Below are positions 1 through 64,000 of a DNA stretch of 64,000 nt, piece by piece (positions within the stretch are counted from its first letter, which is position 1; each line of letters opens with the position of its first letter). Where the stretch lies: contig CAYPDT010000001.1 in the NCBI GenBank assembly GCA_964409615.1, positions 243,880-307,879 on the forward strand. The letters are read 5' to 3'. Source of the stretch: an uncultured Candidatus Saccharibacteria bacterium. GTDB lineage: Bacteria; Patescibacteriota; Saccharimonadia; Saccharimonadales; AWTP1-31. The translations under genes were made by a program, and so were the position numbers. Below the pieces are notes generated by a model. The model worked only from the letters and a program-made list of their open reading frames with translations. It was not told where the DNA came from and ran no database searches.

Positions 1-1
1 G

Positions 2-1531
2 CTAACCCGTAACTCTTCGGTGCTTGGAACTTCCGAGCTAGCTGCGCTGTACCACTTTCCTTACGGGGAGCATATGCAGTCAGAAGATATGGTTAAGTCA
101 GTGGCAAAAACACTGCCAGCCCCATTGTCTATGAAGAATCACGCTAATGCTGCCGACTACGATATTGTTCTAGGAACTAATAATCACCATGGTAGCCGCA
201 CCGCTATTGGCTTAACGGCCAAGGAACGAGAAAAGCATGTCTATCTCATTGGTGGTACTGGCAACGGCAAGACCACCATGCTGGAGTACGCGTTACTCCA
301 AGACATCAAGGCCGGTAAGGGCGTGGCTTTTATTGACCCCCATGGTGATGCTGCCCAAAAGCTTCTTAAGTACATCCCCGAGGAGCGCATTAAGGATGTG
401 GTCTACTTAAACCCTCGAGATATTAAGCACCCGATTGGCCTCAATCTCCTGGAGCTACCTGAGGGACTCGACGAAGATGAACTGCTGGTCGAACAGGAGC
501 GTGTGACTGAAGCGGTTGTGTCAGTACTACGGAAAGTCTTTGCCGATGATGATGCTAATGCCCACCGCATCGAAGGCATGCTCCGCAATACCATTAGGAC
601 GGCGTTTAGCACTGAAAACCCGACATTATTTACCTGTTTAGAGCTACTGCGTAACGGTGAGTTTCGCAATAAAGTGGTGGCAAAACTCACAGACGCACAC
701 CTAAAAGACTTCTGGCGAGAAGAGTTTGGTAAAGCTGGCGGCATGCAACGGGTAAGTATGACAAAAGGACTAACTCACCGCTTAGATCGTTTTGATGGTT
801 CGCAGTTCGTAAACCGTATGATGAGTCAAACGAAATCTACCATTAGCTTCGAGGATATTATTGACACTGGGAAGATCCTTATCTGTAACTTTAGTACTGA
901 CATGGGTGAAGATACCGCAACGTTGTTTGGTACAACTGTATTGGCTAAACTCAAGATTGCCGCCGAACGACGCCACAACCAGCCCGAAGCTCAGCGTAAG
1001 CCCTTTTACGTTTACGTAGATGAGTTCCAGAACTTTGCGACTACGCCGTTTGTGAAGATGCTGTCTGCTTCACGCAAATACAAGCTATTCTTAACCATTG
1101 CCGAACAATCTGCCGCTCAACAGGAAGAACAACGCTTAACGGAAGCGATCCTGGCCAACGTCAGTACAATTGTGTGCTTTGGATTGGGCAGCCCATTCGA
1201 TGAGCGGTTGTTGCTTGGCCGGTATGAACCTTGGCTTGAGAAAGGCAATTTACTCAACCAACCGGCTTACAACTTTTATCTACGAGTAAAGGCCGAGGAG
1301 CCAATGGAGCCGGTTTCCGGGGAGACTATAGTACTAGATAGTGCGGAAGGCAGTGAACGACGTGCTGAAGAGGTCATATCAGCCTCCAGAGAGAACTATG
1401 CGGTTGAATGGAAAAGTTATATGCCCAGCAGGGCAAAGGACGCCTCCAAACAACCCGACGTCAAAGTAGCTAACAGTAGGGAGGGTGCTGAGAAGAGTGT
1501 AGATTTTCAAGCTAGAGCGCTGGATGCTTAA
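2..1531 (+). CDS. Type IV secretion coupling-protein-like ATPase (TraG/TraD/VirD4 family), 5' end cut by window edge
   Basis: The reading frame is open from nt 2. Walker A is GGTGNGKTT and a Walker-B-like segment is FYVYVDEFQNF. Size and layout match conjugative coupling ATPases. Confidence 0.6.
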   Translation, partial: LTRNSSVLGTSELAALYHFPYGEHMQSEDMVKSVAKTLPAPLSMKNHANAADYDIVLGTNNHHGSRTAIGLTAKEREKHVYLIGGTGNGKTTMLEYALLQDIKAGKGVAFIDPHGDAAQKLLKYIPEERIKDVVYLNPRDIKHPIGLNLLELPEGLDEDELLVEQERVTEAVVSVLRKVFADDDANAHRIEGMLRNTIRTAFSTENPTLFTCLELLRNGEFRNKVVAKLTDAHLKDFWREEFGKAGGMQRVSMTKGLTHRLDRFDGSQFVNRMMSQTKSTISFEDIIDTGKILICNFSTDMGEDTATLFGTTVLAKLKIAAERRHNQPEAQRKPFYVYVDEFQNFATTPFVKMLSASRKYKLFLTIAEQSAAQQEEQRLTEAILANVSTIVCFGLGSPFDERLLLGRYEPWLEKGNLLNQPAYNFYLRVKAEEPMEPVSGETIVLDSAEGSERRAEEVISASRENYAVEWKSYMPSRAKDASKQPDVKVANSREGAEKSVDFQARALDA

Positions 1532-1600
1532 CAGTTTAATAGAGAATTGATAGCAACTAGATTATTCGGAAGTTACTAGTAACAGCTCGACCAAATTGTG

Positions 1601-3076
1601 CTAGTTCCGTTTAGCGGCGATAGAGTAGCCGATGGCAGACAAACCAAGTAGTGTGGCGATAACCACGCCAAGTAGAGATACTGAATTGATGCCGGTGTTT
1701 GGTGCGGCAGCATTAGTGCCAGCATTTGCATTGGTGGTTGTAGCTGAGCAGACAGCACCTTCGAATTGGTAGGCACCAACAGATGGACAAGAATTACGGG
1801 CTACACCACGAGCATCGGTAGATATGCCTAAGACCTGACCACCGGCGTTAATTGCCGGACTACCTGCCAATAAGGCCATGGTTGGTACAACACCACCATT
1901 GTCCTGCAGCGGGCCGAGAGTGCTGAAAAGATTGGCAAGATTTTGTTGGTCGCCGGGTTGGGTAAAGGTGGTACACGTACTATCGTCGGATAAATTATGG
2001 CCGTCGGAAATAATCCCGGTAGTAACCGTGCCTGTCAGGCCACCAAATGCCGCATTACCATTTAATTCAGCACAGTTGGACGATACATTATCGCTGATAT
2101 TATTGGTGAGCAGGCTATTTTCGACGTTCATAGTAACGGACGAGGTGTGCGGTGTCGCCGCTGCTCCACCGGTGAAGAAGGCCACTGAATTTTCACCAAT
2201 CGAACCAGTACTTCCGTCAAGTCCGACAACTGTTACGTTTTTTACAATCACACTGATGGTGGTATCACCGCTCAACGCCGCACCAATGCTTCCAAATCCT
2301 AGCGCTGCTGCAGAAGCAGTTATGTTATTAATAGTTGTATTGTAGACATTTGCATTTACCGTGCCGGTTCCGGCTATTAGGACAAAGAAGGCTCCGGCAT
2401 CGCCAGCAGAGTTATGTATATTTGCTACCGTAGTATTCTGTATATTGGCCGTAGGTGTAGAGGTATTAAAGGCATATACCCCACTAGTTGCCGCGGCGTC
2501 TAGATCATGAATATAGACGTTATTAGCTGTCGTGGTAACATTGGCCGCTGCGGAGTTGCCCAGTTCCACACCCTTTAATTGGTTCCCCGTTGGCAGGGCG
2601 TTAGTGCCATCTATTTCAATGTTTGATAGTGTCACACTGCCATTGGTGCTGATAATTCCTTGCCCAAGATAGCTGGCTATTTTCAAGTCCTGGACAGTAA
2701 CGACAGCCGTAGAACTGTTGATGCGAATTGTGCGATATTGCCCAGCATTTCCATCAATTGTCGTCTGGCTCATCCCAGCTCCCTGGATCTTGACCGACAC
2801 CGATATTGTCGGTGAATCTGCTGTTAACGTCTGCGTGCCTGCAGGTATGGTAATGGTGTCATTGGTTCCATAGCCGTCTGGTGAGACTGTAGCTGTGCAG
2901 CCGGATTGATTAGAACCGGCATTAACCGAGTCAATCGCGATTGGCAGGGTACAGCCACCGGTGACGTTAAGGGTTGCCGCATGCGCCCGACCGGAACCAG
3001 AAGCAAGCACCGCCAGGAAGGCGAATGTTGCGAGGATTAGTTTGTTTGTTTTTGTTAGATTCAGAATACTGATCAT
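1601..3076 (-). CDS. Sortase-anchored surface protein, beta-helix-like repeats, APNTG sorting signal (paralog 1)
   Basis: Signal peptide (..GSGRAHA/ATLNV) followed by a G/N/T-rich repeat core. The C-terminal module is GHNLSDDSTC..DARGVAR..GAYQFEG (choice-of-anchor-Q-like). It ends with APNTG, a hydrophobic helix and a KRN tail. Confidence 0.75.
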   Translation of the reverse strand: MISILNLTKTNKLILATFAFLAVLASGSGRAHAATLNVTGGCTLPIAIDSVNAGSNQSGCTATVSPDGYGTNDTITIPAGTQTLTADSPTISVSVKIQGAGMSQTTIDGNAGQYRTIRINSSTAVVTVQDLKIASYLGQGIISTNGSVTLSNIEIDGTNALPTGNQLKGVELGNSAAANVTTTANNVYIHDLDAAATSGVYAFNTSTPTANIQNTTVANIHNSAGDAGAFFVLIAGTGTVNANVYNTTINNITASAAALGFGSIGAALSGDTTISVIVKNVTVVGLDGSTGSIGENSVAFFTGGAAATPHTSSVTMNVENSLLTNNISDNVSSNCAELNGNAAFGGLTGTVTTGIISDGHNLSDDSTCTTFTQPGDQQNLANLFSTLGPLQDNGGVVPTMALLAGSPAINAGGQVLGISTDARGVARNSCPSVGAYQFEGAVCSATTTNANAGTNAAAPNTGINSVSLLGVVIATLLGLSAIGYSIAAKRN

Positions 3077-3114
3077 GGAGTAATTCCTTTATACATCGTT
3101 TTAGCTTTACCGGT

Positions 3115-3143
3115 ATTCTACCCCCCCCTGAGATACAAAGCAA
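3115..3143 (-). promoter_or_regulatory. Putative sigma70-type promoter TTGCTT-N17-TAGAAT with a G8 tract in the spacer
   Basis: Read on the minus strand, -35 is at 3138-3143 and -10 at 3115-3120. The spacer is 9 nt plus G8 (3121-3128 on the plus strand as C8). Confidence 0.45.
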
Positions 3144-3294
3144 GAAACTAGCTCTAAAGATCATCACTGAGTATCTCCGAGACATCTACGTGGCGTTGGC
3201 AGTCTTCGATACTCCGTCAAGCCAAGGTGATGGCGAGGATTCGCTCAAAGTCAGTCTGTGCTGCAGCCAAGTCTTCATCATAAGTTACCAATAA

Positions 3295-3981
3295 TCACGA
3301 CTGTGCTTCGGCGACAACTATCACTCGAGAATCGTAAGTTTTGCTGGCCTTGTCGAATCTACCAGTACAGGTTATCAAGTTAAGTTGCTTTGCAATGGTA
3401 TTGTGACGGACAAACAGCGCCGTATCGGCTTCTTTAGTAGTAACCCTCTGCACTTTCCTGATTTTGAACCTACGGACACTTTTATCACCGAAAGTTACGG
3501 TAAAGGCATCACCGGCTTTTAGCCTACCAAGGCTATAGAATATCCCTTTGGCGTACAGCCCATGTACATGCCCGTCAATAATACTGAGGCCAGCATCACC
3601 AGGCAAGGAGCCCTTGGTGTACCAGCCAGCCATATTAACATTACTAGGGACTACCATCTGGTTATCTTTGTCTACGCCTACTTGCTGAATAAAGCCTTCT
3701 GTTTTGATAGTTGGCAGCTGAATGGATAGTGGCTTATCTGCTGGGACACTGTAATTATCTGGTACTGGCTGTTCGCTGGGAGTGTCGGTGGATTCTGTTG
3801 CTACGGTGTGTCCAGTCGGTACACCGGCATGTTGAATGAAGTACCAGTTTCGTATTGCATTCAGGCCAACGCCAACAAGTAATATGCCTACTATGAATAA
3901 CGCAAAGCGAATATTTCGTTGATTCTTAGAGACTGCTCCACGCTTTGATAATCTATTGCTACGCTTCTTGTGCCGAACCAT
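3295..3981 (-). CDS. Sortase (class E/F-like transpeptidase)
   Basis: N-terminal basic segment plus one TM helix. Conserved His (IIDGHVHG), catalytic Cys motif LITCTG, and conserved Arg (SRVIVVA). Confidence 0.8.
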   Translation of the reverse strand: MVRHKKRSNRLSKRGAVSKNQRNIRFALFIVGILLVGVGLNAIRNWYFIQHAGVPTGHTVATESTDTPSEQPVPDNYSVPADKPLSIQLPTIKTEGFIQQVGVDKDNQMVVPSNVNMAGWYTKGSLPGDAGLSIIDGHVHGLYAKGIFYSLGRLKAGDAFTVTFGDKSVRRFKIRKVQRVTTKEADTALFVRHNTIAKQLNLITCTGRFDKASKTYDSRVIVVAEAQS

Positions 3982-3996
3982 AGGTACTAATATAGA

Positions 3997-5475
3997 CTAG
4001 CTCGAGCGTTGTTGCTTGCGGAATACGTATGTTAGTAGTCCAATGCCAAGCATGCTGGCAAGTACATTGAGTATTTGTGCTATAGATCCAACACCCGTGT
4101 TTGGAGCTCCTGCGTTACTACCGCCAGATGCAGATGGAGTAGAAGCACCGCAGACAGCACCTTCGAATTGGTAGGCACCTACAGATGAGCATTCATCTGG
4201 GCGTGCTACGCCACGGGCGTCAGTGGTGACACCTAGAACTTGTCCACCAGCAGCGATAGCTGGAGAACCTGGCAAAAGAGCTCGTGTTGGAACTGCTCCG
4301 CCGTTATTCTGGAGTGGACCGAGAGTGGATAGTATGTTGCTGACATTTTGCTGATCACCTGATTGGTTGAAGGATGAGCAGCTGTCATCGTCTGAAATGT
4401 TATGGCCGAACGATAGAAGTGATAGATTCACTGTGCCCGGGCTACTGAACGTCGTGAGTGTACAGTTGGCAGCTGAGCCCATATGCGTATTACCCGCTAA
4501 TAGCGCATTGCCAACTGACAACGTTACACTTGCAGTTCTCGCATTCCCCGCCATACCACCAACGAATAAGGCGCTACTAGTCTGGCCATACTGCCCTAGC
4601 GCGGCCCCCGCGACATTAGTTACTGTTATATTTTGGAGTACGGTACTGAATACTGAATCACTACTATTTGCTCCACCTACATTTGCGAATCCAATCGCTG
4701 TATGCGCAGCCTCTAGGTTATCGATCGTAGTATTTACAATGCGAGAATTGACGGTACCGACTCCCATTACAAGAAATCCAAATACATCTCCACCACTGTT
4801 CGTGAGATTTGAGATAGTGGTATTCGATATGTCTATGGTACTTGATAAGCCATCTTGCAATTGAGTCTGAATACCGTGGACTATCCCTGATGTTGATGCT
4901 AAGTCATGAATGTATAGGTTATTGGTAGTTATACTATTGTCAACACCTTGGCTGTTCCCTAGCCACAATCCCCAGAGGGGTCCGCTATCAGGCTGAGCTT
5001 CGCCACCATCCACCTCAATATTTTCGAGCGTGAGAGCCCCTCCGTCATTCCATATACCTGCCCCAAAAAACTCTACAATGGTCATACCCTTTAATCTGAT
5101 ATTATCATTCGGGCTTTCAATATTAAAAGGTGCGTACAGTCCACTATCACCACTGATTACGGTCTGTCCCATACCTGCCCCCTGGATAGTCACCGATTCG
5201 GTTATGGCAGGCAAATCTGCTGTCAACGTAATCGTCCCCGCAGGAATAGTAATTGTATCGTTCGTGCCGTACCCACTAGGAGATACCGCGGCCGTACAAC
5301 CAGATTGGTTGGCACCTGCATTCACCGAATTAATAGCAATAGGAAGCGTACATCCGCCCGTGACGTTAAGGGTCGCTGCATGCGCCCGACCCGAACCAAA
5401 GGCAAGCACTGCCAAGAAGACGAAAGCTGCCAGGACTAGTTTGTTTGTTTTTGTCAGGTTCAGAATATTGAGCAT
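3997..5475 (-). CDS. Sortase-anchored surface protein, beta-helix-like repeats, APNTG sorting signal (paralog 2)
   Basis: The N-terminal ~90 aa and C-terminal ~130 aa are near-identical to the 1601..3076 product, while the core is divergent. It ends with APNTG, a hydrophobic helix and an RKQQRSS tail. Confidence 0.75.
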   Translation of the reverse strand: MLNILNLTKTNKLVLAAFVFLAVLAFGSGRAHAATLNVTGGCTLPIAINSVNAGANQSGCTAAVSPSGYGTNDTITIPAGTITLTADLPAITESVTIQGAGMGQTVISGDSGLYAPFNIESPNDNIRLKGMTIVEFFGAGIWNDGGALTLENIEVDGGEAQPDSGPLWGLWLGNSQGVDNSITTNNLYIHDLASTSGIVHGIQTQLQDGLSSTIDISNTTISNLTNSGGDVFGFLVMGVGTVNSRIVNTTIDNLEAAHTAIGFANVGGANSSDSVFSTVLQNITVTNVAGAALGQYGQTSSALFVGGMAGNARTASVTLSVGNALLAGNTHMGSAANCTLTTFSSPGTVNLSLLSFGHNISDDDSCSSFNQSGDQQNVSNILSTLGPLQNNGGAVPTRALLPGSPAIAAGGQVLGVTTDARGVARPDECSSVGAYQFEGAVCGASTPSASGGSNAGAPNTGVGSIAQILNVLASMLGIGLLTYVFRKQQRSS

Positions 5476-5512
5476 TGAAGTAGTTCCTTATATTATTTAT
5501 AGCGTTACCGGT

Positions 5513-5542
5513 ATTGTACCCCCCCCCGAATATAGTGCGCAA
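5513..5542 (-). promoter_or_regulatory. Putative promoter TTGCGC-N18-TACAAT with a G9 tract in the spacer
   Basis: Read on the minus strand, -35 is at 5537-5542 and -10 at 5513-5518. The spacer is 9 nt plus G9 (5519-5527 on the plus strand as C9). Confidence 0.4.
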
Positions 5543-5634
5543 ATTTTTGTATAAAATCATGTCTCTTTCCCCTAGAAACAGACCAACCATTATTTGCTTT
5601 GCAAACACTGGTTACAAGATAAGGACTTCACATG

Positions 5635-6414
5635 CTAACGTTCTATAGTTAGAAACTCAAATTTTATAGTTACCCAGTTATTGTCTAGCTCTCGTTTAGT
5701 CAAGTTCTGTAATCTTCGCTCCAGTATTTTTGTTTCACAAGCTATAAGTACAACTGGAAAGTCGCGTTCGGTGACTTTCTGCCACTTTTCTGACTCCGCA
5801 TAGGTAATGTAGCGTCTGATGCTGTTCTTGATCCTCCAGTAGGGCGCACTGGCCTCATAGAAGCTCAGGAAATAGTCTGGGGCAATTAGTTGGAGCTTGT
5901 TCGTGCCTCCATTGTCAGTAATCTCTTCGTTCTTTTGTAGGTAGGCATCCGTAAGGTCTCTTGGGAGCTTGTACTTCAAGCTAGGCAGTTCAGTCTTGCT
6001 GAAGAACTGAAATTGCTTGGGGTAATTTTGTTTAATAAATACGTACGCCTTAAAGACGTTCAGTCTGTGTTGGATATGACCATCGTCTTTGTTCTTGTCG
6101 TAGTAGATTTGTTTGAGTGCGTTTGGATCTGCAAATGGTTGCTGTCTGAGTACCTGTATTCCTTTGGGAAGTAAGTGATAAGTAGCTGGTTTACCGATGA
6201 TCTTATAGCTTTTGTCATAGTTCTGACCAATATAGCCTTGATCTACTAATATCTTTAGTCTTGTTAGTATTACTCTGGTATGTTTAGCTCCCTGACTTGA
6301 GGCAATGATTTGAGCTGTTATATAGCGAAATTTATATAGTGTAGTGAGTAGTTGAAGTTGATGTGAGTTTATGGGTCGATGTTTAGTGTTGGTGGGTTGT
6401 GGTGTTGTGTTCAT
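5635..6414 (-). CDS. Hypothetical protein, possibly replication-relaxation family (winged-helix N-terminus)
   Basis: The N-terminal segment LQLLTTLYKFRYITAQIIASS..RLKILVDQGYI resembles a winged-helix DNA-binding domain. It lies between surface-protein genes and a recombinase. The family call is tentative. Confidence 0.35.
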   Translation of the reverse strand: MNTTPQPTNTKHRPINSHQLQLLTTLYKFRYITAQIIASSQGAKHTRVILTRLKILVDQGYIGQNYDKSYKIIGKPATYHLLPKGIQVLRQQPFADPNALKQIYYDKNKDDGHIQHRLNVFKAYVFIKQNYPKQFQFFSKTELPSLKYKLPRDLTDAYLQKNEEITDNGGTNKLQLIAPDYFLSFYEASAPYWRIKNSIRRYITYAESEKWQKVTERDFPVVLIACETKILERRLQNLTKRELDNNWVTIKFEFLTIER

Positions 6415-6601
6415 AGTAAGTTTTTATACGCCTATCTATGTTAATAGATATATAAGTAAAGATGCAAGCCATTAACTCCTTGAGATTTAACTCTTATATA
6501 TCCTATCGGCAGGATATCCACAGTTGTATTTAATACCTTGATAATATACTTGTAGGTATACTTATTAGTGGTATATACTAAGCTTATAAGTGGGGGTAGT
6601 C

Positions 6602-6769
6602 ATGATACAGACAGAACCAATACAACCCAGTCCAGAGGACACTTCCGAAGCGCCGTTATCAGATAACGAGCGCATCGATCTCATCGCTAACTTACTTTTA
6701 GATTACTTAGACGAAGAGCAGTCGGGAGAAAAGGGGTCATGCAAGACGACGCAAACAAAAATGCTGTAG
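6602..6769 (+). CDS. Small acidic ORF (55 aa) overlapping the recombinase start; doubtful
   Basis: ATG at 6602 preceded by GTGGGGG; product MIQTEPIQPSPEDTSEAPLSDNERIDLIANLLLDYLDEEQSGEKG.. It overlaps the recombinase start by 31 nt, is below the ORF-track size cut-off, and shows no recognisable motif. Confidence 0.2.
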   Translation: MIQTEPIQPSPEDTSEAPLSDNERIDLIANLLLDYLDEEQSGEKGSCKTTQTKML

Positions 6770-8454
6770 CTGCTATTCGTGTCTCGACCACCAAGCAGGG
6801 TACTGAGGGTGACTCACCTGAAGCTCAGAAAGAACAAATAGAGCGTTTTGCTTTAACCCGTGGCATCACCATAAAAAAGTTTTTCGTGTTTTTGGAATCC
6901 GCTAGTAAAGAACAACAACCGATGCAGGAAGCCATTGATTACTGCAAGAATCCCAAGAACGGGATCGAGCTGTTTATCATAAAATCGATCGATCGTTTTA
7001 CTCGCGGCGGATCGCTTTCGTACGACCTACTCAAAAACCAGCTGGAAGCAAATAGCGTGTCATTGGTAGACATTTACGGCGTGATTAGTTCTCGGCAGGT
7101 GAATACCCTAGAACACCTCGGTTTTGAATATAAGTGGAGTAAATACTCACCAAGTAAGAAGTCCGAGATATTAGAGGCTGAACGCTCCAAGGATGAGCTA
7201 AGAGACATTATGAGCCGTATGATTGGGGCTGAGATTCGCTATACCCAACTAGGTTTCTGGATGCGACAACCGCCGTTCGGTTTTGTCAGTGAAAAAGTCG
7301 AAACAAATAACGGCAAACGCTGCATCTTACGACCACACCCGACTGAAGCCCAATACATTACTAAGATTTTCGATCTTCGAGCCCGTGGCACTATGCGCGA
7401 TATGGAGATTGTTGAGGAAGTTAATAAACTTGGTTATCGAGGACGAGTGCAATATGTCCGAGATAAGAGTGATCGGTCTAAAGTTTTAAAGAAACGTGGA
7501 GGCGACCCCTTAACCCTCAAAGCCTTGGATCGTATTGTCTCTAATCCAATCTATGCTGGGATTAATGCCGAGAAATGGACTGACGGGAAACCAGTGCAGT
7601 GCGCTTTTGACGGGCTCGTATCTATCGACCAGTTTAACCGCGCGAACAAAGGTAAGAAGATCATCACCAAAGATGATCAAGGCGACATTTTCATCATCAA
7701 CAGAGCGCCAGAGCCACGCTACGCAGTCATCAAAGGCACTCGCAATCCTGATTTTCCATACCGCAAGTTTGTTCTGTGCCCAGAGTGCCATAGACCGCTA
7801 ATTGGCAGCGCATCGCGGGGTAAGTCCGGTAAACATTATCCAGCTTATCACTGTGATAAACGCGGCCATTATTTTCGTGTACCTAAAAAGGAACTGGAGG
7901 ATAGAGTGAATGAATTTATAAACGGTATTCGTGTCTCGCCGGAGCAGGTCGATAAAGTTTTGGCTGTTATTGAAGCCGAGTGGAAGAAGCGGGAACAGGC
8001 GCTCAAACAAGAGGTTGAGACGCTTGATAGCCACATACTGGGCTTACGTACCGAAATTGACATGACTGGAAGCAAGATTAAGCTCGTGAGCAACGAGACA
8101 GCAATTAAATACATAGAGGAGGACATTGTGCGTATAGAACAACAAATTAAAGAGCTGGAGGCTACGAAGATGAAGAAGATAAACCGTAAACCCATTAATT
8201 GGCAGGGTCTGAAAGCTAGGGTTCGCTACCTGGCGGAACACTTTGATGAGCTACTACTACAACAGATTGATCCGGTCAAAAAAGCTCAATTTTTTGCTGC
8301 ATTATTCAATAAATTTCCAACATTTGAAGATCTAGCCAGCGGAACACCCGGCAAGCCAAACTTTACAGGGGTGAATCCAATATTTTCTCTTGCTAAATTA
8401 CCTACTACCCATTTGGTGACCTCACGGGGAATCGAACCCCGATTGCCGGGATGA
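6739..8454 (+). CDS. Large serine recombinase
   Basis: N-terminal resolvase domain with the catalytic Ser context AAIRVSTTKQ. A recombinase domain follows, then a Cys/His zinc-ribbon (CPECHRPL..YHCDKRGH) and a C-terminal coiled coil. The last ~14 codons are antisense to tRNA-Glu. Confidence 0.9.
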   Translation: MQDDANKNAVAAIRVSTTKQGTEGDSPEAQKEQIERFALTRGITIKKFFVFLESASKEQQPMQEAIDYCKNPKNGIELFIIKSIDRFTRGGSLSYDLLKNQLEANSVSLVDIYGVISSRQVNTLEHLGFEYKWSKYSPSKKSEILEAERSKDELRDIMSRMIGAEIRYTQLGFWMRQPPFGFVSEKVETNNGKRCILRPHPTEAQYITKIFDLRARGTMRDMEIVEEVNKLGYRGRVQYVRDKSDRSKVLKKRGGDPLTLKALDRIVSNPIYAGINAEKWTDGKPVQCAFDGLVSIDQFNRANKGKKIITKDDQGDIFIINRAPEPRYAVIKGTRNPDFPYRKFVLCPECHRPLIGSASRGKSGKHYPAYHCDKRGHYFRVPKKELEDRVNEFINGIRVSPEQVDKVLAVIEAEWKKREQALKQEVETLDSHILGLRTEIDMTGSKIKLVSNETAIKYIEEDIVRIEQQIKELEATKMKKINRKPINWQGLKARVRYLAEHFDELLLQQIDPVKKAQFFAALFNKFPTFEDLASGTPGKPNFTGVNPIFSLAKLPTTHLVTSRGIEPRLPG

Positions 8455-8488
8455 AAACCCGATTTCCTAACCGTTAGAAGATGAGGCC
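8414..8488 (-). tRNA. tRNA-Glu (anticodon TTC), CCA encoded
   Basis: Manual cloverleaf: acceptor GGCCTCA/TGAGGTC, D arm TTCT/GGAA, anticodon stem TCGGG/CCCGG with loop TTTTCAT, T arm CGGGG-TTCGATT-CCCCG, then ACCA. Confidence 0.85.
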
Positions 8489-8591
8489 TTCTTATGTCAT
8501 GACCAGTCTTTGTACCCTGGCTTAGATGACAAATAAAGGAACCTGAAGATTATAACATAACAGAGACAGAATTGAAATAGACTACCAATTT

Positions 8592-9563
8592 TTAGCGCGT
8601 ACTGCGCAGTTTATAAGCGCGACGTGCATAGTGCAAAACCCCAAATACATATCCTACCGAAACCAACGCCCAGTAGACAACCGAAAACCGAGCTTGAAAC
8701 AATTCAACACTAAAAAACACAGCGGCAGCAAGGTAAGTCACGCTAAACCATGCGAACTGTTTTAGGTAATGACTTGTCTTAGTGGCATTACTCACACTAT
8801 ATAGTCGCTGAAGCTCAGTTATTTGTTCGGAGTTAAAAGCTGGCGCTGGGTGCGTTTTATCGAGTACTTCTCGCATCAAGATATGGGCAGCATTTATCAG
8901 AGTTTTGGTTGAGGCACTATATTCCAATTGTGCAGCACCACTTCTGAAATAAAGAAAAATACTGTTCCCGCTAAATTCAACGTCGATCATGGTTGGAAAA
9001 TCTATTAAGCTACGCATAACATCTGGGGTTAAGATGGTAAGTACTGCTTGCTCAGTACCTCGTGAGCACAAAACATCAAAGTAGCTATGAAAATCACCCT
9101 CTAACAAGTACTGGCTTGGAATAGCCACCATGTCGTCAAGCGTGTCTTCGATGAGAGTGTCATTTGCCTTCCGGTTCAGAACTATCCTTGGGAATTCTCG
9201 CGTTGTAATTAGCCGCAATACGCGTGTCCTATTTGCAACACCATTTGTTTCGCTAATTACTAACATATCTGCTCGCAAGGTCGTACCAGGCAGAAAGCCT
9301 TTGATAGCCTCACTGACTCCACGACTTGTGCCCATGGCAATGTTTTTAAGAGCCGCAGGTGGCCGATGATGATAATAACCCAGCTCCCAACCAGCCTGAG
9401 TTGCCCATTGAACGTATGGTTGATTATTGGAATTCGCCGTGTCAGCTGCCGGATTGGCCACTTTCGTCATAGCAGGTGATGAAGGAGTGATATTTGCGGA
9501 AGGGTTAGAATTGTTTGCAGGATTTTTTTGTGGTTCCATTACAGACAATATACCACTCGTCAT
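8592..9563 (-). CDS. Hypothetical membrane protein
   Basis: Long ORF with a low-complexity N-terminus and C-terminal hydrophobic helices (FAWFSVTYLAAAVFF.., VVYWALVSVGYVFGVL). Confidence 0.5.
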   Translation of the reverse strand: MTSGILSVMEPQKNPANNSNPSANITPSSPAMTKVANPAADTANSNNQPYVQWATQAGWELGYYHHRPPAALKNIAMGTSRGVSEAIKGFLPGTTLRADMLVISETNGVANRTRVLRLITTREFPRIVLNRKANDTLIEDTLDDMVAIPSQYLLEGDFHSYFDVLCSRGTEQAVLTILTPDVMRSLIDFPTMIDVEFSGNSIFLYFRSGAAQLEYSASTKTLINAAHILMREVLDKTHPAPAFNSEQITELQRLYSVSNATKTSHYLKQFAWFSVTYLAAAVFFSVELFQARFSVVYWALVSVGYVFGVLHYARRAYKLRSTR

Positions 9564-9701
9564 TTCAAAGCAATGTAAAGCTTCAGCTTAAATTCAGCTT
9601 TATCTGTGATTCATCTGTAAGTTATCCACAAGCGGTATTGACTTTGTGTAAAAAACGCGAGATACTTCACTCGATTAACATAAAAATAAGGAAAAAGTTC
9701 G

Positions 9702-11522
9702 ATGGCTCTACCTAGAACACAAACAAAACCCAAATCAATACAAAAACAAAAGTCCTTCAAAGACTTTTTTAACACTGGTAAAAAGAAAGCTATCGCCCTT
9801 GGTGGTGTTTTGGTCATCGCAGCAATAGGTGCGTACCTAATGTTCTTTGTTGGTGCCGCACCAAACAACTGTTCTGCAGTTGATGGTGGTGGCATATGTG
9901 ATGTCAACCAAGCTTCAAGCCCTGATGGAGCTGATGCCGTAGCATCTACAACCGACGAAGTACAAAATCTGAGCCGTAATGCTGGCTGGACCGACTGGGG
10001 AGTGCCCTTCCGAGCACCTAACTTCCCGCAAAATGGTGCATTACCTGTATGGCGCTTTTATCGTAACGACATTACCGCTCACTTCCTAGTTATCGAAGGT
10101 AGCGCCGAATATAACACGATGGTAGCTGACCCAGCGAATGCTCGAGAAGGCATTGCCTTTTACGCATGGCCAGATGGTCGTCAGCCCGGCACCACACCAA
10201 TTCACCGTATTAATCGCAAGCCATTATGGTTCTTGCAGATGTACACCGACAACCAGAATGTTGTTAACCAATTCGTTGCTAACCCAGATGGTTCTTGGCA
10301 AGATGGTGGTGTAAACTTCTGGGCTTACCCATCAACCTACTTCCCTCCAGTTCCTGCCTCAACACCAACCAAAGATACTGACTGTGCTAACCAGAATCTA
10401 ACTCCTGGCGATAAGGGTGCCTGCGTACAATGGCACAAGGGTGTGCTCAATGGCTACGTTGTATACAACGGTAATCAAGCACCACAGCTCGATGTCAACA
10501 ATAATGACTTCGATTCAACCACCAACGACTACACTCGTCTGTTTGTAAAATCACTACAGTCTAAGGGTGTCAAAGCACCAGACTATAGCAATGTTCTAAC
10601 CAAAGAAATTTGGGAGGCATTTGCTGCCGGATATCCTGCAGCTCCAGTCACCCGACCTAACCCAACAACTCCTGGTGTGCCTAACGTTCCAAGTACTCCT
10701 CAGCCAAAAGACCCAGGTAAGACCGATACACTTCCTTCTGGACCAACTCAGCCAGTAGGTACCGACAACAAACCTCCACAGCCAAGTCAACCAATCGCCG
10801 GGCCAGATAGCGGTGTTGGATGTACTACTGCAAACGCTGGCGAGGCACTAACCCATAAAGGACGCAATGCTGCTGGGGAACAATATAGCAAAGCATGTAT
10901 AACAACACTCCAGGTTTGGGCAGGTCTACGTGGTGCGGATGCAGACGGCATCTGGGGACCAAAGACAGAATTCGCTATTACTGCAAAATTAAAGCAGAAC
11001 CAACCGCGGAATCCAGGGGCAATTCCAAACCGTAACCCTGATAATCGAAGTACGCAAAGTAACGATAGCAAAAACCCACAACCTTCAACTCCTGCACCAC
11101 GCCCAGACCCAGACACTCGAAGCCCACAAAATGCACCAACCGGGCGACTCGGTAACGGCACAAAACAACATTTAAACATATACGTTGACGCCAGCGATAA
11201 AGTTGTTTCCAACAGCGGATCATGGACACGACACTACATCTGCGATGTCTACGTTAACGACAAAGTATGGAAATATGCTCGAGATGACAGCGGTAAAGAT
11301 TTAACTAGCTCATTCCTCAAAGTCAAACAAGGCACCGGACGATTCGCCGCAACCAAGACGAATCCAGGCAACGATCGTACTTCGTGTACTTACACTAGTC
11401 GATTCAAGAACGCCAGAACCAATGCATGGATAATGTCAACTACTGACCGCGGTGTTGGCACCGACGGTGAAGGTGATGGCCTCGTCAACCGAGTAACTAA
11501 GAAGACTCGCGTTAACGACTAG
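9702..11522 (+). CDS. Secreted/anchored protein with peptidoglycan-binding-like segments and Pro-rich linkers
   Basis: N-terminal TM or signal anchor. Two PG-binding-like stretches (GDKGACVQWHKGVLNGY; ITTLQVWAGLRGADADGIWGPKTEFAI) and long P/T/Q-rich linkers. Confidence 0.55.
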   Translation: MALPRTQTKPKSIQKQKSFKDFFNTGKKKAIALGGVLVIAAIGAYLMFFVGAAPNNCSAVDGGGICDVNQASSPDGADAVASTTDEVQNLSRNAGWTDWGVPFRAPNFPQNGALPVWRFYRNDITAHFLVIEGSAEYNTMVADPANAREGIAFYAWPDGRQPGTTPIHRINRKPLWFLQMYTDNQNVVNQFVANPDGSWQDGGVNFWAYPSTYFPPVPASTPTKDTDCANQNLTPGDKGACVQWHKGVLNGYVVYNGNQAPQLDVNNNDFDSTTNDYTRLFVKSLQSKGVKAPDYSNVLTKEIWEAFAAGYPAAPVTRPNPTTPGVPNVPSTPQPKDPGKTDTLPSGPTQPVGTDNKPPQPSQPIAGPDSGVGCTTANAGEALTHKGRNAAGEQYSKACITTLQVWAGLRGADADGIWGPKTEFAITAKLKQNQPRNPGAIPNRNPDNRSTQSNDSKNPQPSTPAPRPDPDTRSPQNAPTGRLGNGTKQHLNIYVDASDKVVSNSGSWTRHYICDVYVNDKVWKYARDDSGKDLTSSFLKVKQGTGRFAATKTNPGNDRTSCTYTSRFKNARTNAWIMSTTDRGVGTDGEGDGLVNRVTKKTRVND

Positions 11523-11550
11523 ACACTGCCTGCCACTCAAAAGCACAAAT

Positions 11551-11578
11551 AGAAACACCCTCGCAAGAGGGTGTTTCT
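11551..11578. terminator. Hairpin between convergent genes (bidirectional terminator candidate)
   Basis: AGAAACACCCTC-GCAA-GAGGGTGTTTCT, a perfect 12-bp stem, lying between the 9702..11522 (+) and 11577..13091 (-) ORFs. Confidence 0.6.
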
Positions 11579-13091
11579 ATTTGGCAGGCTTAGAACGCCG
11601 AGCACGGAGAACGATAGCTATCAGCCGTCGTGTACTCACGAATACAGCTAAACATACAGTAATGACAAACCCAAACGATACCAGCCACTCACCAAACCGA
11701 GTGTATAGCGTTTCAACCTGGTTGGTACGTGCCTCGACTACCACGGTAGTTACGCCACTTACTTGAGCATACTGATTACCGTTTGTATCGATAGCATAGG
11801 CAGATGCTGCATTAGCTGATTGCAAGAAATACCGAGCGTTAGAGACAGCCATAAACTTCCCAAGAGTCTTTTGTTGCCAGGAAAATAACGGTGATCCTTT
11901 GAAGGTAGCCAGCGATGCTGAATTAGTAAATAGGTTAGCACCACTTCGGGCAAAATCACGGTAGTCCTGTGGAGCAATAATGCTCGAGCAAACGGCTGAT
12001 GCTACCCGAATGTCGTCACCAATAACAAACGGAAGGAGTTGGCTCTCACCTTTTAGTACACTCCGGGCATAATCAAAATAGCTAATAGTCGATTGTTGCC
12101 CAAGTGCCCTCAGGCCACTACGCACCACGTATGGGAGGTCTTCACCACCTGGAATTAATCGATATTTATCCTGCGCCTCTAGCATGCCATCACGAGTATT
12201 ACCAAACAACATCCGGTTTAGATGGCCGGTGGTACGATTACGAAAAACCTGCTCTGAGCCAACAAAGTACGCCGGTTTGTCCCCAAGCCCTACAATCCGC
12301 GTAGCCAGATTTTCATTGGTAATTTTATCAAGCCCGTATTCTGGAAAAACCACCAGATCAACATTTTCTGGCGTAACAACCGGTACTCGTGCGCTCAAAC
12401 GCTCACTAATCAATTCTGCTCGTAGGCTCACTCCATTTGTAGTACGGTATGTAAAAAAACCTACGAACGACAGTACAGCAAGTGCTCCAATAGGCCACAG
12501 GCTGGCTTTGCGAGTAGTTTTTCGTCTCACCAGGTACACTATCAACCACACAAACCCACCAAGCCCATAAAGTCCCACAATACGGGCTGCGAATCGAAAG
12601 GGTGTAGTAACAACCGGCAAGCCGACACTACCCATTGGCAACACGTTATCGATGCTGCCCTGCGGGCCAAGCCAGATTAAAGCAACCAACCAAGCAACGG
12701 CGTATTCTGCCAGCGCCATAACAGGCACGCCAAGCACCAATAGAACCTTCAGCCCCATGCGACGATGAATGAATGCCAAAAGACGAATAAACTGCCACAT
12801 AATTAGCACCGCCAACAGAACATTGATTAACACTACAACGGTGGCTAACGCCAAGCCTTGCGTCTTAGACCCAGCAAGCTTGAGCGAGTCGGTAAAGAAC
12901 GACCATGACCACATTAAGCTATACCAGACAACAAGTGACAGTATAAACTTGCGGCGCGAAGCCCACCCAACAACCGGATTAGTGAATCTCGCAAGTTGCC
13001 TGAGCTTCTGACGAAACCTTGTGGCAATTCTCGTAGACTTTGTATGCGCATTGAAAGCTCGCGCTGACTTATCCTTGTGCTGGACACCCAT
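11577..13091 (-). CDS. lnt: Apolipoprotein N-acyltransferase-like protein (multi-TM N-terminus plus carbon-nitrogen hydrolase domain)
   Basis: Several N-terminal TM helices. CN-hydrolase triad context: VVFPEYG (Glu), DKYRLIPGGEDLP (Lys), ASAVCSSII (Cys). Confidence 0.55.
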   Translation of the reverse strand: MGVQHKDKSARAFNAHTKSTRIATRFRQKLRQLARFTNPVVGWASRRKFILSLVVWYSLMWSWSFFTDSLKLAGSKTQGLALATVVVLINVLLAVLIMWQFIRLLAFIHRRMGLKVLLVLGVPVMALAEYAVAWLVALIWLGPQGSIDNVLPMGSVGLPVVTTPFRFAARIVGLYGLGGFVWLIVYLVRRKTTRKASLWPIGALAVLSFVGFFTYRTTNGVSLRAELISERLSARVPVVTPENVDLVVFPEYGLDKITNENLATRIVGLGDKPAYFVGSEQVFRNRTTGHLNRMLFGNTRDGMLEAQDKYRLIPGGEDLPYVVRSGLRALGQQSTISYFDYARSVLKGESQLLPFVIGDDIRVASAVCSSIIAPQDYRDFARSGANLFTNSASLATFKGSPLFSWQQKTLGKFMAVSNARYFLQSANAASAYAIDTNGNQYAQVSGVTTVVVEARTNQVETLYTRFGEWLVSFGFVITVCLAVFVSTRRLIAIVLRARRSKPAK

Positions 13092-13167
13092 GCATTACAC
13101 CCTCTTATTCTTAGCTATTATGCGCCAAGCTACCTCAACATGCCAGCGTTTGACTGTGGATTTACAG

Positions 13168-13199
13168 CAAAAAAATACTCTGCAGCATGTGCAGAGTAT
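13168..13199 (-). terminator. Intrinsic terminator (minus strand)
   Basis: Perfect 10-bp stem ATACTCTGCA/TGCAGAGTAT with a 5-nt loop, followed on the minus strand by T7 (plus-strand A7 at 13169-13175). Confidence 0.65.
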
Positions 13200-13317
13200 A
13201 AAGATTGAGCGGTCAGTCACGAACAACTCGTTAGCCTAAGCATACCACAACGTAACCATTTTGACCAGCCTGAAATTATCTGACAAAACACCCTCGCTAG
13301 AATGCGCTACAAAAGCT

Positions 13318-13347
13318 AAGGGCTCCTACCTTGCGGTAAGAGCCCTT
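13318..13347 (-). terminator. Hairpin terminator just downstream of the LPNTG protein gene
   Basis: AAGGGCTC..GAGCCCTT stem 20 nt past the stop at 13368, with T-rich sequence on both sides. Confidence 0.5.
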
Positions 13348-13367
13348 TTTGTCACAGCCAGGATTTC

Positions 13368-15620
13368 TTATACTTCTTTGCGAGCAGCGTATAGCTTGTG
13401 CAAGATTGCACCGACCATACTTGTTGCAGCGAAGATGCCGAAGATGTTGCCTGCACCAGTGTTTGGAAGCACTGTTGGAGGAGTTACAGTTGGAGGAGTA
13501 GTGGTAGTCTTGATTGTTACAGGAGCTGCACACTTGTCGCTCTCAACGGTTTTGTTCTCGCCATTGACATCGAAGGTTACTACTGCGCGAGTCACAAACG
13601 TACCATCTTTGGTGTAGGTGTGCTCAGCAGTTTGCTTGTTTGTCATGAACTTGTCGCTACCATCGCCGTAGTCGAAGGTTGCAAACTTGTAGTTAGCGCC
13701 ATTGTTGGCAGTAACTTTGATAGTGTAGCGATATTGCTTTTCACCAATCTTTTCAGCGGTCAGTAGGTCACAGCTATATACAGGAGTTACAGGCTTTGGA
13801 GCAATCTCGATTTGAGTTGCACATGCAGCTGATGTAGCAGTCTTGTCTACGCCGTTTACCGTAAAGGTAACAGTAGCAGTAACATTGTATGTACCATCTT
13901 TGGTGTAGGTGTGCTCAGCAGTTGGGCTGCCAGTAGTTACACCAGTACCATCGCCGTAGTTGTAAGCAACATTCTTGAAAGTTGCGCCGTTACGAGCAGT
14001 ATAGGTTGTAGTGAAACGGTACTTGTTCTCGCCAATCTTGTTAGTTGTAAGCAAGTCACAGCTATAGATAGGGGTAGGAACATTTACTGTTGCGTCATCA
14101 CAATCGTCTTCATCATTCGGGTTGTTAGGGTTAACTTCTGGAGCGTTGACACATGCTGTGTTAACGATATCACCAGCGACTTCTGCAGTTACCTTAGCGC
14201 GGATGTTGATGTTTACAGAAGCACCAACTGCAAGCGCAGGAATGGTATAGGTAAGCTTGTTACCTTCGATAGAACCTTTATCGGTGCTGATGAACTGTAC
14301 GTTTGCAGGAGCGTTGTCGCTAACCTTCACGTTTGTCAGTGCAACATCACCAGTGTTCTTAACAACCAACTGGTAGGTAAATTCTTGGTTTACACCAACA
14401 GTCTTCTTCTCGACGCCATCAACTTTTTTGTCGATGCTTACACCAGGATTCTTAGGTGTTGGGTTACAGTTGTCTTTCTTAATCTTAACATCTGCATAGT
14501 CTTGGATTTCTGGGTACTGTCGTGATGCAACGAATGCTAAGTTACGGACGGTAACTTCACACTCTGCAAAGTCATCTTTAGCAATTGTATCGAAGCGGAT
14601 GTTGAAACCTGAGTTTGGCTGTAGTACGCCGACACCAATACCACCGGTAGTGAATAGCGGGCCATCTTGCTGAACTACATCTTGTGGAGCAGAGTCAATG
14701 TAACGGACAGAACCCGAAACAAGCTGCATGTGTGGAGGAAGCTGATCGCTTACTGCAACGTCATCAAGCTTAGCAGTACCAAGGTTGTTTACGCGCAGAC
14801 CCCATTGGATTTTGTCACCAGGCTTTACTTCAGTTGACTTGCCGTAAGCAGCGTTAACGCCTGCCTTACGGACCATCTTCTCAAGCTTTAGTTCAGGTGT
14901 CTTAATGCGGACACGAATTTCTACGCTTGCCTGGTAGTCGAAACAGCCAGGGAAATCACCATTAATGTTGTCGTAGCCAACTTGTACCCCGTTACCGACG
15001 ATTCCATCACTTAGCTTATAGCCACCAGCTGATGCTGGGTGTGCAGCCGTGTAAAGGATAGCTGAACCAGGTACGTATTCTACAGAGAATGGAGTACCGT
15101 CAATAAGTTCGGTTGTGTCAGTTACTTCGCCAGCGTAGCCTGGAGCTGGGTTGTCCCAGTTGATGTAGCTACGTGCACGTAGTTCGGTAGCAGTACCAGT
15201 AGGAAGATCGATCCGAATACGAGTATTCTTAGCGATGCCAAGGCCACTTGCATTAGTGTCTTGGTTAGCATTGTTGTGAATGTACGAGCGAAGAATAACT
15301 TCTTTAGTACCCTGGGTTGGGTAACTTGTTACATCTTTGAACGCGTTAACGCCGTCGGCTTGGTCAGTTCGTGCTGAGTCAAAGAACGCACGTTCGTCGC
15401 CATAATATGGAGTGTTAACAAATGAGTTAAACACTGGGCCATTCAAAGAACCTTTGCGTTGATCAGGATTGTTCCAGTCAAAGGTTGGTCGGTTTGCTGG
15501 GCTAAAGCCGGCAAACGTAAGTGCGCTCGTTAGTACGATGCCTGTGGCAACGAGGCCAGCAAGGACTTTAGTCTTCACACTTGTTGGGCGAAGCTTTTTG
15601 ATGATATTTCGTAATTTCAT
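13368..15620 (-). CDS. Sortase-anchored surface protein with DUF11-like and PKD-like repeats, LPNTG signal
   Basis: Signal peptide, a DUF11-like region (VKNTGDVALTNVKVSD) and two PKD-like repeats (..YGDG..EHTYTKDGT..). It ends with LPNTG, a hydrophobic helix and an ARKEV tail. Confidence 0.8.
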   Translation of the reverse strand: MKLRNIIKKLRPTSVKTKVLAGLVATGIVLTSALTFAGFSPANRPTFDWNNPDQRKGSLNGPVFNSFVNTPYYGDERAFFDSARTDQADGVNAFKDVTSYPTQGTKEVILRSYIHNNANQDTNASGLGIAKNTRIRIDLPTGTATELRARSYINWDNPAPGYAGEVTDTTELIDGTPFSVEYVPGSAILYTAAHPASAGGYKLSDGIVGNGVQVGYDNINGDFPGCFDYQASVEIRVRIKTPELKLEKMVRKAGVNAAYGKSTEVKPGDKIQWGLRVNNLGTAKLDDVAVSDQLPPHMQLVSGSVRYIDSAPQDVVQQDGPLFTTGGIGVGVLQPNSGFNIRFDTIAKDDFAECEVTVRNLAFVASRQYPEIQDYADVKIKKDNCNPTPKNPGVSIDKKVDGVEKKTVGVNQEFTYQLVVKNTGDVALTNVKVSDNAPANVQFISTDKGSIEGNKLTYTIPALAVGASVNINIRAKVTAEVAGDIVNTACVNAPEVNPNNPNDEDDCDDATVNVPTPIYSCDLLTTNKIGENKYRFTTTYTARNGATFKNVAYNYGDGTGVTTGSPTAEHTYTKDGTYNVTATVTFTVNGVDKTATSAACATQIEIAPKPVTPVYSCDLLTAEKIGEKQYRYTIKVTANNGANYKFATFDYGDGSDKFMTNKQTAEHTYTKDGTFVTRAVVTFDVNGENKTVESDKCAAPVTIKTTTTPPTVTPPTVLPNTGAGNIFGIFAATSMVGAILHKLYAARKEV
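13497..14072 (-). repeat. Two tandem 288-nt (96-aa) PKD-like coding repeats
   Basis: Both units begin P[I/V]YSCDLLT.. and contain YGDG..TAEHTYTKDGT. Boundaries were counted from the C-terminus of the ORF translation. Confidence 0.7.
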
Positions 15621-15648
15621 AGTTATGTCCTAATTACCTTTCGTTACC

Positions 15649-16782
15649 TTAATCGCCAAGTTCTGGTGAAGTTACTGTTGGTCGTGGAGCCTCAGTAGTT
15701 GCAGGCGTCGATGGTGCTGGAGTTCGTGGAACGCCCGTGGTTGCAGGAGGAAGTGCAGGAGGAAGTGTTTCCTGAGGGTGTTCTGCCCTTGGAACAGTTG
15801 CAGTTGGTACATCGCCAGGGCCGTAACCAGTTTCATTGCTGTCGTTTTGTGGGTCGTCACCATTTTCCGGGCTACCACCGGCACCGGCAGAATTTGGGTT
15901 ACCTTCGTGGGTGCGAGGCTTTGGAGTTTTGTCGCGTGGACCAGGAGTTGGTGTTTCTGGGGTGCCTGGTTGTGGGTTCTGTGGAACGCTTACTACAACT
16001 GGAGGGAGTTCTGGTGGTGCACTTACAACAAGTTTGGTACGGAGGATTGGGTTATCGCAACCGTAAGCCTTAAGTACAACTGCGTAAAGTACATCCTTTT
16101 CGTCGCCACCCTGAGCGATACGAATAATGTCTACTGGTAAGCTACCGTCATCAAAGCGTTTAACTTTGCTCAAGAAGTTTTCGATACCAGCTTGGTCTAC
16201 AACTACAGCCTCGACGTGTCCGCCGGCTTCGATAGAGATGGTAGGCTTCTTAGTTGCACGGTGGATGTCTACTTGATCACCTTTTTTACAGCTAAAGTTT
16301 GCATAGGTACGAGCCTGGGTAATCTGTACAGCAGTCATCTTGTGAGCAAGCACATCAGCACGTTCGTCTGCTGTTAGTACACGACCTTCCGAGGTAACAC
16401 TATTTAGGTAGCCATCGCCAAGGAGTGAGTCAACTGCTTCACTGCCAAGAGCGTGATCATAGAATGACATAAGCTTAGGACCAAGTTCTGGGTTGTCGTT
16501 TGCGTAGTCAATCCAGTAGTCACCGTTAAATTCGTTTGCAGTCTGCTCTGCTGGGCGCAATTTACCACCACAGTTAAAGACAGAGATGTCATCACGTTGT
16601 AAATCTGCGTCAGTTACTGGTGTAACTTCTGTAAGATTAGTTAGCTGATCGAGTGTCTGGCCTTCAGCCTCACTTCGTTGGCTAGCCTGTTGTACTTCAC
16701 CGCCGCTACATGCAGCACCGCCCAATAAAGTTGCGGTAAGTGTTGCGACTGCTAGTGCTTCTCGGATACCTGGTCGTTCCAT
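15649..16782 (-). CDS. Putative lipoprotein with Pro-rich C-terminal tail
   Basis: I moved the start to the ATG at 16782 because it has SD GGGAGA upstream. The N-terminus is MERPGIREALAVATLTATLLGGAAC (lipobox-like). The C-terminus is P/T-rich. The stop lies 28 nt upstream of the LPNTG gene start, which suggests an operon. Confidence 0.55.
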   Translation of the reverse strand: MERPGIREALAVATLTATLLGGAACSGGEVQQASQRSEAEGQTLDQLTNLTEVTPVTDADLQRDDISVFNCGGKLRPAEQTANEFNGDYWIDYANDNPELGPKLMSFYDHALGSEAVDSLLGDGYLNSVTSEGRVLTADERADVLAHKMTAVQITQARTYANFSCKKGDQVDIHRATKKPTISIEAGGHVEAVVVDQAGIENFLSKVKRFDDGSLPVDIIRIAQGGDEKDVLYAVVLKAYGCDNPILRTKLVVSAPPELPPVVVSVPQNPQPGTPETPTPGPRDKTPKPRTHEGNPNSAGAGGSPENGDDPQNDSNETGYGPGDVPTATVPRAEHPQETLPPALPPATTGVPRTPAPSTPATTEAPRPTVTSPELGD

Positions 16783-16996
16783 AATTCTCCCATTTGGGCG
16801 TATTGCCCTTACTCCATCTACCCCGTAGGGGCAGACCACCTTGTAATGCGTTCTACTTTACCACAAGCATATGCTTATGTCAATACTTTTCAACATGTAT
16901 TCACCATAAACACAAGCGTTTTAAAGAATAACACCGTACCGGTCAAAGCCTACCACACCTTACAGAGGTAAAACTGTGAAATATCTTATAAAATAA

Positions 16997-19195
16997 TTAG
17001 TTCTTTGATGCCAGCAATTTAGCCTTTGGGAAGGTAAAACCAAAGGTGCTACCTTTGCCCTCTTCGCTCTTGAAAATAATTGCCCCACCCTGGGCAATAA
17101 TGACTTTTTTAGCCATGAACAACCCTAGTCCGGTACCATCTGGGCGAGCTTTCTTGGCATTACCTGCCCGGAAGAACTTGGTGAACAGATGGTGCTGCTC
17201 GGCTTTCGGAACACCCAGACCATCGTCAACTACGGTATATTCAATAGAATCACCCTTATCTTCTAGATTAAGCTGTATATGCCCCCCTGCCGGGGTGTAA
17301 TGCAAGGCGTTATCGGCGAAGTTCATAATTACCTGGCGAATCTTAGTTTCGTCGAGCATTAATTCGGGGAAGTTCTCTGGCTTAGTAAAGGTGAGGGTCT
17401 GATTTTTACTCTTAGCCACCTCTGTTAACTGCTCCATTTCAGATGACACCACCTCTGTTAGCTGCGTTGGCTTGTTCTCTATTACAAACTTACCACTACG
17501 CAAGCGAGAGACGTTTAACAGGTCGGCAATCAGATAAACCATACGCTGCGAGCTAGCAAAAGCCTGGTTTAGCAGTTCTTGCTGCTGCTTGGTTAGCTTG
17601 CCAGCGTCGCCCTCTACAACCATACTCACATAGCCTTTCACCGCTGTTAATGGTGTCCGTAGCTGATGAGAAGCCATACTAATAAACTCGTCTTTAGTTT
17701 CGTCTAGTGCCTTTAGTTTCTCATTGGTCTGACGTAACTGACGAGTAGCATCATCGACTTTTTGTTGCAGGGTGATGTTAAATGTCTCAATCTCTTCGAA
17801 ACGAAGAGCGTTTTGGATAGCAATCACCAGCTCATTCGCAATAATATCCAACACCTGTAAGTCTTGTTTGTTATAGGCATTTCCACTCTGTTTTGCGCCC
17901 ATAAGCATGTAGCCGATTTCTTGCGATGACTTGTCGGCGAGAGCCAATTTAGATGCAATAGCCACCCCACTCTGGTTGAGTGTAGTCTTGAGAGCAGCCT
18001 GATTTTCCTCTAGCTCATCCGTTACTACGATGGTCGTCTTGCCTTTAATACGCTCACCAATAGATAGAATGCCATCCTCATCGATATCTCGCTTGCGCGA
18101 GAGTACAACACGTCTAGCTGTATTTTCGGTTTTTCTGATGATAAAACCAGAGTATTCGGCCTTCAGGGTGCTACTTATCAGGTCTGCTGACTGCTTGAGC
18201 AATATGTCGAGGTTAATATTACCCACCAGCATCTTATTAAGCTTATCCAGCAGGTCCTGAGCATCATATGCATCCCTATAGAACAATCTGTTAGTAATAC
18301 GGTCAAAGAAGCGCTTGAGCGGTGCAAGACTGAAACCAAAAATAAGGGTGGCAAGTATATACAATGCTTGCTGTAAACCAGTTAAGTTACCGGAGCCAAA
18401 CACGTTGCTCGACAGTCCAAAAATGGCTAATACATATGCCCCTACAAGAGTAGTTAAGGTTAAGATGTAGCCCACAGATCGAGCAACAATTAGGCGGATA
18501 TCAAACAACCCCTGTTTTAATAGTGAATACACCGTTAAAGAGATGAAGTATATCGGTGCCATGTAGCCAACAACATATAACGCAGTCTGATCACCCAGTA
18601 TTTGGGGCAATAGCACTATAAATACAGTGGCATGCACAATAGTAAGTGTTAGCCCACTCAAAAGAGTTACTGTTTGTCGACGAAGTGCGACATCCTTACT
18701 CCTGCGGATAATTTCGATGTCATTGAAGTAAACACTGACCAGCACTAAGATTACAAAAACTCCAATTATCGCAGCTAACGGGCCAGGACTGTAAACAAAC
18801 TTATCACTCTTAATAATGAATTCACCGGCCACAATTTTATAGGGCGATAGAATTGCGCTTATAGCGCCAAAGCCCACAATAGACTTCTGTACAGTTGTCA
18901 TCCTCTTTTTCTCTGGGTAATACAGAGTAAATAAATAAATTTCTAGTAATACTAGGCTCCCCAGAAAATATCCGAGCCTGTTTAATACTCCGAAGAGAGT
19001 CGCGTACGAAACATTGGCATTGTCTACAAATGCAAGTGCGCCGTTAACAATTGTCCAGGTAAGTGTAGAAAGCGTAACAACGGCGAATAGTCGTTGATCA
19101 ATCCTACGAGTCGCTCTACCTTCAAGGAATAGCAATAGCCCTACTGCCAGCTGGCAGACAGCCACAATACCTAGCAGAGCAATTGCAAACTTCAT
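16997..19195 (-). CDS. Sensor histidine kinase with multi-TM N-terminal domain
   Basis: About 8 N-terminal TM helices. H-box SMASHQLRTPLT, N-box NFADNALHYTP, G1 DDGLGVP, G2 GTGLGLFMAKKV. Confidence 0.85.
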   Translation of the reverse strand: MKFAIALLGIVAVCQLAVGLLLFLEGRATRRIDQRLFAVVTLSTLTWTIVNGALAFVDNANVSYATLFGVLNRLGYFLGSLVLLEIYLFTLYYPEKKRMTTVQKSIVGFGAISAILSPYKIVAGEFIIKSDKFVYSPGPLAAIIGVFVILVLVSVYFNDIEIIRRSKDVALRRQTVTLLSGLTLTIVHATVFIVLLPQILGDQTALYVVGYMAPIYFISLTVYSLLKQGLFDIRLIVARSVGYILTLTTLVGAYVLAIFGLSSNVFGSGNLTGLQQALYILATLIFGFSLAPLKRFFDRITNRLFYRDAYDAQDLLDKLNKMLVGNINLDILLKQSADLISSTLKAEYSGFIIRKTENTARRVVLSRKRDIDEDGILSIGERIKGKTTIVVTDELEENQAALKTTLNQSGVAIASKLALADKSSQEIGYMLMGAKQSGNAYNKQDLQVLDIIANELVIAIQNALRFEEIETFNITLQQKVDDATRQLRQTNEKLKALDETKDEFISMASHQLRTPLTAVKGYVSMVVEGDAGKLTKQQQELLNQAFASSQRMVYLIADLLNVSRLRSGKFVIENKPTQLTEVVSSEMEQLTEVAKSKNQTLTFTKPENFPELMLDETKIRQVIMNFADNALHYTPAGGHIQLNLEDKGDSIEYTVVDDGLGVPKAEQHHLFTKFFRAGNAKKARPDGTGLGLFMAKKVIIAQGGAIIFKSEEGKGSTFGFTFPKAKLLASKN

Positions 19196-19260
19196 CTTGC
19201 ATAAATTATAGCAAGCTTAAGCGACTTGTAACAGTTTAATTAGTGCTTACAGCAAGTAAT

Positions 19261-20091
19261 TTACAGATGAACTTCTGGAGCACCAAAGACGGCTAGGTCT
19301 CTAAAGATAGCCAAGTTGTGCGCATTGCTTGGAATAGCTACAGGAGCGTACTTATCGTCAAATTGTACTTCACCAACTGTAGGTGTCTTCAAACCAGGTA
19401 CGCCAGCAATATCTTCGTATTCAACACCAAGCCCACCGAGTGACTTGATAGCAGGTGTGTTAAGGTGAGCAAAAATCATCAATTCACCTTCATCTAGCTG
19501 ACCACGTTCTACGTGATTGAATAATGCAAGATAACCTACATCAGATATTCGTAAACCATTATAAGGTTCTGTCTCTTTGATACGGAAGTTGGTTTCGACA
19601 CTGATACTTCGCTCAAGTCGTGTGCCATTTTTTGCATAAAAGTCAGCAAATTGTGCACCGTCAAGACCTTGGCCTGACAGTACAATATCATCGATAAATG
19701 GCATGCCAGTCAACTGAACTTGCTCACCATTAACATCGGTTGCCATCTCGGTTGAACCGCCTTCTGATCGCCCTGAGAATCTGAAAGCATGAACTAATTC
19801 TTGCCTGCCATCTCGCATATCAGCAATTGCAAGGAAGAGGCAAAGGCCTTCGTAACTAGCAACAATTTCGGGTATTTCAGGGAACTTCTTGGCTTCTTCA
19901 TTCTTGACTAAGTCAACATGAGGACTATCAGGACTTAACCATACAGAATAAAGGTCGCCTTGGTCACCCTGAGATTCACGGATAGCATCAAAGAACTGAG
20001 CTTCTCGTTCTACAACTTGTTCAGGGGTTAAATGATAAGGGTCGAATCCTGGTGTCATACCATCGCTTGGTCGCACATCAACTAAACTCAT
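19261..20091 (-). CDS. Hypothetical protein, co-operonic with pdaD
   Basis: 276-aa ORF starting 3 nt after the pdaD stop. I recognised no motif. Confidence 0.5.
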   Translation of the reverse strand: MSLVDVRPSDGMTPGFDPYHLTPEQVVEREAQFFDAIRESQGDQGDLYSVWLSPDSPHVDLVKNEEAKKFPEIPEIVASYEGLCLFLAIADMRDGRQELVHAFRFSGRSEGGSTEMATDVNGEQVQLTGMPFIDDIVLSGQGLDGAQFADFYAKNGTRLERSISVETNFRIKETEPYNGLRISDVGYLALFNHVERGQLDEGELMIFAHLNTPAIKSLGGLGVEYEDIAGVPGLKTPTVGEVQFDDKYAPVAIPSNAHNLAIFRDLAVFGAPEVHL

Positions 20092-20094
20092 GAT

Positions 20095-20610
20095 TTACTC
20101 CTTGTCTCCTTCCAGTAAAACTGGCTTATTTTCCCAATCGCTCGCCTGGTAAACTGCAACTGCAAAAGCACAAATTGGCTTGTCTTTACAGACACCACCA
20201 ACAACGGTCATGTTGATTTTGCCAAAGTCTACACCACGGGTTTTCATTAGGTCTTTGAGGCTATTTTCGATATCTTGGCGAACTTGCTGCTCGCTATTAC
20301 CTTCGTGTTCTACAAACAGACCTTTGCCGTCAGTTTCGTCTTGCACCCAGCCAATTCCAGCCCAGGCTTCTTCGTTGTGGGTACTGGTACGCTGTTCGGC
20401 ATACACTACATATAGTCGGTCTCCCCAGCCACCAATAGTGTTCTGGATAGGCCCGTCCACGCACTCAACCTGGGTGTTTGGGGGGATAACTGAACTTAAT
20501 CGAATAAGATTACGGTCGCAAACACCGGTTGCATATAACGCGGCATCAAACGCACCGAGCTGTGTTGTACCTTCTTTTACTGCCGTCGAAACCTGAATTT
20601 TCATAATCAC
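20095..20610 (-). CDS. pdaD: Pyruvoyl-dependent arginine decarboxylase
   Basis: About 170 aa with the self-cleavage Ser-Ser context NLIRLSSVIPP. Length and overall pattern match the PdaD family. Confidence 0.75.
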   Translation of the reverse strand: MIMKIQVSTAVKEGTTQLGAFDAALYATGVCDRNLIRLSSVIPPNTQVECVDGPIQNTIGGWGDRLYVVYAEQRTSTHNEEAWAGIGWVQDETDGKGLFVEHEGNSEQQVRQDIENSLKDLMKTRGVDFGKINMTVVGGVCKDKPICAFAVAVYQASDWENKPVLLEGDKE

Positions 20611-20623
20611 TTTCCGTGGGTAT

Positions 20624-20670
20624 TAAAAAAACGGCACGCGGACAGACGAAGTTGTCTGTTCACGTACCGT
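20624..20670 (-). terminator. Intrinsic terminator-like hairpin plus U7 inside the pdaD leader (attenuator candidate)
   Basis: On the minus strand, ACGGTACGTGAACAGAC-AACTTC-GTCTGTCCGCGTGCCGT (17-bp stem, 2 mismatches) is followed by TTTTTTT. The pdaD ATG lies 14 nt downstream of the T-run. Confidence 0.55.
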
Positions 20671-20700
20671 TTAATCTTGCAAAGTTCTAAACTATATTGC

Positions 20701-20729
20701 ATTATACGGTACCACAAGGGTTTTGTCAA
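20701..20729 (-). promoter_or_regulatory. Consensus sigma70 promoter TTGACA-N17-TATAAT
   Basis: Minus strand: TTGACA (20724-20729), a 17-nt spacer, TATAAT (20701-20706). It sits between the upstream gene stop (20740) and the leader hairpin. Confidence 0.65.
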
Positions 20730-20739
20730 CACAATTTAA

Positions 20740-21624
20740 CTATATTTTAAGGGCTTCTTCTTGTTCTTCATTGGCCCGATTAACTTTACGCTTACCCCAA
20801 TTATAGACTGCCGGGATACTTGCCACACCAAGGATTGCCCCTCCAACTGTTTGTAAACTTGGGCTTTCTATTCCTTGATCAAGCAACCACCCCTGCACGG
20901 CACAAACACCAGCCAACGCTGCAGAGGTTTTAAGCCCGTATTCGGCATTCTCGCGGAACGTGCGCTCCTCTGTTGCCTCTCTATCTCTTATAAACACTGA
21001 TACTGCAGTGCCGCCAAGGAAAGCTGCAGCGGCCTTTATGCCGCCATTAACTTTTGCACCTTCGTGTAGCCCAACTTTGTTCAAGCCCTTATTTAGCAGA
21101 GCCCGAGAACGTTTTGCACCGCCACGTGATAACACGTCAGCTGTTGCCAAGCCTGCTAGCCCTTCAATAATAAAGGTAGCTGCACCATATATAGCACCAA
21201 CAAGTGCAGATTTGCCATCTAGTGCTGTTGCCGCCATGCCTAGCACGGCAAACCTCAGCGCTTCGTTAAATGGTGTGACCTCAAGGCCGATAATTCCTGC
21301 TTCTGAACCGCTACGAGTCGCGGATAGAACTCGCCGACCTATTCTTCGCCAGCGTGATACTTCTTGTTGTGTATCTGCTTCTATGGCAGCCGGGGCTTCG
21401 ATACTAAACAGTGGTGATGTTGCTACATCTATCGATTCGATATTTTGCTCACTTGGCAGACCGTGTAGCAAAGGACCTTCGTAAAAGCCATTCTCATTTA
21501 CAAGAGCTGAGTTACTATTTTCAACCAAATCTTGACCAACCAAGAAACGTGCTACAGCGCTATACTCTGTCTCGTTGAGGGGTGGTTGTATAATGTTTGG
21601 ACTAATGGCTGATAATTCTGTCAT
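20740..21624 (-). CDS. Hypothetical membrane protein (Gly/Ala-rich TM helices)
   Basis: Long ORF with a soluble N-terminal third followed by several G/A-rich hydrophobic segments. Confidence 0.5.
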   Translation of the reverse strand: MTELSAISPNIIQPPLNETEYSAVARFLVGQDLVENSNSALVNENGFYEGPLLHGLPSEQNIESIDVATSPLFSIEAPAAIEADTQQEVSRWRRIGRRVLSATRSGSEAGIIGLEVTPFNEALRFAVLGMAATALDGKSALVGAIYGAATFIIEGLAGLATADVLSRGGAKRSRALLNKGLNKVGLHEGAKVNGGIKAAAAFLGGTAVSVFIRDREATEERTFRENAEYGLKTSAALAGVCAVQGWLLDQGIESPSLQTVGGAILGVASIPAVYNWGKRKVNRANEEQEEALKI

Positions 21625-21764
21625 GATGATGTAGTAATATAAAACCGACCCACAACAAAACGGTTATGAATTGCTGCGAGTCGGAATAATCTTCTAAAGT
21701 ACTCGGCAATTGTACAACTTTTTATAAAATATGTCAATATAGACGTCAAGTCGCAAGGAATACC

Positions 21765-22139
21765 ATGATAACCATCGCCGTCGTAGAAGACGACCATCCA
21801 ATCGCCCAGATGTATCAGTTCAAGTTAGAGTCGGCGGGCTTTAAAACAGCCGTTGCCCACGATGGTGAACAGGGCTTGAAGGTCATCGAAGAAGTACGAC
21901 CTGATTTAATCTTGCTCGACCTGCGCATGCCTGTCATGACTGGCGACGAAATGCTGGAAAAGCTACGACAAACAGAATGGGGTAGTAGTATTCGAGTAAT
22001 TATCCTGACCAACATTAGCAAAAATGAGGCACCGCACGGTCTGCGATTCTTGAATGTAGACCGCTACGTAGTAAAGGCGCATCACACGCCACAACAGGTT
22101 GTGGATATCATAAAAGAAGTGCTTCGACTACCACGTTAG
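21765..22139 (+). CDS. Single-domain response regulator (receiver only), copy 1
   Basis: CheY-like: acidic pair EDD, phospho-acceptor LLDLRMP, conserved T (ILTN) and K (VVKAHHTP). No output domain. Confidence 0.85.
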   Translation: MITIAVVEDDHPIAQMYQFKLESAGFKTAVAHDGEQGLKVIEEVRPDLILLDLRMPVMTGDEMLEKLRQTEWGSSIRVIILTNISKNEAPHGLRFLNVDRYVVKAHHTPQQVVDIIKEVLRLPR

Positions 22140-22203
22140 CATTGTGAAACTCACAGCATAAACAATTTGAAATGGTTGCTGAAAGTGCGTAGACTTAATC
22201 CTT

Positions 22204-22608
22204 GTGCGCAAAAAAATAACCATCATCGAAGACGACAAATCTATAGCAAAAATGTACCAGTTCAAGCTGGAAAATGAGGGCTTTGATATCGAAGTTGCCC
22301 ACTCCGGACCAGCCGGATTGCATCTGGTACGCAATACTCGCCCCAACCTCATATTACTCGACTTGCGACTACCACATATGAACGGCGATGAAGTACTGCA
22401 CCACATCCGCCAGCATGAATGGGGCAAGGCCATTAAGGTGATGATTATGGCAAATGTCAGCCGAGTACATGCTCCTAAACGACTAGAGACGCTGGAGTTC
22501 GATAAATATCTGATTAAAGCTCACCATACACCTGGGCAAGTAGCCGACATTATTAACGACTTGCTCAGCCAACCTTCAGCTTCGCATAGTAGTTACTACA
22601 GTAAGTAG
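22204..22608 (+). CDS. Single-domain response regulator (receiver only), copy 2
   Basis: GTG start. Contains IIEDD, LLDLRLP and LIKAHHTP. Paralog of copy 1 with a short S-rich tail. Confidence 0.85.
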   Translation: MRKKITIIEDDKSIAKMYQFKLENEGFDIEVAHSGPAGLHLVRNTRPNLILLDLRLPHMNGDEVLHHIRQHEWGKAIKVMIMANVSRVHAPKRLETLEFDKYLIKAHHTPGQVADIINDLLSQPSASHSSYYSK

Positions 22609-22668
22609 CTAAACAAAGATACCGGTACTGTATTGTGTTTACGCCTAACTTACACTACTATTCTTTAT

Positions 22669-23043
22669 ATGGCGGCAGTAAAAGTTGCAATCATCGAAGA
22701 CGACCAGGCCATCAGCCAGATGTATCGCATCAAGTTCCAGGCTGAAGGTTTTGACGTAGATACAGCCGAGAACGGCAAGCTGGGTCTTGAGCTGTGTGAA
22801 AAAATGCGTCCCGACATCATCTTGCTCGACCTCATGATGCCCGAGATGACTGGCGACCAGATGTTACTTGAACTGCGTAAAACTACTTGGGGTGCAAAGA
22901 CCAAGGTAGTTATTCTTACTAATATGGGTGAGCAAGAAATTCCTGAATCAGTCAAAAACCAAGGTGTTAGTGCCGTTATTCTAAAAGCCGACATGACCCC
23001 TCGTCAGGTCGCCGAACTCGTCAAGAAAACAATTGATAGCTAA
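22669..23043 (+). CDS. Single-domain response regulator (receiver only), copy 3
   Basis: Start placed at MAAVKVAIIEDD. Contains LLDLMMP, ILTN and ILKADMTP. Confidence 0.85.
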   Translation: MAAVKVAIIEDDQAISQMYRIKFQAEGFDVDTAENGKLGLELCEKMRPDIILLDLMMPEMTGDQMLLELRKTTWGAKTKVVILTNMGEQEIPESVKNQGVSAVILKADMTPRQVAELVKKTIDS

Positions 23044-23084
23044 ATTCGCACCCTCACAGCAGGCTAATACGGTATGATAGAAGC

Positions 23085-24416
23085 ATGAGAATTGCTGTTA
23101 TAGGCTATGGCAAACAGGGCCAGGCCGCTGTCGAATATTGGGGTAAAGATAATGATGTTACGGTCTGTGATCAGAACGAACATCTTGAATTACCCGATGG
23201 CGTTGAAGCCCAGCTAGGGCCCGGCTATTTGGACGACCTCGACCGTTTTCATCTGATAGTCCGCTCCCCTGTTATACACCCTCGAGACATTGCCGAAGCT
23301 AACGGTGAACGCATTCTGAAAAAGGTTACCACTGTCACCGAAGAGTTTTTCCGTGTCTGCCCTGCCAACATTATCGGAGTAACTGGTACTAAAGGTAAAG
23401 GAACCACCTCTTCACTCATCGCTAAAATACTAGAAGCCGGCGGGCACCGCGTTCACTTGGGTGGCAACATCGGCATTGCGCCACTTGAAATGCTGAAGTG
23501 GAATATTAAACCCACCGATTGGGTTGTATTGGAGTTGGCGAACTTCCAGCTGATCGACCTCGGTGTATCACCAACCATTGCCGTCTGCTTAATGGTCGCG
23601 CCTGAACACTTGGACTGGCATAAAGACATGGCCGAATACGTTGGCTCTAAACAGAATTTATTCCGTCACCAAGGGCCAGATGACCTGACAATCTTTAATC
23701 GTCTGAGCGATTTTTCGGGTGAAGTTGCCGAAGTATCTCCTGCCCTCAAGATTTCCTACGAAGTACCGCCGTTACACCAAGAACCCGAAGAGAAAAATGG
23801 CGCCTATGTGCTTGGTGATGATATCTATATGGATGATGAGCGAGTTTGTGGAGTTAGTGAAGTTAATCTGCTGGGTCGGCACAACCTCGAAAATGTCTGT
23901 GCCGCTATTGCCGCTACCTGGGAACTAATCGACCACAATCCTAAAGCTGTTTCTAAAGCTCTTAGTACGTTTGTCGGGTTACCACACCGGCTTGAATTTG
24001 TTCGTGAACTCGATGGAATAAAGTACTATAACGATTCATTTGCTGCCACACCCCAGGCATCTGTGGCAGCTATGCACGCCATACCTGGCCCCAAAGTTGT
24101 CATTGCCGGCGGCTACGACAGAGGTCTTGACCTTTCGGTATTTGCCGAAGGCGCTACAAGCCCCGATGCACAGGTGCAACACATGCTCCTCATCGGTCAA
24201 ACCGCTCCCAAGATTGCCGAAGCGCTTACTAAAGCCAATTTTAGTGCATTTACCATCTTAGGTGCTACTGACATGAAAACCATTATTAACACTGCTCGAG
24301 AGACCGCCTCTTCTGGCCAAGCAGTGGTACTGTCTCCTGGCTGTGCTAGTTTTGATATGTTCAAGAACTTCGAAGACCGCGGCTTGCAATTCAAGGCCGG
24401 AGTTGACGCATTATGA
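23085..24416 (+). CDS. murD: UDP-N-acetylmuramoyl-L-alanine--glutamate ligase (MurD family)
   Basis: Mur ligase ATP site GVTGTKGKGTT, an N-terminal Rossmann-like MRIAVIGYGKQG, and a C-terminal HRLE motif (LPHRLEFV). Confidence 0.85.
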   Translation: MRIAVIGYGKQGQAAVEYWGKDNDVTVCDQNEHLELPDGVEAQLGPGYLDDLDRFHLIVRSPVIHPRDIAEANGERILKKVTTVTEEFFRVCPANIIGVTGTKGKGTTSSLIAKILEAGGHRVHLGGNIGIAPLEMLKWNIKPTDWVVLELANFQLIDLGVSPTIAVCLMVAPEHLDWHKDMAEYVGSKQNLFRHQGPDDLTIFNRLSDFSGEVAEVSPALKISYEVPPLHQEPEEKNGAYVLGDDIYMDDERVCGVSEVNLLGRHNLENVCAAIAATWELIDHNPKAVSKALSTFVGLPHRLEFVRELDGIKYYNDSFAATPQASVAAMHAIPGPKVVIAGGYDRGLDLSVFAEGATSPDAQVQHMLLIGQTAPKIAEALTKANFSAFTILGATDMKTIINTARETASSGQAVVLSPGCASFDMFKNFEDRGLQFKAGVDAL

Positions 24417-25711
24417 ACAATGCCCCAACCTACAAAGCCTTTATTTTTAAAGGCTACAATTTCGATGCCACTACTAAAACCTTAAAACTTAGCTATGGTT
24501 TTGATGATGCATATAGCTTCACCGAAGAATACCGCTTCAATTTCGACCTCCGACCGCATGACCAGCAGGTGCTAGACCGAGCCATCCAGTCGCTTTTCTT
24601 TATGGCTGGCGTCTCATACTACAAGGCATTTCCAGTCGAAGCTATCCGTATAGATCAAGGCAAAATCGACCGCAAAGATGCCGACTTCTTTGCCAAAACG
24701 TATCAGCGTGGCCTCGGAGAGTATTACTACATCAACAAGATGAATCCGCGCAGCGAAGTTCCTTTTATTGCCAATACCACCGACCAGCTTGCTATCCATC
24801 ATAACCATGGCACAGGTGCCGTCATCGGCATCGGCGGGGGTAAAGACTCGCTCGTGAGCGCCGAACTACTGCGGAATCGGCCCGACTTTGCAACCTGGAG
24901 CCTTGGCCATCGCAGCCAACTAGAACCCCTGATCAAGCGCATTGGCATGCCTCACTTCTGGGTAGAGCGAACCCTCGACCCCCAAATTATTGGACTCAGT
25001 GCGAAAGGCGCCCTAGGCGGGCACATACCTATTTCGGCAATCTTTGGCTGTGTCGGCAGTATCGTAGCCATATTAAGCGGCCACCGCGATAGCATTGTAT
25101 CCAACGAAAACTCCTCAAACGAGCCAACATTGCACTACGACGGCGTAGCGATAAACCACCAGTATTCTAAGTCATTGGAGTATGAAAAAGACTATCAAGC
25201 TTACCTTGCTCGACATTTTGATGATACTGTTCGATATTACTCATTTTTACGACCCTTTAGTGAAGTAAAAATTGCAGAACTATTTGCCCAGTTAGGCTTC
25301 GAAAAATACAAAGATGTCTTTAGTTCGTGCAACCGTGCCTTCGTGCAGGGCAGCAACCAAATCAGCTGGTGTGGACAATGCAGCAAGTGCGCCTTTACAT
25401 TCTTAGCACTCAGCCCTTTTATCTCTCACACTGAGCTTGAAAAGTTATGGCACAAAAACTTACTACTCGACCCTACTCTAGTTACAACTTACCAGAACCT
25501 TCTTGGCATCAGTGGCGACAAACCCCTGGACTGTGTTGGCGAAATCAAAGAATCACGAGCTGCTATGCAAATAGCCCAAAAAGACTACCCGGGCCTCAGT
25601 TACGAATTCGACATTCCAGCCGACTACAGTTACAAAAACCTAGCCGACCACAGCATGCCACCCGAAATGTATGCCGTACTTACAGACTATCTTGCAAGTA
25701 GTGAAAGCTAA
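24413..25711 (+). CDS. PP-loop-like ATP-binding protein, candidate MurL-type UDP-MurNAc-L-Ala-L-Glu epimerase
   Basis: Its ATG overlaps the murD stop (ATGA). It carries a PP-loop-like motif GIGGGKDSLVSAELL and a Cys cluster SWCGQCSKCAFTF. The ~430-aa size matches the reported MurL. The assignment is inferential. Confidence 0.45.
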   Translation: MNNAPTYKAFIFKGYNFDATTKTLKLSYGFDDAYSFTEEYRFNFDLRPHDQQVLDRAIQSLFFMAGVSYYKAFPVEAIRIDQGKIDRKDADFFAKTYQRGLGEYYYINKMNPRSEVPFIANTTDQLAIHHNHGTGAVIGIGGGKDSLVSAELLRNRPDFATWSLGHRSQLEPLIKRIGMPHFWVERTLDPQIIGLSAKGALGGHIPISAIFGCVGSIVAILSGHRDSIVSNENSSNEPTLHYDGVAINHQYSKSLEYEKDYQAYLARHFDDTVRYYSFLRPFSEVKIAELFAQLGFEKYKDVFSSCNRAFVQGSNQISWCGQCSKCAFTFLALSPFISHTELEKLWHKNLLLDPTLVTTYQNLLGISGDKPLDCVGEIKESRAAMQIAQKDYPGLSYEFDIPADYSYKNLADHSMPPEMYAVLTDYLASSES

Positions 25712-25713
25712 GT

Positions 25714-26124
25714 TTACTTGTTTTGGTCGAATAGCGTAAAGTCTTCAGCTGTAAGTCGACCATCATCGCATGGAGGATAGTTTTCCTCTACATCGGGAGC
25801 GCCCCCGGCATAGCCAGTATTTCCACCCGAGGTTACGAGCTCCGTCACACTCACCAACCCGCCAGCACCGTCACAGAACTGCAGAATACTCGGAAAACTC
25901 CCGGGCTGTCGGTCACCGTCCTCTGTCATGAACTGGATTAATCTACTGCCATCATGTAAATACTCCACTTCGATGCCTGCCGCTGCCATAGGCACAACGG
26001 TCACTTCAGTCTCGCCAGACTTTCCGGCTTCGCTTGGCCTTGAGTAATTACCGTCCCCGCCACCACATCCTGCTAAAAATGCAGCGCTTAATAAAACTGG
26101 TACAAAAGCTTCTCTTGGTTTCAT
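25714..26124 (-). CDS. Small lipoprotein
   Basis: Signal plus lipobox: MKPREAFVPVLLSAAFLAGC. Confidence 0.55.
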   Translation of the reverse strand: MKPREAFVPVLLSAAFLAGCGGGDGNYSRPSEAGKSGETEVTVVPMAAAGIEVEYLHDGSRLIQFMTEDGDRQPGSFPSILQFCDGAGGLVSVTELVTSGGNTGYAGGAPDVEENYPPCDDGRLTAEDFTLFDQNK

Positions 26125-26207
26125 GAAAGAATATTATGTTCTTTTTTTATCACATGTCAATTTAGTACCCATCGCGCCTGTCGTATAGTTCTGTTATCAT
26201 TAACATA

Positions 26208-26696
26208 ATGTCAGAAGATAGCGCAACCGCAGCCCACGGCCAACAAGTATTTAGTGCCGTTGCTGTAATCCACAAAACAGTCGACAATGTACCTCATATC
26301 TTGGTTGCAAAGCGTGCCGATACCAAAAAATTCTTGCCTGGCAAGATAGAATTACCTGGTGGTCACATCGATTTTGGCGAAGACATGAAAACTGGCCTCA
26401 AGCGAGAACTAGCCGAAGAACTAGAAATTGAGGTTAATCTCGGGGCGCCATTTGCGGTGTTCACGTATGTGAACGAAGTGAAAGGCTCTCATTCTATCGA
26501 AGTTGCTTACTTTGCAACACTCATTAGCCTTGAAGAAAATATCACTCTTCACCCTGCAGACCATTCAGAGTGGTTTTGGGTAACACCCAATACTATGCAC
26601 AGAATAACTGATGTGAATGGCTCAACTGACGAAGAGCTGAGCGTCATTCTAGAAGCCTTTCGGCTGTTGCAAGGCGGCACGCCGCAGCTTGGCTAG
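26208..26696 (+). CDS. NUDIX hydrolase
   Basis: Nudix box GHIDFGEDMKTGLKRELAEELEI. Confidence 0.8.
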   Translation: MSEDSATAAHGQQVFSAVAVIHKTVDNVPHILVAKRADTKKFLPGKIELPGGHIDFGEDMKTGLKRELAEELEIEVNLGAPFAVFTYVNEVKGSHSIEVAYFATLISLEENITLHPADHSEWFWVTPNTMHRITDVNGSTDEELSVILEAFRLLQGGTPQLG

Positions 26697-26757
26697 TCCA
26701 TGATTATTGGTGACTAAAGCTATTGCCGTTTATGCTTAAATGTGCTATAATTGTGTT

Positions 26758-27492
26758 ATGCATTCTATTGTTGCTATTGGTGGTGGTTACATCGGTGAAC
26801 GGCAAACCGAAGCTATTGACCGTTACGCACTAGAACTTACTGGGGTTGAAAATCCTTCAGTTCTTTTTGTGCCGACGGCATCTTCAGACGACCCTAGCTA
26901 CAGCCAGACATTTACCGATTATTACCAAAGTCTTGGCGCCAACGTCAGTACCCTTGAACTCACCAAGTCACCGAGCCCCGACCAAGTCAGTGAAGCAATA
27001 TTGTCAGCCGACATGATTTACTGTGGCGGTGGTGATACTAGACTTGCAGTAGAGATGTGGCAAGGAGCTGGCATACCGGAATTGTTAGCACAAACAAAGT
27101 TACAAGAACGAGTCCAGGTACTCGGTGGCTTAAGTGCCGGTGCAAATATTTGGTTTGAGTTTTGCTCGTCAGATCTGGGTGTGGACGATGGGCCACTACA
27201 TCTAGTAAACGGCCTTGGTTTGATACCTAACATGTTAGTCAGCCCTCATCATGTCACCGAAGCAAAAGCACGCGACACTTTTATTGACAGCACATTACCC
27301 CTACCAAACCGCAAAGGTTTTGCTAGCACCAATGCTCTGGCCATAGATGACTGTGCTGCAGTTGTCATAGAACCAGGTATCAGGCCCTATGCAATCAACT
27401 CTCAAGCCGGTCGAAATGTAACTCTGGTAAGTCCTCGTATTGGGCAGTCGCACCGTCGGAGTTTTTTGACAATCGGCCGACCACCGCAATAA
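26758..27492 (+). CDS. Peptidase S51 (dipeptidase E / cyanophycinase-like)
   Basis: IVAIGGG.., LFVPTAS, YCGGGDT, and nucleophile context LGGLSAGAN. Start placed at MHSIVAIGGG. Confidence 0.6.
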   Translation: MHSIVAIGGGYIGERQTEAIDRYALELTGVENPSVLFVPTASSDDPSYSQTFTDYYQSLGANVSTLELTKSPSPDQVSEAILSADMIYCGGGDTRLAVEMWQGAGIPELLAQTKLQERVQVLGGLSAGANIWFEFCSSDLGVDDGPLHLVNGLGLIPNMLVSPHHVTEAKARDTFIDSTLPLPNRKGFASTNALAIDDCAAVVIEPGIRPYAINSQAGRNVTLVSPRIGQSHRRSFLTIGRPPQ

Positions 27493-27499
27493 GCACCAA

Positions 27500-28291
27500 T
27501 CAAGCACTAACCGGCCGTGATTGCCGCCACAACAGTTCGAAAAGCTTTCGTTGAGCATCAGCGATGGCTGGATTATGAATCTCAATCCCAAAAATTTCTT
27601 GATCTTTCCAATCGAAAAACGCTACTACATTGTCGTAAATAATAGTTGAATGAGATATTTCAAACAACTCAGCCGTAACTAATCGAGCCTGCCAATTATC
27701 CAACTTGTCGGTGACGGCTCGTACTGCCCACAGTCGTTGACTATCCAGAAACTCATCGTTTACTAAGCTACGGTGTGTAACCTGTTTTTCATTCACCCTA
27801 CTCACCCATCGTTCAAAAAACTTTTGATCAGTATTCATCTGTATGGTGGCGTTCAATATAGATAATGTCTCGCCACCAGTACGAGTTTCGTTCCACAGTA
27901 TTTGTTTAACACCATCGAGGCCCTGGTAAAACTGAATTCTCGTGGCTTCTTGCTGCAGTAAACTTTTTTCCAAAAGAGAGGTAATAGTGGGTAATTCCGC
28001 TTGTAGCTCAGCCAATTCTTGCTCGCGTTTTGCCATTAGCACCTGCAGATTCTCTATGGGTGCAGCCCGCAGCAACTGTCGTTTATATTCTGAATCAATT
28101 TCAATTAAAGCGTTCGTTTTTAAATCATCCAGCAGGCGATATATCTGGGTGCGTTCCATGCCAGCTTTGCGCGCTAACTCAGAAATGGTCAAACGCCCAT
28201 GCGAATGCAAACACAAGTACAAGTCGGCTAAACGTGGTTCGAGCCCCAGCTTATGAAAATAGCTCCGTACAACTTTCTGTCGATGCTCCAT
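27500..28291 (-). CDS. TrmB-family transcriptional regulator
   Basis: N-terminal wHTH: LGLEPRLADLYLCLHSHGRLTISELARKAGMERTQIYRLLDDLKTNALI. The start is uncertain (28291 or 28330). Confidence 0.65.
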   Translation of the reverse strand: MEHRQKVVRSYFHKLGLEPRLADLYLCLHSHGRLTISELARKAGMERTQIYRLLDDLKTNALIEIDSEYKRQLLRAAPIENLQVLMAKREQELAELQAELPTITSLLEKSLLQQEATRIQFYQGLDGVKQILWNETRTGGETLSILNATIQMNTDQKFFERWVSRVNEKQVTHRSLVNDEFLDSQRLWAVRAVTDKLDNWQARLVTAELFEISHSTIIYDNVVAFFDWKDQEIFGIEIHNPAIADAQRKLFELLWRQSRPVSA

Positions 28292-28394
28292 GCCAAAAGT
28301 ATACAAGTTGTTGCAACATTCACACAACAACTTAACCTGTTAGTATAACAATTTTACGCTGTTTGTGTAGGTTTTGTTACACAAGGAGCACACC

Positions 28395-29183
28395 ATGAAA
28401 CACCTCGAAACTGCAGACGCAATCGCCTTACGCGACATATCTGCGCTGGCATTACAACTGGTCGATAATCGATACGGGCAAAGCCCAGATTCATCACCTA
28501 AACCGGCTGACTTCAAGAGCTACCACAATGGGCTACACACTCGTAATGTCATGCAAGACTTTTCGGTGCTTGCCACTGCGCACGGCCTATCCCCCTTGCT
28601 TCATGCCGTTGGTAGCGCAGCAAGCGCCGCACACGACCTAGATCAAAACCTTGGTAGTGGCAGTAACGAAAGTGCATCAGGCACATGGCTACAAACTCAG
28701 ATTGAGCGGCGCACAAACCCTGAGCACCGATACGCACAGATGGGTATGCTTGCTGTTCTAGGCACAGAACCAGTTATGGATGGCTTCGTCATGACAGGTC
28801 AGAAAGCCAGCCAGCAAGACTACCGCAGCGCTGATGAAGAACTTGTTGCCAAATTAGTTGCCAGCGCCGACCTTGGTCGACTGTACTCGGCTGACGGCCC
28901 GTACACAGCACACCTGCTGGCACGAGAGTTTGCTGGCGAGCCTGAAGACGACAACGTGGCCTACCAAAAACTATTAGCCTTTCAACGGAATCAACCAGCA
29001 TTCTTAGAGGCTTATCATTACCCCCTTGTTTCGGCCGCCAGATTGTTGATGTGCCATGAAGTAGCCGTGAAGCACTACGCTGAAGAACTAATTGGCAAAC
29101 TTGAACAAGGCCAAGTTACCAGCTGGCAAGACGTGTTAGAACACGATGCCGCCTTTGCCAAAAAAACTCTAGCGCTTGATTAA
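28395..29183 (+). CDS. Hypothetical protein, possible HD-domain phosphohydrolase
   Basis: SD AAGGAG lies 6 nt before the ATG at 28395. An H..HD pattern is present (YHNGLHT ... SAAHDLD). Confidence 0.4.
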   Translation: MKHLETADAIALRDISALALQLVDNRYGQSPDSSPKPADFKSYHNGLHTRNVMQDFSVLATAHGLSPLLHAVGSAASAAHDLDQNLGSGSNESASGTWLQTQIERRTNPEHRYAQMGMLAVLGTEPVMDGFVMTGQKASQQDYRSADEELVAKLVASADLGRLYSADGPYTAHLLAREFAGEPEDDNVAYQKLLAFQRNQPAFLEAYHYPLVSAARLLMCHEVAVKHYAEELIGKLEQGQVTSWQDVLEHDAAFAKKTLALD

Positions 29184-29588
29184 CAAATATGGTTTGGTGA
29201 AAAAGACAGCCAGTTTCGGTCGCCTATTACTGGTCTTGATTAAATGCGTATGCTGATGGTTAACCGAACGATTTACGAATCCAACGCCCCTAGCGTAAAT
29301 GCTATAGCCCCGTGATTCATAATCGGCAATAACGTTGATGAGTGAGGTGCGTTCTTCGGCATCTAGTTGTGTTAACGCTTCTACATGACGCTTCGGCACT
29401 ACTAGTAAGTGCTCTTGCACATCGAACAGTTCCCACAAATCGTACTTAGTGAGGTTATGAAGTACGTACACATGCTTGTCTTCATATACGGCTTTCGCCA
29501 GTGTTTCTGGCAGGCAGAACGGACAGTTATGTGGATCTTTGCGAGCTCGATATACTTTTATAGTTTTTCTATAGTGATGCACAAACAA
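29169..29588 (-). CDS. HIT-family protein
   Basis: Histidine triad NHQHTHLI near the C-terminus, and an N-terminal CPFC. Confidence 0.7.
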   Translation of the reverse strand: MFVHHYRKTIKVYRARKDPHNCPFCLPETLAKAVYEDKHVYVLHNLTKYDLWELFDVQEHLLVVPKRHVEALTQLDAEERTSLINVIADYESRGYSIYARGVGFVNRSVNHQHTHLIKTSNRRPKLAVFFTKPYLLIKR

Positions 29589-29601
29589 TATGATACCACT
29601 A

Positions 29602-29910
29602 CTACCCTCTGCTACGAGACTTTATGACACCAAGAAGTATACCCATAGTTGCCCACGTGCTCGTATATGCAAGAAAACCGCGTGTCAGTAGCTTGAACCC
29701 GCCGCTAAATCCACCCCCGGCTAGTGGAGTTTTCTGAATCTCAAAAAGTTCGAGGGAGCCAATTTTCCCAATAACTACGCCGCTACCGTTGCTTAATTGC
29801 GCCGAGTTAGCAATCAACATAACACCAAACAACACTCCAGCTATAAACAGTGTTGTCAACAAGCTGGTGAGTATTACTTTTTGACGATTAGATGTGTCAA
29901 GAACGACCAT
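29602..29910 (-). CDS. Small membrane protein (2 TM), last gene of the ABC cluster
   Basis: Two hydrophobic helices. It overlaps the upstream permease gene by 14 nt. Confidence 0.5.
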   Translation of the reverse strand: MVVLDTSNRQKVILTSLLTTLFIAGVLFGVMLIANSAQLSNGSGVVIGKIGSLELFEIQKTPLAGGGFSGGFKLLTRGFLAYTSTWATMGILLGVIKSRSRG

Positions 29911-31243
29911 ATGATTTTCTCCTTACATTTTCAATTACGTATACAATAATTCCACCTCCGCACGCAGCGATGAACCATCGCAAGGTTTGCATGCCATAAC
30001 TCAACGATGAGAAGTGCATGATTCGAGGGATTGCTACAAGTGATGCACTGGCCAGCACGCCTGTAAAAAATTGCACACCGGCCTCTCCTTCTCCAGGCAC
30101 GAAAAGTGTACTTGCAAATAACCCAGAAATACCGCAAAACACATGGAGTGAGACAAACAAAAACAGGAAAGCTACCAGGTTATCAGCTTGAACCAACAAG
30201 CACAGCGCCAAAGGAGCACCAATGAGAAAACTCATCAAAACTACCGCCCTAAGTTCTGACCAAACCAAGCCAGATACACCATTTATTAGCACGATTTCTG
30301 GTGGTTTATGCCTGCGAAAAAGACCACGGACATCACCCGCGAAACTTGCGGCTAAAATTGCACCAATCATCAATAACCCGTATGGGTCGGAAACTGTCTT
30401 GCTTTTTACTACGATACTTATAGCCACTATAGCGTCTAGAACAAATGCTAAACATAGCGAATTGCGCGTGCGCTTATTTCGCCAGACCTTAACCAATAAC
30501 CAACTTCTCGCCGACACTATATTTGGGATTAGCGACACTGTTATGTCGCCATGACTCAAGTTATCGAGTCTGCCAGTCTGTCTACGACTAGCACTAATCC
30601 CAATAATAGGTAGTAGCAGCACACAACTCGCCAGGCAAGCAATCAACTTTCTCTTGCCCACACCTGAACTCGTCAAAGATAATTCAACTAGCCAGACACC
30701 ACCACCAACAACCGCGGCATATGCAACGGCCTTAAGTAGTAAGCGTCGAGGTCGAGGCAATAAGACAAGCCCGAAACCACTCAGCAGCCCAAGTAACCAG
30801 CTTAGGATAATTAGCAGCTGACTACACTGCAGCCTAGTAGCCAAGTAACCCAGCACTATTCCACCCAACATGCTCATCATGCCTAATGACAGTAAACCCG
30901 GAACTATCCTGACTAACCAGCGCATAGTATTAGATATTGGTAGGAGCAATATTACTTTTTGTAATCCATTCAACTTAATTGCATCGTTGCCGTAGATTGT
31001 CAGCAGAAGTAAACCGCTCAAAACAAAGCCGGTAAGAAGACACAAATTAACGGCTAATTGCTGAGGTATGGACGTTGGCAATCCAGCCTTGGCAATAATT
31101 TTGGTAAATATCATACCCAAGCCAATCGCAGCCGCGTATCCAACTGTTAATCGAGTTAACAATGCCTCTCTTGGTCGATACGCCCCTCGTGCGAAAGCCA
31201 CAACCAAAACAGCTTGCCACAAAAGACTATAGCGACTGCGCAT
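29897..31243 (-). CDS. Polytopic membrane protein, putative ABC permease partner
   Basis: At least 10 predicted hydrophobic helices. It overlaps the ABC ATPase stop by 17 nt. Confidence 0.55.
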   Translation of the reverse strand: MRSRYSLLWQAVLVVAFARGAYRPREALLTRLTVGYAAAIGLGMIFTKIIAKAGLPTSIPQQLAVNLCLLTGFVLSGLLLLTIYGNDAIKLNGLQKVILLLPISNTMRWLVRIVPGLLSLGMMSMLGGIVLGYLATRLQCSQLLIILSWLLGLLSGFGLVLLPRPRRLLLKAVAYAAVVGGGVWLVELSLTSSGVGKRKLIACLASCVLLLPIIGISASRRQTGRLDNLSHGDITVSLIPNIVSARSWLLVKVWRNKRTRNSLCLAFVLDAIVAISIVVKSKTVSDPYGLLMIGAILAASFAGDVRGLFRRHKPPEIVLINGVSGLVWSELRAVVLMSFLIGAPLALCLLVQADNLVAFLFLFVSLHVFCGISGLFASTLFVPGEGEAGVQFFTGVLASASLVAIPRIMHFSSLSYGMQTLRWFIAACGGGIIVYVIENVRRKSYGRS

Positions 31244-31967
31244 AATGCTCCATAAATCCCACCTCTAGGCTGCCGTATTTTTCAATAATATGTTTAGTGA
31301 AATCGTTGAGCACAACTTGCCCCCTCCGAATCATTACAATCTCATCTGCAAATCGCTCTGCCCACCATAAGTCATGCGTAGCTGCGATAATTGCTGTGCC
31401 GCCAGCCTGTTTTCGTTTTAACAGCTTTTCGGCCTTGATGATAGCGATTGGATCTAGGCCGTTGCGCAATTCATCAACAACAATAAATCGTGGCTCATGA
31501 AGCAAGCCTGCAATTATTTGCACTTTTTTCTTGTTGCCATGGCTCAACCCTCCGAGCTGTTGATCAAAACTTGTAAAGAGAAGTTCTTCAGCAAGCTCCG
31601 CAGAACGCATAACCATACGCTTCTTACTACCGGCGATTGTCTGGACACTTGCCAGTAGTTCAAAATACTCTCGTGCAGTAAGCTCTGGAATGAGCCAGGT
31701 ATCGTCATCGGGGATGAAGCCAAGCGCTCGCTTTACATAGATATTGTCTGTATGTGATTCTGCTTCACACACCCTGACTGTGCCAGAGTCAGGCTGCACC
31801 AAGCCGACAATCGACTCTATAAGTGTGGTTTTGCCACTACCGTTTGCCCCAACGATACAGACTACACTGCCAGGTGTAAGATTCATGAAAGGTACAGCAA
31901 GCTGAAACTTCCCTCTTCGTACTTTTAATTCATGTATTGTGAGTATCAGTTTCTGTCTACTTCTCAT
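31227..31967 (-). CDS. ABC transporter ATP-binding protein
   Basis: Walker A GANGSGKTT, signature LSHGNKKKV, Walker B FIVVDE, H-loop ATHD. Start placed at the ATG at 31967, which has SD GGAGG 8 nt upstream. Confidence 0.85.
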   Translation of the reverse strand: MRSRQKLILTIHELKVRRGKFQLAVPFMNLTPGSVVCIVGANGSGKTTLIESIVGLVQPDSGTVRVCEAESHTDNIYVKRALGFIPDDDTWLIPELTAREYFELLASVQTIAGSKKRMVMRSAELAEELLFTSFDQQLGGLSHGNKKKVQIIAGLLHEPRFIVVDELRNGLDPIAIIKAEKLLKRKQAGGTAIIAATHDLWWAERFADEIVMIRRGQVVLNDFTKHIIEKYGSLEVGFMEHYAQSL

Positions 31968-32778
31968 GGTATTGCCTCCAGATTTTTCGAACTGTTTTCC
32001 CGTCGCCATATTCTGGTAGCCAACTTGCTACATGAAACACAGCGACAGCAGCCACTGATGCAGCCACAAAAGTGTCTCTGCTGGTACACATCAAGCTCAC
32101 AACAATAACGGCTGCCACTCCACCAAGTGGCCCCAGTAATGCTGAAGTAACTTCATCTACGGTACTTAGTGGTGGATGCAATATGCCGATACGAACACCA
32201 CGAGAAATTACCGCAACGGACTTTTTACTACGTTTTGCGATGAACATATGTATTGCTTCGTGAACAATCGTGGATATCCAGACAGTTACTAGCAAAAGTA
32301 CGTGTGCTTCTACGAACACCCATCCACCAACTCCACCGAAAGTTGTAACTCCAGCCACCACAGTCGTTACCCATACAAGCAACCTGCATGATTGACTTGT
32401 TGCTCTCACAACACTCCAAATAGTGCTTTTATATCGCCGAGACTGAACTGGCAGCGATACACCACGTAAGCGGAATATTATTTTTCTTATAGTGTGAATA
32501 TAGTGTTCCCATAATGAACGATGCACCATAAGTCCACCAATATCATTAAGAAACATAATAACGCTCGCAATTTCATCTTCGGCAAGTGTACAGGTTTTGA
32601 TGATATGCCTAATCCGTACTGGCTGCCTTAGCATATTCACCATTGGTATTGCAGCCGGAAGCACTACATGGGATGCTCCAGCGGCAGTGTCCATAAGCTG
32701 ATTACCATACAATGCCAACCCCGTTGCTAGTTCAATACAATCTTGTTCGGTGACAAGACCAAGTGTTTTGTTGAACAT
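31957..32778 (-). CDS. Membrane-embedded HExxH zinc-protease-like protein with N-terminal soluble (PqqD/RRE-like?) domain
   Basis: HEAIH sits within a hydrophobic segment (WISTIVHEAIHMFIA), and there are 4-5 TM helices. The ~90-aa N-terminal domain ends ..LAEDEIASVIMFLNDIGGLMV, which resembles peptide-binding PqqD-like domains. That last point is tentative. Confidence 0.55.
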   Translation of the reverse strand: MFNKTLGLVTEQDCIELATGLALYGNQLMDTAAGASHVVLPAAIPMVNMLRQPVRIRHIIKTCTLAEDEIASVIMFLNDIGGLMVHRSLWEHYIHTIRKIIFRLRGVSLPVQSRRYKSTIWSVVRATSQSCRLLVWVTTVVAGVTTFGGVGGWVFVEAHVLLLVTVWISTIVHEAIHMFIAKRSKKSVAVISRGVRIGILHPPLSTVDEVTSALLGPLGGVAAVIVVSLMCTSRDTFVAASVAAVAVFHVASWLPEYGDGKTVRKIWRQYHEK

Positions 32779-32784
32779 GGCTTA

Positions 32785-32982
32785 CTATCTACAAACAAAA
32801 GATGCTCTCATCGACTTCCAGTCCATGGAGACACTTTTAGCACCCTTCCAACCGCAAAGTATTACTGCAGCGATAGTACTAGAGCCGACCATAAGTACCC
32901 AAGCTAAAGCAACTGCTATTACAATCCCTTCCTTGGCCACATACTGCGCCGAACTATCGGCAATGACTAACGAATCAACCAT
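32785..32982 (-). CDS. Small hydrophobic protein/peptide (65 aa), first gene of the cluster
   Basis: Strong SD AGGAGGG lies 6 nt before the ATG at 32982. The stop is 6 nt before the next gene. It has one central hydrophobic helix. Confidence 0.5.
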   Translation of the reverse strand: MVDSLVIADSSAQYVAKEGIVIAVALAWVLMVGSSTIAAVILCGWKGAKSVSMDWKSMRASFVCR

Positions 32983-33218
32983 AACTCACCCTCCTAATTT
33001 GTTATGTAGCTTTGCGTAGATCTATCGCATCTCCAGTTCTAGCTTTATGGATATTTAAAGTCAATTTGGCAATAAGCATGACTTGGGGCACAAGCCTATT
33101 CGTTATTATTGTTGTAGCTGATATTCCGATGTATAAAATAACTTAAATGATGCAACTTCTACAACGTAGATTAAGGCCATGCTTTACTAGTATCCTGCCA
33201 TGTCATATGCTACTCATC

Positions 33219-33509
33219 ATGAACAATGACCTCCAAAAACTCAGGGACCAGCTCGACGATATAGATGCCAAGATTATTCATTTGCTCGGTCAACGTTTTG
33301 CAGTAACGCAACAAGTTGGTGAGCTGAAAAAGCATAGTGATATGCCTCCAGTCGACCCTTCGCGTGAAGCTCGACAAATGGAACGCATCTCTCAATTAGC
33401 GCAACAGGCCAAAGTTAACCCAGTGCTTGCCCAAGCAATATTGCGGTTAATAATCGACGAGGTTGTGCGTAATCATCGAGCACTACGCAGCAGCACGAGC
33501 GCTTCGTAA
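33219..33509 (+). CDS. Chorismate mutase (AroQ class)
   Basis: Single helical-domain pattern: LRDQLDDIDAKIIHLLGQRFAVTQQVGELKK..PVDPSREARQMERI.. Start placed at M25 (33219). Confidence 0.7.
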   Translation: MNNDLQKLRDQLDDIDAKIIHLLGQRFAVTQQVGELKKHSDMPPVDPSREARQMERISQLAQQAKVNPVLAQAILRLIIDEVVRNHRALRSSTSAS

Positions 33510-34286
33510 AACATTCTCGAACAAAGCACACACTGTCAGTGGGCCTACACCACCTTTTTCGGGTGTAATTGTAATGCCCTGCAACTCTCGGACATTCGGA
33601 GCAATATCACCAGATAATCCATTAGAATCCGTTGCAACGCCAGCATCTACAATAATTGCGTCAGCTTTCACCATGTCGGCGGTAATCAGGCCTGGCACGC
33701 CAGTAGCGCAAACCAAAATATCAGCTTCACGGGCAACTTCAGCTAAATTGTTTGTCTTTTTATCCACAACTGTCACTAGCAAGCCAGAAGCTCGCCATAA
33801 CTCAGAAAGTGGCTTGCCGACCAAACGACCATTGCCCACGATAACAATATTCTTGCCAGGCAGGTTAACGTTGTATCCCGCCAATAGCCAGTTAATGGCC
33901 ATAGGTGTAGCTGGATCAAAATTTGTTTTAGCTGCTAAACCATCAACGTCTTTTGAAGCGCTAACAGCGTTAAGAATTTCATTAGTCTGTGTAGTATCTG
34001 GCAAAGGAATTTGCACAATAATACCGTGTATTGACGAATCATTATTAAGCTCGGTAATGGTTGCCAATGCATCTTTTTGATTGATGGTATGCACGTCTAC
34101 CATAACTTGTATGTCATCACCGTATTTCTGCTTAAGATGCATGTAGCTATCCACTACAGGGTCAGGATTAGTACGTATAATTGCAAGTCGCGGCGTAATA
34201 TGACTACCTTGGATAAGGGAGCGCGCGTCGCGAGCCTGACGCTCTTTAATATAGCTGGCCAAATCTGACCCATTTAGTAACTTCAT
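33483..34286 (-). CDS. folD: Bifunctional methylenetetrahydrofolate dehydrogenase/cyclohydrolase
   Basis: The N-terminus MKLLNGSDLASYIKERQ matches the usual FolD N-terminus. Also GKNIVIVGNGRLVGKPL and PEKGGVGPLTVCALFENV. Confidence 0.85.
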   Translation of the reverse strand: MKLLNGSDLASYIKERQARDARSLIQGSHITPRLAIIRTNPDPVVDSYMHLKQKYGDDIQVMVDVHTINQKDALATITELNNDSSIHGIIVQIPLPDTTQTNEILNAVSASKDVDGLAAKTNFDPATPMAINWLLAGYNVNLPGKNIVIVGNGRLVGKPLSELWRASGLLVTVVDKKTNNLAEVAREADILVCATGVPGLITADMVKADAIIVDAGVATDSNGLSGDIAPNVRELQGITITPEKGGVGPLTVCALFENVLRSARAAA

Positions 34287-34348
34287 TACCCATAGTATAA
34301 CAGAGATGGAGCTAGTAGTTCTCAAACCTACTACACCACATTTTAGGT

Positions 34349-34373
34349 GTTTCCAAGGTCGGACCTTGGAAAC
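34349..34373. repeat. REP-like palindrome copy a (GTTTCCAAGGTC-G-GACCTTGGAAAC)
   Basis: Perfect 12-bp arms around a central G. It lies between the crp-like stop and the folD start. The same 25-mer recurs at 51844 and, nearly, at 63296 and 63340. Confidence 0.8.
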
Positions 34374-34377
34374 AAGG

Positions 34378-35025
34378 TTAGAGGAAGGACTTAAGTTTTG
34401 CGGTGTCCTTCAATAGAATGAACGACCGCTTTGCCTCAATCAGCCCCTTTTGCTCTAAGGCTGCAAGTTCTCGACCTGTAGTTTCGCGCGAAGCGTTAAT
34501 AGAACTAGCAATATCTTGCTGCCTGAGCGGCACATTCAGTAGCATGCCCTCATCAGTCTTACTTCCAAAGCGCTTAGCTGAACCAAGCAAAAAAGAAATT
34601 AGTCGTTCTCTAACCGTGCGATACTCAAGACTCATGATTCGCTCGCTATGAATCCGGTACATCTCTATTGTCATATCTAATACTGGCGCCAGTGCATCTG
34701 GGTGGCTGTACAGGTAGTCTAAATATTGTTTGCGCGTAATCCTCCAAACGGTTACGTCAGATAGTGCTTGGTAGATAACACTGCGCTCTTGGCCAGTAAT
34801 GGCCCAGATTAATGGGAATATTTCGTGCTCTTTACGAATAATAAGCAGGTTTTCTTCACCGTATTTTGTGATGTCAAAGGCCTTGATAAGACCTGTCTCG
34901 ATATAAAAAACCGCCGAAGGCTGCTCGCCCGGGCGGATAATGAACTCGTTTTTACTATACTTCAGGCATGTACCCTGCTTGAAGGTCTGGATAAGGGTGT
35001 TGGTTTGTTTTTCAGTAGCCAACAT
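34378..35025 (-). CDS. Crp/Fnr-family transcriptional regulator
   Basis: cNMP-binding-like beta-barrel N-terminus and C-terminal HTH (IASSINASRETTGRELAALEQKGLI). Confidence 0.75.
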   Translation of the reverse strand: MLATEKQTNTLIQTFKQGTCLKYSKNEFIIRPGEQPSAVFYIETGLIKAFDITKYGEENLLIIRKEHEIFPLIWAITGQERSVIYQALSDVTVWRITRKQYLDYLYSHPDALAPVLDMTIEMYRIHSERIMSLEYRTVRERLISFLLGSAKRFGSKTDEGMLLNVPLRQQDIASSINASRETTGRELAALEQKGLIEAKRSFILLKDTAKLKSFL

Positions 35026-35161
35026 ATATTAATTATGCCAGAAAATTGCGATTAAACTAGCCTCGAATGTGCGAAATGTCACACCGCCAAAGTGAGCTTG
35101 TTGGCTGTAGCTAAAACACAATCAGCATATAGTAGAAGTTGTTAAGCAGGAGGTGCGTAAC

Positions 35162-35761
35162 ATGGTTGACCCGCGTATAGTCAAACAGCAACTAGACCGG
35201 CTGGGCGTACAGTTCGCCTTTGTTGGTCAGGCCGAAGCAAATGAACTCCCGCAAATTCTCATGGAAGGCGAAGAAGTACAGCATGTTATCGTGGGGCGTT
35301 ACAGTGGCGGCTTCGCCATAATGTGCGCCACCAACTTACGGCTCCTCTTAATCGATAAGAAGCTATTCTTCTTGACTGTCGAAGACATCCGCTACGACAT
35401 GATTGCAGAACTCGATTACGGCCATCAGCTTGTTGGCGCTACCATTCACATACGGAGCTTTAGTAAAGACTTAAAATTCCAAAGCTTTAAAAAACTGAAG
35501 TTGCGAGAATTCACATCATTCGTTCAGCAGAAGGTTATGGAAATACGCCAACAACAAAAAGCTGACAATCCATTGATACCAATCCAAACATTTAGCGACC
35601 GCGACACCGACCTAACTCCTGCCCAGGCACAATCGCTAGTACCGCTGACTGCAGAAACTTGGTATAAAGCTAATCCACCTGCTGCCGTAACTCATCCATA
35701 CACTCAAACACCGTTACTAACTCGCCGTCGAATTGGACGCTTCGACGCAGCCAGTAAGTAA
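35162..35761 (+). CDS. Hypothetical protein, possible bacterial PH-like domain
   Basis: SD AGGAGG lies 8 nt before the ATG at 35162. The segment EEVQHVIVGRYSGGFAIMCATNLRLLLIDKK resembles bacterial PH-domain proteins. Confidence 0.4.
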   Translation: MVDPRIVKQQLDRLGVQFAFVGQAEANELPQILMEGEEVQHVIVGRYSGGFAIMCATNLRLLLIDKKLFFLTVEDIRYDMIAELDYGHQLVGATIHIRSFSKDLKFQSFKKLKLREFTSFVQQKVMEIRQQQKADNPLIPIQTFSDRDTDLTPAQAQSLVPLTAETWYKANPPAAVTHPYTQTPLLTRRRIGRFDAASK

Positions 35762-35762
35762 A

Positions 35763-36233
35763 CTACGCTCGCCTTTGCTCAAGCCGGCGAATACGGATTT
35801 CGTGATTATCATGCTGACTTTGCGTAACTTCATGTGTATCGTCTAGCGCATCGGCAATGGCCACAGAAAGCTCGTGAAAATGCAATGACAACGACGACTC
35901 AAGCTGGTCAATACGTTGCTCTAGTCGTGTGAAGTGTTGACTGTGACTGTCCAAGCGTTTTTCGACTTTCGTAAAATGCTGGTTGTACCCTTGAAGTTGT
36001 TCTTCAAATCGTGTGAACCGCTGGTTGTAACCTTGAAGTTGTTCTTCAAATCGTATGGAACGCTGGCTGTGACTGTCCAAGCGTTTTTTAATTTGCGACA
36101 AGTGCTGCTCGTATGTATCGAGATGCTTTGTAATACCTTGTAGATGCTGGCTATGCGCCATAAGTTGAGATTGAACACCCGAAAAAGCACCACCGATAAA
36201 ATGTTTTAGGTCTGCAACTGCGTCTGTATCCAT
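35763..36233 (-). CDS. Coiled-coil repeat protein (hypothetical)
   Basis: Heptad-like Q/L/H-rich sequence with internal repeats (RFTRFEEQLQGYNQ twice; RLDSHSQ twice). Confidence 0.5.
   Translation of the reverse strand: MDTDAVADLKHFIGGAFSGVQSQLMAHSQHLQGITKHLDTYEQHLSQIKKRLDSHSQRSIRFEEQLQGYNQRFTRFEEQLQGYNQHFTKVEKRLDSHSQHFTRLEQRIDQLESSLSLHFHELSVAIADALDDTHEVTQSQHDNHEIRIRRLEQRRA
35979..36061 (-). repeat. 42-nt tandem coding repeat (2 copies, about 41-42 nt each), flanked by a further 22-nt direct repeat
   Basis: GCTGGTTGTA-ACC(C)TTGAAGTTGTTCTTCAAATCGT.. occurs twice in tandem. CTGTGACTGTCCAAGCGTTTTT occurs at about 35941 and 36066. Confidence 0.7.
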
Positions 36234-36315
36234 GCATTCATGGTATCAGTCTGCTAGTGAGATAGAAATTGCTAACAATAAAAATAGCCCACAAAATGGG
36301 CCAATTTCTTAAATA

Positions 36316-36390
36316 TGGTGCGGGTGGAGGGAATCGAACCCTCGTCCTGAGTTTGGAAAACTCATATACTAGCCGTTGTACGACACCCGC
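36316..36390 (-). tRNA. tRNA-Gly (anticodon TCC), CCA encoded
   Basis: Manual cloverleaf: acceptor GCGGGTG/CACCCGC, anticodon stem TGAGT/ACTCA with loop TTTCCAA, T arm GAGGG-TTCGATT-CCCTC. Confidence 0.85.
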
Positions 36391-36582
36391 GAAGTAAACT
36401 GAAAAAGTAAATTTGGTAGTTTGGCTGTTGGACAGCTGGGCTAGTGTAGCATTTTTTGAACTGTTTTTCTACTGGGCGCAATAAAATGCCACAGCTGCAG
36501 TCAACCATACTTAGGTAACTTTTTCTTCAGAATTCAAGGAGTGATGAGCTATACTATAGCTATCGTTAACAGAAACGACCGT

Positions 36583-36659
36583 GCCCTGATAGCTCAGTTG
36601 GATAGAGCAGGAGACTTCTAAGCTCAAGGTCGGGGGTTCGAATCCCTCTCGGGGCGCCA
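36583..36659 (+). tRNA. tRNA-Arg (anticodon TCT), CCA encoded
   Basis: Acceptor GCCCTGA/TCGGGGC, D arm GCTC-AGTTGGATA-GAGC, anticodon loop CTTCTAA, T arm GGGGG-TTCGAAT-CCCTC. The anticodon stem has only 3 clean pairs (GGAGA/GCTCA). Confidence 0.75.
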
Positions 36660-36692
36660 AACATTCAAACGTAGTACTATATAAGCAGAATT

Positions 36693-37337
36693 ATGCGAAA
36701 ATCTATTTCATCAATAACTGCTCGCCGACGTGTCTTTATATCAATTGCCTGCGGACTGCTTGTTGGTTTAGCCGTGGCCCGTACTGGCCATCCTTATATG
36801 GCAGGCCTTTTAGGATGGGACGTTACAGCCATCACCTTTATGATTCGTCTCTGGCTGCACATCTGGCCGATGAATGAAAAAGAAACTGCTGAGCATGCTA
36901 TGGTCGAAGACCCAACCCGAGCGACCGCATATTCAATTCTGCTCATCGCTAGCCTGGCTAGCTTGGGCGGTGCAGGAGTAATTCTGGCAAAGGCCAGTCA
37001 TGCGCAAGGGAGTCTCGAAGTACTACTGGCCTTATTAGGCGTAGGCAGTGTGGTGGTTTCTTGGTTGATTGTTCACACGCTTTATACGTTGCGTTATACG
37101 GTACTGTACTTTACTCCACCAGAAGGTGGCGTGAGTTTTAATAAAGATATTCGGCCAACCTATAGCGATTTCGCATACCTTGCCTTCACACTTGGCATGA
37201 CATACCAAGTTTCTGACACTGGTTTCGAAACACGTAAGTTTCGAAAGCTGGCACTGACGCACGCATTGTTTTCTTTCTTGTTTGGCACGGCAATTCTTGC
37301 AACCACCATCAACTTACTGGCTGGGCTTGGCCGCTAA
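36693..37337 (+). CDS. DUF1345-family membrane protein
   Basis: The C-terminal half (LYTLRYTVLYF..GGVSF..PTYSDFAYLAFTLGMTYQVSD..RKLALTHALFSFLFGTAILATTINLL) matches the DUF1345 pattern as I remember it. Confidence 0.65.
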   Translation: MRKSISSITARRRVFISIACGLLVGLAVARTGHPYMAGLLGWDVTAITFMIRLWLHIWPMNEKETAEHAMVEDPTRATAYSILLIASLASLGGAGVILAKASHAQGSLEVLLALLGVGSVVVSWLIVHTLYTLRYTVLYFTPPEGGVSFNKDIRPTYSDFAYLAFTLGMTYQVSDTGFETRKFRKLALTHALFSFLFGTAILATTINLLAGLGR

Positions 37338-37398
37338 ACTCACTCACCTGCTCCGGAGTTGTAAAATAGTACCATAACAGATATAATGGGCAAGTTCT

Positions 37399-37476
37399 GG
37401 CGGATGTAGCTCAGTTGGTTAGAGCGTCTGTTTGTGGCACAGAAGGCCGTGGGTTCAATTCCCATCATTCGCCCCA
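37399..37476 (+). tRNA. tRNA-His (anticodon GTG) with encoded G-1 and CCA
   Basis: An extra 5' G pairs with discriminator C. Acceptor GCGGATG/CATTCGC, anticodon stem TCTGT/ACAGA with loop TTGTGGC, T arm GTGGG-TTCAATT-CCCAT. Confidence 0.85.
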
Positions 37477-37496
37477 GAATTCGACTAAAATTAAAA

Positions 37497-37520
37497 AGTG
37501 ACCCAACGTGGTCGCTTTTT
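37497..37520 (+). terminator. Intrinsic terminator after tRNA-His
   Basis: AGTGACC-CAACGT-GGTCGCT stem (one G-U pair) followed by TTTTT. Confidence 0.6.
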
Positions 37521-37524
37521 ATAT

Positions 37525-37671
37525 TTGACAAACAGCTTTTGGCTATGGATAATAGTCGGAATGCAAAGTATGTACGTAATCTGCAAGCGCAAGAAGACCC
37601 ATTTGGGGCTTGTTTTGCTGTAACGTCAAATTACTACATGCATAACTCGACCCCGAAAGGGGTCGTTTTTT
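37525..37671 (+). promoter_or_regulatory. Promoter plus ~110-nt structured leader plus intrinsic terminator (riboswitch/attenuator or sRNA candidate)
   Basis: TTGACA (37525-37530), 17-nt spacer, GATAAT (37548-37553). Terminator CGACCCC-GAAA-GGGGTCG plus T6 at 37648-37671. The next ATG is at 37706. Confidence 0.5.
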
Positions 37672-37705
37672 ATGCAAACGTTTTAGTACCAAGAAAAGAA
37701 TTATC

Positions 37706-38710
37706 ATGAAAGAAACTATTTTACCCAACCAAACCAGTTCAATCGGTGCCGCTTGGCCTCCTGTAGAGGCGAGTTTTGAGCGCCAACGTGGTTTCTATAT
37801 GGAAGGAGTTGTTGGGCCAGACCATGCATCGGTAGCTAATTTTACCGAGCAGTATCGTGACCAACGCTCATTTTTTGGGCGCGTCCATTCCGAAACGGGA
37901 TTACGAGCCACACGTCTCAGTGTTCGTGCTGTTGTTGCGTCAACCGCCGTTCGGCAGATTGCACAGCTAATGCCAGTAGAGGCAGCTATCCCGCTGGGAG
38001 GCGAACATCAGGGTCACCATATTGTGTATGTCGGCGCCAATACAACTGGCAGAGATGTTCATAGTAACATTATCGACAAACACCGTCAGCGATTAGCTGA
38101 GGTTATCGATGGCAACCTGCCCTCTCCAATCACTCAAGCTGACTTAACGAGCAGGAATATTGAAGTTTCAACCGTTCGTCCAGAGCAGTCAGCCGAATAT
38201 CTAGACCAGTTCTGCGAGCTGTACCGTTCGTTCGGCTATGACCGTAAAGACACCGAAGAATTACTCGAGAATCCAGACAATACTATCGTCTTCGCTCGAG
38301 ATGTTACTACCGGTGATGTTGTTAGCTCAGCCATGGCCGAACATGCTTCTATAGAAATTGCAGGTATGGGTGAGTTATCTATAGTCGAAATAACCGAAGC
38401 GATTACTCTGCCCGACCAACGCGGTCGTGGCCTCTACCGCGTAGTTTCTGGCTTACTGACAGATGAGTTAGTTGATCAATCTAAAAACGGTGAATCACCA
38501 ATCCACGCCATTTACGGCGAGTCGAACCTGGCAGCCGTGGGCGTATTACGAGCGGCGTATCAAAACGGTCGTCGTTTTAGTGCCTTCGATGGCCAGGAGC
38601 TGGGTATCGACAGCCCACGCTTTGGAATTTTGCCACAAAACTTTTCGGTACAAGACGGCATCGAACAACGGCCGTACAATGATTTTGCTGTAAGCTACGT
38701 TCCGCTATAG
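37706..38710 (+). CDS. Hypothetical protein with C-terminal GNAT-like acetyltransferase motif
   Basis: The segment ITLPDQRGRGLYRVV resembles GNAT motif A (Q/R-x-x-G-x-G/A). The N-terminal half is unassigned. Confidence 0.4.
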   Translation: MKETILPNQTSSIGAAWPPVEASFERQRGFYMEGVVGPDHASVANFTEQYRDQRSFFGRVHSETGLRATRLSVRAVVASTAVRQIAQLMPVEAAIPLGGEHQGHHIVYVGANTTGRDVHSNIIDKHRQRLAEVIDGNLPSPITQADLTSRNIEVSTVRPEQSAEYLDQFCELYRSFGYDRKDTEELLENPDNTIVFARDVTTGDVVSSAMAEHASIEIAGMGELSIVEITEAITLPDQRGRGLYRVVSGLLTDELVDQSKNGESPIHAIYGESNLAAVGVLRAAYQNGRRFSAFDGQELGIDSPRFGILPQNFSVQDGIEQRPYNDFAVSYVPL

Positions 38711-38722
38711 TAAAGGGGCCTC

Positions 38723-39403
38723 ATGAAATATCACGAACCACTCCAGGAAATGTTTACCCAATCAAAACTAATGATTTTAGACTTTGCCCTCATTCCACAG
38801 GGCCTGCCCACGACTGAGAATATTCAGCTCTTCTTTGAGACGCAAAGTAAGGCAGGCGTTAACCCACGGCTTCCAGAACATAGGCAAGTATTTAACAATC
38901 GGATGCTTACAGAAACCGGCGCACGATATTTAGTCAGTCAATATGGTGAAGATAGAAGCGCAATGCTGGCTGGCTCGTCTATTGCCGACGAAGGCCGCAC
39001 GCTACATATGGGCATCGACATCTTTTCTCGCGAACTTGAAACCGTATACGCACCCTGTGATGGCACTATTGTTCGAGCCAGTTACGAAGATCAAGACCAC
39101 GGGTATGGTCACTACCTCGTATTAAAACCGGATGATGCTGAGTTGTACTTTTTTATGGGACATTTGAGTAAAAAGCTACCTCAACTCGGTGCGGTCAAGG
39201 CTGGCGAAGCAATCGCTACACTTGGTGATTTTCACGACCAAGAAAACGGTGGATGGACGCGCCATCTACACTTACAAATTTGCACCGAGCTGCCGCCTGA
39301 GGGTCAAACACCAATTGGTTACTCCACCAAGCAAGCATTTGCCGTAAACAGCCTGAAGTTCCCTAACCCTTTCAATTATTTTCCAGATTGGCGTCTTAAA
39401 TAA
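38723..39403 (+). CDS. M23 (LytM)-family metallopeptidase-like protein, no signal peptide
   Basis: HxxxD (LHMGIDI), the APCDGTIV turn, GYGHYLVL, and HxH (HLHLQI). Confidence 0.65.
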   Translation: MKYHEPLQEMFTQSKLMILDFALIPQGLPTTENIQLFFETQSKAGVNPRLPEHRQVFNNRMLTETGARYLVSQYGEDRSAMLAGSSIADEGRTLHMGIDIFSRELETVYAPCDGTIVRASYEDQDHGYGHYLVLKPDDAELYFFMGHLSKKLPQLGAVKAGEAIATLGDFHDQENGGWTRHLHLQICTELPPEGQTPIGYSTKQAFAVNSLKFPNPFNYFPDWRLK

Positions 39404-39429
39404 ACCCGAACTTAATTCTTGAAATCAGT

Positions 39430-39579
39430 ATGCACACTACAAAACAGTAGCCAGGATTGACTCTTCGACAGCGCAGCCGGGTTGGTATGACAAGGAAATG
39501 CGATAGTGTTATTGCAGTTCAGTTGTCATACCATCCGCGCGTGAGCGGTCTGGCCTGGCTACTGTTTTGGAGTGTGCAT
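39430..39579. repeat. 150-nt extended imperfect inverted repeat (long hairpin; ncRNA or MITE candidate)
   Basis: Outer arms 39430-39455 / 39554-39579 form 26 bp with 1 mismatch. An internal loop of about 15 x 11 nt and an irregular GC-rich segment follow. The inner stem 39484-39493 / 39523-39532 is a perfect 10 bp, and a small apical hairpin GCGATA-GTGT-TATTGC closes it. Confidence 0.6.
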
Positions 39580-39763
39580 CTACGGGCTTCAGCAAATATT
39601 CATATTGAGTAAGTACTATGGGGTTGTTGCCTGAGCAATCAGCAACAGCTAACCAAAACCGGTTGTCACATCACCAAAAGAGTGCAGAGGCACTCGATGT
39701 GCGGAGGCGGTCAGCACGATACGTAACAAGGAGGCGATTATTAAGCAACAGATTAAACGAGGA

Positions 39764-40279
39764 TTGTTAGTGAGTGGTGCCGTACTGAGCATTGGCGCCG
39801 CGAGCGTTGGCACTATGGGCTTGGCACATGCCGCGACAAGCTCAAACACCAGCACCAATCCGCAACAAGGTCTTATCGACAAACTCGTCAGCAAATTCAA
39901 TCTCAACAAAGATGATGTGCAGAAGGTGTTTGATCAAGATCGTAGCGACCGCGAAGCAAATCGTCAGCAAGAGATTCAAGATAAAATTACCGCACTCGTA
40001 AAGGACGGTAAGCTAACCCAAGATCAAGCTGACAAACTTATTGCCAAAGGCAAGGAGCTACAAACGCAGCGCGAAGCAAATCGTGACGCCATGATGAATA
40101 AAACTGATGCAGAACGCAAAACAGCAATGGATGCCGGGCGCGACAGTTTTAAAAAATGGCTGAGCGATAATGGTATCGCCGAAGAGTATGGTCGACTCAT
40201 TATGGGTCATGGCCATGGTGGACGAGGCCCCGGTGGCCCACCGCCAAGTGAGTCATCGAACTCATCAACTTCTAACTAA
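39764..40279 (+). CDS. Secreted helical Lys/Asp/Gln-rich protein with Gly/His/Pro tail (hypothetical)
   Basis: Signal peptide ..SIGAASVGTMGLAHA/ATSS. The ORF-track TTG start at 39764 lacks an SD. An in-frame ATT at 39740 lies 5 nt after AAGGAGG (see findings). Confidence 0.55.
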   Translation: MLVSGAVLSIGAASVGTMGLAHAATSSNTSTNPQQGLIDKLVSKFNLNKDDVQKVFDQDRSDREANRQQEIQDKITALVKDGKLTQDQADKLIAKGKELQTQREANRDAMMNKTDAERKTAMDAGRDSFKKWLSDNGIAEEYGRLIMGHGHGGRGPGGPPPSESSNSSTSN

Positions 40280-40298
40280 CGGAGGTCAGGCACAATAA

Positions 40299-40325
40299 CA
40301 AAGCACCGTACCACGCGGTGCTTTG
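40299..40325 (+). terminator. Intrinsic terminator
   Basis: CAAAGCACCG-TACCACG-CGGTGCTTTG, a perfect 10-bp stem, followed by TTGTGTT. Confidence 0.6.
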
Positions 40326-40399
40326 TTGTGTTCTTGGCATAAGGCTACTCTTCAAGCAGTGTTATCTCTGTTATAATATGAGCTGAAAGAGAGGTTCCC

Positions 40400-42265
40400 T
40401 TGAAAAAGCTATTGAAGAATATTGCTGGATTTTTTACTGAGTATAAACAATTTGGATTTACGCTGCTCAGCGTGGTAATCGCATTAGTGCTACAACTAGT
40501 TGGTGCAAAAACTGCGGCACATATCGTACTTGCCGTGAGCGCTGGCATCAACCTTATCCCGCTACTGTGGGGTATGATTCAAGACCTACGAGTTGGCACC
40601 TATGGCGTTGACATCCTTGCTGCTACGGCTATCGCCAGCTCGCTACTCTTCCGGGAATACTGGACGGCTATTATCATCGTCTTCATGTTAACTGGCGGCG
40701 AAGCCTTAGAAGATTACGCCGAAAAACGCGCACAATCAGAGCTGACAGCGTTATTATCGCGAGCGCCTCAAAAAGCTCACGTGCTGCGTGGCCGTAAAGA
40801 AATTGATATTCCAGCTAGTCAGGTACAAGTTGGCGATAAAGTGGTCGTTAAGCCTGGTGAAGTGGTGCCGGTTGATGGGACAATTCTTGAAGGTACCTCC
40901 GACTTTGACGAGTCAAGCCTAACCGGTGAGAGTCTACCAGTCACAAAAGTTGTTAGCCAAGAAATCCTCAGCGGTTCATTAGCTGTTGATGGTTCTGTAG
41001 TGATTAAAGCCAGTAACAACGCAAGGGACAGTCAATATAGCCAAATTATTAAACTCGTTAAGTCAGCGCAGGCTAGTCGTGCGCCATTTGTGAGACTGGC
41101 CGATGTCTACGCTGTACCGTTCACGTTGCTATCATTCACCATTGCCCTAGGGGCTTGGGCACTCAGCGGAGACAGTTTACGCTTCTTGCAAGTTTTGGTT
41201 GTAGCAACTCCCTGCCCGCTTATCCTTGGAGCTCCGATTGCCTTAGTTTCTGGCATGAGCCGGGCTGCAAAACACGGTATTATTATCAAAAATGGCGGCG
41301 CTCTTGAACAACTAGCAAAGATTAAAACCCTCGGCTTCGACAAAACTGGAACACTAACCGAAGGATTACCAAAAGTTAAAAAAGTTGAAACCTTTGGTAA
41401 CTACAAGCAATCAGATGTATTGAGCTACGCTTCGGCTTTAGAACAAAAGTCTAATCATGTACTTGCACAAACAATCGTCGACTATGCTGCAAGCAAGAAG
41501 ATTAAGCCCGTTAAAGCTAAGAACATCCAAGAAATTCCTGGTATGGGACTTCGTTCGGTAGTTAGTGGCAAAACAGTATTAGTTGGTAAGTTCAATCTTA
41601 TGAAAGAAGAAAAAGTTACCCTAGCCAAGAATATTACTGCCCAAAGTATTAAAGATACCGCAGCATACGTGGCTATTGATGGCTCTTTGGCAGGCATCAT
41701 TACATTTGAAGATGCGTTGCGCCCCGAAGCTAAAAAGACCCTGGCACGCATTCAAGCTCTTGGTATCAAGCAGTTGCTCATGGTGACTGGCGATAATAAA
41801 ACCACTGCTCAAGCTATTGCTAAGAAACTTGGTATTACTAAAGTCGTCGCCGAAGCCATGCCGGGCGATAAGCTGATTGCTATCGAAAATGCCGAGAAAC
41901 AACCCGTCGGCTTTGTGGGAGATGGTGTCAACGACGCCCCTGTGCTTACGGTAGCAAGTGTGGGTATTGCCCTTGGTGCCCGAGGTTCTACTGCCGCCAG
42001 CGAGTCTGCTGATGTAGTTATATTGCAAGATGACTTAGAACATGTTGCTACCAGTGTAGATATTGCCAAGAAGACTATTCGCGTAGCTAAACAAGCAATT
42101 TTGACAGGTATCTTTTTAAGCGTAGTTTTGATGTTCATCTTTGCAAGCGGTAAATTTGCTCCAATCTATGGTGCAGCCATTCAAGAATTAGTCGATGTAG
42201 TGGTCATCATCTACGCACTGCGCGCCCACCAAGACAAAGCCTACAAAACGTTCCGCGCTCGGTAA
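40400..42265 (+). CDS. Heavy-metal-translocating P1B-type ATPase without N-terminal metal-binding domain
   Basis: TGES (SLTGESLP), DKTGTLT, MVTGDN, GDGVNDAP, and membrane motif ATPCPL. There is no HMA (CxxC) domain. TTG start. Confidence 0.85.
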   Translation: MKKLLKNIAGFFTEYKQFGFTLLSVVIALVLQLVGAKTAAHIVLAVSAGINLIPLLWGMIQDLRVGTYGVDILAATAIASSLLFREYWTAIIIVFMLTGGEALEDYAEKRAQSELTALLSRAPQKAHVLRGRKEIDIPASQVQVGDKVVVKPGEVVPVDGTILEGTSDFDESSLTGESLPVTKVVSQEILSGSLAVDGSVVIKASNNARDSQYSQIIKLVKSAQASRAPFVRLADVYAVPFTLLSFTIALGAWALSGDSLRFLQVLVVATPCPLILGAPIALVSGMSRAAKHGIIIKNGGALEQLAKIKTLGFDKTGTLTEGLPKVKKVETFGNYKQSDVLSYASALEQKSNHVLAQTIVDYAASKKIKPVKAKNIQEIPGMGLRSVVSGKTVLVGKFNLMKEEKVTLAKNITAQSIKDTAAYVAIDGSLAGIITFEDALRPEAKKTLARIQALGIKQLLMVTGDNKTTAQAIAKKLGITKVVAEAMPGDKLIAIENAEKQPVGFVGDGVNDAPVLTVASVGIALGARGSTAASESADVVILQDDLEHVATSVDIAKKTIRVAKQAILTGIFLSVVLMFIFASGKFAPIYGAAIQELVDVVVIIYALRAHQDKAYKTFRAR

Positions 42266-42338
42266 CTCAGCTTTAACCTACCGTTAATTTGACATTGTCC
42301 GTTTCGTTATCTTAGATAGTTTGCTGGGCAATTTAGTT

Positions 42339-42977
42339 CTATACAAGCATGTTGAGGGTAATTGTCAGGAGTAGCGGCACAGTGATGTTATCACTACCAT
42401 ATACGCCCAGGTTCTCTGCGAGAGTTGCAGCAATAGGCAGCACTAAGGCGACTGGTCCAAGCGCAATATGTAATGGCCCCGGCACAATGATTGCCAATAT
42501 TATAAGGGAGCTCACCGCGAAGGCAAAGCTACCGGCCAGACTTTTGCGCTGCCCCAGAATACGATATTGACCGCCCTTGCCATATTTGGCACCAATCAAA
42601 CCGGCCAGACCATCGCCAATGCTCATGTGTAATATAGCTACAGCAAAAATCCAAGGACTTTGACTGAGAAACGCGGTAAGCCCGATGCCCAGGGCATAAA
42701 ATAAATCGCCCCATGTCTTGCGTTTTACATCCAGGATTGCGTGGAATATTTTAAATCGGTGTGAAACGGCTACCCCCACGAATAATAAGGCGCTCAGGAA
42801 TTCAATATGTCGCGCCGTTAAAAAGAAGGCCCAGCTGGCCACATAGCTGCCAATAATTATATGGAGCAGCTTCCGGGCTGGCTCTCCTCTGAGTACTTTG
42901 CTGCGCCACAGAACCTCTGAAAGTACGAGCAAGAAAAATAAAGGACCAATCGCGACCAGCGTGGAAATCATAATCAC
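42339..42977 (-). CDS. Polytopic membrane protein, CdsA/polyprenol (dolichol/phytol) kinase family-like
   Basis: About 6 TM helices. The motif SIGDGLAGLIGAKYGK is typical of the CTP-dependent cytidylyltransferase/kinase family. Confidence 0.45.
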   Translation of the reverse strand: MIMISTLVAIGPLFFLLVLSEVLWRSKVLRGEPARKLLHIIIGSYVASWAFFLTARHIEFLSALLFVGVAVSHRFKIFHAILDVKRKTWGDLFYALGIGLTAFLSQSPWIFAVAILHMSIGDGLAGLIGAKYGKGGQYRILGQRKSLAGSFAFAVSSLIILAIIVPGPLHIALGPVALVLPIAATLAENLGVYGSDNITVPLLLTITLNMLV

Positions 42978-43035
42978 TATTGTACTCCTCTGCTTACATC
43001 ACCACTAGCGTAGTGCGAACATCTTCGAGGAAAAT

Positions 43036-43887
43036 CTAGAGTGTTTGTAAATAGCCAGCCAGGGCTTGGGGATTCTTAAGCCTTGTTACCGACTCATGTT
43101 CGTACAGATACCCCATAATCGTGTCAGTCTCGGCATCGTCACCGACTAATATGCGATGGGCTGCTGGCATATTGAGCATATCGACATCATTAGTCGAATT
43201 ACCTGCTACCAATAATCGTTCGTGACTACCGCCATGGTGTTTCAGAAAATAGTCGATAGATAGCGCTTTATTGGTGTTAGTCTTGGTAAAATCCATATTG
43301 CCATCTTGGAAGGTAACCTTTATTGGTGTGCGGGTGAAATTGAGTTTAAGGCCATGGACTTGAATATGTGGCATGAGCTTGATTGATAGGCTGCTCAGCG
43401 GCTGGGCATGCAATCGCTCTCTCAAGTTACCGAATGAGGTGCTGTACACATCCGAATAACTACCCCTTTCTGCCTCTAGGTCGCTAATATCCGATGCATC
43501 CTTGCACCAAACTTGTACCTTGCGTTCTTGAGTTGGCGGGTTGAACCACACGAAGCGCACTATTTCGGCATTACTGCGAATAAAGTCATGTACATGATTA
43601 ATCTCGTCTTCACTGAAGTAGGCACCGTACAATACTGTACCATCGAGTTGATTAACCTTTGTCCCGTGTTCTAGCAGCAGTAAGGCATCGGGGCTGACGA
43701 TAGTTTCAAACAAATCACCAAGGGCAGCTTTGGCACGCGGATATCCACGCCCTGTACAAATAGTGGTAATCCAGCCAGTTTTCTGAAGATGCGTGAAAGC
43801 TTGTACCATCTCTGGCAAGACTTTTCCATTCAGGGCAATGGTACCATCAATATCGAAAACTGCTATCTTGGGTTTTGTGTTTGGCAT
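43036..43887 (-). CDS. HAD-superfamily hydrolase (Cof-like, IIB)
   Basis: Motif I IAVFDIDGTI and motif IV GNSTNDVDML, with a large cap insertion. Confidence 0.7.
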   Translation of the reverse strand: MPNTKPKIAVFDIDGTIALNGKVLPEMVQAFTHLQKTGWITTICTGRGYPRAKAALGDLFETIVSPDALLLLEHGTKVNQLDGTVLYGAYFSEDEINHVHDFIRSNAEIVRFVWFNPPTQERKVQVWCKDASDISDLEAERGSYSDVYSTSFGNLRERLHAQPLSSLSIKLMPHIQVHGLKLNFTRTPIKVTFQDGNMDFTKTNTNKALSIDYFLKHHGGSHERLLVAGNSTNDVDMLNMPAAHRILVGDDAETDTIMGYLYEHESVTRLKNPQALAGYLQTL

Positions 43888-43957
43888 AGTATTAAGTATA
43901 GCGTAGTTATGTCTGCTTGTAGGGCCCTAAACATAGTGGAGCTAACCGGTAGTTGGC

Positions 43958-44731
43958 GTGGGTAGAATTGTTATATTTGATATTTTGTTGTATAATATAC
44001 CTATGGCATTGTCTTATTTCTCGCCCGGCGCTGAGAACCGTGGAGCCCATAGTGAGCTCTGGAAACCATTGCGTTTTATTGGTGACTTTTTGGCCGATAA
44101 TAACAGCGATACGCCTCGTGCCGCCCTTGTTATTAGCAATTTTGCTAGACATATCCGCAGGTCACGCAATCAGCCAAGCCCCCTGAATGATGCAATCAGA
44201 TCAATTATCAACACTGCGCATGGTATTGACCCAACGATCTCTCGCTTTCGGGTTACTCGTCACTTACCAGGTTCTGAAGCCGAAATCTGGTCGCTACACA
44301 CCGATGTGACGCTTGGCACTCCCCGCAAACAATTAGATGGAAGTTGGAAAGTAGCCACCAACACACATGCCGGATTACTTCGATTCATGGCAATAGACGG
44401 CGAAGCACCGCTCGCTACTAAAGGAATGTTCATTGAGGATGGCCCCGTTCTGAAAGCACGCTTCATCCACCTGCCCGACACACTAGTTACCGTAGACGAC
44501 GCAACGCGTGCTGCGCACAAAGCCAAAGAAACACTCTACGAGGAGCATCCCGAAACAATTACTGGCCACGATGGTCAAATTATCCGTTGGCGCTTCGGCG
44601 AGACCGCCCTGCAAGAAACAGTACAGTATCAGACAGTGGAAGAAGGCGAATTAATGGAACTATCACCACGCACCATACACATTCCACCATTCAGCCAGGC
44701 CGATGGACGAGTGTTCTTGCACCTCTCGTAG
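43958..44731 (+). CDS. Hypothetical protein (start uncertain)
   Basis: Long non-repetitive ORF. The alternative start at 44003 (MALSYF..) is equally plausible. I recognised no motif. Confidence 0.4.
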   Translation: MGRIVIFDILLYNIPMALSYFSPGAENRGAHSELWKPLRFIGDFLADNNSDTPRAALVISNFARHIRRSRNQPSPLNDAIRSIINTAHGIDPTISRFRVTRHLPGSEAEIWSLHTDVTLGTPRKQLDGSWKVATNTHAGLLRFMAIDGEAPLATKGMFIEDGPVLKARFIHLPDTLVTVDDATRAAHKAKETLYEEHPETITGHDGQIIRWRFGETALQETVQYQTVEEGELMELSPRTIHIPPFSQADGRVFLHLS

Positions 44732-44804
44732 TACAAAGCATATAAACTCCAATAGGTCCGTTTTTAAGCCAAAGAAAAAGCCCAGATATACTGGACTCTT
44801 ACTT

Positions 44805-44880
44805 TGGTCGGGGTGAAAGGACTCAAACCTTCGACCTCTCGGTCCCAAACCGAGCGCGCTATCAACTGCGCCACACCCCG
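44805..44880 (-). tRNA. tRNA-Pro (anticodon TGG), CCA encoded
   Basis: Acceptor CGGGGTG/CACCCCG, D arm GCGC-AGTTGATA-GCGC, anticodon stem CTCGG/CCGAG with loop TTTGGGA, T arm GAAGG-TTTGAGT-CCTTT. Confidence 0.85.
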
Positions 44881-44922
44881 TCGAGTAGCTATTTTACCAG
44901 ATTAACAGCGGTACGCCTAGTG

Positions 44923-45336
44923 TTATTGCTTCCGCGAACGTAACGCATCAATGGAGCCAAGTATGTAATCAGCATTGCAGAGCTGTAGTCCGGTGATTTC
45001 CTCGTATGTAAACCACCCGGCATCAAGTAGTTCATCTTCAGGAAATTGCAACTGGCCACCAGTAATCTGCGCCTCGAAGGAATGCAGTACAGGGGTATCT
45101 ATGGATTCATGCATAACCAGCAGCTCATCGCCCAGTTCTACATCATAACCGACTTCCTCTTTTGCTTCGCGAATAGCTGCTTGCTGTATTGACTCACCTT
45201 TATCAACTTTACCTGCGGGTAAATTCCATTGCTTATATGCTTTGGGTTGTTTTTCTTGAACTAACAGAAACTTTCCATCTTTTTCTATAAGTACTCCAGC
45301 CACAAGGAATGTCATTGCTAGTTCTTGCTGGCTCAT
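44923..45336 (-). CDS. NUDIX hydrolase
   Basis: Nudix box GKVDKGESIQQAAIREAKEEVGYDV. Confidence 0.8.
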   Translation of the reverse strand: MSQQELAMTFLVAGVLIEKDGKFLLVQEKQPKAYKQWNLPAGKVDKGESIQQAAIREAKEEVGYDVELGDELLVMHESIDTPVLHSFEAQITGGQLQFPEDELLDAGWFTYEEITGLQLCNADYILGSIDALRSRKQ

Positions 45337-45972
45337 ACTTCAATCTCCAATTTCTGACCACTAATTGGTAATAAAACTTTTGTTGTGCTGTCTATAAAGA
45401 CTCGTTCCAAGCCCTGATAGATTGTTGCTCGCCATTCATCGTTCCACATCCAATCATGAATAGGAACCAGGTATTTTGGCTGTAGTTCTTGGCCAAGCTC
45501 GAAGGCTCGAATAGTGGTTCCCCACGGGGGCTTGAACAGGGAGCAGCAGAATGTCTTTAGTTTCCGTAAAGTCGTGTGTGTCGCCCGGGCTAGTAACGAG
45601 CCCAAAACAATGGACGACAAGGTTCTGACAAGCAACCCCGAAAGGCACAACTTTGGCATGTTCTACTGTCTGTACCTCGACGTCAACAGTACTTTGGTCG
45701 CTCACATTCAGGGCACCTAGCTGCCGCAACTGGTCGTGCGAATCTGCAGGTGCAATCCACAGAACATCCGGCTGAGCCTCAAGCAGAGCCTTCACGAATG
45801 GCTCTCCCAAATGATCAGGATGACGATGAGTAACAATCACCGCTTCAAGCTTTGGTAGTGCCGTAACATCTACCAGCCCCGACTGCCAACTGTAAATGCC
45901 CGGATCAAGCAACAATGCTTTGCTGTCGTGTTCAATCAGTATGCATGAATGTGCAAATTTAGTTATCTTCAT
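45333..45972 (-). pseudogene. MBL-fold metallo-hydrolase split by a 1-nt frameshift in a C5 run
   Basis: The N-terminal ORF (45454..45972) has HRHPDH. Its continuation ..PWGTTIRAFELGQELQPKYLVPIHDW.. lies in another frame (45333..45659). The frames meet at coding-strand GCCCCCGTGG (plus-strand G5 at 45526-45530). Removing one C restores ..LLLPVQAPWGTT.. Confidence 0.65.
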
Positions 45973-46571
45973 TACTTTTCCGTTGCGTTAAACCAGCCAG
46001 GAACTGGCGCTCCGAATGATATAGAAGGAATAGTTGAAACTAGACCGTTTCGCTCGATGTCGGGATACTGTATTTTATAAATCTCTGTTACACTTCCAAA
46101 AACAGCTTGATTCCAATCGAGACCTAATTGCTTAGCCACTCTCTGTACCGCCCCTTTAGTTGGTCCTTCTATCTCTATAAAGGGCTCCAGCCAAGGCCAT
46201 ATGTCCAGTACCACCTCGACGTCATGAGTATGCCAAGTTTCTCTTTTAGATTCTTGTCTGCTCTGGATTTGCATCCCCAACACTTCTAACATCGACACCA
46301 TCGAATCGAGTGACCCAACTGTTGTTTCGATTTCTCTGGCAGAGCCAAACGCATTATCACTATCTTGCTTGTATGTGACAGTGGTCTTATCCCCTTCGTC
46401 GCGCACACGTACGTAGGCATGAATTGCAGTTAGTCGACTGTCTGGAAAATCAAGTATCGCTCGTTTCATTAATCTCATCGGCTGATGGCAGATTCCTCCA
46501 ATCTTGATTAATCGTTCGCGTATTTGGTCGTGATTTTGGTCGACGAACTTTGCTTCAATTTCATCTTGCAC
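45972..46571 (-). CDS. CYTH-domain protein (triphosphate tunnel metalloenzyme / class IV adenylate cyclase-like)
   Basis: N-terminal ExExK signature: MQDEIEAKF. Size is about 200 aa. Confidence 0.65.
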   Translation of the reverse strand: MQDEIEAKFVDQNHDQIRERLIKIGGICHQPMRLMKRAILDFPDSRLTAIHAYVRVRDEGDKTTVTYKQDSDNAFGSAREIETTVGSLDSMVSMLEVLGMQIQSRQESKRETWHTHDVEVVLDIWPWLEPFIEIEGPTKGAVQRVAKQLGLDWNQAVFGSVTEIYKIQYPDIERNGLVSTIPSISFGAPVPGWFNATEK

Positions 46572-46633
46572 AATTATTCCTCGGCTTAAATATTTGGTTC
46601 TAACTTCTAGTTCTGTCTAGTCTAGTGTGCTTG

Positions 46634-46825
46634 CTAGTCCTTAAACGGACCGCTCTTAGTGACCTGGCTGCCGATGCCGGCGATGGCGCCAAGCAAGAAG
46701 ATAATAAAAGCTACAACTGCTTTGGCGAAAATAGCCAGCACAATCCCAACGACTATGAGTACTAAAGCCGTCATCAGAAGTTGTTGACTAAGTTTTGGTT
46801 TTGGAGGTATATCAAATTCTGCCAT
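46634..46825 (-). CDS. Small membrane protein (2 TM)
   Basis: 63-aa ORF with two hydrophobic helices. Confidence 0.4.
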   Translation of the reverse strand: MAEFDIPPKPKLSQQLLMTALVLIVVGIVLAIFAKAVVAFIIFLLGAIAGIGSQVTKSGPFKD

Positions 46826-46866
46826 ATAGTTCTATTCTACACCTCGCTTGAAAGTCGAGCTAACAT

Positions 46867-47505
46867 TTACGATAGTATCTGCGAAAGTTGAGTTATGACG
46901 TGCGTTGGCTGAAGCCCGGTTAGATATTCCTTGTCGTGGAAAAGGTGGTGTTGTGGCGGGTAGAACAAAATGCTGTCGCAGCCGGCATTTTTAGCTGCCA
47001 GCATATCCTTGTCAGAATCACCAATCATCACACAATCACTGATATCCACACCAAGCTGCTGTGCGGCAAAACGCAGGCTTTCGGGATCTGGTTTGTGGCT
47101 CGTTACATCATCGCCGGTTACCACACTCTGAAAATACTCGAGAATATTGTGATGCTCCAATACTGTATCAATAGTCTTGCGTATACTGCTGGTAACTAAC
47201 GCTAGCTTCTTACTACCGTCTGCCTGCAAAGCCTGAAGTGTTTCACGCGCCTGGGGATAGAGTGGTGCTTTCTGGATGGCGGCGTGCGAGATTTCTTCGA
47301 GCTCTGCAATAAATGTATCTGTACTTTTGGCATCCAGCCCCAGTTTTTCGGCTGCACGCCAATCGCCAAACAATGCAGCAATCTGGGCATCAGTTGGGTG
47401 TAAGTCGTATTTATTGTAATGACTACGCAGTATATCAAGCCACACTTGTAACGTCTGGCATAACGTGCCATCCCAATCGAACAAGTAGGCTTGATACTGC
47501 TTCAT
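46867..47505 (-). CDS. HAD-superfamily phosphatase (phosphoglycolate phosphatase-like, IA)
   Basis: Motif I YLFDWDGTL, motif II LVTSS, motif IV GDSDKDMLAAKNAG. Confidence 0.75.
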   Translation of the reverse strand: MKQYQAYLFDWDGTLCQTLQVWLDILRSHYNKYDLHPTDAQIAALFGDWRAAEKLGLDAKSTDTFIAELEEISHAAIQKAPLYPQARETLQALQADGSKKLALVTSSIRKTIDTVLEHHNILEYFQSVVTGDDVTSHKPDPESLRFAAQQLGVDISDCVMIGDSDKDMLAAKNAGCDSILFYPPQHHLFHDKEYLTGLQPTHVITQLSQILS

Positions 47506-47521
47506 CGTTACGTGTAATTAC

Positions 47522-49036
47522 CTACTTAGCGAATTCAATAGCACGAGTTTCGCGAATAACATTCACTTTGATTGTTCCGGGATATTGCATAGTACTTTCA
47601 ATCTTGGTGGCAATATCACGGGCCAAGCGAATAGCACTCAGGTCATCGACGTTTTGTGGGCGCACAAAGACACGCACTTCACGACCTGCGCTAATGGCAT
47701 AGCTCTTGTCGATACCCTCAAAACCGTTGGCAATGTTTTCGAGTTCTTTCATACGCTCCGCAAAATTCTCGGCACTAATATTGCGCGCACCGGGTCGTGA
47801 GGCAGAGATAGCGTCTACAACACGAACAATTACTGCTTCCACGCTAGTCGCTTCTACGTCATCGTGGTGCTGTTCTGCGGCTTGAGCAACGGCCTCTGGA
47901 GCACCATATTTACGCAGCATTTCGCCACTAATATGGTGGTGCTTGCCTTCCATTTTGTGCGTTAGAGCTTTACCGAGATCATGTACTAAAGCTGCGTATT
48001 TAGTGACGCGCACATCAGCACCAACTTCTTCGGCAATAACACCTGCAATGTGTGCCATTTCGGTTGAGTGCTTCAGAACATTTTGACCATAGCTTGTTCG
48101 ATACTTTAGCTCGCCTAACAGTTGTAATACCTCTTTTGGAATACCAATCACACCGACTTCTCGGGCGGCATCCTCACCAGCTCGCACGACGTCTTTGAGG
48201 ACTGTTTTTTGTGCTTTATCAACAACTTCTTCAATGCGACCCGGATGGATGCGTCCATCTTTCATTAGCATCTCTAAGGCCTGCCGTGCAACTTCACGAC
48301 GAACAGGATCGAAGGAGCTCAAGATAATCATGCCTGGTGTATCATCAACCATAATGTCGACACCAGTAGCCCGTTGTAAGGCTTGGATATTTCGGCCTTC
48401 TTTACCAATAATGCGGCCCTTCATTTCCTCGTCCTCAAGCTTGACAGCCGTGACTGTTCGCTCGGCGGTTACTTCGCTGGCCATTCGTTCCATCGCAGAG
48501 GTAATAATGACAGCTGCTTGTTCTTCGGCAGCATCACGAGCATCGGCTTGCAGTTTTGCAACCAGACCTGTGAGGTCGTTCTTGATGTCGCGCTCGGTCA
48601 TTTTCATGAGCTTCTCGGCAGCATCTTCTTTGGTTAGCTTAGCAACTTTCTCTAGCTTTTCTTGCTGCTTCTTACGAATCTCACGGATTTCGTTCTTGAA
48701 GTCTTCGAGTTCGTCTTCGGCTTTACGCAAGTTTTCACTTCGCTTATCCAACTGATCAAGTTTCTTGTCGAGCGATTCTTGTCGTTCTAGTAAACGCTGC
48801 TCAATTTCTTTAACTTCTCGGCGACGAGTCTGCTCTTCTTTACGGGCATTTTCAGCGAGTTTAGCTGCTTCTTCGCGCGCTTCAGCAATCTGCTTGTCTG
48901 CTTCTTTTTTAGCCTTCTTAAGCTCTTTCTCGGCGGCATCCTGCGCTCCGCCAAGCTTCTTTTTGGTGATAACAGTATTGGCACCAAAGCCAATACCAAG
49001 ACCAGCCACTGCAAGTACAATGGTAATTGGATCCAT
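47522..49036 (-). CDS. rny: Ribonuclease Y
   Basis: N-terminal TM (MDPITIVLAVAGLGIGFG), a long E/K coiled coil, a KH domain (GRIIGKEGRNIQAL) and an HD domain (LVHDLGKA..). Start placed at 49036, which has SD GAAAGGA. Confidence 0.9.
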   Translation of the reverse strand: MDPITIVLAVAGLGIGFGANTVITKKKLGGAQDAAEKELKKAKKEADKQIAEAREEAAKLAENARKEEQTRRREVKEIEQRLLERQESLDKKLDQLDKRSENLRKAEDELEDFKNEIREIRKKQQEKLEKVAKLTKEDAAEKLMKMTERDIKNDLTGLVAKLQADARDAAEEQAAVIITSAMERMASEVTAERTVTAVKLEDEEMKGRIIGKEGRNIQALQRATGVDIMVDDTPGMIILSSFDPVRREVARQALEMLMKDGRIHPGRIEEVVDKAQKTVLKDVVRAGEDAAREVGVIGIPKEVLQLLGELKYRTSYGQNVLKHSTEMAHIAGVIAEEVGADVRVTKYAALVHDLGKALTHKMEGKHHHISGEMLRKYGAPEAVAQAAEQHHDDVEATSVEAVIVRVVDAISASRPGARNISAENFAERMKELENIANGFEGIDKSYAISAGREVRVFVRPQNVDDLSAIRLARDIATKIESTMQYPGTIKVNVIRETRAIEFAK

Positions 49037-49199
49037 AGTAGTCCTTTCTATAAGCACAGATAGGCCTAGCAATCACTATCACTTCTTTAGCTAGAATCTA
49101 TCTGTTAATTCGATATTAGTAATGAGTAAAACACATACGGATGGATGCTCTCAAACGCGACCAATCCTTAGTACCTATAATAGCACAGCCGGCCAGGCC

Positions 49200-50099
49200 T
49201 TAGACAGGTACTGCGTAGACAATAATACGCTGCTCATATTGCTTGGTAGAGCTGTTGTACTTACCGGTGCAAGTAATCAAGTTCAGGCCCTGCCGATTGC
49301 TATCAGCAGGCACCATTGCTGAAGCCATGTCGGTATCGCTTGCGTCTGCTACCGAGCTCTTGACGACCTTATAGCTAAGTTTTTGGCCATCGCCACGTTC
49401 TACTTCGATGATGTCCCCTGCAACCAGCTTCTTAATGCCGTAGAAGGCGCCACGAGTGGTTGGGCCCGATACATGGCTGTCGAACAGCATAGCGCCGTCT
49501 TCGCCTGGCTTAGCACTGCCGTCATACCAACCTACATCGTGAACGTTACCCGGAGCCCTTACTGCACCGTCTTTATCGAGACCTTGGCGGGTTACTCGAG
49601 CAGTTAGGCCCAGTTTAGCGATACGAACATAGCGAGGCAAGTCTGGGGCAACACGGTATTCACCAACTGCCTGTGCTGATGGTGCTTGCTCATTCGGGGC
49701 AGTTTCGGGATTTTGCTGAGCCTGCTTTGTTACAGCCTGTACCTGCGCTTCGACATGCTTATTGGTACGCAATCCAATAAGCGCGACGGCAATGCCAGAT
49801 ACAAAAACGACCGCAGCCATACTCATCAGAATTTGCTGTCCGCCAATCCGGGCTCGGCGCTTCTTAGAGGTTACTTTGGGCGGAGTAGTAATGGCTCGCA
49901 ACAATACTTCAGACTTCTCCTGGCGTTGCCGTGCCGGCTTAACGGAGCTTACCTGGCGAGCGGGGCGCTCGTAAACATCACGGATATCACGAGTTTGTAC
50001 TTGCCGTGCCGCTGGCTTGACGAAATACGAGCCTCTCCCTAAGTCACGAAAGCGACCAGAGAAAGCGGGATTATCGAGTGTTATACGAGCTGTTGACAT
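49200..50099 (-). CDS. Sortase (class E/F-like) with ~95-aa cytoplasmic N-terminal extension
   Basis: TM at about aa 97-118. Conserved His (FDSHVSG), LITCTG and QRIIVYA. Confidence 0.8.
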   Translation of the reverse strand: MSTARITLDNPAFSGRFRDLGRGSYFVKPAARQVQTRDIRDVYERPARQVSSVKPARQRQEKSEVLLRAITTPPKVTSKKRRARIGGQQILMSMAAVVFVSGIAVALIGLRTNKHVEAQVQAVTKQAQQNPETAPNEQAPSAQAVGEYRVAPDLPRYVRIAKLGLTARVTRQGLDKDGAVRAPGNVHDVGWYDGSAKPGEDGAMLFDSHVSGPTTRGAFYGIKKLVAGDIIEVERGDGQKLSYKVVKSSVADASDTDMASAMVPADSNRQGLNLITCTGKYNSSTKQYEQRIIVYAVPV

Positions 50100-50165
50100 G
50101 ATTTTTTGTTTTTTGTTTTATTTTTTTGAACTTTTTGGAATTAAACGTTTGAACTTTTGTATCTG

Positions 50166-51353
50166 CTAGCGTCGCACTCGCTTAGTAGCAGGCTTCATAC
50201 GTCGCGCAATTACGGTTAAGGTGACGGCAGAAGCTAGAGTGACACCAGCAATTAAAGCTGGATTGTTGAGTAGCAAGCCAAAACCGGTATTTGGTACCTT
50301 TGGCGTTTGCTTGGCGACGTTAACAATACATGCCGCTGGTCCATTCAAGAAGTTTGCAACTCGGTTGTTATCAGTATCGTACTGCAAGCAGTGACCATTG
50401 GTGGTAATGCCAGCCAAATTAACCTGAACCGGTCGGTTAACGTTATCTACAATTCCGAAACGAGCGTTACCGAGTAGTGTAATGTGAGGAACGGTGTACA
50501 CAACGGCTGCTGTGCTCGACCAAAACTCAATCTGGTTGGCCAAGAATGTTCCCTCTGTTTCTGGAGGGCTGATATTGATAGGGTTATTGATAGTGACTTG
50601 GCCATCGGCCTCGAATAAGATGCGCGAGTTAGGACTAATATTGATAGTAGAACTACCGAACGCCGTAGTAAGTCCATCGATAGTTGTGGCGTAGTTGAGG
50701 GTAGTTAGGTTGGTTGTGCCAGAGTAATCGTTAGCATTATTCATGAAGAAAGCCGTCGTGGCAGGGATTTCAACCGTAAGCGTACCATTACCGGTAACTC
50801 TGACGCCAAAGTTAAGTGTTGTACCAACATAGATTGAGGTCACTCGATATGTCGCAATATTACCACCAAGTGTTAGTACACCAGAACTATCACCCAGGTA
50901 AACATTAGTAAGCACTGAGTTTGCCCCTAATGTAACAGCACCGTCTAGCGGAAGTAAATCTTGGATGGTATAACCGCTGGGCGCTGGTGAACTTGCAGCA
51001 TTGTGGGTAATAGGACCGGTAATTGTCAGTCCGGCAGTGTTATGAATCCATGCTTGCCCATTACCAGATACGTCGGGATCATAGCCACTGGTAGTTATCG
51101 AGGCAACCGTCAGGTTTGCGATATCTTGTATGGTTGATGATGAAGTGCTAGTATTTCCGATTATTACAATGTCATCTCCATTGGTTGGTGCCGTGCCACC
51201 TTGCCAGTTAGCAGTATTACTCCAGTCGCAATCAGATGAGTTAGTACATGCAGTACCGACCCAGTTTTTTGTGGCGGCAAAAGCGCTGTCACCACGAAGA
51301 AAGATGCCAGCCGCCAAGAGCAACGACAAAATCACCAGCTTCTTTATATTCAT
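50166..51353 (-). CDS. Sortase-anchored surface protein (VPNTG signal), Thr/Asn/Gly-rich
   Basis: Signal peptide ..GDSAFA/ATKN. The C-terminus is KVPNTG, a hydrophobic helix and RRMKPATKRVRR. Confidence 0.7.
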   Translation of the reverse strand: MNIKKLVILSLLLAAGIFLRGDSAFAATKNWVGTACTNSSDCDWSNTANWQGGTAPTNGDDIVIIGNTSTSSSTIQDIANLTVASITTSGYDPDVSGNGQAWIHNTAGLTITGPITHNAASSPAPSGYTIQDLLPLDGAVTLGANSVLTNVYLGDSSGVLTLGGNIATYRVTSIYVGTTLNFGVRVTGNGTLTVEIPATTAFFMNNANDYSGTTNLTTLNYATTIDGLTTAFGSSTINISPNSRILFEADGQVTINNPINISPPETEGTFLANQIEFWSSTAAVVYTVPHITLLGNARFGIVDNVNRPVQVNLAGITTNGHCLQYDTDNNRVANFLNGPAACIVNVAKQTPKVPNTGFGLLLNNPALIAGVTLASAVTLTVIARRMKPATKRVRR

Positions 51354-51426
51354 ATTTGTTTTTCCTTTTTGTTTTAGTAAGGCTTACCATAAGCGTAACT
51401 AAGCCTTGCACCACTGTCAAGGGTTT

Positions 51427-51816
51427 TTATTTTCGCTGTTGGGTAATGTGCACCGGTGCGCCGTATTCTGGCAACACAACTCGGGAGCTGGCGCTACCTT
51501 CTATTCGGCGGAGTCCTTGCGATATCCATGTTTCGCCAGTACTACCAACAACAGGGATGTCCAAGCTGGCGGCAAGGGCATTAGCAACGCTCAAGCCAAT
51601 TCTGAGCCCTGTGAAGCTTCCAGGCCCCTCATAGCAAACGATGCCGGTGATTGCTGACCAACTCTGATTTTGTTGGCTCAACATGTCTCTTATCTTAGCG
51701 TGAAGCGTCTCGGCCAATTGGCGATGAGCCTCCCAGGTTATGTAGGCACATTGCATGCCATCTTGAAACAGGCCAATCTCGGCTTCGGGTTTATCTGTTC
51801 GCAAGACAAGAATCAT
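51427..51816 (-). CDS. tsaB: tRNA t6A biosynthesis protein TsaB (short form)
   Basis: The segment GIVCYEGPGSFTGLRIGLSVANALA is typical of TsaB/YeaZ. Only 129 aa. Confidence 0.75.
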   Translation of the reverse strand: MILVLRTDKPEAEIGLFQDGMQCAYITWEAHRQLAETLHAKIRDMLSQQNQSWSAITGIVCYEGPGSFTGLRIGLSVANALAASLDIPVVGSTGETWISQGLRRIEGSASSRVVLPEYGAPVHITQQRK

Positions 51817-51843
51817 ATCAGCCTATTATACAATCTTTTCCTT

Positions 51844-51868
51844 GTTTCCAAGGTCCGACCTTGGAAAC
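51844..51868. repeat. REP-like palindrome copy b (GTTTCCAAGGTC-C-GACCTTGGAAAC)
   Basis: Identical arms to copy a with the central base complemented, meaning opposite orientation. It lies between the sortase stop (51885) and the tsaB start (51816). Confidence 0.8.
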
Positions 51869-51884
51869 CTTAGAAAAATGGAGG

Positions 51885-52820
51885 TTAGACTTGTTCGGCG
51901 TACACAATGATGCGTTGTTCAAAACTGTTCGTTTTGCGGTTAAATGCGCCACCGCAAGATATAATGTTTAACCCGTGTTTGGCTGTAGCTGGTTGCATCA
52001 CCTCGTACATATTGACGTCTGCTACATAGTGTTGCTCTGTCTTAATAACTTTATATGTAACCTTCGTCTTATCGCCCCGTTCGATACTAATAATATCCCC
52101 CGCCTGAAGTTTCTTGAGATTCACAAATACGCCCGGTTGTGTCGGGCCAGAAATATGACCATCAATAACGGTAGCACCACTTGCTTCTCCAGGTTTTGCA
52201 CTGCCGGTGTACCAGCCAGCATCATGGACATTATTTGGGGCTAAAAGCGTATCTTGCTTGTCTAGACCAACACGCATCACTCGGGCTTTTGCATTTAACT
52301 TAGGTATTTCGATAATACGGGGCGCATCAGGAGCAACTGAGTATGAGTCGAGGTTGTTTGGCTTGGCCTCATCAACATCTAGCGGACCACTTGCAGCCTG
52401 AGCGGATACTGTAGCAGTTGCCATTCTATCTATTCGGAATGAGTTAATCGAAACCGCGATACCCACTACAAACAAAAATGTTGCCATAGCCATAAGCATG
52501 CGATTAGATACAGTAACCTTCTGCTGCTTGGTAGGTTGCTTTTCGAGCTTCCAGGCCTCGGCGCGTTTGGCGAAATCTATACGCTCGGCTGTAGTAGAAA
52601 TAATTGAGGCAGGCGATGCTTGAAGGGGAGCCTCATGAGGCAACACTTCAACTGGAGCAACATACGAGTTACTCAATATCGTTTGCATAGGTGCGGTTGG
52701 TGCAGCAGCCGTTTGAACAACTGGACTACGCTGACTGACCGACTGGACAGGACGCCGTTTGTACGGCTGAATCCTGTCATACAGCAGCGACCTATCAAAT
52801 TGTATCGATTGTGTACTCAT
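51885..52820 (-). CDS. Sortase (class E/F-like) with ~100-aa cytoplasmic N-terminal extension
   Basis: TM at about aa 107-128. Conserved His (IDGHISG), catalytic Cys context LNIISCGG, and QRIIVYA. Confidence 0.8.
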   Translation of the reverse strand: MSTQSIQFDRSLLYDRIQPYKRRPVQSVSQRSPVVQTAAAPTAPMQTILSNSYVAPVEVLPHEAPLQASPASIISTTAERIDFAKRAEAWKLEKQPTKQQKVTVSNRMLMAMATFLFVVGIAVSINSFRIDRMATATVSAQAASGPLDVDEAKPNNLDSYSVAPDAPRIIEIPKLNAKARVMRVGLDKQDTLLAPNNVHDAGWYTGSAKPGEASGATVIDGHISGPTQPGVFVNLKKLQAGDIISIERGDKTKVTYKVIKTEQHYVADVNMYEVMQPATAKHGLNIISCGGAFNRKTNSFEQRIIVYAEQV

Positions 52821-52866
52821 TTTGTTTTTTGTTTTGTTTTATTTTTGTGCGAACGGTTTTTTTATT

Positions 52867-54798
52867 CTAACGACTAGCTGTAGTGGACGAATACCTCTTA
52901 GCAATGATCACGATGAGCGCAGTGGTAAACAGTGTGACTGTCAGAGTGACAATGGGGTTGCTTCGGATGAGGCCACCAAAACCAGTGTTTGGTACACCCA
53001 GGTTGCGTGACAGCAAGACTTGCCCATCATTACCTGCGGAAGGGTTGCTTGGGAATTGAGTGGTTGCAGCACCAGCGACAAAACCGACTCTGTACTGCGC
53101 AGCATAACCGCCAACATTACTACATACAACTTTATAGTTTTGCTGACCAGACGTTGCGGTTACATTGATGGTGGCACTGCCGCCTGAGACAGTAGCGGAG
53201 TTGCTGCCAATGGCACAGGTAGTGGCATTCGTAGAAGTAACGGTGATGGGCACGGTGTCACCTTCTGTATGAGTACCGCCAGCTGCGGCTGCAGTTGTAA
53301 TGGCTGGCTTGTTATTCATTGCAGACAAAGTAGCTGCAAGTGCTAATCGCTTCTGTGAAGTCGTGGTATAGCTTGGACGGTTGTCGGTGATAGTCACTGC
53401 AGTCTCTTGCATGATACGGAGTATTGTGGCCACAGTAGCACTGGGGTTCTTTTCGCGCGCTACGGCCCAAGCACCAGCTACTATTGGACCAGCAAAAGAG
53501 GTGCCCTGCTCATCGACTAAACCGTTATTGCTGCTCACATCTGCTAGTGGTAGTCCACCATCATTAGTATTGAGTAGGTCGCCACCTGGCGCAAAGATAT
53601 CTGTTCTAGGACCTGCCTCGGTATAGTAAGCTGGGGTGTCGTCGACAGCACTAGCTGAGACTGCAACCGCGTTGGTTAGACAAGCTGGCCATGCAATTTT
53701 GTTAGCATTAGCAACGTGAACTGTCTGACCATTACCAGTATCTGTATTGCCGTTGTTGTGAGCAATCATGACCGGTGCGATATTAGCTTCACGGAGTGCT
53801 GCAAAAGCAGTGAGATACGGACCAGACTGCGAGTCTGCATCACAAGTGCTCGTGTCGCTGTAGGTGTTGTCTGGCTGTCCGATACTAACATTTACAGAGC
53901 TAATCGGTTCATTAAGTGCAGCATCATTCTGTAGTTGCGCAACTCGGTTGAGACCAGTAAGCACACCACTCATATTAACTTTATAGCAGAAGGAAACTGT
54001 TCCTGGATCTCCACAGAAGTCTGCCTGGCCGGCTTTTTCTTGTACCTTTAAAGTTGCCTTTATAAGTACAAGCTTTGCAGCCTTAGCAGAACCAGAGTAA
54101 CTCTTTCCACCACCTGTGACTTGCCTTCCGGCTGCAGCACTTGCAACGGCAGTCCCGTGAGCACAGGTGCCATCGTCAACTCCTACACTACAATCACTAG
54201 CCGCCGAAGATCCTGTCGATGTACTTGAATCAGCTCCGCCAGCACAAGTACTTATTACTTCAGCATCGGTATAACTTCCGCTTTGGCTGTAGCACGCCTC
54301 ACTCACGACTGCGCCTGACAACATAATGTGATTCAGGTTAAAGCCGGAATCGATAATAGCGACCGTCTGACCATTACCGGTGAAGTTAGTAGTACCATCG
54401 CTAAAACCATTAGCAACAGTTCCGCCCATCACTGGCAATGCCTGGTCGGTTCCAGCACCAATATCCAGTAATTTGTCTTCTGTAATCGATTTAATGCGCT
54501 TGTTAGCACGAAGCGAAGCCTCTCCCTCTGCATCTACCTGGACAACTGATACAGGCATTTCGCTGAGGTTCCGGAGAACGCGCTTATAGCCTTTTGTATA
54601 ACTAAGTTCGGTCATAACTCGGTTTTTCTGCCAGAAATACTTGGCACGAGTCTGAGCAACGCCTACTGATGTTCGCGGTTCACCTGGCAAGCTATCGTAC
54701 GTAATGATAAGCGACTTGATTGGTCCGTTTGGTGTCTCACTTCCCTCAGCCATCACAGGAGTTGAACCAATAAAGGCAAAGCCAGCTAATTGCAGCAA
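52867..54798 (-). CDS. Sortase-anchored S8 (subtilisin-like) serine peptidase, VPNTG signal; 5' end probably at 54860 via a 1-nt shift
   Basis: Catalytic triad contexts VAIIDSGFN (Asp), HGTAVAS (His), GTSFAGPIVAG (Ser). The C-terminus is GVPNTG, a hydrophobic helix and KRYSSTTASR. See the finding on the A7 tract. Confidence 0.8.
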   Translation of the reverse strand: MLQLAGFAFIGSTPVMAEGSETPNGPIKSLIITYDSLPGEPRTSVGVAQTRAKYFWQKNRVMTELSYTKGYKRVLRNLSEMPVSVVQVDAEGEASLRANKRIKSITEDKLLDIGAGTDQALPVMGGTVANGFSDGTTNFTGNGQTVAIIDSGFNLNHIMLSGAVVSEACYSQSGSYTDAEVISTCAGGADSSTSTGSSAASDCSVGVDDGTCAHGTAVASAAAGRQVTGGGKSYSGSAKAAKLVLIKATLKVQEKAGQADFCGDPGTVSFCYKVNMSGVLTGLNRVAQLQNDAALNEPISSVNVSIGQPDNTYSDTSTCDADSQSGPYLTAFAALREANIAPVMIAHNNGNTDTGNGQTVHVANANKIAWPACLTNAVAVSASAVDDTPAYYTEAGPRTDIFAPGGDLLNTNDGGLPLADVSSNNGLVDEQGTSFAGPIVAGAWAVAREKNPSATVATILRIMQETAVTITDNRPSYTTTSQKRLALAATLSAMNNKPAITTAAAAGGTHTEGDTVPITVTSTNATTCAIGSNSATVSGGSATINVTATSGQQNYKVVCSNVGGYAAQYRVGFVAGAATTQFPSNPSAGNDGQVLLSRNLGVPNTGFGGLIRSNPIVTLTVTLFTTALIVIIAKRYSSTTASR

Positions 54799-55026
54799 TA
54801 CAATAGCTACTACACCACTGCAGCCAAAGAATCGGCGTATTTTTTTGTTTGTTGTCTCATATTTTATTTTCCCTCATGTTGTATAAAGAACTTGCTTTGA
54901 GCTTATGTTTAATCAGTTATTCTGTCAACAACAAACTATGTACATGTTGTTTTGTGTACAACTTTTATCCACAAGTGTTTTGTGATTTGCCAGATATCAA
55001 TGATTATTGTTGTTACGTAGTATTAT

Positions 55027-55509
55027 TTACGCACTAATACTTCCGTGCCATTCACTCAGTAGATATGCTATCGAATCAGTCGTTTTAAGTTTAAACAAAC
55101 GGCCATTTGTGCCAGTTGAAGTGATGGTAATTGTCAGACGCGATTGTGGAAGCACATCCTGCACAATATCAGCCCACTCTACAATCACAACAGTATCAGG
55201 TTCGCTGAGTGCCTCGGCAAGTTCAAACTGCATGAGGCCTGGGTCATGCAAACGATAAAAGTCGTAGTGCACAATTCGCTTGTCGCCGCTTCGGTATTCT
55301 TTATTGACCGTAAATGTTGGGCTCGACACTTTATCTTGGCTGCCAAAACCACGAGCGATGCCTCGCACAAGCGTTGTCTTACCGCCACCTAGGTCACTAA
55401 TCAACTCAATCACCTCCCCGCCGCGCAGTCGATTGCCTATTCGCTCACCGATTTTTTCGGTGTCTTCTGAGCTGTCTGAAGAAATTTGCAGCGTCTTGTC
55501 GATATTCAT
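55027..55509 (-). CDS. tsaE: tRNA t6A biosynthesis ATPase TsaE
   Basis: P-loop SDLGGGKTTLVRGIARG, a family-typical N-terminal region (SEDTEKIGERIG) and C-terminal WAD. The start is uncertain (55509, 55518 or 55533). Confidence 0.75.
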   Translation of the reverse strand: MNIDKTLQISSDSSEDTEKIGERIGNRLRGGEVIELISDLGGGKTTLVRGIARGFGSQDKVSSPTFTVNKEYRSGDKRIVHYDFYRLHDPGLMQFELAEALSEPDTVVIVEWADIVQDVLPQSRLTITITSTGTNGRLFKLKTTDSIAYLLSEWHGSISA

Positions 55510-55777
55510 ATGCTCCATATAGTACCGCAGCACCCCCTACCCCGGCAACAACCCCTGAATGGACTGATGGTTTTACTTGCATAGTATTAGCCCTTGCATT
55601 TTTAGACTTGGTCTTGGTAGATGCTGTATTAGATGTGGCTTTTTGGGAAGTCTTGGGAGCAGTACCTTTACCTGCTACTTTTTTGGTAGAGCCTTTTGCT
55701 GGTTTGCTAGTATTAGAGTTTTGGTCGGCCGCAAATTGATTTGCTTGGTTTGGAGTAGGAGATGATGTCCAGTACCA

Positions 55778-56695
55778 CTACTCACCACTCCACGCGTATG
55801 ATTGACCAACTTTTGCCAGTGCATAACTGAGCTGGTCTATAGTGTTGTCATTCACCGTACTGAGCACCACCCTACCCGTTGAATTACTAAGTGCTAGCTT
55901 TGTTTGGCCGCTATAGAATGCTTTGTACTCGCCTGGGCCTATCACATAGCCAGATAGTATATATTTCTTACTTATCTGAGAACCCACCACAATCTTGTAA
56001 GTCGAGAGGTCTATAGTCTGCGCCGACGAGTTGTGCAGCTCGATGAACTCTCCTTCGGCATCAGTTACTGGTGAAGCTGGGTCGGGCAGAACCTCAGTAA
56101 TGCGCAGTATGGAAGTGTCAACAGATGACCCGTCAGTACGCGCCACTAATGACTCGGAACTTACCGCAAAATCCTGCTTATTATTACCGGTTTGCACTAG
56201 CATGTGATTACTATCGACATTTCTTCTTAAAACCTGGCCAGCGCCCGGTGCGACTGCTGCAGACACCATAGGTAAGCCAGCAGTACCCCAACCCAAACGG
56301 TCTACTTCTTGCCCCTGATATGCAAGACGAAGATGACCTCCGCCAGCTGCTAACGTAGAATTAAATGTCTGATTAACATTAGATATGAGTGTTTGACTGG
56401 TAGCAATTACATAGGCGGAAGATGGCTCGGCTTGTCCTCGTAGGGCGATGATGCGACTCGGTTTGGTAAAATCTTTTGCAGTTGCCGGAAAATATTGGAC
56501 TACATAATCGGCAAGAGCGATGGCATGGTTAGAACTGTTGGTCAGCTCGATGAACTCATCACTGGCATTTTGAATACTGCCGGTTTGCACTGCAGTAATT
56601 AGTAAGCCATCGGGTATAGAAGTTAAAGCATAAGCTTGCTGCACTTGCAACAACTGCATGGATGCCATCAATACCGCTAGAATTACCCTCTTCAT
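55778..56695 (-). CDS. Secreted protein with two lamin-tail-like domains
   Basis: Signal peptide, and two copies of the LTD-like motif (DEFIELTNSSNHAIALADY; GEFIELHNSSAQTIDLSTY). It ends at a TAG that is followed by a long open in-frame extension. Confidence 0.65.
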   Translation of the reverse strand: MKRVILAVLMASMQLLQVQQAYALTSIPDGLLITAVQTGSIQNASDEFIELTNSSNHAIALADYVVQYFPATAKDFTKPSRIIALRGQAEPSSAYVIATSQTLISNVNQTFNSTLAAGGGHLRLAYQGQEVDRLGWGTAGLPMVSAAVAPGAGQVLRRNVDSNHMLVQTGNNKQDFAVSSESLVARTDGSSVDTSILRITEVLPDPASPVTDAEGEFIELHNSSAQTIDLSTYKIVVGSQISKKYILSGYVIGPGEYKAFYSGQTKLALSNSTGRVVLSTVNDNTIDQLSYALAKVGQSYAWSGE

Positions 56696-56772
56696 ACTTC
56701 CACGATACTACGCAAATACTATATTTACAAAATATATTTTACAGAAGCACAATCTTTATGTTTTAGTTATGT

Positions 56773-57306
56773 TTAGTTGGCCGGCAAGGGGTTAGCGGCA
56801 GGCACGACAGACTTTATGGGCTGCAGTGGGTCTTTTACAATAATTCGATTTTTATTTATTTCGACAATCTGATTACGGTCAATACTCAGGCTTCCCCCGG
56901 CAAAACTTCGGACGATAGACTGCACTACGTACAATTTTTGGATAATCATACTTTCTGGGTCAGTGGCAAAGTCGGTTATCTTTCCAAGCTTTTTCTTGTG
57001 TACCGTATAAACGGCCTTACCAATGAGCTGGTAGTCCCATTCCATGACATCATGTAAACGTACAAGGTCTTCGGGTTCACTTAAGACCTCGTGGTCGTTA
57101 ATTACCAAACCAGCCGGCAACACATCACGGATGTCACGATTAACCAGTATAAGAGTTTTGTGCGTGTCGATACTGTCAGTGCAATAAAAGCCCTCTATTT
57201 TTAAATTGGTCGGGTTAATGATTGGTGCACGTGCGGTTGCAACTCTACCGCCGGTACGAAGACTCATGACTGGCTGGTCTAGAAGAAGTTTCGAAAGTAT
57301 CAACAT
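56773..57306 (-). CDS. Hypothetical protein, possibly two PRC-barrel-like domains
   Basis: Two similar halves (..PVMSLRTGGRVATA..IINPTNLKIEGFY.. and ..GKAVYTVHKKKLGKITDF..), reminiscent of PRC-barrel/YlmC-type proteins. Confidence 0.35.
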   Translation of the reverse strand: MLILSKLLLDQPVMSLRTGGRVATARAPIINPTNLKIEGFYCTDSIDTHKTLILVNRDIRDVLPAGLVINDHEVLSEPEDLVRLHDVMEWDYQLIGKAVYTVHKKKLGKITDFATDPESMIIQKLYVVQSIVRSFAGGSLSIDRNQIVEINKNRIIVKDPLQPIKSVVPAANPLPAN

Positions 57307-57330
57307 AACCTTTTTAGTATATCAGCGATA

Positions 57331-57939
57331 TCACCGGTCTTCAGGCACTTCTAACGCAGTTTTAATATCTTGATAGTTATAGCCTTGTCGCATCAGATAG
57401 GCCATGAGCTTTGGGGGGTCCTGATAACGCGTCTGGCGTTGCTTTCGCACAATAAGTTCTCTGAGAATAGATAAGTCGTCAACTTCGTCCTCGGCCATCG
57501 CCTCGGTGATAATAACATCGCTTACACGCTTGGCTTTGAGCTCCTGAGTTAAGCGACGCCGACTCATACTTTTAAGAAGCCGTCTGTTTTCTATCCAGCG
57601 ACGGGCAAAATCTAAATCACTGAGCCAGTTCCCTTCGTACAGCTTATCAATAATTTGCTGCACCAATTCTGGTTCGTACTCTTTACGCTTCAAATAGTCA
57701 CGCATTTCCCACTCGCTTCGTGGCCGCCGGGCCAGTTGTCCGAGTGCAAGATTATAGGCCTTATCTGTTCGGGCAGTATCTTTGAGAACATGAAGTTCTT
57801 CCGCACTCAGCTCATGGCCTATGCGTATACCACTGTTCATTAGAGCCAATTCACTAAGCCCAAAGCTAAACTTACCATCGATGAAGATAGAGTAGCGACC
57901 CTGCGTCTTAACCTGCTGCTTTATGTCAGTAATCTTCAC
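57331..57939 (-). CDS. recX: RecX-family regulator
   Basis: About 200-aa helical-repeat protein (..LGQLARRPRSEWEMRDYLKRK.., ..RRLTQELKAKRV..) in the recA operon context. Confidence 0.65.
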   Translation of the reverse strand: MKITDIKQQVKTQGRYSIFIDGKFSFGLSELALMNSGIRIGHELSAEELHVLKDTARTDKAYNLALGQLARRPRSEWEMRDYLKRKEYEPELVQQIIDKLYEGNWLSDLDFARRWIENRRLLKSMSRRRLTQELKAKRVSDVIITEAMAEDEVDDLSILRELIVRKQRQTRYQDPPKLMAYLMRQGYNYQDIKTALEVPEDR

Positions 57940-57957
57940 TAGATCAACCTACCAATC

Positions 57958-58428
57958 TTAGACATTCCCTGCCAAACCATCGATAGCTGCTGGTGGTGCA
58001 GAAGTATGTAGTCCGAGCACTGCGGGAGACTGGTCGAGCTGAGCATCTACGATTTCGGGCTGTGGTGCCGTGGTAACTAGTTCATCCGTTGCCGCATTGG
58101 CCGCAACTGATTCATCGCGTCTTTGCATTTCATCACGGTAGCGGTTGTGTCGGCCCCAAGTCTCGGTCACACTTTCAACACCAATGACTGTGCCCACTAG
58201 CGCTATCCCCAGGTTGGCGGCTACGCTGCCTTGTTCGTGGCGTTGCACCAGGTCGGCAACAGCGGCCCCATACCCATACCCAAAAATCAGCAGTGAACCA
58301 AAAGACTCTCCGATAAATCTCCTGTGTAAGCTTGTTCTTGCGGCCTGAAGTTCGGCATAAGTTGCCAGTTCTTCATCTGGCAAATTACGATAACGTGCCC
58401 AGTTGGAAATGGTTTGAAGCGTACCCAT
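57958..58428 (-). CDS. Hypothetical 2-TM protein between recA and recX
   Basis: ORF with two hydrophobic helices (FGSLLIFGYGYGAAVA; LGIALVGTVIGV), tightly spaced within the recA-recX run. Confidence 0.45.
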   Translation of the reverse strand: MGTLQTISNWARYRNLPDEELATYAELQAARTSLHRRFIGESFGSLLIFGYGYGAAVADLVQRHEQGSVAANLGIALVGTVIGVESVTETWGRHNRYRDEMQRRDESVAANAATDELVTTAPQPEIVDAQLDQSPAVLGLHTSAPPAAIDGLAGNV

Positions 58429-58440
58429 CGGCTGTGGCTT

Positions 58441-59484
58441 TTATATCTCTTTGGTCGCTATAACACTAACTTTTTTGGCAATCTCTTCGAGAACTTTCGG
58501 ATTTTCTTCCAGGTATTTCTTGGTAGCCTCACGACCTTGACCAATCTTGGCATCGTTATACGCAAACCAGGCACCCGATTTTTCGACAATTTCGTGCTCT
58601 ACAGCTAGGTCAAGAACATCACCGCTTCGGGAAATACCTTGGTTATACATAATGTCAAACTCTGCCTGGCGGAAAGGAGGCGCAATTTTATTCTTAACTA
58701 CCTTAACGCGTGTACGATTGCCAATAATGCTTTCGCCTTGCTTAATCTGTGCGATACGACGGATGTCCATTCGTACTGATGCGTAAAACTTCAAAGCGTT
58801 ACCACCAGTAGTAGTCTCGGGATTACCGAACATTACACCAATTTTCATTCGGATTTGGTTAATAAAGATAACTGTGGCATTCGAGCGGCTGATAACACCG
58901 GTCAACTTGCGGAGTGCTTGGCTCATTAATCGGGCCTGCAATCCCATATGACTGTCGCCCATATCACCCTCGATTTCAGCGCGCGGGACGAGTGCCGCTA
59001 CTGAGTCGACAACAATCAAGTCGACTGCATTACTGCGAACCAATGTCTCAGTTATTTCGAGCGCCTGCTCTCCGTTGTCTGGCTGTGAAAGCAGCAGATT
59101 CTCTACGTCTACACCAATGCGCTTGGCATAGGCTGGATCCAGAGCATGCTCGGCATCGATAAATGCAGCCGTGCCACCTTGCTTTTGAATCTGAGCAATT
59201 GCGTGCAGAGTTAATGTGGTCTTACCTGAAGATTCAGGACCATAAATTTCGATAATACGACCCTTTGGAATACCGCCACCAAGAGCGATGTCGAGCGATA
59301 AACTTCCGGTGGGAATACACTCTACTTTTGCTGCGTGAGCTTCGCCCAATTTCATAATAGAACCCTTACCGAATTGCTTCTCGATTGTGTCGAGCGCTAG
59401 GCCAAGAGCCTTGCTCTTGCCGTCGGTTGTTTGTGGTTCTTGGTTCTTTGTTGGATCTTCTTTTTTTGGCTTCTTTTCTGCCAT
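58441..59484 (-). CDS. recA: Recombinase A
   Basis: Walker [10 protein letters not shown], plus [10 protein letters not shown] and [28 protein letters not shown]. Start placed at 59484, which has SD AGGAGGG upstream. Confidence 0.95.
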
Positions 59485-59737
59485 AGTGTTCTTACCCTCC
59501 TGACACATGCGGTCACTTATAAAACTATGTTTTGCTATTACCCTCCACGAGTGGTCTATAGATAGTATACCAATTCGTAGCCCGTGTTAATTGCTCGCGT
59601 TAAAATTCACTCGATTATCGTAATAAAAACGAGCGGGTCCTGCCAGTCGGTCCGCCCCTCCTTCGCTCACTTACGCTCGCCTCCGGGGGAGCTGCCCCGC
59701 CTCCTGTCACCCGCTAACCCCATGTAGTGCACCGAAC

Positions 59738-59766
59738 TTGACGATACATCGCTTACGGTTGATAAT
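59738..59766 (+). promoter_or_regulatory. Promoter TTGACG-N17-GATAAT driving a (near-)leaderless pilin mRNA
   Basis: -35 at 59738-59743 and -10 at 59761-59766. The ATG at 59776 is only 9 nt after the -10, and there is no SD. Confidence 0.5.
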
Positions 59767-59775
59767 TATCCCTAT

Positions 59776-60225
59776 ATGAAACGCACCACAGGCCAAGATG
59801 GCTTCACTATTGTCGAATTGCTCATTTTTATCATCATCATTGGAATTTTGGCCGGCCTAATTGTCACCTCTTTTTCTAGCTTCAAACAGAAAGATCGCAA
59901 TCAGAGTCGACAAAAAGATGTCAAAGCATTACAGGTTGCCGTAGAGGGATATTATGCTCAAAACGGTAAATACCCAACCTTGAATGAGCTTAATGATTCA
60001 GCCTGGCGAACCAAGAATGTCAAAGCCCTTGAAGCGGATGATTTCCAAGACCCCGAGGGTACTGACTCTAAACTGACTGCAAAACCCGGTGCGCGCGCCT
60101 ACAGTTACGAAGTAACTGCCGATGACGGAGCCGCGTGCGATAACAGCACTAAAGATTGCACCAAGTACACACTAACCGCCACTCTTGAAGGTACAGATGC
60201 CTTCGTGAAGAATAACGTTAACTAG
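59776..60225 (+). CDS. Type IV pilin-like protein (prepilin-type N-terminal cleavage/methylation domain)
   Basis: Class III signal MKRTTGQDG/FTIVELLIFIIIIGILAGLIV (G-F-T-x-x-E). Confidence 0.85.
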   Translation: MKRTTGQDGFTIVELLIFIIIIGILAGLIVTSFSSFKQKDRNQSRQKDVKALQVAVEGYYAQNGKYPTLNELNDSAWRTKNVKALEADDFQDPEGTDSKLTAKPGARAYSYEVTADDGAACDNSTKDCTKYTLTATLEGTDAFVKNNVN

Positions 60226-60251
60226 CTAAATAACTGAATCGGTATTTAAGA

Positions 60252-60947
60252 TTACTGTTGATTTTGACCAGTTGGGTCGATTGGCGCTGCCGGTTGCTGA
60301 ATAGGTTCGGGCTGGTATTGTGCTTGTTGCGGTTGCTGCTCTGGATAGTTACCTGGTTGACTGTAAGCATAGCTACGCTGTTCTTCGCGGAATTCACTTT
60401 CGCGGCGACCCATAAACTGTTGTCGCGCCTCAAGAACCAGCTTGGCATAGTGGTCGGCATGCGGGCAATAATCGAAATGGAAGTTTTCTTGCTCACCAGC
60501 GGTTTCAATCAGCAGCTTGCCGTAATTAAGCGTAGTAGGGAAAAAGCCATTACTATTTGCCGTAACGTCTTCGACGCTCGAGATTGCCAACTGAGATGTT
60601 TTTTTGCTGAACAAACTAGTTTGAATCGTCTGAGTTATGGTTTTGTCGGTAACGACAATCTGACTTTGGTAATAAATAACTGTGGCGATAAAAACGATAA
60701 ATAGCATAAAACCGATAATCACCACCGCGCCAAGACCCAGCATGGTGTAAGCGGCCTGGTTTTGTTCGGGGTCGATAAATTCGGGCAACAGATAGTAGAT
60801 AAGGCCCCCGGCGGCAGCTAGCCCAATAAAAGTTTGGACGTATAATTTTACAATTCCGAAAGGATGACGCTTGATAACTGCCAAGATTTTTTCGTCTTGG
60901 TCGACACTATGCAGTGTATGATGAAAATCTTGTTTTGGTGGATTCAT
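60252..60947 (-). CDS. Membrane protein with bacterial PH-like (YdbS/YdbT-type) domain and Gln/Pro-rich tail
   Basis: DEKILAVIKRHPFGIVKLY is followed by two TM helices and a soluble domain. The C-terminus is Q/P-rich. Confidence 0.45.
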   Translation of the reverse strand: MNPPKQDFHHTLHSVDQDEKILAVIKRHPFGIVKLYVQTFIGLAAAGGLIYYLLPEFIDPEQNQAAYTMLGLGAVVIIGFMLFIVFIATVIYYQSQIVVTDKTITQTIQTSLFSKKTSQLAISSVEDVTANSNGFFPTTLNYGKLLIETAGEQENFHFDYCPHADHYAKLVLEARQQFMGRRESEFREEQRSYAYSQPGNYPEQQPQQAQYQPEPIQQPAAPIDPTGQNQQ

Positions 60948-60955
60948 GGCCTCTA

Positions 60956-61987
60956 TTATAACAGTGTTGGCTGATTATCAGCGGTGAACTTTCTGCCGAG
61001 GTGTGCATAGGCTTTGGGTGTTACCTTGCGACCGCGCGGCGTACGCTCCAGTAATCCAATCTGCATAAGGTATGGTTCATAAAAGTCTTCGATGGTGCTT
61101 CGCTCTTCGGCAGTCAGGGCAGCCAGAGTCTCTACCCCTACGGGTCCACCGTTGTAGCTGTCGATAATTGCATTGAGCAACATGCGGTCACCAGGATCAA
61201 GACCCAGTTCGTCAACTTCTAGCAACTCTAGGGCATGACCACTAATAACCGTATCGATGATGCCATCACCGTTTACATCGGCATAATCTCTTACCCGCCG
61301 GAGGAGTCGATTAGCAATTCGAGGTGTTAAGCGCGCACGCAAGGCAAGCTGCTGGGCGGCTTTTTCATCGATATGTATGCCTAAGATGCCTGCCGCACGA
61401 ACAATAATTTTGGCAACCTCTTCTGGTGTGTAGAACTCAAGGCGATGAATCATGCCAAAACGATCACGAAGCGGTGCAGCGAGTGCCCCGGTGCGAGTAG
61501 TAGCCCCGATAAGCGTAAACCGTGGCAAATCAAGCCGTAGACTCTTTGCACTCGGCCCTTTGCCTAGCATAATATCCAACTTAAAATCTTCCATTGCGCT
61601 ATACAGAACTTCTTCAACCGTACGATGTAAACGATGTACTTCGTCGATGAACAATATATCGCCATCTTGTAAGTTTGTAAGAAGGCTGGCCAAATCTCCA
61701 GCGCGCTCAATGGCTGGGCCACTAGTAATACGTATCTGGGCACCCATCTCGTTAGCAATAACACTGGCCATTGTTGTCTTCCCCAGACCAGGAGGGCCGT
61801 ACAATAATACGTGGTCGAGCGCTTCTCCCCGCTTTTTGGCGGCGTCGATTGCCAGCTTAATATTTTTCTTTAAACGTTCCTGTCCAATATAGTTGGCAAA
61901 ATCTTTAGGTCGCAAAGTTTGCTCGAGCTCTTGCTCGGCTTCATCCTCTACATCTGCTCCTGTGCTGACGATTCGTTCTATTGCCAT
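60956..61987 (-). CDS. ruvB: Holliday junction branch-migration helicase RuvB
   Basis: Contains [16 protein letters not shown], Walker [10 protein letters not shown], Walker [10 protein letters not shown], and a RuvB-type C-terminal wHTH. Confidence 0.95.
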
Positions 61988-62028
61988 AATCTATATTCTA
62001 CAATTTTCTGTACTGCTGAGCGAATTGT

Positions 62029-62694
62029 TTGAACATTACATTTGTATTTTGGCTAACAGTCTTTACTATTACAGATATGGTTCGAGGAATTACTAGAGTG
62101 CCCGTCGCCCAAAGCATCACTGACTTAAACAGCAGCATCCACGCAGCCGTTGGTAAAGTGCGTGCCGAAATGGGGCTTGAATACGCTGGAGGCATGTTTT
62201 ATAGCCGTCGTTATTTGGCACACATCGCAAGTAGATTAGCGGTAGGTACGCTTCTTCAAAAAACAGTTATGACTAGTTCTGATATTGATGCGCTGCTCGA
62301 TAGCGACCCAGGCAATACTACTGTCACCGCTAATTTCAAAAGTCTCCAAGCTTTGGATCTAGACATTTCCGGCAAGGAGCGTATCGACCGACGCATCATG
62401 CATCAATTGCAATCAAATAATGTCCCAAGTCAGCTGTGGCCTTGGATTTCTAAGATTGTGGCTACTCACCAAGTCACTGAAGGTGCTTATATGCCACCGA
62501 ATCTTAGTGAAAAGTTCTACGAAATTGGTGTTTCTGGGGGACTACGTAGCCATGCCCCACATGACACATGCATAGCATGGATGTCGGCCTACGATGCTTC
62601 TACGGCCCAGCAGGCAGCAGATTTATTATTGACGACTCTGCGCCAGGAGGCGGTGCTGGGCCTGCGACTCATGCCAGCCACAATGAGCGATTAA
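62029..62694 (+). CDS. Hypothetical protein encoded opposite to and between ruvB and ruvA (start uncertain)
   Basis: Non-repetitive 221-aa ORF that overlaps the ruvA stop by 4 nt. I recognised no motif. Confidence 0.35.
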   Translation: MNITFVFWLTVFTITDMVRGITRVPVAQSITDLNSSIHAAVGKVRAEMGLEYAGGMFYSRRYLAHIASRLAVGTLLQKTVMTSSDIDALLDSDPGNTTVTANFKSLQALDLDISGKERIDRRIMHQLQSNNVPSQLWPWISKIVATHQVTEGAYMPPNLSEKFYEIGVSGGLRSHAPHDTCIAWMSAYDASTAQQAADLLLTTLRQEAVLGLRLMPATMSD

Positions 62695-63278
62695 CGTGAC
62701 TTGAGAGCTCGCTTAACACGCTCCTCTATAGGCAAAGTTACGTCAATGCCCTCTAAAGCTTGTTGTGCATCAATATCAGAGTAACCAAGTGACAATAAAG
62801 CTTGAATTGCTTCATCGGACTGGTTAACGCCCGCTCTGCTAATAAGGCCTTCGGCAGCGGCACCAACAGGTGCTCCAACTTTGTCGCGAAGTTCAACCAC
62901 TATTTGTTCTGCGGCACGTTTGCCGACTCCTTTTGCAGTTTGCAGAATCTTGACCTCACCTCCGGCTATGGCTGCCCTGACTACTGCCTCTGGACCAATG
63001 TCTAGCACCGCAAGCGCACCTTTAGGCCCCACGTTCTTTACACTGAGGAGCTGCTCGAATAGCTGTTTGGTGCTTTGTGATTTAAAGCCTATCAAATCAT
63101 GGGCATCTTCTTTGATATGTTCATGAATATATAATTTTACTTCTGCACCATTTGGCAACGCTCCTTGGTCGGTAGAGGTAACCATCACTCCATATCCAAC
63201 AAAACCAACCTCGAGAATCACCTGGTTACCTTGATGTTCGGTAACGATACCGGTAAGTGTTGCAATCATATTCAGCAT
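62691..63278 (-). CDS. ruvA: Holliday junction DNA-binding protein RuvA
   Basis: The N-terminal OB-like MIATLTGIV..V.LEVGFVGYGV, two HhH motifs (LLSVKNVGPKGAL; LQTAKGVGKRAAEQI), and a C-terminal domain III. Confidence 0.9.
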   Translation of the reverse strand: MLNMIATLTGIVTEHQGNQVILEVGFVGYGVMVTSTDQGALPNGAEVKLYIHEHIKEDAHDLIGFKSQSTKQLFEQLLSVKNVGPKGALAVLDIGPEAVVRAAIAGGEVKILQTAKGVGKRAAEQIVVELRDKVGAPVGAAAEGLISRAGVNQSDEAIQALLSLGYSDIDAQQALEGIDVTLPIEERVKRALKSR

Positions 63279-63295
63279 TATGACACAATTTTTTT

Positions 63296-63362
63296 GTTTC
63301 CAAGGTCCGACCTTGGATTACACTTGTGGTATTTTGATTTTTCCAAGGTCGGACCTTGGAAA
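63296..63362. repeat. Inverted doublet of REP-like palindromes (copies c and d) upstream of the RAYT gene
   Basis: Copy c (63296-63317) is GTTTCCAAGGTC-C-GACCTTGGA. Copy d (63340-63362) is TTTCCAAGGTC-G-GACCTTGGAAA. They are separated by a 22-nt spacer and have opposite central bases (opposite orientation). Confidence 0.8.
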
Positions 63363-63390
63363 CTAAGTTTCAGTGATATAGTATGCCTGT

Positions 63391-64000
63391 ATGCCGAGTC
63401 GAAATGTTGAAAAAATATACCTAGCCGAAAACTACTATCATGTATATAACAGAGGGGTCAATAAACGTCGTATTTTTATGGACGAAGAAGACTACGCAGT
63501 TTTTCTGAATCTTCTCAAACGCTACTTAGGGAAGGGCGCAGTCGATAAAAAAGGTAGACACTATGTAAACCTCAACGGGAAAATTGAACTCTTGTCATTC
63601 TGTCTTATGCCAAATCATTTTCACCTACTCTTTTATCTGGTAGAGCCGACTGCACTGACACAACTTATGCGTAACGTCACTACAACATACACTATGTATT
63701 TCAATAAAAAACACGGACGCGTTGGCCATTTGTATCAAGAGAGGTTCAAAGCTAGCCGAATTGATAATGATGCATATCTAACCCATATCGCCCGCTATAT
63801 TCACCTGAATCCTGTCGGATACCGGACTTGGGATTTCTCTAGTCACCCCTACTACATGGGCGATAAGTATGCCACCTGGATACACCCAGAGCGAATCCTT
63901 GAGCTGTTTAGTAGTCGTCAAGAATATGCTGACTTTGTTGAAGATTACGAATCAAACAAGCAATTGTTCGATAAATACAAGCAAGAGTTAGCCGACTTCT
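63391..64000 (+). CDS. REP-associated tyrosine transposase (RAYT; IS200/IS605-like Y1 HUH family), 3' end cut by window
   Basis: I translated this by hand; the frame is open from the ATG at 63391 to the window end (203 codons). Contains YHVYNRGVNKRRIF, the HUH motif MPNHFHLL, GHLYQERFK, and the catalytic Tyr context ARYIHLNPV. It is absent from the ORF track because there is no stop in the window. Confidence 0.8.
   Translation, partial: MPSRNVEKIYLAENYYHVYNRGVNKRRIFMDEEDYAVFLNLLKRYLGKGAVDKKGRHYVNLNGKIELLSFCLMPNHFHLLFYLVEPTALTQLMRNVTTTYTMYFNKKHGRVGHLYQERFKASRIDNDAYLTHIARYIHLNPVGYRTWDFSSHPYYMGDKYATWIHPERILELFSSRQEYADFVEDYESNKQLFDKYKQELADF

Follow-up and report, generated by a model that had tools for sequence, protein, structure and literature searches.

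Among the described systems closest to the element analysed here, ANTAR two-component antitermination is represented by EutV/EutW of the Enterococcus eut locus and by AmiR and NasR, and promoter-proximal processive antitermination by rrn/lambda boxA-NusB/NusE, by lambdoid Q at PR'-tR', by RfaH/ops and by LoaP; the consensus of rrn boxA is GCUCUUUAACAA or UGUUCUUUGAAAA. Protein-dependent attenuators that read single-stranded RNA are known from B. subtilis, namely TRAP at trp and HutP at hut, and both need 6-11 spaced (G/U)AG triplets overlapping the antiterminator or the terminator. The Qrr and RybB types, finally, are multi-copy ("sibling") trans-acting small RNAs (sRNAs), characterised by a seed conserved at the 5' end and by Rho-independent termination.

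Next to nothing is known of how Saccharibacteria and other CPR bacteria regulate their genes, and few transcription factors can be recognised in them. The 64-kb stretch of Saccharibacteria DNA analysed here (the window) carries, as its sequence indicates, two copies of a cis-acting leader module that is conserved among Saccharibacteria. The candidate regulatory unit is a concrete one, a 17-nt box plus a terminator, and is shared by many species; Rfam does not contain it, and in the literature searched no paper was found describing either the element or the gene cassette around it. The features of the locus (RR, response regulator) are the following:

20724..20729, minus strand: -35 hexamer TTGACA of module 1 (the pdaD leader), an exact match
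20701..20706, minus strand: -10 hexamer TATAAT of module 1, with a 17-nt spacer to the -35
20671..20693, minus strand: predicted transcript 5' end and single-stranded box of module 1, AGUUUAGAACUUUGCAAGAUUAA; A20693 lies 7 nt past the -10
20631..20670, minus strand: predicted terminator hairpin of module 1 (40 nt), 17 stacked positions, loop AACUUC, -25.3 kcal/mol
20625..20631, minus strand: U7 tract of module 1, its first U pairing with the stem-opening A
20095..20604, minus strand: pdaD-like ORF, pyruvoyl-dependent decarboxylase family, 169 aa (Pfam PF01862)
21709..21737, minus strand: promoter of module 2, TTGACA-17-TACAAT (11/12), from the promoter scan
21687..21703, minus strand: box of module 2, AGUACUUUAGAAGAUUA, its first base 5 nt past the -10
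21641..21684, minus strand: hairpin (21684-21645, -22.7 kcal/mol) and U4 (21644-21641) of module 2
20740..21624, minus strand: 294-aa Ala/Gly-rich ORF headed by module 2, no Pfam match
21765-22139, plus strand: RR1, receiver-only response regulator, divergent from module 2
22204-22608, plus strand: RR2, receiver-only response regulator, in tandem with RR1 and RR3
22633-23043, plus strand: RR3, receiver-only response regulator, in tandem; RR1-RR3 span 21765..23043
19261-20091, minus strand: 276-aa ORF, no Pfam match, its start overlapping the pdaD stop
16997-19195, minus strand: 732-aa membrane histidine kinase; the remainder of the cassette operon spans 16997..20091

Upstream of the pdaD-like ORF, the initial annotation had recognised a perfect TTGACA-N17-TATAAT promoter (20729-20701, minus strand) running into a hairpin of 17 stacked positions and a U7 tract, and both are read directly from the DNA (20670-20631 and 20631-20625 for the latter two). 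This promoter is the sole 12/12 match within 15-26 kb of the window; promoter-like sites with at most one mismatch and 17-nt spacing number three in the 64 kb, versus 0.33 expected (three is reached in 0 of 100 shuffles), and two of the three belong to modules 1 and 2. The arms of the module 1 stem, ACGGUACGUGAACAGAC and GUCUGUCCGCGUGCCGU around the loop AACUUC, form 14 Watson-Crick pairs, two G-U pairs and one A.C mismatch, and it is solely owing to this internal mismatch that a simple terminator scan passed over what is, at -25.3 kcal/mol, the strongest terminator-like hairpin of the window. The leader as a whole folds at -34.2 kcal/mol (z = -5.5), a value equalled by none of 200 shuffles. 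Both modules have the make-up expected of an intrinsic terminator, a stable G+C-rich hairpin with a U tract directly after it. From the U tract of module 1 to the ATG at 20604 there are 20 nt; the 14 nt given initially fit an upstream in-frame GTG at 20610 and not this ATG, which is the start supported by homology (M1 is invariant in the alignment of homologues), and with either codon there is indeed no space for a second promoter. The layout of an attenuator, in which a strong promoter fires into an intrinsic terminator and a further promoter finds no space, is therefore real. In module 2 the end of U4 and the ATG at 21624 are 16 nt apart. An 8-nt palindrome, CTTGCAAG, attributed earlier to the leader, is absent from it, the sequence there being CTTTGCAAG; the palindrome is found solely at 25691 and 41185. 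Module 1 begins 70 nt past the stop codon of the 294-aa ORF, and the idea that its hairpin merely terminates that upstream gene was discarded, since the promoter sits between the ORF and the hairpin, and since a divergent gene lies opposite module 2 and the majority of the other modules.

About 75 non-identical modules built in the same way (promoter, box, hairpin, U run) occur in Saccharibacteria genomes and metagenomes, and the counts that follow refer to a set of 75 non-identical, high-confidence ones. The consensus box, AGUWCWUUAGHAGAWWA, abuts the hairpin and opens the predicted transcript; no module of the set departs from G2, U7, U8 or A12, and G is never found at position 11. A promoter matching at least 9 of 12 positions precedes 55 of the 75 boxes, with an exact TTGACA in 51 of those 55, and in modules with a scored promoter the end of the -10 lies 5-7 nt from box position 1. 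The sigma-70-type promoter thus keeps its position among relatives, and the start site predicted for module 1, A20693, agrees in its 7-nt gap with the 5-7 nt of 54 of the 55 related modules. The part of the module 1 box aligned by the covariance model (20688-20672, AGAACUUUGCAAGAUUA) differs from the consensus at two substituted positions (AG to GC) and by 5 inserted nt (UUAGA); the box of locus L001 is identical to it.

A covariance model built without the window's own sequences finds exactly two copies in the window, module 1 with 34.4 bits and module 2 with 30.7 bits (E about 1e-6 and 1e-5), the next match scoring 6.4 bits. These scores owe most of their value to the box, since chance matches to the exact box reach 29 bits in viral DNA, and the evidence for the hairpin therefore rests on separate folding controls: a hairpin of -12 kcal/mol or stronger and a T run follow 20 of 22 exact core matches in Saccharibacteria loci and 26 of 3000 random positions, and a hairpin with a T run follows none of 120 exact box matches in viral DNA. 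A probe for the TM7 16S leader (GAGAGGATGATCAGCCAG) gave 0 matches in the viral collection. In the stem alignment 93.9% of the cells are paired and 8 of 8 basal pairs show double (compensatory) changes; the covariation score is 0.81, versus 0.27 for shuffles and about 0.1 for slid controls, in an alignment fitted to the covariance model and hence biased upwards. The box appears to be conserved by sequence and the stem only through covariation, hairpin loops and stem sequences varying freely among modules. The covariation analysis suggested initially has thus revealed a hairpin kept through compensatory changes with a sequence-conserved box ahead of it, and conservation upstream of pdaD orthologues, on which the initial annotation had staked its interpretation, is found in most of 80 species-level Saccharibacteria loci. 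The box lies mostly 0-5 nt from the hairpin, and its spacing is fixed to the hairpin and not to the ribosome-binding site; the terminators average -20 kcal/mol and end in U4-8. In a variant class an extra 5' hairpin precedes the box, which is found about 25-40 nt past the start and 0-8 nt from the terminator, so that a location at the 5' terminus is not essential. None of the other clean terminators of the 64-kb window carries the box, which was accordingly rejected as a general feature of the terminators of this genome.

The protein encoded downstream of module 1 belongs to the PvlArgDC family, as judged from its sequence (Pfam PF01862, 83.7 bits, cut-off 22.7), and a putative Ser-Ser self-cleavage site, L36-S37-S38, is invariant in 23 homologues. 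Both NCBIfam equivalog scores fall below their cut-offs (TIGR00286, 59.7 bits against 106.95; NF009064, 28.2 bits against 207), and the name pdaD is therefore supported for the family only and establishes no substrate. Homologues of the 294-aa ORF adjoin pdaD in 43 of the 80 loci. The proposal that the 276-aa ORF is a LuxI/FeeM-like protein was dropped, profile-profile comparison having given nothing. RR1, RR2 and RR3 (124-136 aa) are plain acidic receivers with PF00072 as their sole match, and neither an ANTAR domain (PF03861) nor a DNA-binding or any other output domain was found in them.

A same-strand ORF lies downstream of 74 of the 75 modules, the median distance from U tract to start codon being 26.5 nt. 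In 51 of the 74 this distance is at most 40 nt, which leaves no promoter space; these genes are without another promoter, and read-through must therefore occur, as an attenuator requires. The genes headed by modules encode pdaD, SAM decarboxylase (AdoMet_dc), LuxI/FeeM-like synthases, an NAD-binding protein, membrane proteins and receiver-only RRs, a set which is not pathway-specific. Modules nearly always sit in one arrangement, RR3<-RR1<-|module->cargo->histidine kinase, and a divergent receiver-only RR gene lies within 650 nt of 51 of the 74 modules. An RR1-type gene accompanies the module in 42 loci, against a single locus where the module has only an RR3-type gene; among loci lacking the module, RR1-type genes occur in 4 and only RR3-type genes in 12, an association confounded by phylogeny. 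The module thus marks a recurring cassette made of a sensor kinase, at least two receiver-only regulators and variable cargo enzymes. Five terminator-like hairpins were found on the same strand between module and histidine kinase; four are themselves further box-bearing modules, and the fifth, in L006, is weak.

The explanation favoured here, with moderate confidence, is that the module is a factor-dependent conditional terminator, probably tied to the two-component system of the cassette and not to arginine or agmatine. From a near-consensus sigma-70-type promoter, transcription would start at the A of the single-stranded box AGUWCWUUAGHAGAWWA and meet, 0-5 nt past the box, an intrinsic terminator formed by a hairpin of about 40 nt, variable in sequence, and by U4-8, the ribosome-binding site and start codon following 10-45 nt further on. 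By default the majority of transcripts would end at the U tract, giving a 55-75-nt RNA, and read-through alone would express the operon, here the 294-aa ORF, the pdaD-like ORF, the 276-aa ORF and possibly the histidine kinase. Structure prediction leaves the box single-stranded (unpaired probability 0.7-0.97) and gives only -2.1 kcal/mol for the nascent 5' part versus -20.2 kcal/mol for the terminator, and folding found no competing antiterminator structure of the leader. As no RNA structure competes with the terminator, read-through is proposed to need a trans-acting factor, most likely a protein, that would read the box beside the 5' foot of the hairpin or load there onto RNA polymerase; as the module is a fixture of one type of cassette, the proposal is further that the two-component system of that cassette controls this factor or includes it. 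A search for a candidate RNA-binding or antiterminator protein found none, and no cold-shock-domain gene is present in the sequences examined. It is a tentative and rather unlikely extension that a phosphorylated RR1-type receiver, which has no known RNA-binding output domain, drives read-through of the box-marked terminator, alone, with RR3 or via a general elongation factor; the cargo includes LuxI/FeeM-like N-acyl synthases and amine-forming pyruvoyl decarboxylases, and the cassettes could then serve Saccharibacteria, which are ultra-small epibionts, as self-inducing circuits of signal synthesis and sensing. The initial interpretation of module 1 as a conditional attenuator is thus partly supported. 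Among the modes of control it had listed, translation is unlikely, a leader ORF being absent; a leader peptide is likewise rejected for the box, which contains no start codon. Reiterative transcription of the pyrG type was rejected as well (the arms vary, and no complementarity between transcript start and terminator arm is conserved), as was a small hairpin within the box, whose position counts show no covariation.

The same arrangement could instead be that of an sRNA gene, in which a strong constitutive promoter yields a 55-75-nt RNA with the box at its 5' end as a seed or a protein-titrating site, read-through being a by-product or a secondary use. This, the main rival, is unlikely on balance. 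The module forms a whole transcription unit, from its own promoter to its own terminator, its conserved, unpaired 5' stretch and variable terminator sequence recall seed-bearing sRNAs, and several copies are found at one locus; moreover, in about 30% of the modules a second promoter or a second complete module intervenes before the ORF (L008, L011, L017, L019, L020, L029, L030, L033, L055 and L244), and such "orphan" modules are kept intact, a finding that a stand-alone RNA explains no less well. Against it stands the same-strand ORF behind 74 of 75 modules, since the 51 of 74 genes whose start codon lies within 40 nt have no other promoter and depend on read-through. Nor do complementary sites come to light: pairing of the box with the downstream translation-initiation region reaches -5.1 kcal/mol versus -5.4 for shuffled boxes; among the window's 64 translation-initiation regions the best duplex (-11.0 kcal/mol) is interrupted and hardly differs from those with unrelated genes (-10.9, -10.5); and the module's own locus holds 21 complementary sites versus 16.5 expected, with no enrichment. 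A box-complementary stretch after the U run is present at L015, L022 and L036 and is not general. Quite improbable is a constitutive partial terminator that damps a very strong promoter, the box serving the processing, stability or translation of the read-through mRNA. Module 1, 70 nt past the stop of the 294-aa ORF, would also terminate that transcript, no regulator was found, and the histidine kinase has its own promoter-like site (19232-19205); upstream of most modules, however, no gene runs in their direction (a divergent RR gene lies opposite module 2 and 51 of 74), the predicted terminators look efficient (mean -20 kcal/mol, U4-8), a 5' stabiliser hairpin needs to be at the 5' end and not behind 17-20 unpaired nt, and the distance of the box is fixed to the hairpin, not to the ribosome-binding site.

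The signals named initially, arginine, agmatine, polyamines or guanidine, could act through a very small metabolite or ion riboswitch, the ligand binding box and hairpin and altering termination; some cargo enzymes are pyruvoyl decarboxylases of polyamine metabolism (PvlArgDC and AdoMet_dc), and the order promoter-leader-terminator is that of transcriptional riboswitches. This reading is nevertheless very improbable, and the proposed signals are unsupported. Rfam gave nothing relevant for the whole window at the gathering threshold or for both leaders at E up to 10, and a known RNA family was rejected; only a linear box of 14-17 nt is conserved, loops and stems varying freely; neither a structured aptamer nor an alternative fold is present, which makes a pdaD-specific riboswitch unlikely; and the same element heads unrelated cargo (LuxI/FeeM-like synthases, membrane proteins) and receiver-only RR genes, in a cassette with a dedicated sensor kinase. 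An equally poor prospect is a role of the box as a DNA operator, where a repressor or roadblock would overlap the transcription start, the hairpin being unrelated: in the main class the box occupies the classic operator position, +1 to +17, but in the extra-hairpin class it moves to about 25-40 nt past the start and keeps its 0-8-nt distance to the terminator, to which it is tightly coupled; it has no dyad or direct-repeat symmetry, and the nearby regulators lack a DNA-binding domain.

If a two-component system does control read-through, as favoured here, the cassette would show how regulators without output domains control genes, and would also point to amine- or acyl-based signalling in Saccharibacteria epibionts; should the modules be an sRNA family instead, the phylum would gain its first described one, to judge from the searches.

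Among the known systems, the Qrr and RybB types resemble the module in having a promoter of their own and in occurring several times per genome, with 14-17 unpaired nt conserved at the 5' end and a terminator hairpin that varies; the module differs from them in being almost always co-oriented with, and immediately before, a promoterless ORF, and in that complementary targets were not found (downstream leaders, initiation regions of the window, own locus). With TRAP, HutP and hairpin melting of the Csp type it would have in common a protein that reads unstructured RNA by a leader terminator and sets termination versus read-through; unlike the sites of TRAP and HutP, it offers one UAG and no overlap, no such protein was found, and for Csp-type melting a cold-shock-domain gene is missing from the sequences examined. 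The likeness to boxA, Q, RfaH and LoaP lies in the strong promoter, the short linear element in the initial transcript and the promoter-proximal terminator, predicted here to give a short abundant RNA. Part of the box, GUUCUUUAG, partially resembles the rrn boxA consensus in about one third of the copies; the invariant part is, however, UUAGHAGA and not CUCUUU, and the extra-hairpin class is without the boxA-like half. A Q-type reading of the box as a -10-like TACTTT breaks down where position 4 is U, and in the extra-hairpin class too, so that a sigma-dependent pause element is unlikely; the genes for Q, RfaH and LoaP are not in the cassette, and its operons have no box-less strong internal terminators calling for processivity. 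From ANTAR antitermination the module is set apart by RRs having PF00072 only, with no ANTAR domain, and by its linear unpaired box in place of two tandem hexaloop hairpins overlapping the terminator; the box lies outside the terminator stem, and there is therefore no antiterminator structure to stabilise. As in the ANTAR systems, however, the two-component system is encoded within the locus it would regulate, with its own genes among the targets, and one conserved RNA element recurs ahead of each of several leader terminators in a cluster.

Direct reading of the minus strand confirmed that, upstream of the pdaD-like ORF, a perfect TTGACA-N17-TATAAT promoter runs into a hairpin followed by seven U, as claimed in the initial annotation; two details required correction, since the homology-supported ATG (20604) lies 20 nt past the U tract, the previously stated 14 nt applying to an in-frame GTG (20610), and the 8-nt palindrome CTTGCAAG said to precede the hairpin is absent, the actual sequence being CTTTGCAAG. 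The promoter-terminator arrangement is real and far from chance: the 12/12 promoter match is unique between 15 and 26 kb; three promoter sites with at most one mismatch and 17-nt spacing occur in the 64-kb window versus 0.33 expected, a number reached by 0 of 100 shuffles; folding of the leader yields -34.2 kcal/mol (z = -5.5), and its hairpin is the strongest terminator-like one of the whole window. This leader is one of two copies (modules 1 and 2) of an element composed of promoter, single-stranded box, terminator hairpin and U run, which heads a gene; the features of both copies and of the surrounding cassette are the following.

20729-20724, minus strand: module 1, -35 element TTGACA, 17-nt spacer to the -10 element
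20706-20701, minus strand: module 1, -10 element TATAAT, 30 nt before the hairpin
20670-20631, minus strand: module 1, terminator hairpin ACGGUACGUGAACAGAC, loop AACUUC, GUCUGUCCGCGUGCCGU
ending at 20625, minus strand: module 1, run of seven T
21737-21709, minus strand: module 2, promoter TTGACA-17-TACAAT, 1 kb upstream of module 1
21703-21687, minus strand: module 2, box AGUACUUUAGAAGAUUA
21684-21645, minus strand: module 2, hairpin, then UUUU
21765-23043, plus strand: receiver-only response regulators RR1-3, divergent from module 2
16997-19195, minus strand: membrane histidine kinase at the end of the cassette, after the 276-aa ORF

The ORF downstream of module 1 encodes a member of the pyruvoyl-dependent arginine decarboxylase family (PF01862, 83.7 bits); the Ser-Ser cleavage site is conserved, and the scores lie under both NCBIfam equivalog cut-offs. 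Judged by the homologues of this ORF, the window comes from Candidatus Saccharibacteria. The flanking ORFs of 276 aa (19261-20091, minus) and 294 aa (20740-21624, minus; its ATG 16 nt past the UUUU of module 2) have no Pfam or NCBIfam match and are conserved neighbours of pdaD, in 15 and 43 of 80 loci, respectively. A relative of the 294-aa protein is an Ala/Gly-rich membrane protein of 423 aa, module-headed elsewhere (hhalign probability 90%); the 276-aa protein has no profile similarity to the LuxI/FeeM group.

When 80 species-level pdaD loci were compared upstream of the gene, a common order emerged past the promoter, namely a conserved stretch, a hairpin of unrelated sequence and a T run; the expectation that the leader is conserved upstream of pdaD orthologues was borne out in most of these loci, box and hairpin being kept and the stem showing compensatory changes. 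The box consensus is AGUWCWUUAGHAGAWWA (G2, U7, U8 and A12 invariant, G never at position 11); the box of module 1, AGU-UUAGA-ACUUUGCAAGAUUAA, deviates slightly, by two substitutions and an insertion of 5 nt, and recurs unchanged in the closest relative (L001). Of 22 exact matches to the core in Saccharibacteria loci, 20 have a hairpin of at least -12 kcal/mol in strength and a T run behind them, versus 26 of 3000 random positions in the same loci. In viral contigs the 17-nt box was matched exactly 120 times, never with such a hairpin. A covariance model was trained on 14 modules, all of other genomes; it finds exactly the two copies in the window (34.4 and 30.7 bits; next match 6.4 bits), 46 further matches in 41 of the 80 genome loci, and 36 in metagenome loci; since chance matches with an exact box reach 29 bits, it measures mainly the box, and the evidence for the hairpin is the separate folding control. 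In the model alignment, which was fitted to the structure, pairing at the eight basal pairs of the stem is 93.9%, with compensatory changes in all of them, and the covariation score is 0.81 versus 0.27 in shuffles and about 0.1 in slid controls. No matching family for the leader element is present in Rfam 15, and full-text literature searches found no description of element or cassette; the module, previously undescribed and widely conserved, is the marker of a Saccharibacteria family of two-component cassettes.

Among 75 non-identical high-confidence modules, 55 have a promoter matching at least 9/12 (TTGACA exact in 51 of them), and in most of the other 20 a promoter is visible that falls short of the strict scoring rule. 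A gap of 5-7 nt separates the -10 element from box position 1, so that the box is predicted to be the start of the transcript; the hairpin (mean about -20 kcal/mol, then U4-8) begins 0-5 nt after the box, whose final A's are paired to the U tract. All modules but one (74 of 75) are followed by an ORF on the same strand, its start codon a median of 26.5 nt past the U tract (at most 40 nt in 51/74). In a variant class (L013, L026, L031, L039, L046, L051, L066, L069) the core AUUAGAAGAC is set apart from the 5' end by an additional hairpin, which shifts the box from the start and not from the terminator, so that the constant feature is the core UUAGHAGA just 5' of the terminator. Some loci (L017, L029, L030, L234, L244) carry a tandem of two complete modules with separate promoters, and others (L008, L011, L019, L020, L033, L055) a module and then a separate A-rich-spacer promoter (TTGACAAAAA...TATAAT) driving pdaD, the leader of which is absent or very short. 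In L015, L022 and L036 (and in no other module) a sequence complementary to the box, e.g. UUUUCUUCAGUACU in L015, lies past the U tract; in RNA that reads through, it would lengthen the stem of the terminator (z = -3 to -4 in L015 and L022, about -1.5 in L036).

The genes headed by the module vary. A single promoter-plus-box pattern scan of metagenomes, unbiased as to the downstream gene, gave 66 loci, about 36 of which are true modules with hairpin and T run, the remainder being chance matches without them; pdaD is downstream in only nine. The other cargo comprises S-adenosylmethionine decarboxylase (PF02675), LuxI/FeeM-like N-acyl synthases (PF00765, PF21926), an NAD-binding 508-aa protein, Ala/Gly-rich membrane proteins related to the 294-aa ORF, and proteins without family assignment; in genome loci L014, L033 and L034 modules also precede receiver-only response-regulator genes. 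The presence, in place of pdaD, of N-acyl synthases (L204, L220, L231, L241, L244, L252) or S-adenosylmethionine decarboxylases (L208, L219, L226, L228) suggests that the cassette products are amine- or acyl-derived, possibly signals.

The setting is constant: at least two divergent receiver-only response regulators (RR3-type and RR1-type), then module, cargo and membrane histidine kinase, which is the exact layout of the window (RR1-3, modules, 294-aa ORF, pdaD, 276-aa ORF, kinase). A divergent receiver gene lies within 650 nt of 51/74 modules; in raw counts ignoring phylogeny, RR1-type and module co-occur in 42 loci and a module with only RR3-type in one, and the loci without a module number 4 with RR1-type and 12 with RR3-type only. 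Four of five same-strand terminator-like hairpins between module and kinase belong to further box-bearing modules (the fifth, in L006, is weak), and the box is found at no terminator elsewhere in the window. Two to four tandem receiver-only regulators are the constant partner of the pdaD/cargo-kinase operon (L001-L080, L201-L266); these are ordinary acidic receiver domains, and neither a regulator with an output domain in the cassette nor an RNA-binding protein nearby was found. The kinase has a promoter-like site of its own (19205-19232, minus; GTTACA-16-TATAAT with upstream TG), whose -10 element is only 9 nt from the ATG, so that the mRNA would be nearly leaderless.

Two other regions of the window deserve mention. 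At 37525-37675 (plus), its third near-consensus promoter (TTGACA-17-GATAAT) precedes a structured leader of about 90 nt (z = -3.8) that contains GCAAGAAGACC. Behind this leader stands a clean terminator, CGACCCCGAAAGGGGTCG with T6, and from its end it is about 30 nt to the ATG of an ORF of 334 aa without Pfam match; the module model and Rfam give no match here, and the region is possibly a further leader-terminator element. At 23085-25711 (plus), a MurD-like Mur-ligase gene stands ahead of an ORF of 432 aa that matches the model of MurL, UDP-MurNAc-L-Ala-L-Glu epimerase (NF041275; 326 bits, under the 700-bit cut-off), which hints at a MurD2/MurL route bringing D-Glu into peptidoglycan.

The conditional attenuator proposed in the initial annotation is upheld as to its architecture, with strong comparative evidence, while the regulation itself is a proposal. 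Since most downstream genes have no other promoter, they would be expressed only by read-through of an efficient-looking terminator, which is the logic of an attenuator. The serious alternative is that the module is an sRNA gene: some 30% of modules are separated from the ORF by a second promoter or complete module and are intact all the same; however, co-orientation with, and adjacency to, promoter-less ORFs is nearly universal, and a complementary site was found nowhere among downstream leaders, the translation-initiation regions of the window and the module's own locus.

If the attenuator is switched, the switch would be a trans-acting factor reading the box, because no fold competing with the terminator is predicted (the 5' part alone reaches -2.1 kcal/mol) and only the linear box, predicted unpaired with probability 0.7-0.97, is conserved; a small riboswitch, a constitutive damping terminator and a DNA operator each fit fewer facts. 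Arginine, agmatine, polyamines or guanidine, suggested earlier as signals, are unlikely given the unrelated cargo under the same box; the signal is more likely that of the two-component system, since the cassette setting is nearly always the same. We infer from the terminator that expression would be conditional, and from the cassette that control would be exerted by its receivers.

As to known systems, processive systems of the lambdoid Q and boxA types are laid out alike (strong promoter, short element, early terminator), but their sequence features apparently differ. Three possible leads are the resemblance of box variants with GUUCUUUAG to rrn boxA, that of variants with GAAC..UUAG to an RNA bound by NusA KH domains, and that of UCUUU to the preferred site of cold-shock proteins. 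Invariance lies in the half of the box that does not resemble boxA. In ANTAR antitermination at the eut locus, a locus-encoded two-component system acts on several leader terminators bearing the same RNA mark; the cassette's response regulators lack the ANTAR domain and the module lacks paired hexaloop hairpins overlapping the terminator, but in logic this system is the closest.

Follow-up and report, generated by a model that had tools for sequence, protein, structure and literature searches.

A murD gene and an overlapping 432-aa open reading frame (ORF) in a Saccharibacterium (CPR/Patescibacteria) with a genome of ~0.7 Mb (~699 kb) probably encode the MurD2/MurL route, in which L-Glu is added to the peptidoglycan precursor and then flipped to D-Glu in an ATP-dependent reaction. 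We estimate the probability of this reading at about 0.8. The genes lie in a 64-kb stretch of DNA, referred to here as the window. An earlier note had suggested a D-Glu route of this type, and the suggestion is supported by a MurL profile match, by the residues found in MurD, and by the PP-loop fold predicted for MurL. In Xanthomonas oryzae (Xoo), the route is represented by MurD2 (XOO_1320) and MurL (XOO_1319) (Feng et al. 2017, as reviewed in PMC8788868 and PMC5808125), and MurD2/MurL orthologues of Micromonospora (one strain) and Salinispora were confirmed in vitro (PMC8788868, PMC5808125). The gene pair and the signals at its junction are:

23085..24416, + strand: murD, 443 aa, a MurD-family ligase, probably of the MurD2 (L-Glu-adding) type by residue signature
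24413..25711, + strand: murL, the 432-aa ORF, recognized by NF041275, Pfam MurL_N and MurL_epimerase_C, and an AlphaFold2 model
24413..24416, + strand: ATGA, the murL start codon over the murD stop codon TGA, read from the sequence
24399..24402, + strand: GGAG, a putative Shine-Dalgarno-like element 10 nt 5′ of the murL ATG, within the 3′ end of murD

The ATGA overlap was exactly where the earlier note had placed it. A 4-nt overlap, either ATGA or GTGA, was kept in 22 of 24 murD→murL loci (non-redundant, from genome contigs, with four same-species contigs, L001-L004, left out of the counts); the other two loci had a 1-nt overlap and a fusion, respectively. The overlap probably reflects translational coupling of murD and murL, and the L-Glu intermediate made by MurD would thus always be met by MurL.

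By sequence, the 432-aa ORF is homologous to MurL. In an NCBIfam profile search, its sole match was the curated MurL model NF041275 (E=2.1e-97, 326.5 bits), with ORF residues 6-387 aligned to model positions 6-392 of 447. The earlier note had raised MurL as a candidate for this ORF, and the profile search agrees with it, as do the Pfam families MurL_N (PF26299) and MurL_epimerase_C (PF26298), which precomputed annotation assigns to the identical protein in four contigs. The same two-family architecture is found in all 120 closest homologues (precomputed Pfam). The score of the window MurL, 326.5 bits, does not reach the equivalog cutoff of NF041275 (700 bits), a Xanthomonadales model from which the C-terminal ~45 residues of the window protein diverge. 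Because Micromonospora MurLs (400-416 bits) and the MurL of a Lysobacterales MAG (488 bits) also score below 700, this cutoff divides clades, not functions. The window MurL shares 36% identity with Micromonospora MurL over residues 9-391, and just ~35% with members of the validated genera. A Pfam scan with a copy of the database that lacks the MurL models yielded just a spurious match to 'Coiled' (E=0.28), and no QueC, TilS, or ThiI family was matched in Pfam or NCBIfam even at E<=1. A sequence search of the PDB returned nothing at E<=1, and sequence comparison thus reveals no MurL structure. We rejected a tRNA-modification PP-loop protein as the identity of this ORF, given the lack of any TilS, ThiI, MnmA, or QueC match and the nearly obligate linkage to MurD.

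Four elements can be located in the window MurL:

24413..24787, + strand: N-terminal domain (~residues 1-125), predicted as a three-stranded sheet plus helices (model, Pfam MurL_N)
24827..24850, + strand: PP-loop GIGGGKDS, residues 139-146, between strand 136-139 and helix 144-153 in the model
25328..25390, + strand: four-Cys cluster C306-x13-C320-x2-C323-x2-C326, conserved at at least 90% family-wide
25520..25543, + strand: KPLDCVGE with C374; P371, C374, V375, and E380 are invariant in a 37-sequence alignment

Both motifs picked out in the earlier note are present, GIGGGKDS at the residues given above and CGQCSKC at residues 320-326 (25370-25390). GGGKDS (141-146) departs from the canonical PP-loop SGGxDS in having Gly for the first Ser, and hhalign paired the loop with SGGQDS of E. 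coli QueC. Among 39 homologues, G141-S146, C306, C323, and C326 were invariant and C320 was at least 90% conserved; in the 37-sequence alignment, in which identity falls to 30%, the PP-loop and Cys residues were still invariant or at least 90% conserved. Since they are conserved across these alignments, the two motifs are more than chance. The residues Y28, E38, G66, Y69, K71, Y97, and G100 of MurL_N were also invariant family-wide (37-sequence alignment), and this domain possibly binds the UDP-MurNAc-peptide. KPLDCVGE is specific enough to serve as a pattern for scanning genomes for MurL loci, and its C374 is a candidate acid/base for exchange of the C-alpha proton.

The AlphaFold2 model of full-length window MurL had a pLDDT of 92.8 and a pTM of 0.93, and a separate model of the catalytic domain (residues 128-400) had a pLDDT of 88.5. 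In a Foldseek search with the 128-400 model, the best matches were the QueC structures 2PG3 and 3BL5 (E ~7e-7, probability 1.0, TM 0.64-0.69), followed by TtuA, MnmA/TrmU, GMP synthetase, LarE, argininosuccinate synthetase (ArgG), and NAD synthetase (NadE). All of these are AMP-forming PP-loop enzymes. With the full-length model, E-values were weak, as its additional N-terminal domain dilutes the match; ASNS, Cap9, TtuA, and ArgG were near the top. The idea in the earlier note that the ORF has an ATP-binding PP-loop was therefore right at the fold level, with QueC, TtuA, MnmA/TrmU, GMP synthetase, and LarE ranked highest. By its loop and predicted fold, the window MurL would belong to the PP-loop ATP pyrophosphatase (adenine nucleotide alpha-hydrolase) superfamily, and the modeled fold is consistent with AMP formation. 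hhalign of MurL against E. coli QueC gave a probability of 32-53%, with the PP-loop alone aligned confidently. Under permissive settings, the four Cys of MurL paired with C-x8-C-x2-C-x2-C of E. coli QueC, an alignment that is suggestive only. The Cys of the E. coli cluster are zinc ligands, and those of MurL would form a putative QueC-type structural Zn site. MurL thus resembles QueC by fold and Cys cluster and is not a member of the QueC family.

The window MurD is a three-domain ligase (Pfam Mur_ligase_M and Mur_ligase_C) that matched the murD model TIGR01087 over its full length with 327.5 bits (cutoff 212). Its closest solved homologue is Streptococcus agalactiae MurD (3LK7, E=1.6e-57). 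We aligned it by MAFFT with E. coli MurD and 70 MurL-linked MurDs; the relevant sites are:

23376..23408, + strand: Mur-ligase ATP-binding P-loop GVTGTKGKGTT, residues 98-108, aligned with GSNGK(S/T)T of solved MurDs
23598..23609, + strand: APEH, in which E174 corresponds to E. coli D182 and Xoo MurD2 E197, and H175 to the catalytic H183 (MAFFT, HMMER)
24030..24050, + strand: NDSFAAT, with F319 in place of the conserved Lys of canonical DSKATN (E. coli K319)
24108..24125, + strand: GGYDRG, in which R346 corresponds to E. coli K348 and Xoo MurD2 R358

With the double mutation E197D/R358K, X. oryzae MurD2 becomes a D-Glu instead of an L-Glu ligase, and with K319T, L-Glu becomes a substrate of E. 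coli MurD (PMC8788868). At the two switching positions the window MurD carries E174 and R346, and it lacks K319 (F319), a combination that points to the MurD2-type features anticipated for this protein. K319 was missing from 70/70 MurL-linked MurDs, which have F, I, L, or Y there instead, whereas it was kept in 6/6 canonical MurDs compared (E. coli and five solved MurDs). Loss of K319 as a MurD2 signature is derived in this analysis, and checking this one position offers an easy way to distinguish MurD2 from MurD by sequence. E and R at the D182 and K348 positions occurred together in 58 of the 70 MurL-linked MurDs. An Arg at position 348 is also found in canonical streptococcal MurD; this residue is necessary, yet not diagnostic. 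At two further positions, A414 and L416 of E. coli, the window MurD has A421, as in E. coli (P433 in Xoo), and F423, as in Xoo (F435), a mixed picture, and these carry little weight because mutating them left stereospecificity unchanged (PMC8788868). In overall score, the window MurD is nearer to canonical streptococcal MurD (198 bits) than to actinobacterial and proteobacterial MurD2s (~160 bits), so the proposed L-Glu specificity depends on three residues and not on the clade to which the protein belongs.

The two enzymes would act in succession. In the first step, the MurD-type ligase would use ATP to attach L-Glu, not D-Glu, onto UDP-MurNAc-L-Ala by the usual acyl-phosphate mechanism of Mur ligases, as its residue signature suggests. 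In the second, MurL, with ATP bound at the PP-loop, would adenylate the alpha-carboxylate of the terminal L-Glu, as expected from its homology and predicted fold. Adenylation would make the C-alpha proton acidic, allowing its exchange from the opposite face; invariant C374, H204, H249, and K253 are candidate bases. Because ATP is spent, the reaction would run in one direction. Xoo MurL uses one ATP and forms AMP (PMC8788868, PMC5808125).

Upstream of the pair lies a further conserved gene:

22633..23043, + strand: RR3, a stand-alone receiver-domain response regulator (Pfam Response_reg in identical contigs)

RR3 is the third of three tandem paralogues (21765-22139, 22204-22608, and 22633-23043) and lies 5′ of murD with a gap of 41 bp, in which no convincing promoter or terminator was found. 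An RR3 orthologue (63-78% identity) was immediately 5′ of murD in 17 Saccharibacteria loci. RR3 is probably in one operon with murD. The murD-murL pair was kept across loci, and the genes 3′ of it were not conserved.

In a contig scan, MurD adjoined MurL in 74 of 80 genome loci from Saccharibacteria, five other CPR lineages, Alpha- and Gammaproteobacteria, Micromonosporaceae, and others. The neighbourhood took three different gene arrangements, among them murL→murD in the proteobacterial loci of the set and a divergent one in Micromonosporaceae, and natural fusions occurred in both orders (MurD-MurL and MurL-MurD). Small CPR genomes are densely packed with genes and often have 4-nt overlaps, which would favor the view that the adjacency and overlap are incidental packing in a reduced genome. 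Adjacency over unrelated phyla in three arrangements, the fusions, and conservation of the pair while its downstream neighbours vary effectively refute this view, to which we give almost no credence. A different function for the two proteins is also very improbable. The MurD might be a canonical D-Glu ligase, and the QueC-like PP-loop protein might amidate the Glu alpha-carboxylate via an adenylate, or act in tRNA or nucleoside modification or the like. Amidation via an adenylate is carried out by QueC, NAD synthetase, and asparagine synthetase, and the predicted fold of the window protein is nearest to QueC and to other amidating or thiolating PP-loop enzymes; in addition, MurD exceeds the cutoff of TIGR01087, a D-Glu ligase equivalog, and the identity to validated MurLs is ~35%. 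Against such a function, MurL is the sole family match (E=2e-97 over 380 residues), QueC, TilS, and ThiI are absent at E<=1, the pairing with MurD is nearly obligate (74/80) and includes fusions, MurD carries L-Glu determinants, and the invariant residues are common to the Micromonospora and Lysobacterales proteins.

A more plausible alternative, though still an unlikely one, is that the pair is active as MurD2/MurL and that a second source of D-Glu, either MurI or the host, makes the route redundant or conditional. In the 64-kb window, we found neither murI nor a D-amino-acid transaminase among the ~40 largest ORFs, which include every ORF of 250-310 aa; the window is a part of a ~699-kb genome, ~90% of which lies outside it. 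A literature search on MurL or glutamate racemase in Saccharibacteria, Patescibacteria, or CPR turned up a single item, Penalver et al. 2024 (doi 10.1111/1462-2920.16621; listed among the references of PMC11974145), whose title gives glutamate racemase activity for another Saccharibacterium, Ca. Saccharimonas aalborgensis. Saccharibacteria are also epibionts of other bacteria (PMC11974145), and their hosts might provide D-Glu. On the other side, published carriers of MurD2/MurL lack genes for D-Glu formation (PMC8788868), and a MurD that has E and R at the switching positions and no K319 is expected to be a poor user of D-Glu (PMC8788868). Free D-Glu would therefore have no obvious entry into the pathway, unless a second murD is present.

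We compared the window pair with known systems. It shares with Xoo MurD2/MurL the same two protein families in adjacent genes, E and R at the switching positions of MurD without K319, and a predicted PP-loop fold that agrees with the AMP-forming chemistry of Xoo MurL. It differs in its host, a CPR/Saccharibacteria epibiont-type genome of ~0.7 Mb; in gene order, with murD preceding murL and a conserved 4-nt overlap, as opposed to murL→murD in proteobacterial loci; in the Ala at position 414 of MurD, which is Pro in Xoo; in the last ~45 residues of MurL, which the Xanthomonadales model leaves unaligned; and in the stand-alone response regulator conserved on its 5′ side. Canonical MurD, which works with MurI in E. 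coli and Streptococcus, has the same three-domain architecture, P-loop, catalytic His, and carbamylated-Lys position. By contrast, the window MurD has F for K319 of DSKATN and E for D182, and the proposed route would make D-Glu on the nucleotide-peptide after ligation, not beforehand as a free amino acid. QueC and other PP-loop pyrophosphatases resemble MurL residues 128-400 in predicted fold, in a PP-loop following the first strand, in the C-x(n)-C-x2-C-x2-C cluster, and, if the model is correct, in carboxylate adenylation with release of AMP. Unlike QueC, MurL has no significant match to the QueC family and has an extra N-terminal domain of 125 residues; by analogy with known MurL, its substrate would be a UDP-muramyl dipeptide, and its outcome would be an epimerised product and not an amide, a nitrile, or a transferred sulfur.

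Reviews place the L-Glu/epimerase route in only a few proteobacterial and actinobacterial genera, with Saccharibacteria and CPR absent (PMC8788868, PMC5808125). The window pair is most likely a modest extension of the known Xanthomonas route to Saccharibacteria and five other CPR lineages, and not a new kind of system. Reviews of 2018 and 2021 describe MurL as lacking known domains; the QueC-like PP-loop fold, as modeled here, would give it a concrete structural basis. A wider proposal, which we advance tentatively and hold at somewhat less than even odds, is that MurD2/MurL, not a racemase, is the main or sole source of peptidoglycan D-Glu across most Saccharibacteria as well as several other CPR lineages (Parcubacteria, Peribacteria, Gracilibacteria, Uhrbacteria, and Falkowbacteria), that MurL is derived from QueC with a Cys4 metal site and Cys374 as the base, and that a conserved response regulator controls the pair in Saccharibacteria. 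If true, this would explain the D-Glu supply of reduced CPR genomes without MurI. Metabolic reconstructions of CPR genomes that judge D-Glu supply by murI alone would falsely show a gap. In the source database, the window MurD is labelled 'D-glutamate ligase', and this substrate annotation (D-glutamate) is probably wrong. The window MurL is labelled 'hypothetical protein', and a 69%-identical MurL homologue carries the label 'endonuclease domain-containing protein'.

The murD and murL genes of the window form a same-strand pair with the following features.

23085-24416, + strand: murD ORF, 443 aa
24413-25711, + strand: murL ORF, 432 aa
24413-24416: ATGA, the four-base overlap of murL start and murD stop, read from the sequence
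10 nt upstream of the murL ATG: GGAG, read from the sequence
Residues 139-146 of window MurL: GIGGGKDS
Residues 320-326 of window MurL: CGQCSKC, with an additional Cys at 306

Both ORFs and their ATGA overlap are exactly as the earlier note had claimed. That note had also pointed to the two motifs and proposed a MurD2/MurL route, in which MurD2 ligates L-Glu and MurL epimerizes it to D-Glu. Both motifs are present in the 432-aa ORF, and they vary little or not at all among 39 close and 37 distant MurL homologues.

Homology to MurL was borne out by a match of residues 6-387 to the NCBIfam MurL model NF041275 (E=2.1e-97, 326.5 bits). Two Pfam domains, PF26299 MurL_N and PF26298 MurL_epimerase_C, are precomputed on the identical protein from metagenome contigs and on all 120 closest homologues. 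Window MurL scores below the 700-bit equivalog cutoff of its model; since Micromonospora MurLs (400-416 bits) and a Lysobacterales MAG MurL (488 bits) do so too, this cutoff is clade-specific. MurD2/MurL orthologues of one Micromonospora strain were confirmed in vitro (PMC8788868). Window MurD matches TIGR01087 over its full length (327.5 bits, cutoff 212) and contains the Pfam domains Mur_ligase_M and Mur_ligase_C; among solved structures, Streptococcus agalactiae MurD (3LK7, E=1.6e-57) is its closest relative. The close homologues all belong to Candidatus Saccharibacteria or Saccharimonadales (Patescibacteria/CPR), and the exact MurD and MurL proteins are also found on a 698,658-bp NCBI contig. 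There, MurL is named "hypothetical protein". Cluster members of window MurD are named "UDP-N-acetylmuramoylalanine--D-glutamate ligase". Naming of MurL is inconsistent (P0006, P0271): NCBI calls a 69%-identical homologue "endonuclease domain-containing protein", and a few others from CPR already bear the correct epimerase name.

Scanning one genome per GTDB species with the MurL alignment yielded at least 594 matching loci, of which the best 80 were kept; at 50% clustering and E<=1e-3, the family comprises 2309 clusters. The best 80 loci include CPR lineages (Saccharibacteria, Parcubacteria, Gracilibacteria, Peribacteria, Uhrbacteria, and Falkowbacteria), many Alphaproteobacteria together with Methylomonas, Marinicella, and Lysobacterales, the genera Micromonospora, Plantactinospora, and Symbioplanes, as well as Sericytochromatia, Chloroflexia, Dormibacterota, Bacteroidota, and Bacillota. 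A MurD homologue adjoins MurL in 74 of these 80, and most of the loci without one are short contigs. Among the same 80, Saccharibacteria have murD→murL, Proteobacteria and most other lineages have murL→murD, and in Micromonosporaceae the two genes diverge. The 4-nt overlap (ATGA/GTGA) is kept in 22/24 murD→murL loci, the other two being a 1-nt overlap and a Parcubacteria fusion. Fusion proteins were found in both orders, MurD-MurL (P0124, P0128, P0139) and MurL-MurD (P0141, P0154, P0164, P0202), with both halves confirmed by NCBIfam; they occur in Parcubacteria, Peribacteria, Falkowbacteria, and a Bacillota MAG (loci L021, L043, L060, L063). Among Saccharibacteria, murD-murL is conserved and the genes downstream of murL are not.

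Four positions set E. coli MurD apart from X. oryzae (Xoo) MurD2 (PMC8788868).

Residues at the four positions in E. coli MurD, Xoo MurD2, and window MurD
D182, E197, E174
K348, R358, R346
A414, P433, A421
L416, F435, F423

With the E197D/R358K double mutation, Xoo MurD2 becomes a D-Glu ligase; neither P433A nor F435L has an effect, and E. coli MurD accepts L-Glu once it carries K319T (PMC8788868). We aligned window MurD with E. coli MurD and 70 MurL-linked MurDs (positions 182, 319, and 348 in E. coli numbering). Inspection for MurD2-type features found E174 and R346 at the determinant positions and F at position 319; window MurD thus carries the full determinant set and, judged by these residues, is a candidate MurD2-type ligase. 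E and R occur together at positions 182 and 348 in 58/70 MurL-linked MurDs, and K319 occurs in none of the 70, being replaced by F, I, L, or Y; those of Micromonospora and Lysobacterales show the same pattern. The canonical MurDs compared (S. agalactiae, A. baumannii, P. aeruginosa, T. maritima, and E. coli) keep the lysine of DSK(A/S/G)T and have D or T at position 182. A minority of MurL-linked MurDs, including those of Peribacteria, Gracilibacteria, and a Parcubacteria fusion, keep D182 (L021, L022, L024, L025, L046, L054, L060, L061, L063, L065, L068, L073, L076), and two of these, from divergent Saccharibacteria (L068, L076), have even retained Lys348; K319 is absent in all. These exceptions indicate that not every MurL-linked ligase follows the published E/R rule, and that K319 loss plus R348 is the more general signature. 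In overall similarity, window MurD is nearer canonical Firmicute MurD than actinobacterial or proteobacterial MurD2, so its assignment to L-Glu draws on the determinant residues and MurL linkage, not on phylogeny. Taken together, the MurL profile match, the MurD linkage, and the determinant residues support the MurD2/MurL-type reading, and we put the probability that its two enzymes function as L-Glu ligase and epimerase at roughly 80%.

An AlphaFold2 model of window MurL (39 sequences; pLDDT 92.8, pTM 0.93) consists of an N-terminal domain of ~125 residues and an alpha/beta domain, with GGGKDS in the PP-loop position between strand 136-139 and helix 144-153. Foldseek matches to the whole model had weak E-values, with asparagine synthetase, Cap9, TtuA, and argininosuccinate synthetase among the highest-ranked. 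Residues 128-400, modelled separately (pLDDT 88.5), matched QueC (2PG3 and 3BL5; E ~7e-7, probability 1.0, TM 0.64-0.69), followed by TtuA, TrmU, GMP synthetases, LarE, argininosuccinate synthetase, and NAD/NMN synthetases. All are PP-loop ATP pyrophosphatases, in agreement with the PP-loop-like motif of the earlier note. In a permissive, low-probability profile alignment, which is suggestive only, C306, C320, C323, and C326 align with the C-x8-C-x2-C-x2-C cluster of E. coli QueC, which holds the zinc ligands of that enzyme; a metal at this MurL site is putative. The base may be the invariant C374 (KPxxCVGE motif), H204, H249, or K253. MurL has been described as consuming one ATP, forming AMP, acting only in the L-to-D direction, and one that "lacks known conserved domains" (PMC8788868, PMC5808125). 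The predicted QueC-like fold supplies this missing domain assignment, and supports the adenylation mechanism put forward by the authors of those reviews.

The window pair is an instance of the known MurD2/MurL system from a lineage outside the published list. That list names Gamma- and Alphaproteobacteria and rare actinobacteria; orthologues of low similarity have also been noted in cyanobacteria, a fungus, and an amoeba (PMC8788868, PMC5808125). The family is already recognised by databases through Pfam and NCBIfam models; added here are the spread over CPR lineages, the coupling through a conserved 4-nt overlap, the fusion proteins, the rule that K319 is lost, and the QueC-like fold. Most CPR genomes reportedly encode no more than one Glu or Ala racemase; if they are indeed racemase-poor, the wide CPR spread of MurL would weigh more. 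Among the ~40 largest ORFs of the window (~9% of the genome), including every 250-310-aa ORF, no murI, D-amino-acid transaminase, or other mur/dcw gene was found. D-glutamate racemase activity is reported for Ca. Saccharimonas aalborgensis (Penalver et al. 2024, doi 10.1111/1462-2920.16621), which indicates that at least some Saccharibacteria have MurI. That the window pair is the organism's only D-Glu source is slightly favoured over the presence of a second one.

Three tandem stand-alone receiver-domain response regulators lie upstream of murD (21765-23043, +), with a histidine kinase nearby on the opposite strand (16997-19195). An orthologue of the third regulator lies immediately 5' of murD in 17/17 close Saccharibacteria loci (L005-L020, L023) and is the best conserved of the three proteins (identity to the window 63-78%, against 44-61% for MurD and 52-58% for MurL), suggesting a conserved RR-murD-murL operon. 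One such locus (L011, DATJNI010000007.1), labelled Candidatus Sulfotelmatobacter sp. (Acidobacteriota), has a Saccharibacteria-type PvlArgDC-RR-RR-murD-murL arrangement and a MurL 53% identical to that of the window; this contig is probably mis-binned or mislabelled. In the window, a pyruvoyl-dependent arginine decarboxylase-like gene (20095-20610, -; TIGR00286 E=1e-16, below cutoff) has unannotated ORFs on both sides (19261-20091, 20740-21624), and in L007, L011, L013, and L016 this gene again precedes the RR-murD-murL block.

Elsewhere, three class F sortase genes and two ~490-aa "choice-of-anchor Q" proteins, one with a parallel beta-helix, are encoded at 1601-5475 (-), 49200-50099 (-), and 51885-52820 (-), along with a DUF11-repeat protein (13368-15620) and a mycosin-like serine protease (52867-54798), suggesting a sortase-anchored surface proteome rich for a 0.7-Mb genome. 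At the window edge (20-1531, +) lies a VirD4/TraD-like coupling protein homologue with weak matches (E ~1e-15 to 1e-12).

Follow-up and report, generated by a model that had tools for sequence, protein, structure and literature searches.

A predicted lysine-codon leader-peptide attenuator upstream of a GNAT-like/M23-like gene pair in a Saccharibacteria-type bacterium

Why does a strong promoter run, within about 110 nt, into a strong terminator directly upstream of a gene pair encoding a GNAT-like and an M23-like protein? This question is raised by positions 37525–37705 of the 64,000-nt stretch of Candidatus Saccharibacteria DNA that we analysed (the window), where a first-pass annotation had proposed a riboswitch, an attenuator or an independent sRNA. 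Based on sequence features, their conservation, the alternative pairings of the RNA and the lysine-related context of the gene family, we think that the leader probably controls transcription by ribosome-mediated (leader-peptide) attenuation in response to charged tRNA-Lys. The mechanism itself is known; its amino-acid specificity would be new, and the host is an ultra-small Saccharibacteria-type bacterium.

A short ORF between promoter and terminator

All parts of the leader and both downstream genes lie on the forward strand. Reading of the sequence together with a promoter scan placed a –35 hexamer TTGACA at 37525–37530 and a –10 hexamer GATAAT at 37548–37553; with their 17-nt spacer they match at 11 of 12 positions and form the top promoter-like site within 35000–41000. 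The –10 hexamer lies 7 nt before the ATG of a 20-codon upstream ORF (uORF) that encodes MQSMYVICKRKKTHLGLVLL and ends in TAA (37561–37623). An intrinsic terminator, CGACCCC-GAAA-GGGGTCG plus T6 (37648–37671), follows; its 7-bp stem (37648–37665) has 6 G-C pairs and a GAAA loop, the T6 run occupies 37666–37671, and it heads the list of terminator-like sites in our scan. The next gene starts at the ATG at 37706. Promoter, ORF, terminator and gene start had all been proposed in the first-pass annotation and are present as it described them.

In two diverged leaders of the same type (L004 and L005), the –35 hexamer is unchanged despite differing spacer sequences, and both the –10 hexamer and its 7-nt distance to the ATG are also seen. 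Among 16 complete leaders, a –10-like hexamer is present 5–9 nt upstream of the uORF ATG in 14, as compared to a background of 16%, which implies a leaderless mRNA; L002 and L018 lack a –10 hexamer at this distance. The equivalent ORFs, MQRVVAIIKRKKTHTGLVLL in L004 and MQRVMVVIKCKKTHTGLVLL in L005, have the same length and frame as in the window. While the N-terminal half diverges freely with no frameshift, the C-terminal 12 residues are near-identical across the three peptides, whose codons show synonymous changes (CGC/CGA, CAT/CAC, GGG/GGC, GTT/GTC); between the window and L004, four of the five differing codons within codons 9–20 carry synonymous third-position changes. When we looked upstream of homologues of the downstream gene, we found a uORF of 12–20 codons in 17 distinct leaders, with a terminator after each. 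The uORF frame is open in 16/16 complete leaders, as compared to 39 stops in the 32 other frames. By these sequence comparisons, the uORF is conserved as an ORF.

The window uORF contains the codon cluster AAG-CGC-AAG-AAG at codons 9–12 (37585–37596), which we take from the leader comparison to be the regulatory cluster; its Lys codons are AAG at codons 9, 11 and 12, and there is no AAA. Over the 17 leaders we counted 55 AAG and 2 AAA codons, against a background AAG fraction of 0.2–0.55 and a background Lys content of about 3–5% of codons. Each uORF has 3–5 clustered Lys codons about 8–12 codons ahead of the stop, and these codons are the sole peptide feature common to the two leader types described below. 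The AAG exclusivity could alternatively reflect avoidance of slippery A runs, or pairing with CUU/GUU in region 2 of the RNA. A scan of the window for short ORFs with at least three AAG per five codons revealed no second Lys leader, and only 37561–37623 has a terminator behind it.

The first-pass annotation had recognised no RNA family, and our searches agree. Rfam at gathering thresholds over the whole window returned only tRNAs and chance-level matches and none for the leader, and at E ≤ 10 over 37300–37800 it returned no leader family, only tRNA-His in or near the region and chance-level matches. The T-box (RF00230) had no match in 37300–37800 at E ≤ 10, and the lysine riboswitch (RF00168) had no match in the leader even at E ≤ 10. 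An exact GGCCGTAGCGC at 53457–53467 on the reverse strand lies inside an ORF and has no partner, and we rejected it as a chance match. A literature search for a lysine-codon attenuator, or for an attenuator in Saccharibacteria or the candidate phyla radiation (CPR), found nothing relevant.

Alternative folds of the leader RNA

At –37.5 kcal/mol (z = –4.1), the 113-nt leader RNA folds more stably than any of 200 shuffles. Its minimum free energy (MFE) fold holds a long-range helix (P1), a hairpin (P2) tipped by the GACCC/GGGGC pairing that had been seen by eye, and the terminator (3:4). P1 (37561–37643) joins uORF codons 1–6 (37561–37577) to a post-stop segment (37623–37643) and, in the folds of untranslated RNA, sequesters part of region 3. 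The same two segments had been paired in the first-pass annotation and their pairing recurs in L004; the exact register given there (ATGTACGTAAT/ATTAC-TACAT) differs from the MFE fold. Analogous segments are CGUGUAGUAG with CUAC..UACACG in L004 and GUAAUGGUAGUU with AACUAC..CAUUAC in L005; those of L005 are complementary by eye and of different sequence, and the helix is absent from the L005 MFE fold. Region 1 (37582–37600) is the 5' arm of P2 in the free-RNA MFE fold and holds the Lys codons, with the AAG codons pairing with CUU/GUU. Region 2 (37602–37622; codons 15–20 and the stop) is the 3' arm of P2 in free RNA and, in constrained folds, the 5' strand of the antiterminator once a ribosome covers region 1. 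Region 3 (37635–37657) is the antiterminator 3' strand in the same folds and includes the 5' arm and loop of the terminator.

The 2:3 antiterminator has about 17–19 bp with internal loops and folds at –17.7 to –21.9 kcal/mol, as compared to –13 to –14 kcal/mol for the terminator; only 0.4–3.7% of shuffled upstream segments displace the terminator. The suggestion that the GGGG of the internal hairpin might instead pair with the CCCC of the terminator fits these folds, in which the GGGG segment becomes the 5' end of the antiterminator with a ribosome on the Lys codons. We modelled a stalled ribosome computationally, by folding the RNA with a masked footprint of assumed size. With the footprint at K9, the antiterminator is the MFE fold in the window, in L031 (a near-identical variant), in L004 and in L005; with the footprint at K11, the same result is seen in L031, L004 and L005, the window being the exception. 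When the A site is on codon 12 (in the window also on codon 11), the footprint enters region 2, and the MFE fold reverts to the terminator. Because later footprints reach region 2, productive stalling would be confined to the first Lys codon or the first two. With the footprint at the stop codon, the terminator alone remains. Across the window, L031, L004 and L005, antiterminator and terminator are mutually exclusive in the constrained folds. Free RNA of the window, L031 and L004 folds into 1:2 together with the terminator; L005 differs, and its free-RNA MFE fold is not the terminator form. The terminator is conserved in both L004 and L005 (CGGCCCC-AAA-GGGGTCG plus T5).

These folds suggest the following course of events, for which we infer the transcription start, the translation of the ORF, the size and timing of the ribosome footprint and the response to lysine. 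Transcription would begin at or next to the A of the ATG at 37561, giving a leaderless mRNA, and a ribosome would read the 20-codon ORF while RNA polymerase completes the leader. With ample Lys-tRNA, the ribosome would clear AAG codons 9, 11 and 12, reach the UAA (37621–37623) and cover region 2; the 3:4 terminator would then form and the transcript would stop near 37671 as an RNA of about 110 nt. If Lys-tRNA is scarce, the ribosome would stall on the AAG codons and hold region 1, leaving region 2 to pair with region 3, including the 5' arm of the terminator. No terminator would form, and polymerase would read into the GNAT-like and M23-like genes. Untranslated RNA, with P1, P2 (1:2) and the terminator, would represent an off state.

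More distant relatives in the comparison have leaders of a main type (L001, L003, L006, L009, L010, L012–L014, L017, L018, L029, L030 and others). Main-type leaders are like the window leader in their downstream gene family, in a leaderless uORF (18–20 codons in the main type) with an AAG cluster, in the alternation of antiterminator and terminator, and in a stop codon in or beside the antiterminator 5' strand. They differ in their peptide (..KK.S.KLRP-stop, with a conserved ..K(L/P)RP-stop C-terminus, as compared to ..THLGLVLL-stop in the window) and in a compact 11-bp antiterminator helix that contains the stop codon and whose 3' strand is the terminator loop. In this helix, A (GGCCGUAGCGC, which includes the stop codon) pairs with A' (the terminator loop) at 93.5% and four pairs show double changes; pairing in the main-type terminator reaches 91.7%, and C-G alternates with U-A at 8:6. 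Constrained folds switch as predicted in 11/13 main-type sequences, and a 1:2 anti-antiterminator was found in eight of the 13. Comparative analysis of covariation, which the first-pass annotation had suggested, thus finds it in both helix A:A' and the terminator of the main type, while covariation of the 2:3 helix in the window type is anecdotal because only three diverged sequences exist.

A covariance model (R1) built from 14 main-type leaders, including helix A:A', did not match the window with default filters. With filters off it scored 9.3 bits (E = 0.08 over 601 nt) at 37561–37615 with the A:A' helix deleted, which is not significant, and we rejected a common sequence family for the two types. 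The window and main types are separate sequence families with the same logic.

Downstream genes and competing explanations

The first of the two genes proposed to be regulated (37706–38710) encodes a 334-aa protein whose N-terminal half has no assignment and whose C-terminal half has a GNAT fold. Its product has no Pfam or NCBIfam match, and homologues carry PF13527. The AlphaFold2 model (pLDDT 91.6) matched GNAT acetyltransferases in Foldseek over about half of the query, including AAC(3) and AAC(6'). The second (38723–39403) encodes an M23-like metallopeptidase (PF01551, E = 8.5e-12) with no obvious signal peptide. The same gene pair is also present in L029, L030, L031, L034 and L036. A scan of genome contigs with a single protein query returned 3 loci. 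In the 18 leader-bearing loci that we examined, the element is directly upstream of this gene family, in the same orientation and about 23–59 nt away. No such leader was found at a Nocardia homologue (L033).

Some homologues have other regulators in place of the uORF. In L034 and L036 (paired with an M23-like gene) and in L024–L027 and L037–L040 (paired with an M20 gene), there is no such uORF, and a T-box or an operator is found instead. T-box-like leaders precede the distant homologues L024, L026 and L027 (E = 4e-8, 1e-7 and 0.59; below the Rfam gathering score). The AAUCAAGGUGGUACC core is common to all three, as is an invariant C-AAG-A at the 3' side of the internal loop in Stem I, and the flanking stems vary from locus to locus while staying complementary; AAG (Lys) is thus the apparent specifier, assigned by its position only. 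In this clade an M20 deacylase of the ArgE/DapE family shares an operon with the gene. A lysine-tRNA ligase gene (lysS; E = 5e-24) comes after the gene in L039 and L040, and LysW-like genes adjoin it in L037. The T-box AAG loop together with the lysS, LysW and DapE/ArgE-like context points specifically to lysine.

CPR bacteria largely lack amino-acid biosynthesis. Tentatively, the GNAT-like gene and its M23-like or M20 metallohydrolase partner might constitute an unrecognised CPR module for lysine acquisition or salvage, independently placed under three lysine sensors (an ACT-domain repressor with its operator, a T-box with reduced Stem I, and two unrelated leaderless attenuators), with the RNA sensors specifically monitoring the AAG-reading tRNA-Lys(CUU). 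No tRNA-Lys gene, which would bear on the CUU-isoacceptor idea, was detected in the sequences that we searched.

Could the leader peptide serve an attenuator that senses something other than Lys-tRNA? Such a leader might respond to translation capacity, to a ribosome-targeting antibiotic or to nascent-chain arrest at a polybasic (KRKK) or Pro-stop motif, with the Lys codons serving arrest or RNA pairing. GNAT enzymes include antibiotic acetyltransferases, in line with the AAC matches above, and the pairing of the AAG codons within P2 would also fit. TnaC ends in RP-stop, and termination after proline is slow; the main-type C-terminus resembles this end. However, the window peptide ends in ..GLVLL-stop and the C-terminal motif differs between the two types, and conservation of RP-stop is explained at the RNA level because it coincides with the helix A sequence CGGCCGUAG. 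With the T-box loop and gene context favouring lysine, we consider sensing of another signal unlikely. The uORF might instead encode a functional peptide, either a substrate or precursor for the GNAT-like and M23-like enzymes or a small membrane peptide, with the terminator setting the stoichiometry of peptide to enzyme. RiPP operons commonly have a precursor gene, a leaky terminator and then modification enzymes, a layout that this locus resembles, and the near-identical C-terminal residues of the window type and the retained KLRP of the main type could be read as peptide conservation. Yet conservation falls on just the residues that RNA helices (region 2 and helix A) encode, the two peptide types have only Lys codons in common, and homologous enzyme pairs occur without the ORF at the loci with a T-box or operator. 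An antiterminator exclusive with the terminator would also be needless for a simple stoichiometry terminator, and a functional peptide is distinctly improbable.

The riboswitch and sRNA proposals of the first-pass annotation fared poorly. A riboswitch that binds a metabolite or an ion and uses the terminator as its expression platform, the ORF being incidental, would account for the strong structure of the leader, for its terminator/antiterminator alternatives and for its place upstream of genes without an assigned metabolic function. In contrast to this expectation, no Rfam family was matched, and the loops and junctions are not conserved; what is conserved is the ATG at the predicted transcription start, together with an open frame and the position of the stop. 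The pattern of conservation is that of codons and helices rather than of a ligand-binding core, and since the main-type model fails to recognise the window type there is no shared aptamer, or even detectable sequence homology, between leader types; we rejected the riboswitch reading as extremely unlikely. An independent sRNA gene acting in trans, with its place upstream of the GNAT-like gene coincidental, would explain why the element has its own strong promoter and strong terminator. Attenuator-derived RNAs and peptides elsewhere can work in trans, among them, reportedly, rnTrpL and peTrpL of Sinorhizobium (PMC7298713, PMC7968998). Against a stand-alone gene, the position of the element is tied to the same downstream gene family, orientation and spacing in the 18 loci, and because this linkage holds although most of the homologues are only 37–59% identical in protein sequence to the window gene, it is the signature of a cis-regulator. 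A separate sRNA is thus superfluous and very improbable, although the terminated RNA of about 110 nt may have a secondary role in trans. The attenuator alternative is the one that these data favour, and the ORF and antiterminator, which had been noted as mere features, turn out to be its core.

Significance and comparison with known systems

Attenuation by leader peptides is a textbook mechanism, and the cases known to us concern Trp, His, Phe, Leu, Thr, Ile/Val and Cys; lysine control is usually ascribed to protein regulators or an L-box riboswitch. We know of no lysine-codon attenuator. If the attenuator reading is true, the window leader would be the first of this kind, and within the CPR no ribosome-mediated attenuator would have been described before it. 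If confirmed, it would extend the repertoire by a leaderless attenuator specific for lysine and indicate that ribosome-coupled transcription control operates in ultra-small episymbionts. It would also give a concrete starting point for the function of a gene pair that is CPR-wide but uncharacterised, through induction at low Lys-tRNA and the lysS, LysW and DapE-like links, and would mean that T-box, protein operator and leader peptide interchange upstream of one orthologous gene.

Like trpL, hisL, leuL, thrL, pheL and ilvL of Enterobacteria, the window leader has a small uORF in which codons for the amino acid proposed to be sensed are clustered, four segments predicted to form 1:2, 2:3 and 3:4 alternatives, a terminator before the structural genes and a region 2 that a ribosome at the stop codon would cover. 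It differs in its Lys (AAG) codons, in a predicted leaderless rather than SD-led mRNA, in having no recognised biosynthetic operon and no match to an Rfam leader family, and in its Saccharibacteria-type (CPR) host. In Actinobacteria, leaderless attenuators include polycysteine ORFs in mycobacteria (bioRxiv 10.1101/834739) and the ilvB uORF/attenuator of Corynebacterium (PMC10272879, PMC11857589). These share with the window a uORF at the transcript 5' end and an amino-acid-specific codon cluster that controls an operon; here, in another phylum, the codons are for Lys rather than Cys or branched-chain amino acids, and a clear intrinsic terminator is accompanied by an explicit antiterminator.

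Among lysine-linked or charging-linked RNAs, the T-box (RF00230) also senses tRNA charging to control a terminator and is found in the same position at L024, L026 and L027. In contrast, the window leader is without the T-box core (AAnnnGGGUGGUACCGCG), Stem I and tRNA-binding elements, and charging would be read via the ribosome. The L-box riboswitch (RF00168) binds free lysine and turns genes off. It is likewise a lysine-responsive cis-regulatory leader that controls a terminator; the window element, which has no sequence or structure match to it, would instead read Lys-tRNA via translation.

A conserved leader ORF between promoter and terminator

On the forward strand of the window, we found a promoter-like site (–35 TTGACA at 37525–37530 and, after a 17-nt spacer, –10 GATAAT at 37548–37553) followed by a 20-codon upstream ORF (uORF; ATG 37561 to TAA 37623, peptide MQSMYVICKRKKTHLGLVLL), a terminator hairpin CGACCCC-GAAA-GGGGTCG at 37648–37665 with a T6 tract at 37666–37671, and the start of the gene for a 334-aa GNAT-like protein at 37706. 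The first-pass annotation had listed these same features, and all of them are present at these positions. The promoter matches at 11 of 12 positions and is the top promoter-like site in a scan of 35000–41000, and the hairpin with its T6 tract heads the list of terminator-like sites. The 113-nt leader RNA folds at –37.5 kcal/mol (z = –4.1 compared to dinucleotide shuffles). As that annotation had found by eye, the leader belongs to no recognizable RNA family: the Rfam search gave no match to it, and the sole match nearby was tRNA-His.

A tRNA cluster lies just upstream of the leader (36316–37519). It comprises tRNA-Gly(tcc) at 36316–36390 (–), tRNA-Arg(tct) at 36583–36659 (+) and tRNA-His(gtg) at 37400–37476 (+). 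The last of these has a promoter-like site of its own (TTGTAA-N17-TATAAT, 37359–37387), and a hairpin with a T5 tract behind it (37499–37519) insulates the leader's promoter. Locus L004 also has this tRNA-Arg/tRNA-His pair upstream. At 35763–36233 (–) there is a 156-aa coiled-coil protein with internal near-repeats (..RFEEQLQGYNQRFTRFEEQLQGYNQHFTKVEKRLDSHSQHF..), for which the Pfam matches are weak and of the generic coiled-coil kind only.

We compared 40 loci gathered around homologues of the 334-aa protein. The window-type architecture is also present in L004 and L005 (58–59% protein identity) and in the near-identical contigs L031 and L032. In L004 and L005 both promoter hexamers are the same as in the window while the spacers have diverged, and the 20-codon uORFs encode MQRVVAIIKRKKTHTGLVLL and MQRVMVVIKCKKTHTGLVLL, respectively, each ending at a stop codon. 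In these window-type relatives the ATG sits exactly 7 nt past the –10 and the same terminator follows the uORF. Codons 9–20 of the window and L004 are set apart by a single replacement and four synonymous changes at third positions; codons 2–8 have diverged freely with the frame never broken. More distant relatives (37–48% identity) carry a main-type uORF of 18–20 codons with a distinct peptide (for example MSNLTALVLKKKSSKPRP, MVICHNLFDSKKKSTKLRP and MLYIITQISNNKKSLKLRP, each followed by a stop); a search with R1, the covariance model of these leaders, did not recover the window as a member.

The uORF frame is open in 16/16 complete leaders, as compared to 39 stops in the 32 alternative frames. 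We predict that the uORFs are leaderless because a –10-like hexamer precedes the ATG by 5–9 nt in 14 of the 16 (background, 16%). Some family members need not be leaderless: in L018 (1766–1883) the Lys uORF begins 1 nt past the stop of a further short ORF upstream and there is no –10 at leaderless distance, and a –10 at that distance is also absent from L002 and L007, whose shorter uORF has 12 codons. The sole peptide feature common to both leader types is a cluster of Lys codons ~8–12 codons before the stop. AAG accounts for 55/57 Lys codons in 17 leaders, whereas in the long ORFs of the same loci its share is 0.2–0.55 and Lys makes up ~3–5% of codons; such a strong AAG bias could also be explained otherwise, for example by avoidance of slippery A-runs or by CUU/GUU pairing. 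The leader is a real, conserved cis-regulatory element.

Alternative folds of the two leader types

To model the leader with a ribosome on it, we folded the window, L031, L004 and L005 sequences with a ribosome footprint masked, taking it to cover the RNA up to +15 nt, counted from the first nucleotide of the P site. In the free RNA of the window, L031 and L004, the 5' end of the ORF pairs with the post-stop segment (P1), the Lys-codon segment pairs with codons 15–20 (P2) and the terminator forms; L005 is an exception, as its minimum-free-energy structure is not a terminator form. When Lys codon 9 occupies the A site, UUUGGGGCUUGUUUUGCUGUA (37602–37622) pairs with UACAUGCAUAACUCGACCCCGAA (37635–37657), which consumes the 5' arm of the terminator. 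The GGGG/CCCC antiterminator pairing that the first-pass annotation had proposed is borne out in these folds as the 5' end of this helix. When codon 11 is in the A site, the antiterminator likewise forms in L031, L004 and L005, while codon 12 is too near region 2 (37602–37622) for a productive stall. The antiterminator is predicted at –17.7 to –21.9 kcal/mol as compared to –13 to –14 for the terminator, and when the ribosome is on the stop codon the terminator alone remains. When the upstream segment was shuffled, the terminator was displaced in just 0.4–3.7% of 1000 trials per sequence. In these models, which compare three diverged sequences, the window-type arrangement is that of a trp-type 1:2 / 2:3 / 3:4 switch. 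The window also differs from the 99%-identical contigs L031 (position 1032) and L032 by an A/G polymorphism at 37650 in the terminator 5' arm; with G, the terminator pair survives as G-U and the predicted antiterminator becomes more stable, at –21.9 instead of –17.7 kcal/mol.

The main-type design is more compact. Its stop codon lies within GGCCGUAGCGC (A), which pairs with GCGCUACGGCC (A'), and A' coincides precisely with the loop (10 nt) of the terminator GCCCCG/CGGGGC with its U-run. Comparative analysis found paired changes in both elements: A:A' is 93.5% paired with double changes at 4 pairs, and for the terminator the figure is 91.7%, C-G alternating with U-A at 8:6. In constrained folds, a stall at the KK codons gave the antiterminator in 11/13 sequences and a ribosome on the stop gave the terminator in 13/13. 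An exact copy of the helix-A 11-mer GGCCGTAGCGC at window 53457–53467 (–), inside a 643-aa ORF, has no complementary partner or terminator nearby, and we judged it a chance match.

The downstream genes and their lysine-linked homologues

The 334-aa protein has no match in Pfam or NCBIfam, and PF13527 is found on its homologues. In a confident AlphaFold2 model (pLDDT 91.6) its C-terminal half is predicted to adopt a GNAT fold. The second gene product is M23-family metallopeptidase-like (PF01551, E = 8.5e-12). Nearly all named-source relatives of the 334-aa protein come from Candidatus Saccharibacteria/Saccharimonadales MAGs, so the window most likely belongs to this CPR lineage as well.

In three distant homologues (~30% identity; a clade that takes in a Candidatus Roizmanbacteria protein), a T-box-like leader occupies the same position: L024:2174–2450, L026:566–830 and L027:2110–2450 match RF00230 with E = 4e-8, 1e-7 and 0.59, respectively, at 20–48 bits, below the gathering score of 93. 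Each of them contains a terminator and the canonical AAUCAAGGUGGUACC core. Stem I is very short and without a distal platform, and its internal loop is AC / C-AAG-A; the 3' side is invariantly C-AAG-A, while the flanking stems vary among the loci and stay complementary. The specifier codon of a T-box has a purine on its 3' side, adjacent to the helix; under this rule, and by position only, the specifier in the invariant C-AAG-A appears to be AAG (Lys). These leaders are possibly a divergent, Roizmanbacteria-like T-box variant of the CPR whose specifier is for Lys.

In the T-box clade, the GNAT-like gene overlaps a gene for an ArgE/DapE-family M20 deacylase. Directly after this operon comes a gene for lysine-tRNA ligase in L039 (3668–4038) and L040 (3662–4035), recognized from the N-terminal 123 aa with E = 5e-24; the ligase here is 687 aa long and includes an additional HD domain. 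In L037 (3646–4053) the operon adjoins LysW-like zinc-ribbon genes (weak match). These neighbors link the enzyme pair to lysine. L037–L040 have no T-box; each carries the palindrome TGTTAAAATTTTAACA at ~1405–1430, between the operon and a divergent regulator gene (212–219 aa, C-terminus weakly ACT/aspartate-kinase-like). Similar half-sites (ATTATTAACA or AATATTAACA) lie upstream of the homologues in L016, L021, L034 and L036, which are Saccharibacteria without a Lys leader. The palindrome and half-site are probably a protein operator standing in for the RNA sensors. One gene family thus appears under three different kinds of control, exerted by a protein with its operator, by a Lys T-box and by leader peptides with Lys codons.

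In Nocardia gamkensis (L033, JAAXOS010000007.1), the gene for a 38%-identical GNAT-like homologue lacks the Lys leader; its neighbors encode an ArgE/DapE-family M20 peptidase and an HTH_31 regulator. Because Actinobacteria are known hosts of cultivated Saccharibacteria, this homologue could reflect gene transfer.

Mechanism, rival readings and known attenuators

The first-pass annotation had offered a riboswitch, an attenuator or an independent ~110-nt sRNA, and the conserved ORF and switching folds favor the attenuator. The metabolite riboswitch lost ground, as the leader has no Rfam match and the two leader types share no aptamer; ATG, reading frame and the location of the stop are conserved instead. 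An independent sRNA fits poorly with an element that in every case immediately precedes a member of one gene family and shares its orientation; the leader RNA may have a secondary role in trans. The uORF could also encode a functional peptide or RiPP precursor; however, homologous enzyme pairs occur without any uORF in L034, L036, L024–L027 and L037–L040, and the conserved residues are the helix-encoded ones. An attenuator for a signal other than lysine (an antibiotic, polybasic arrest or Pro-stop arrest) is suggested by the RP-stop conserved in the main type, but there the RP-stop coincides with helix A, and it is absent from the window type.

We consider it likely that the leader is a leader-peptide attenuator responding to Lys-tRNA. 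Transcription would start at the A of the ATG at 37561, and a ribosome would load onto the leaderless 5' AUG. With ample Lys-tRNA, it would reach the UAA and cover region 2, so that the terminator forms and an RNA of ~110 nt is released. With scarce Lys-tRNA, it would stall at AAG codon 9, possibly 11; provided that footprint and timing are as modeled, region 2 would pair with region 3 (37635–37657), the terminator would be prevented, and transcription would continue into the GNAT-like and M23-like genes.

Searches of the literature, of which our coverage was incomplete, turned up neither a leader-peptide attenuator that reads lysine codons nor an attenuator of any kind from Saccharibacteria. 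The window element belongs to no Rfam family and falls outside the main-type Saccharibacteria family. Its predicted working resembles that of the classical trp/his/leu attenuators, and in its predicted leaderless start it is like the actinobacterial short-ORF attenuators, such as those for Cys in mycobacteria (bioRxiv 10.1101/834739) and ilvB in Corynebacterium (PMC10272879, PMC11857589). Beside these systems, it would add lysine as a new amino-acid specificity for leader-peptide attenuation, would extend predicted ribosome-mediated attenuation to a CPR bacterium for the first time, and gives a lysine-linked functional lead for an uncharacterized GNAT-like/M23-like gene pair.
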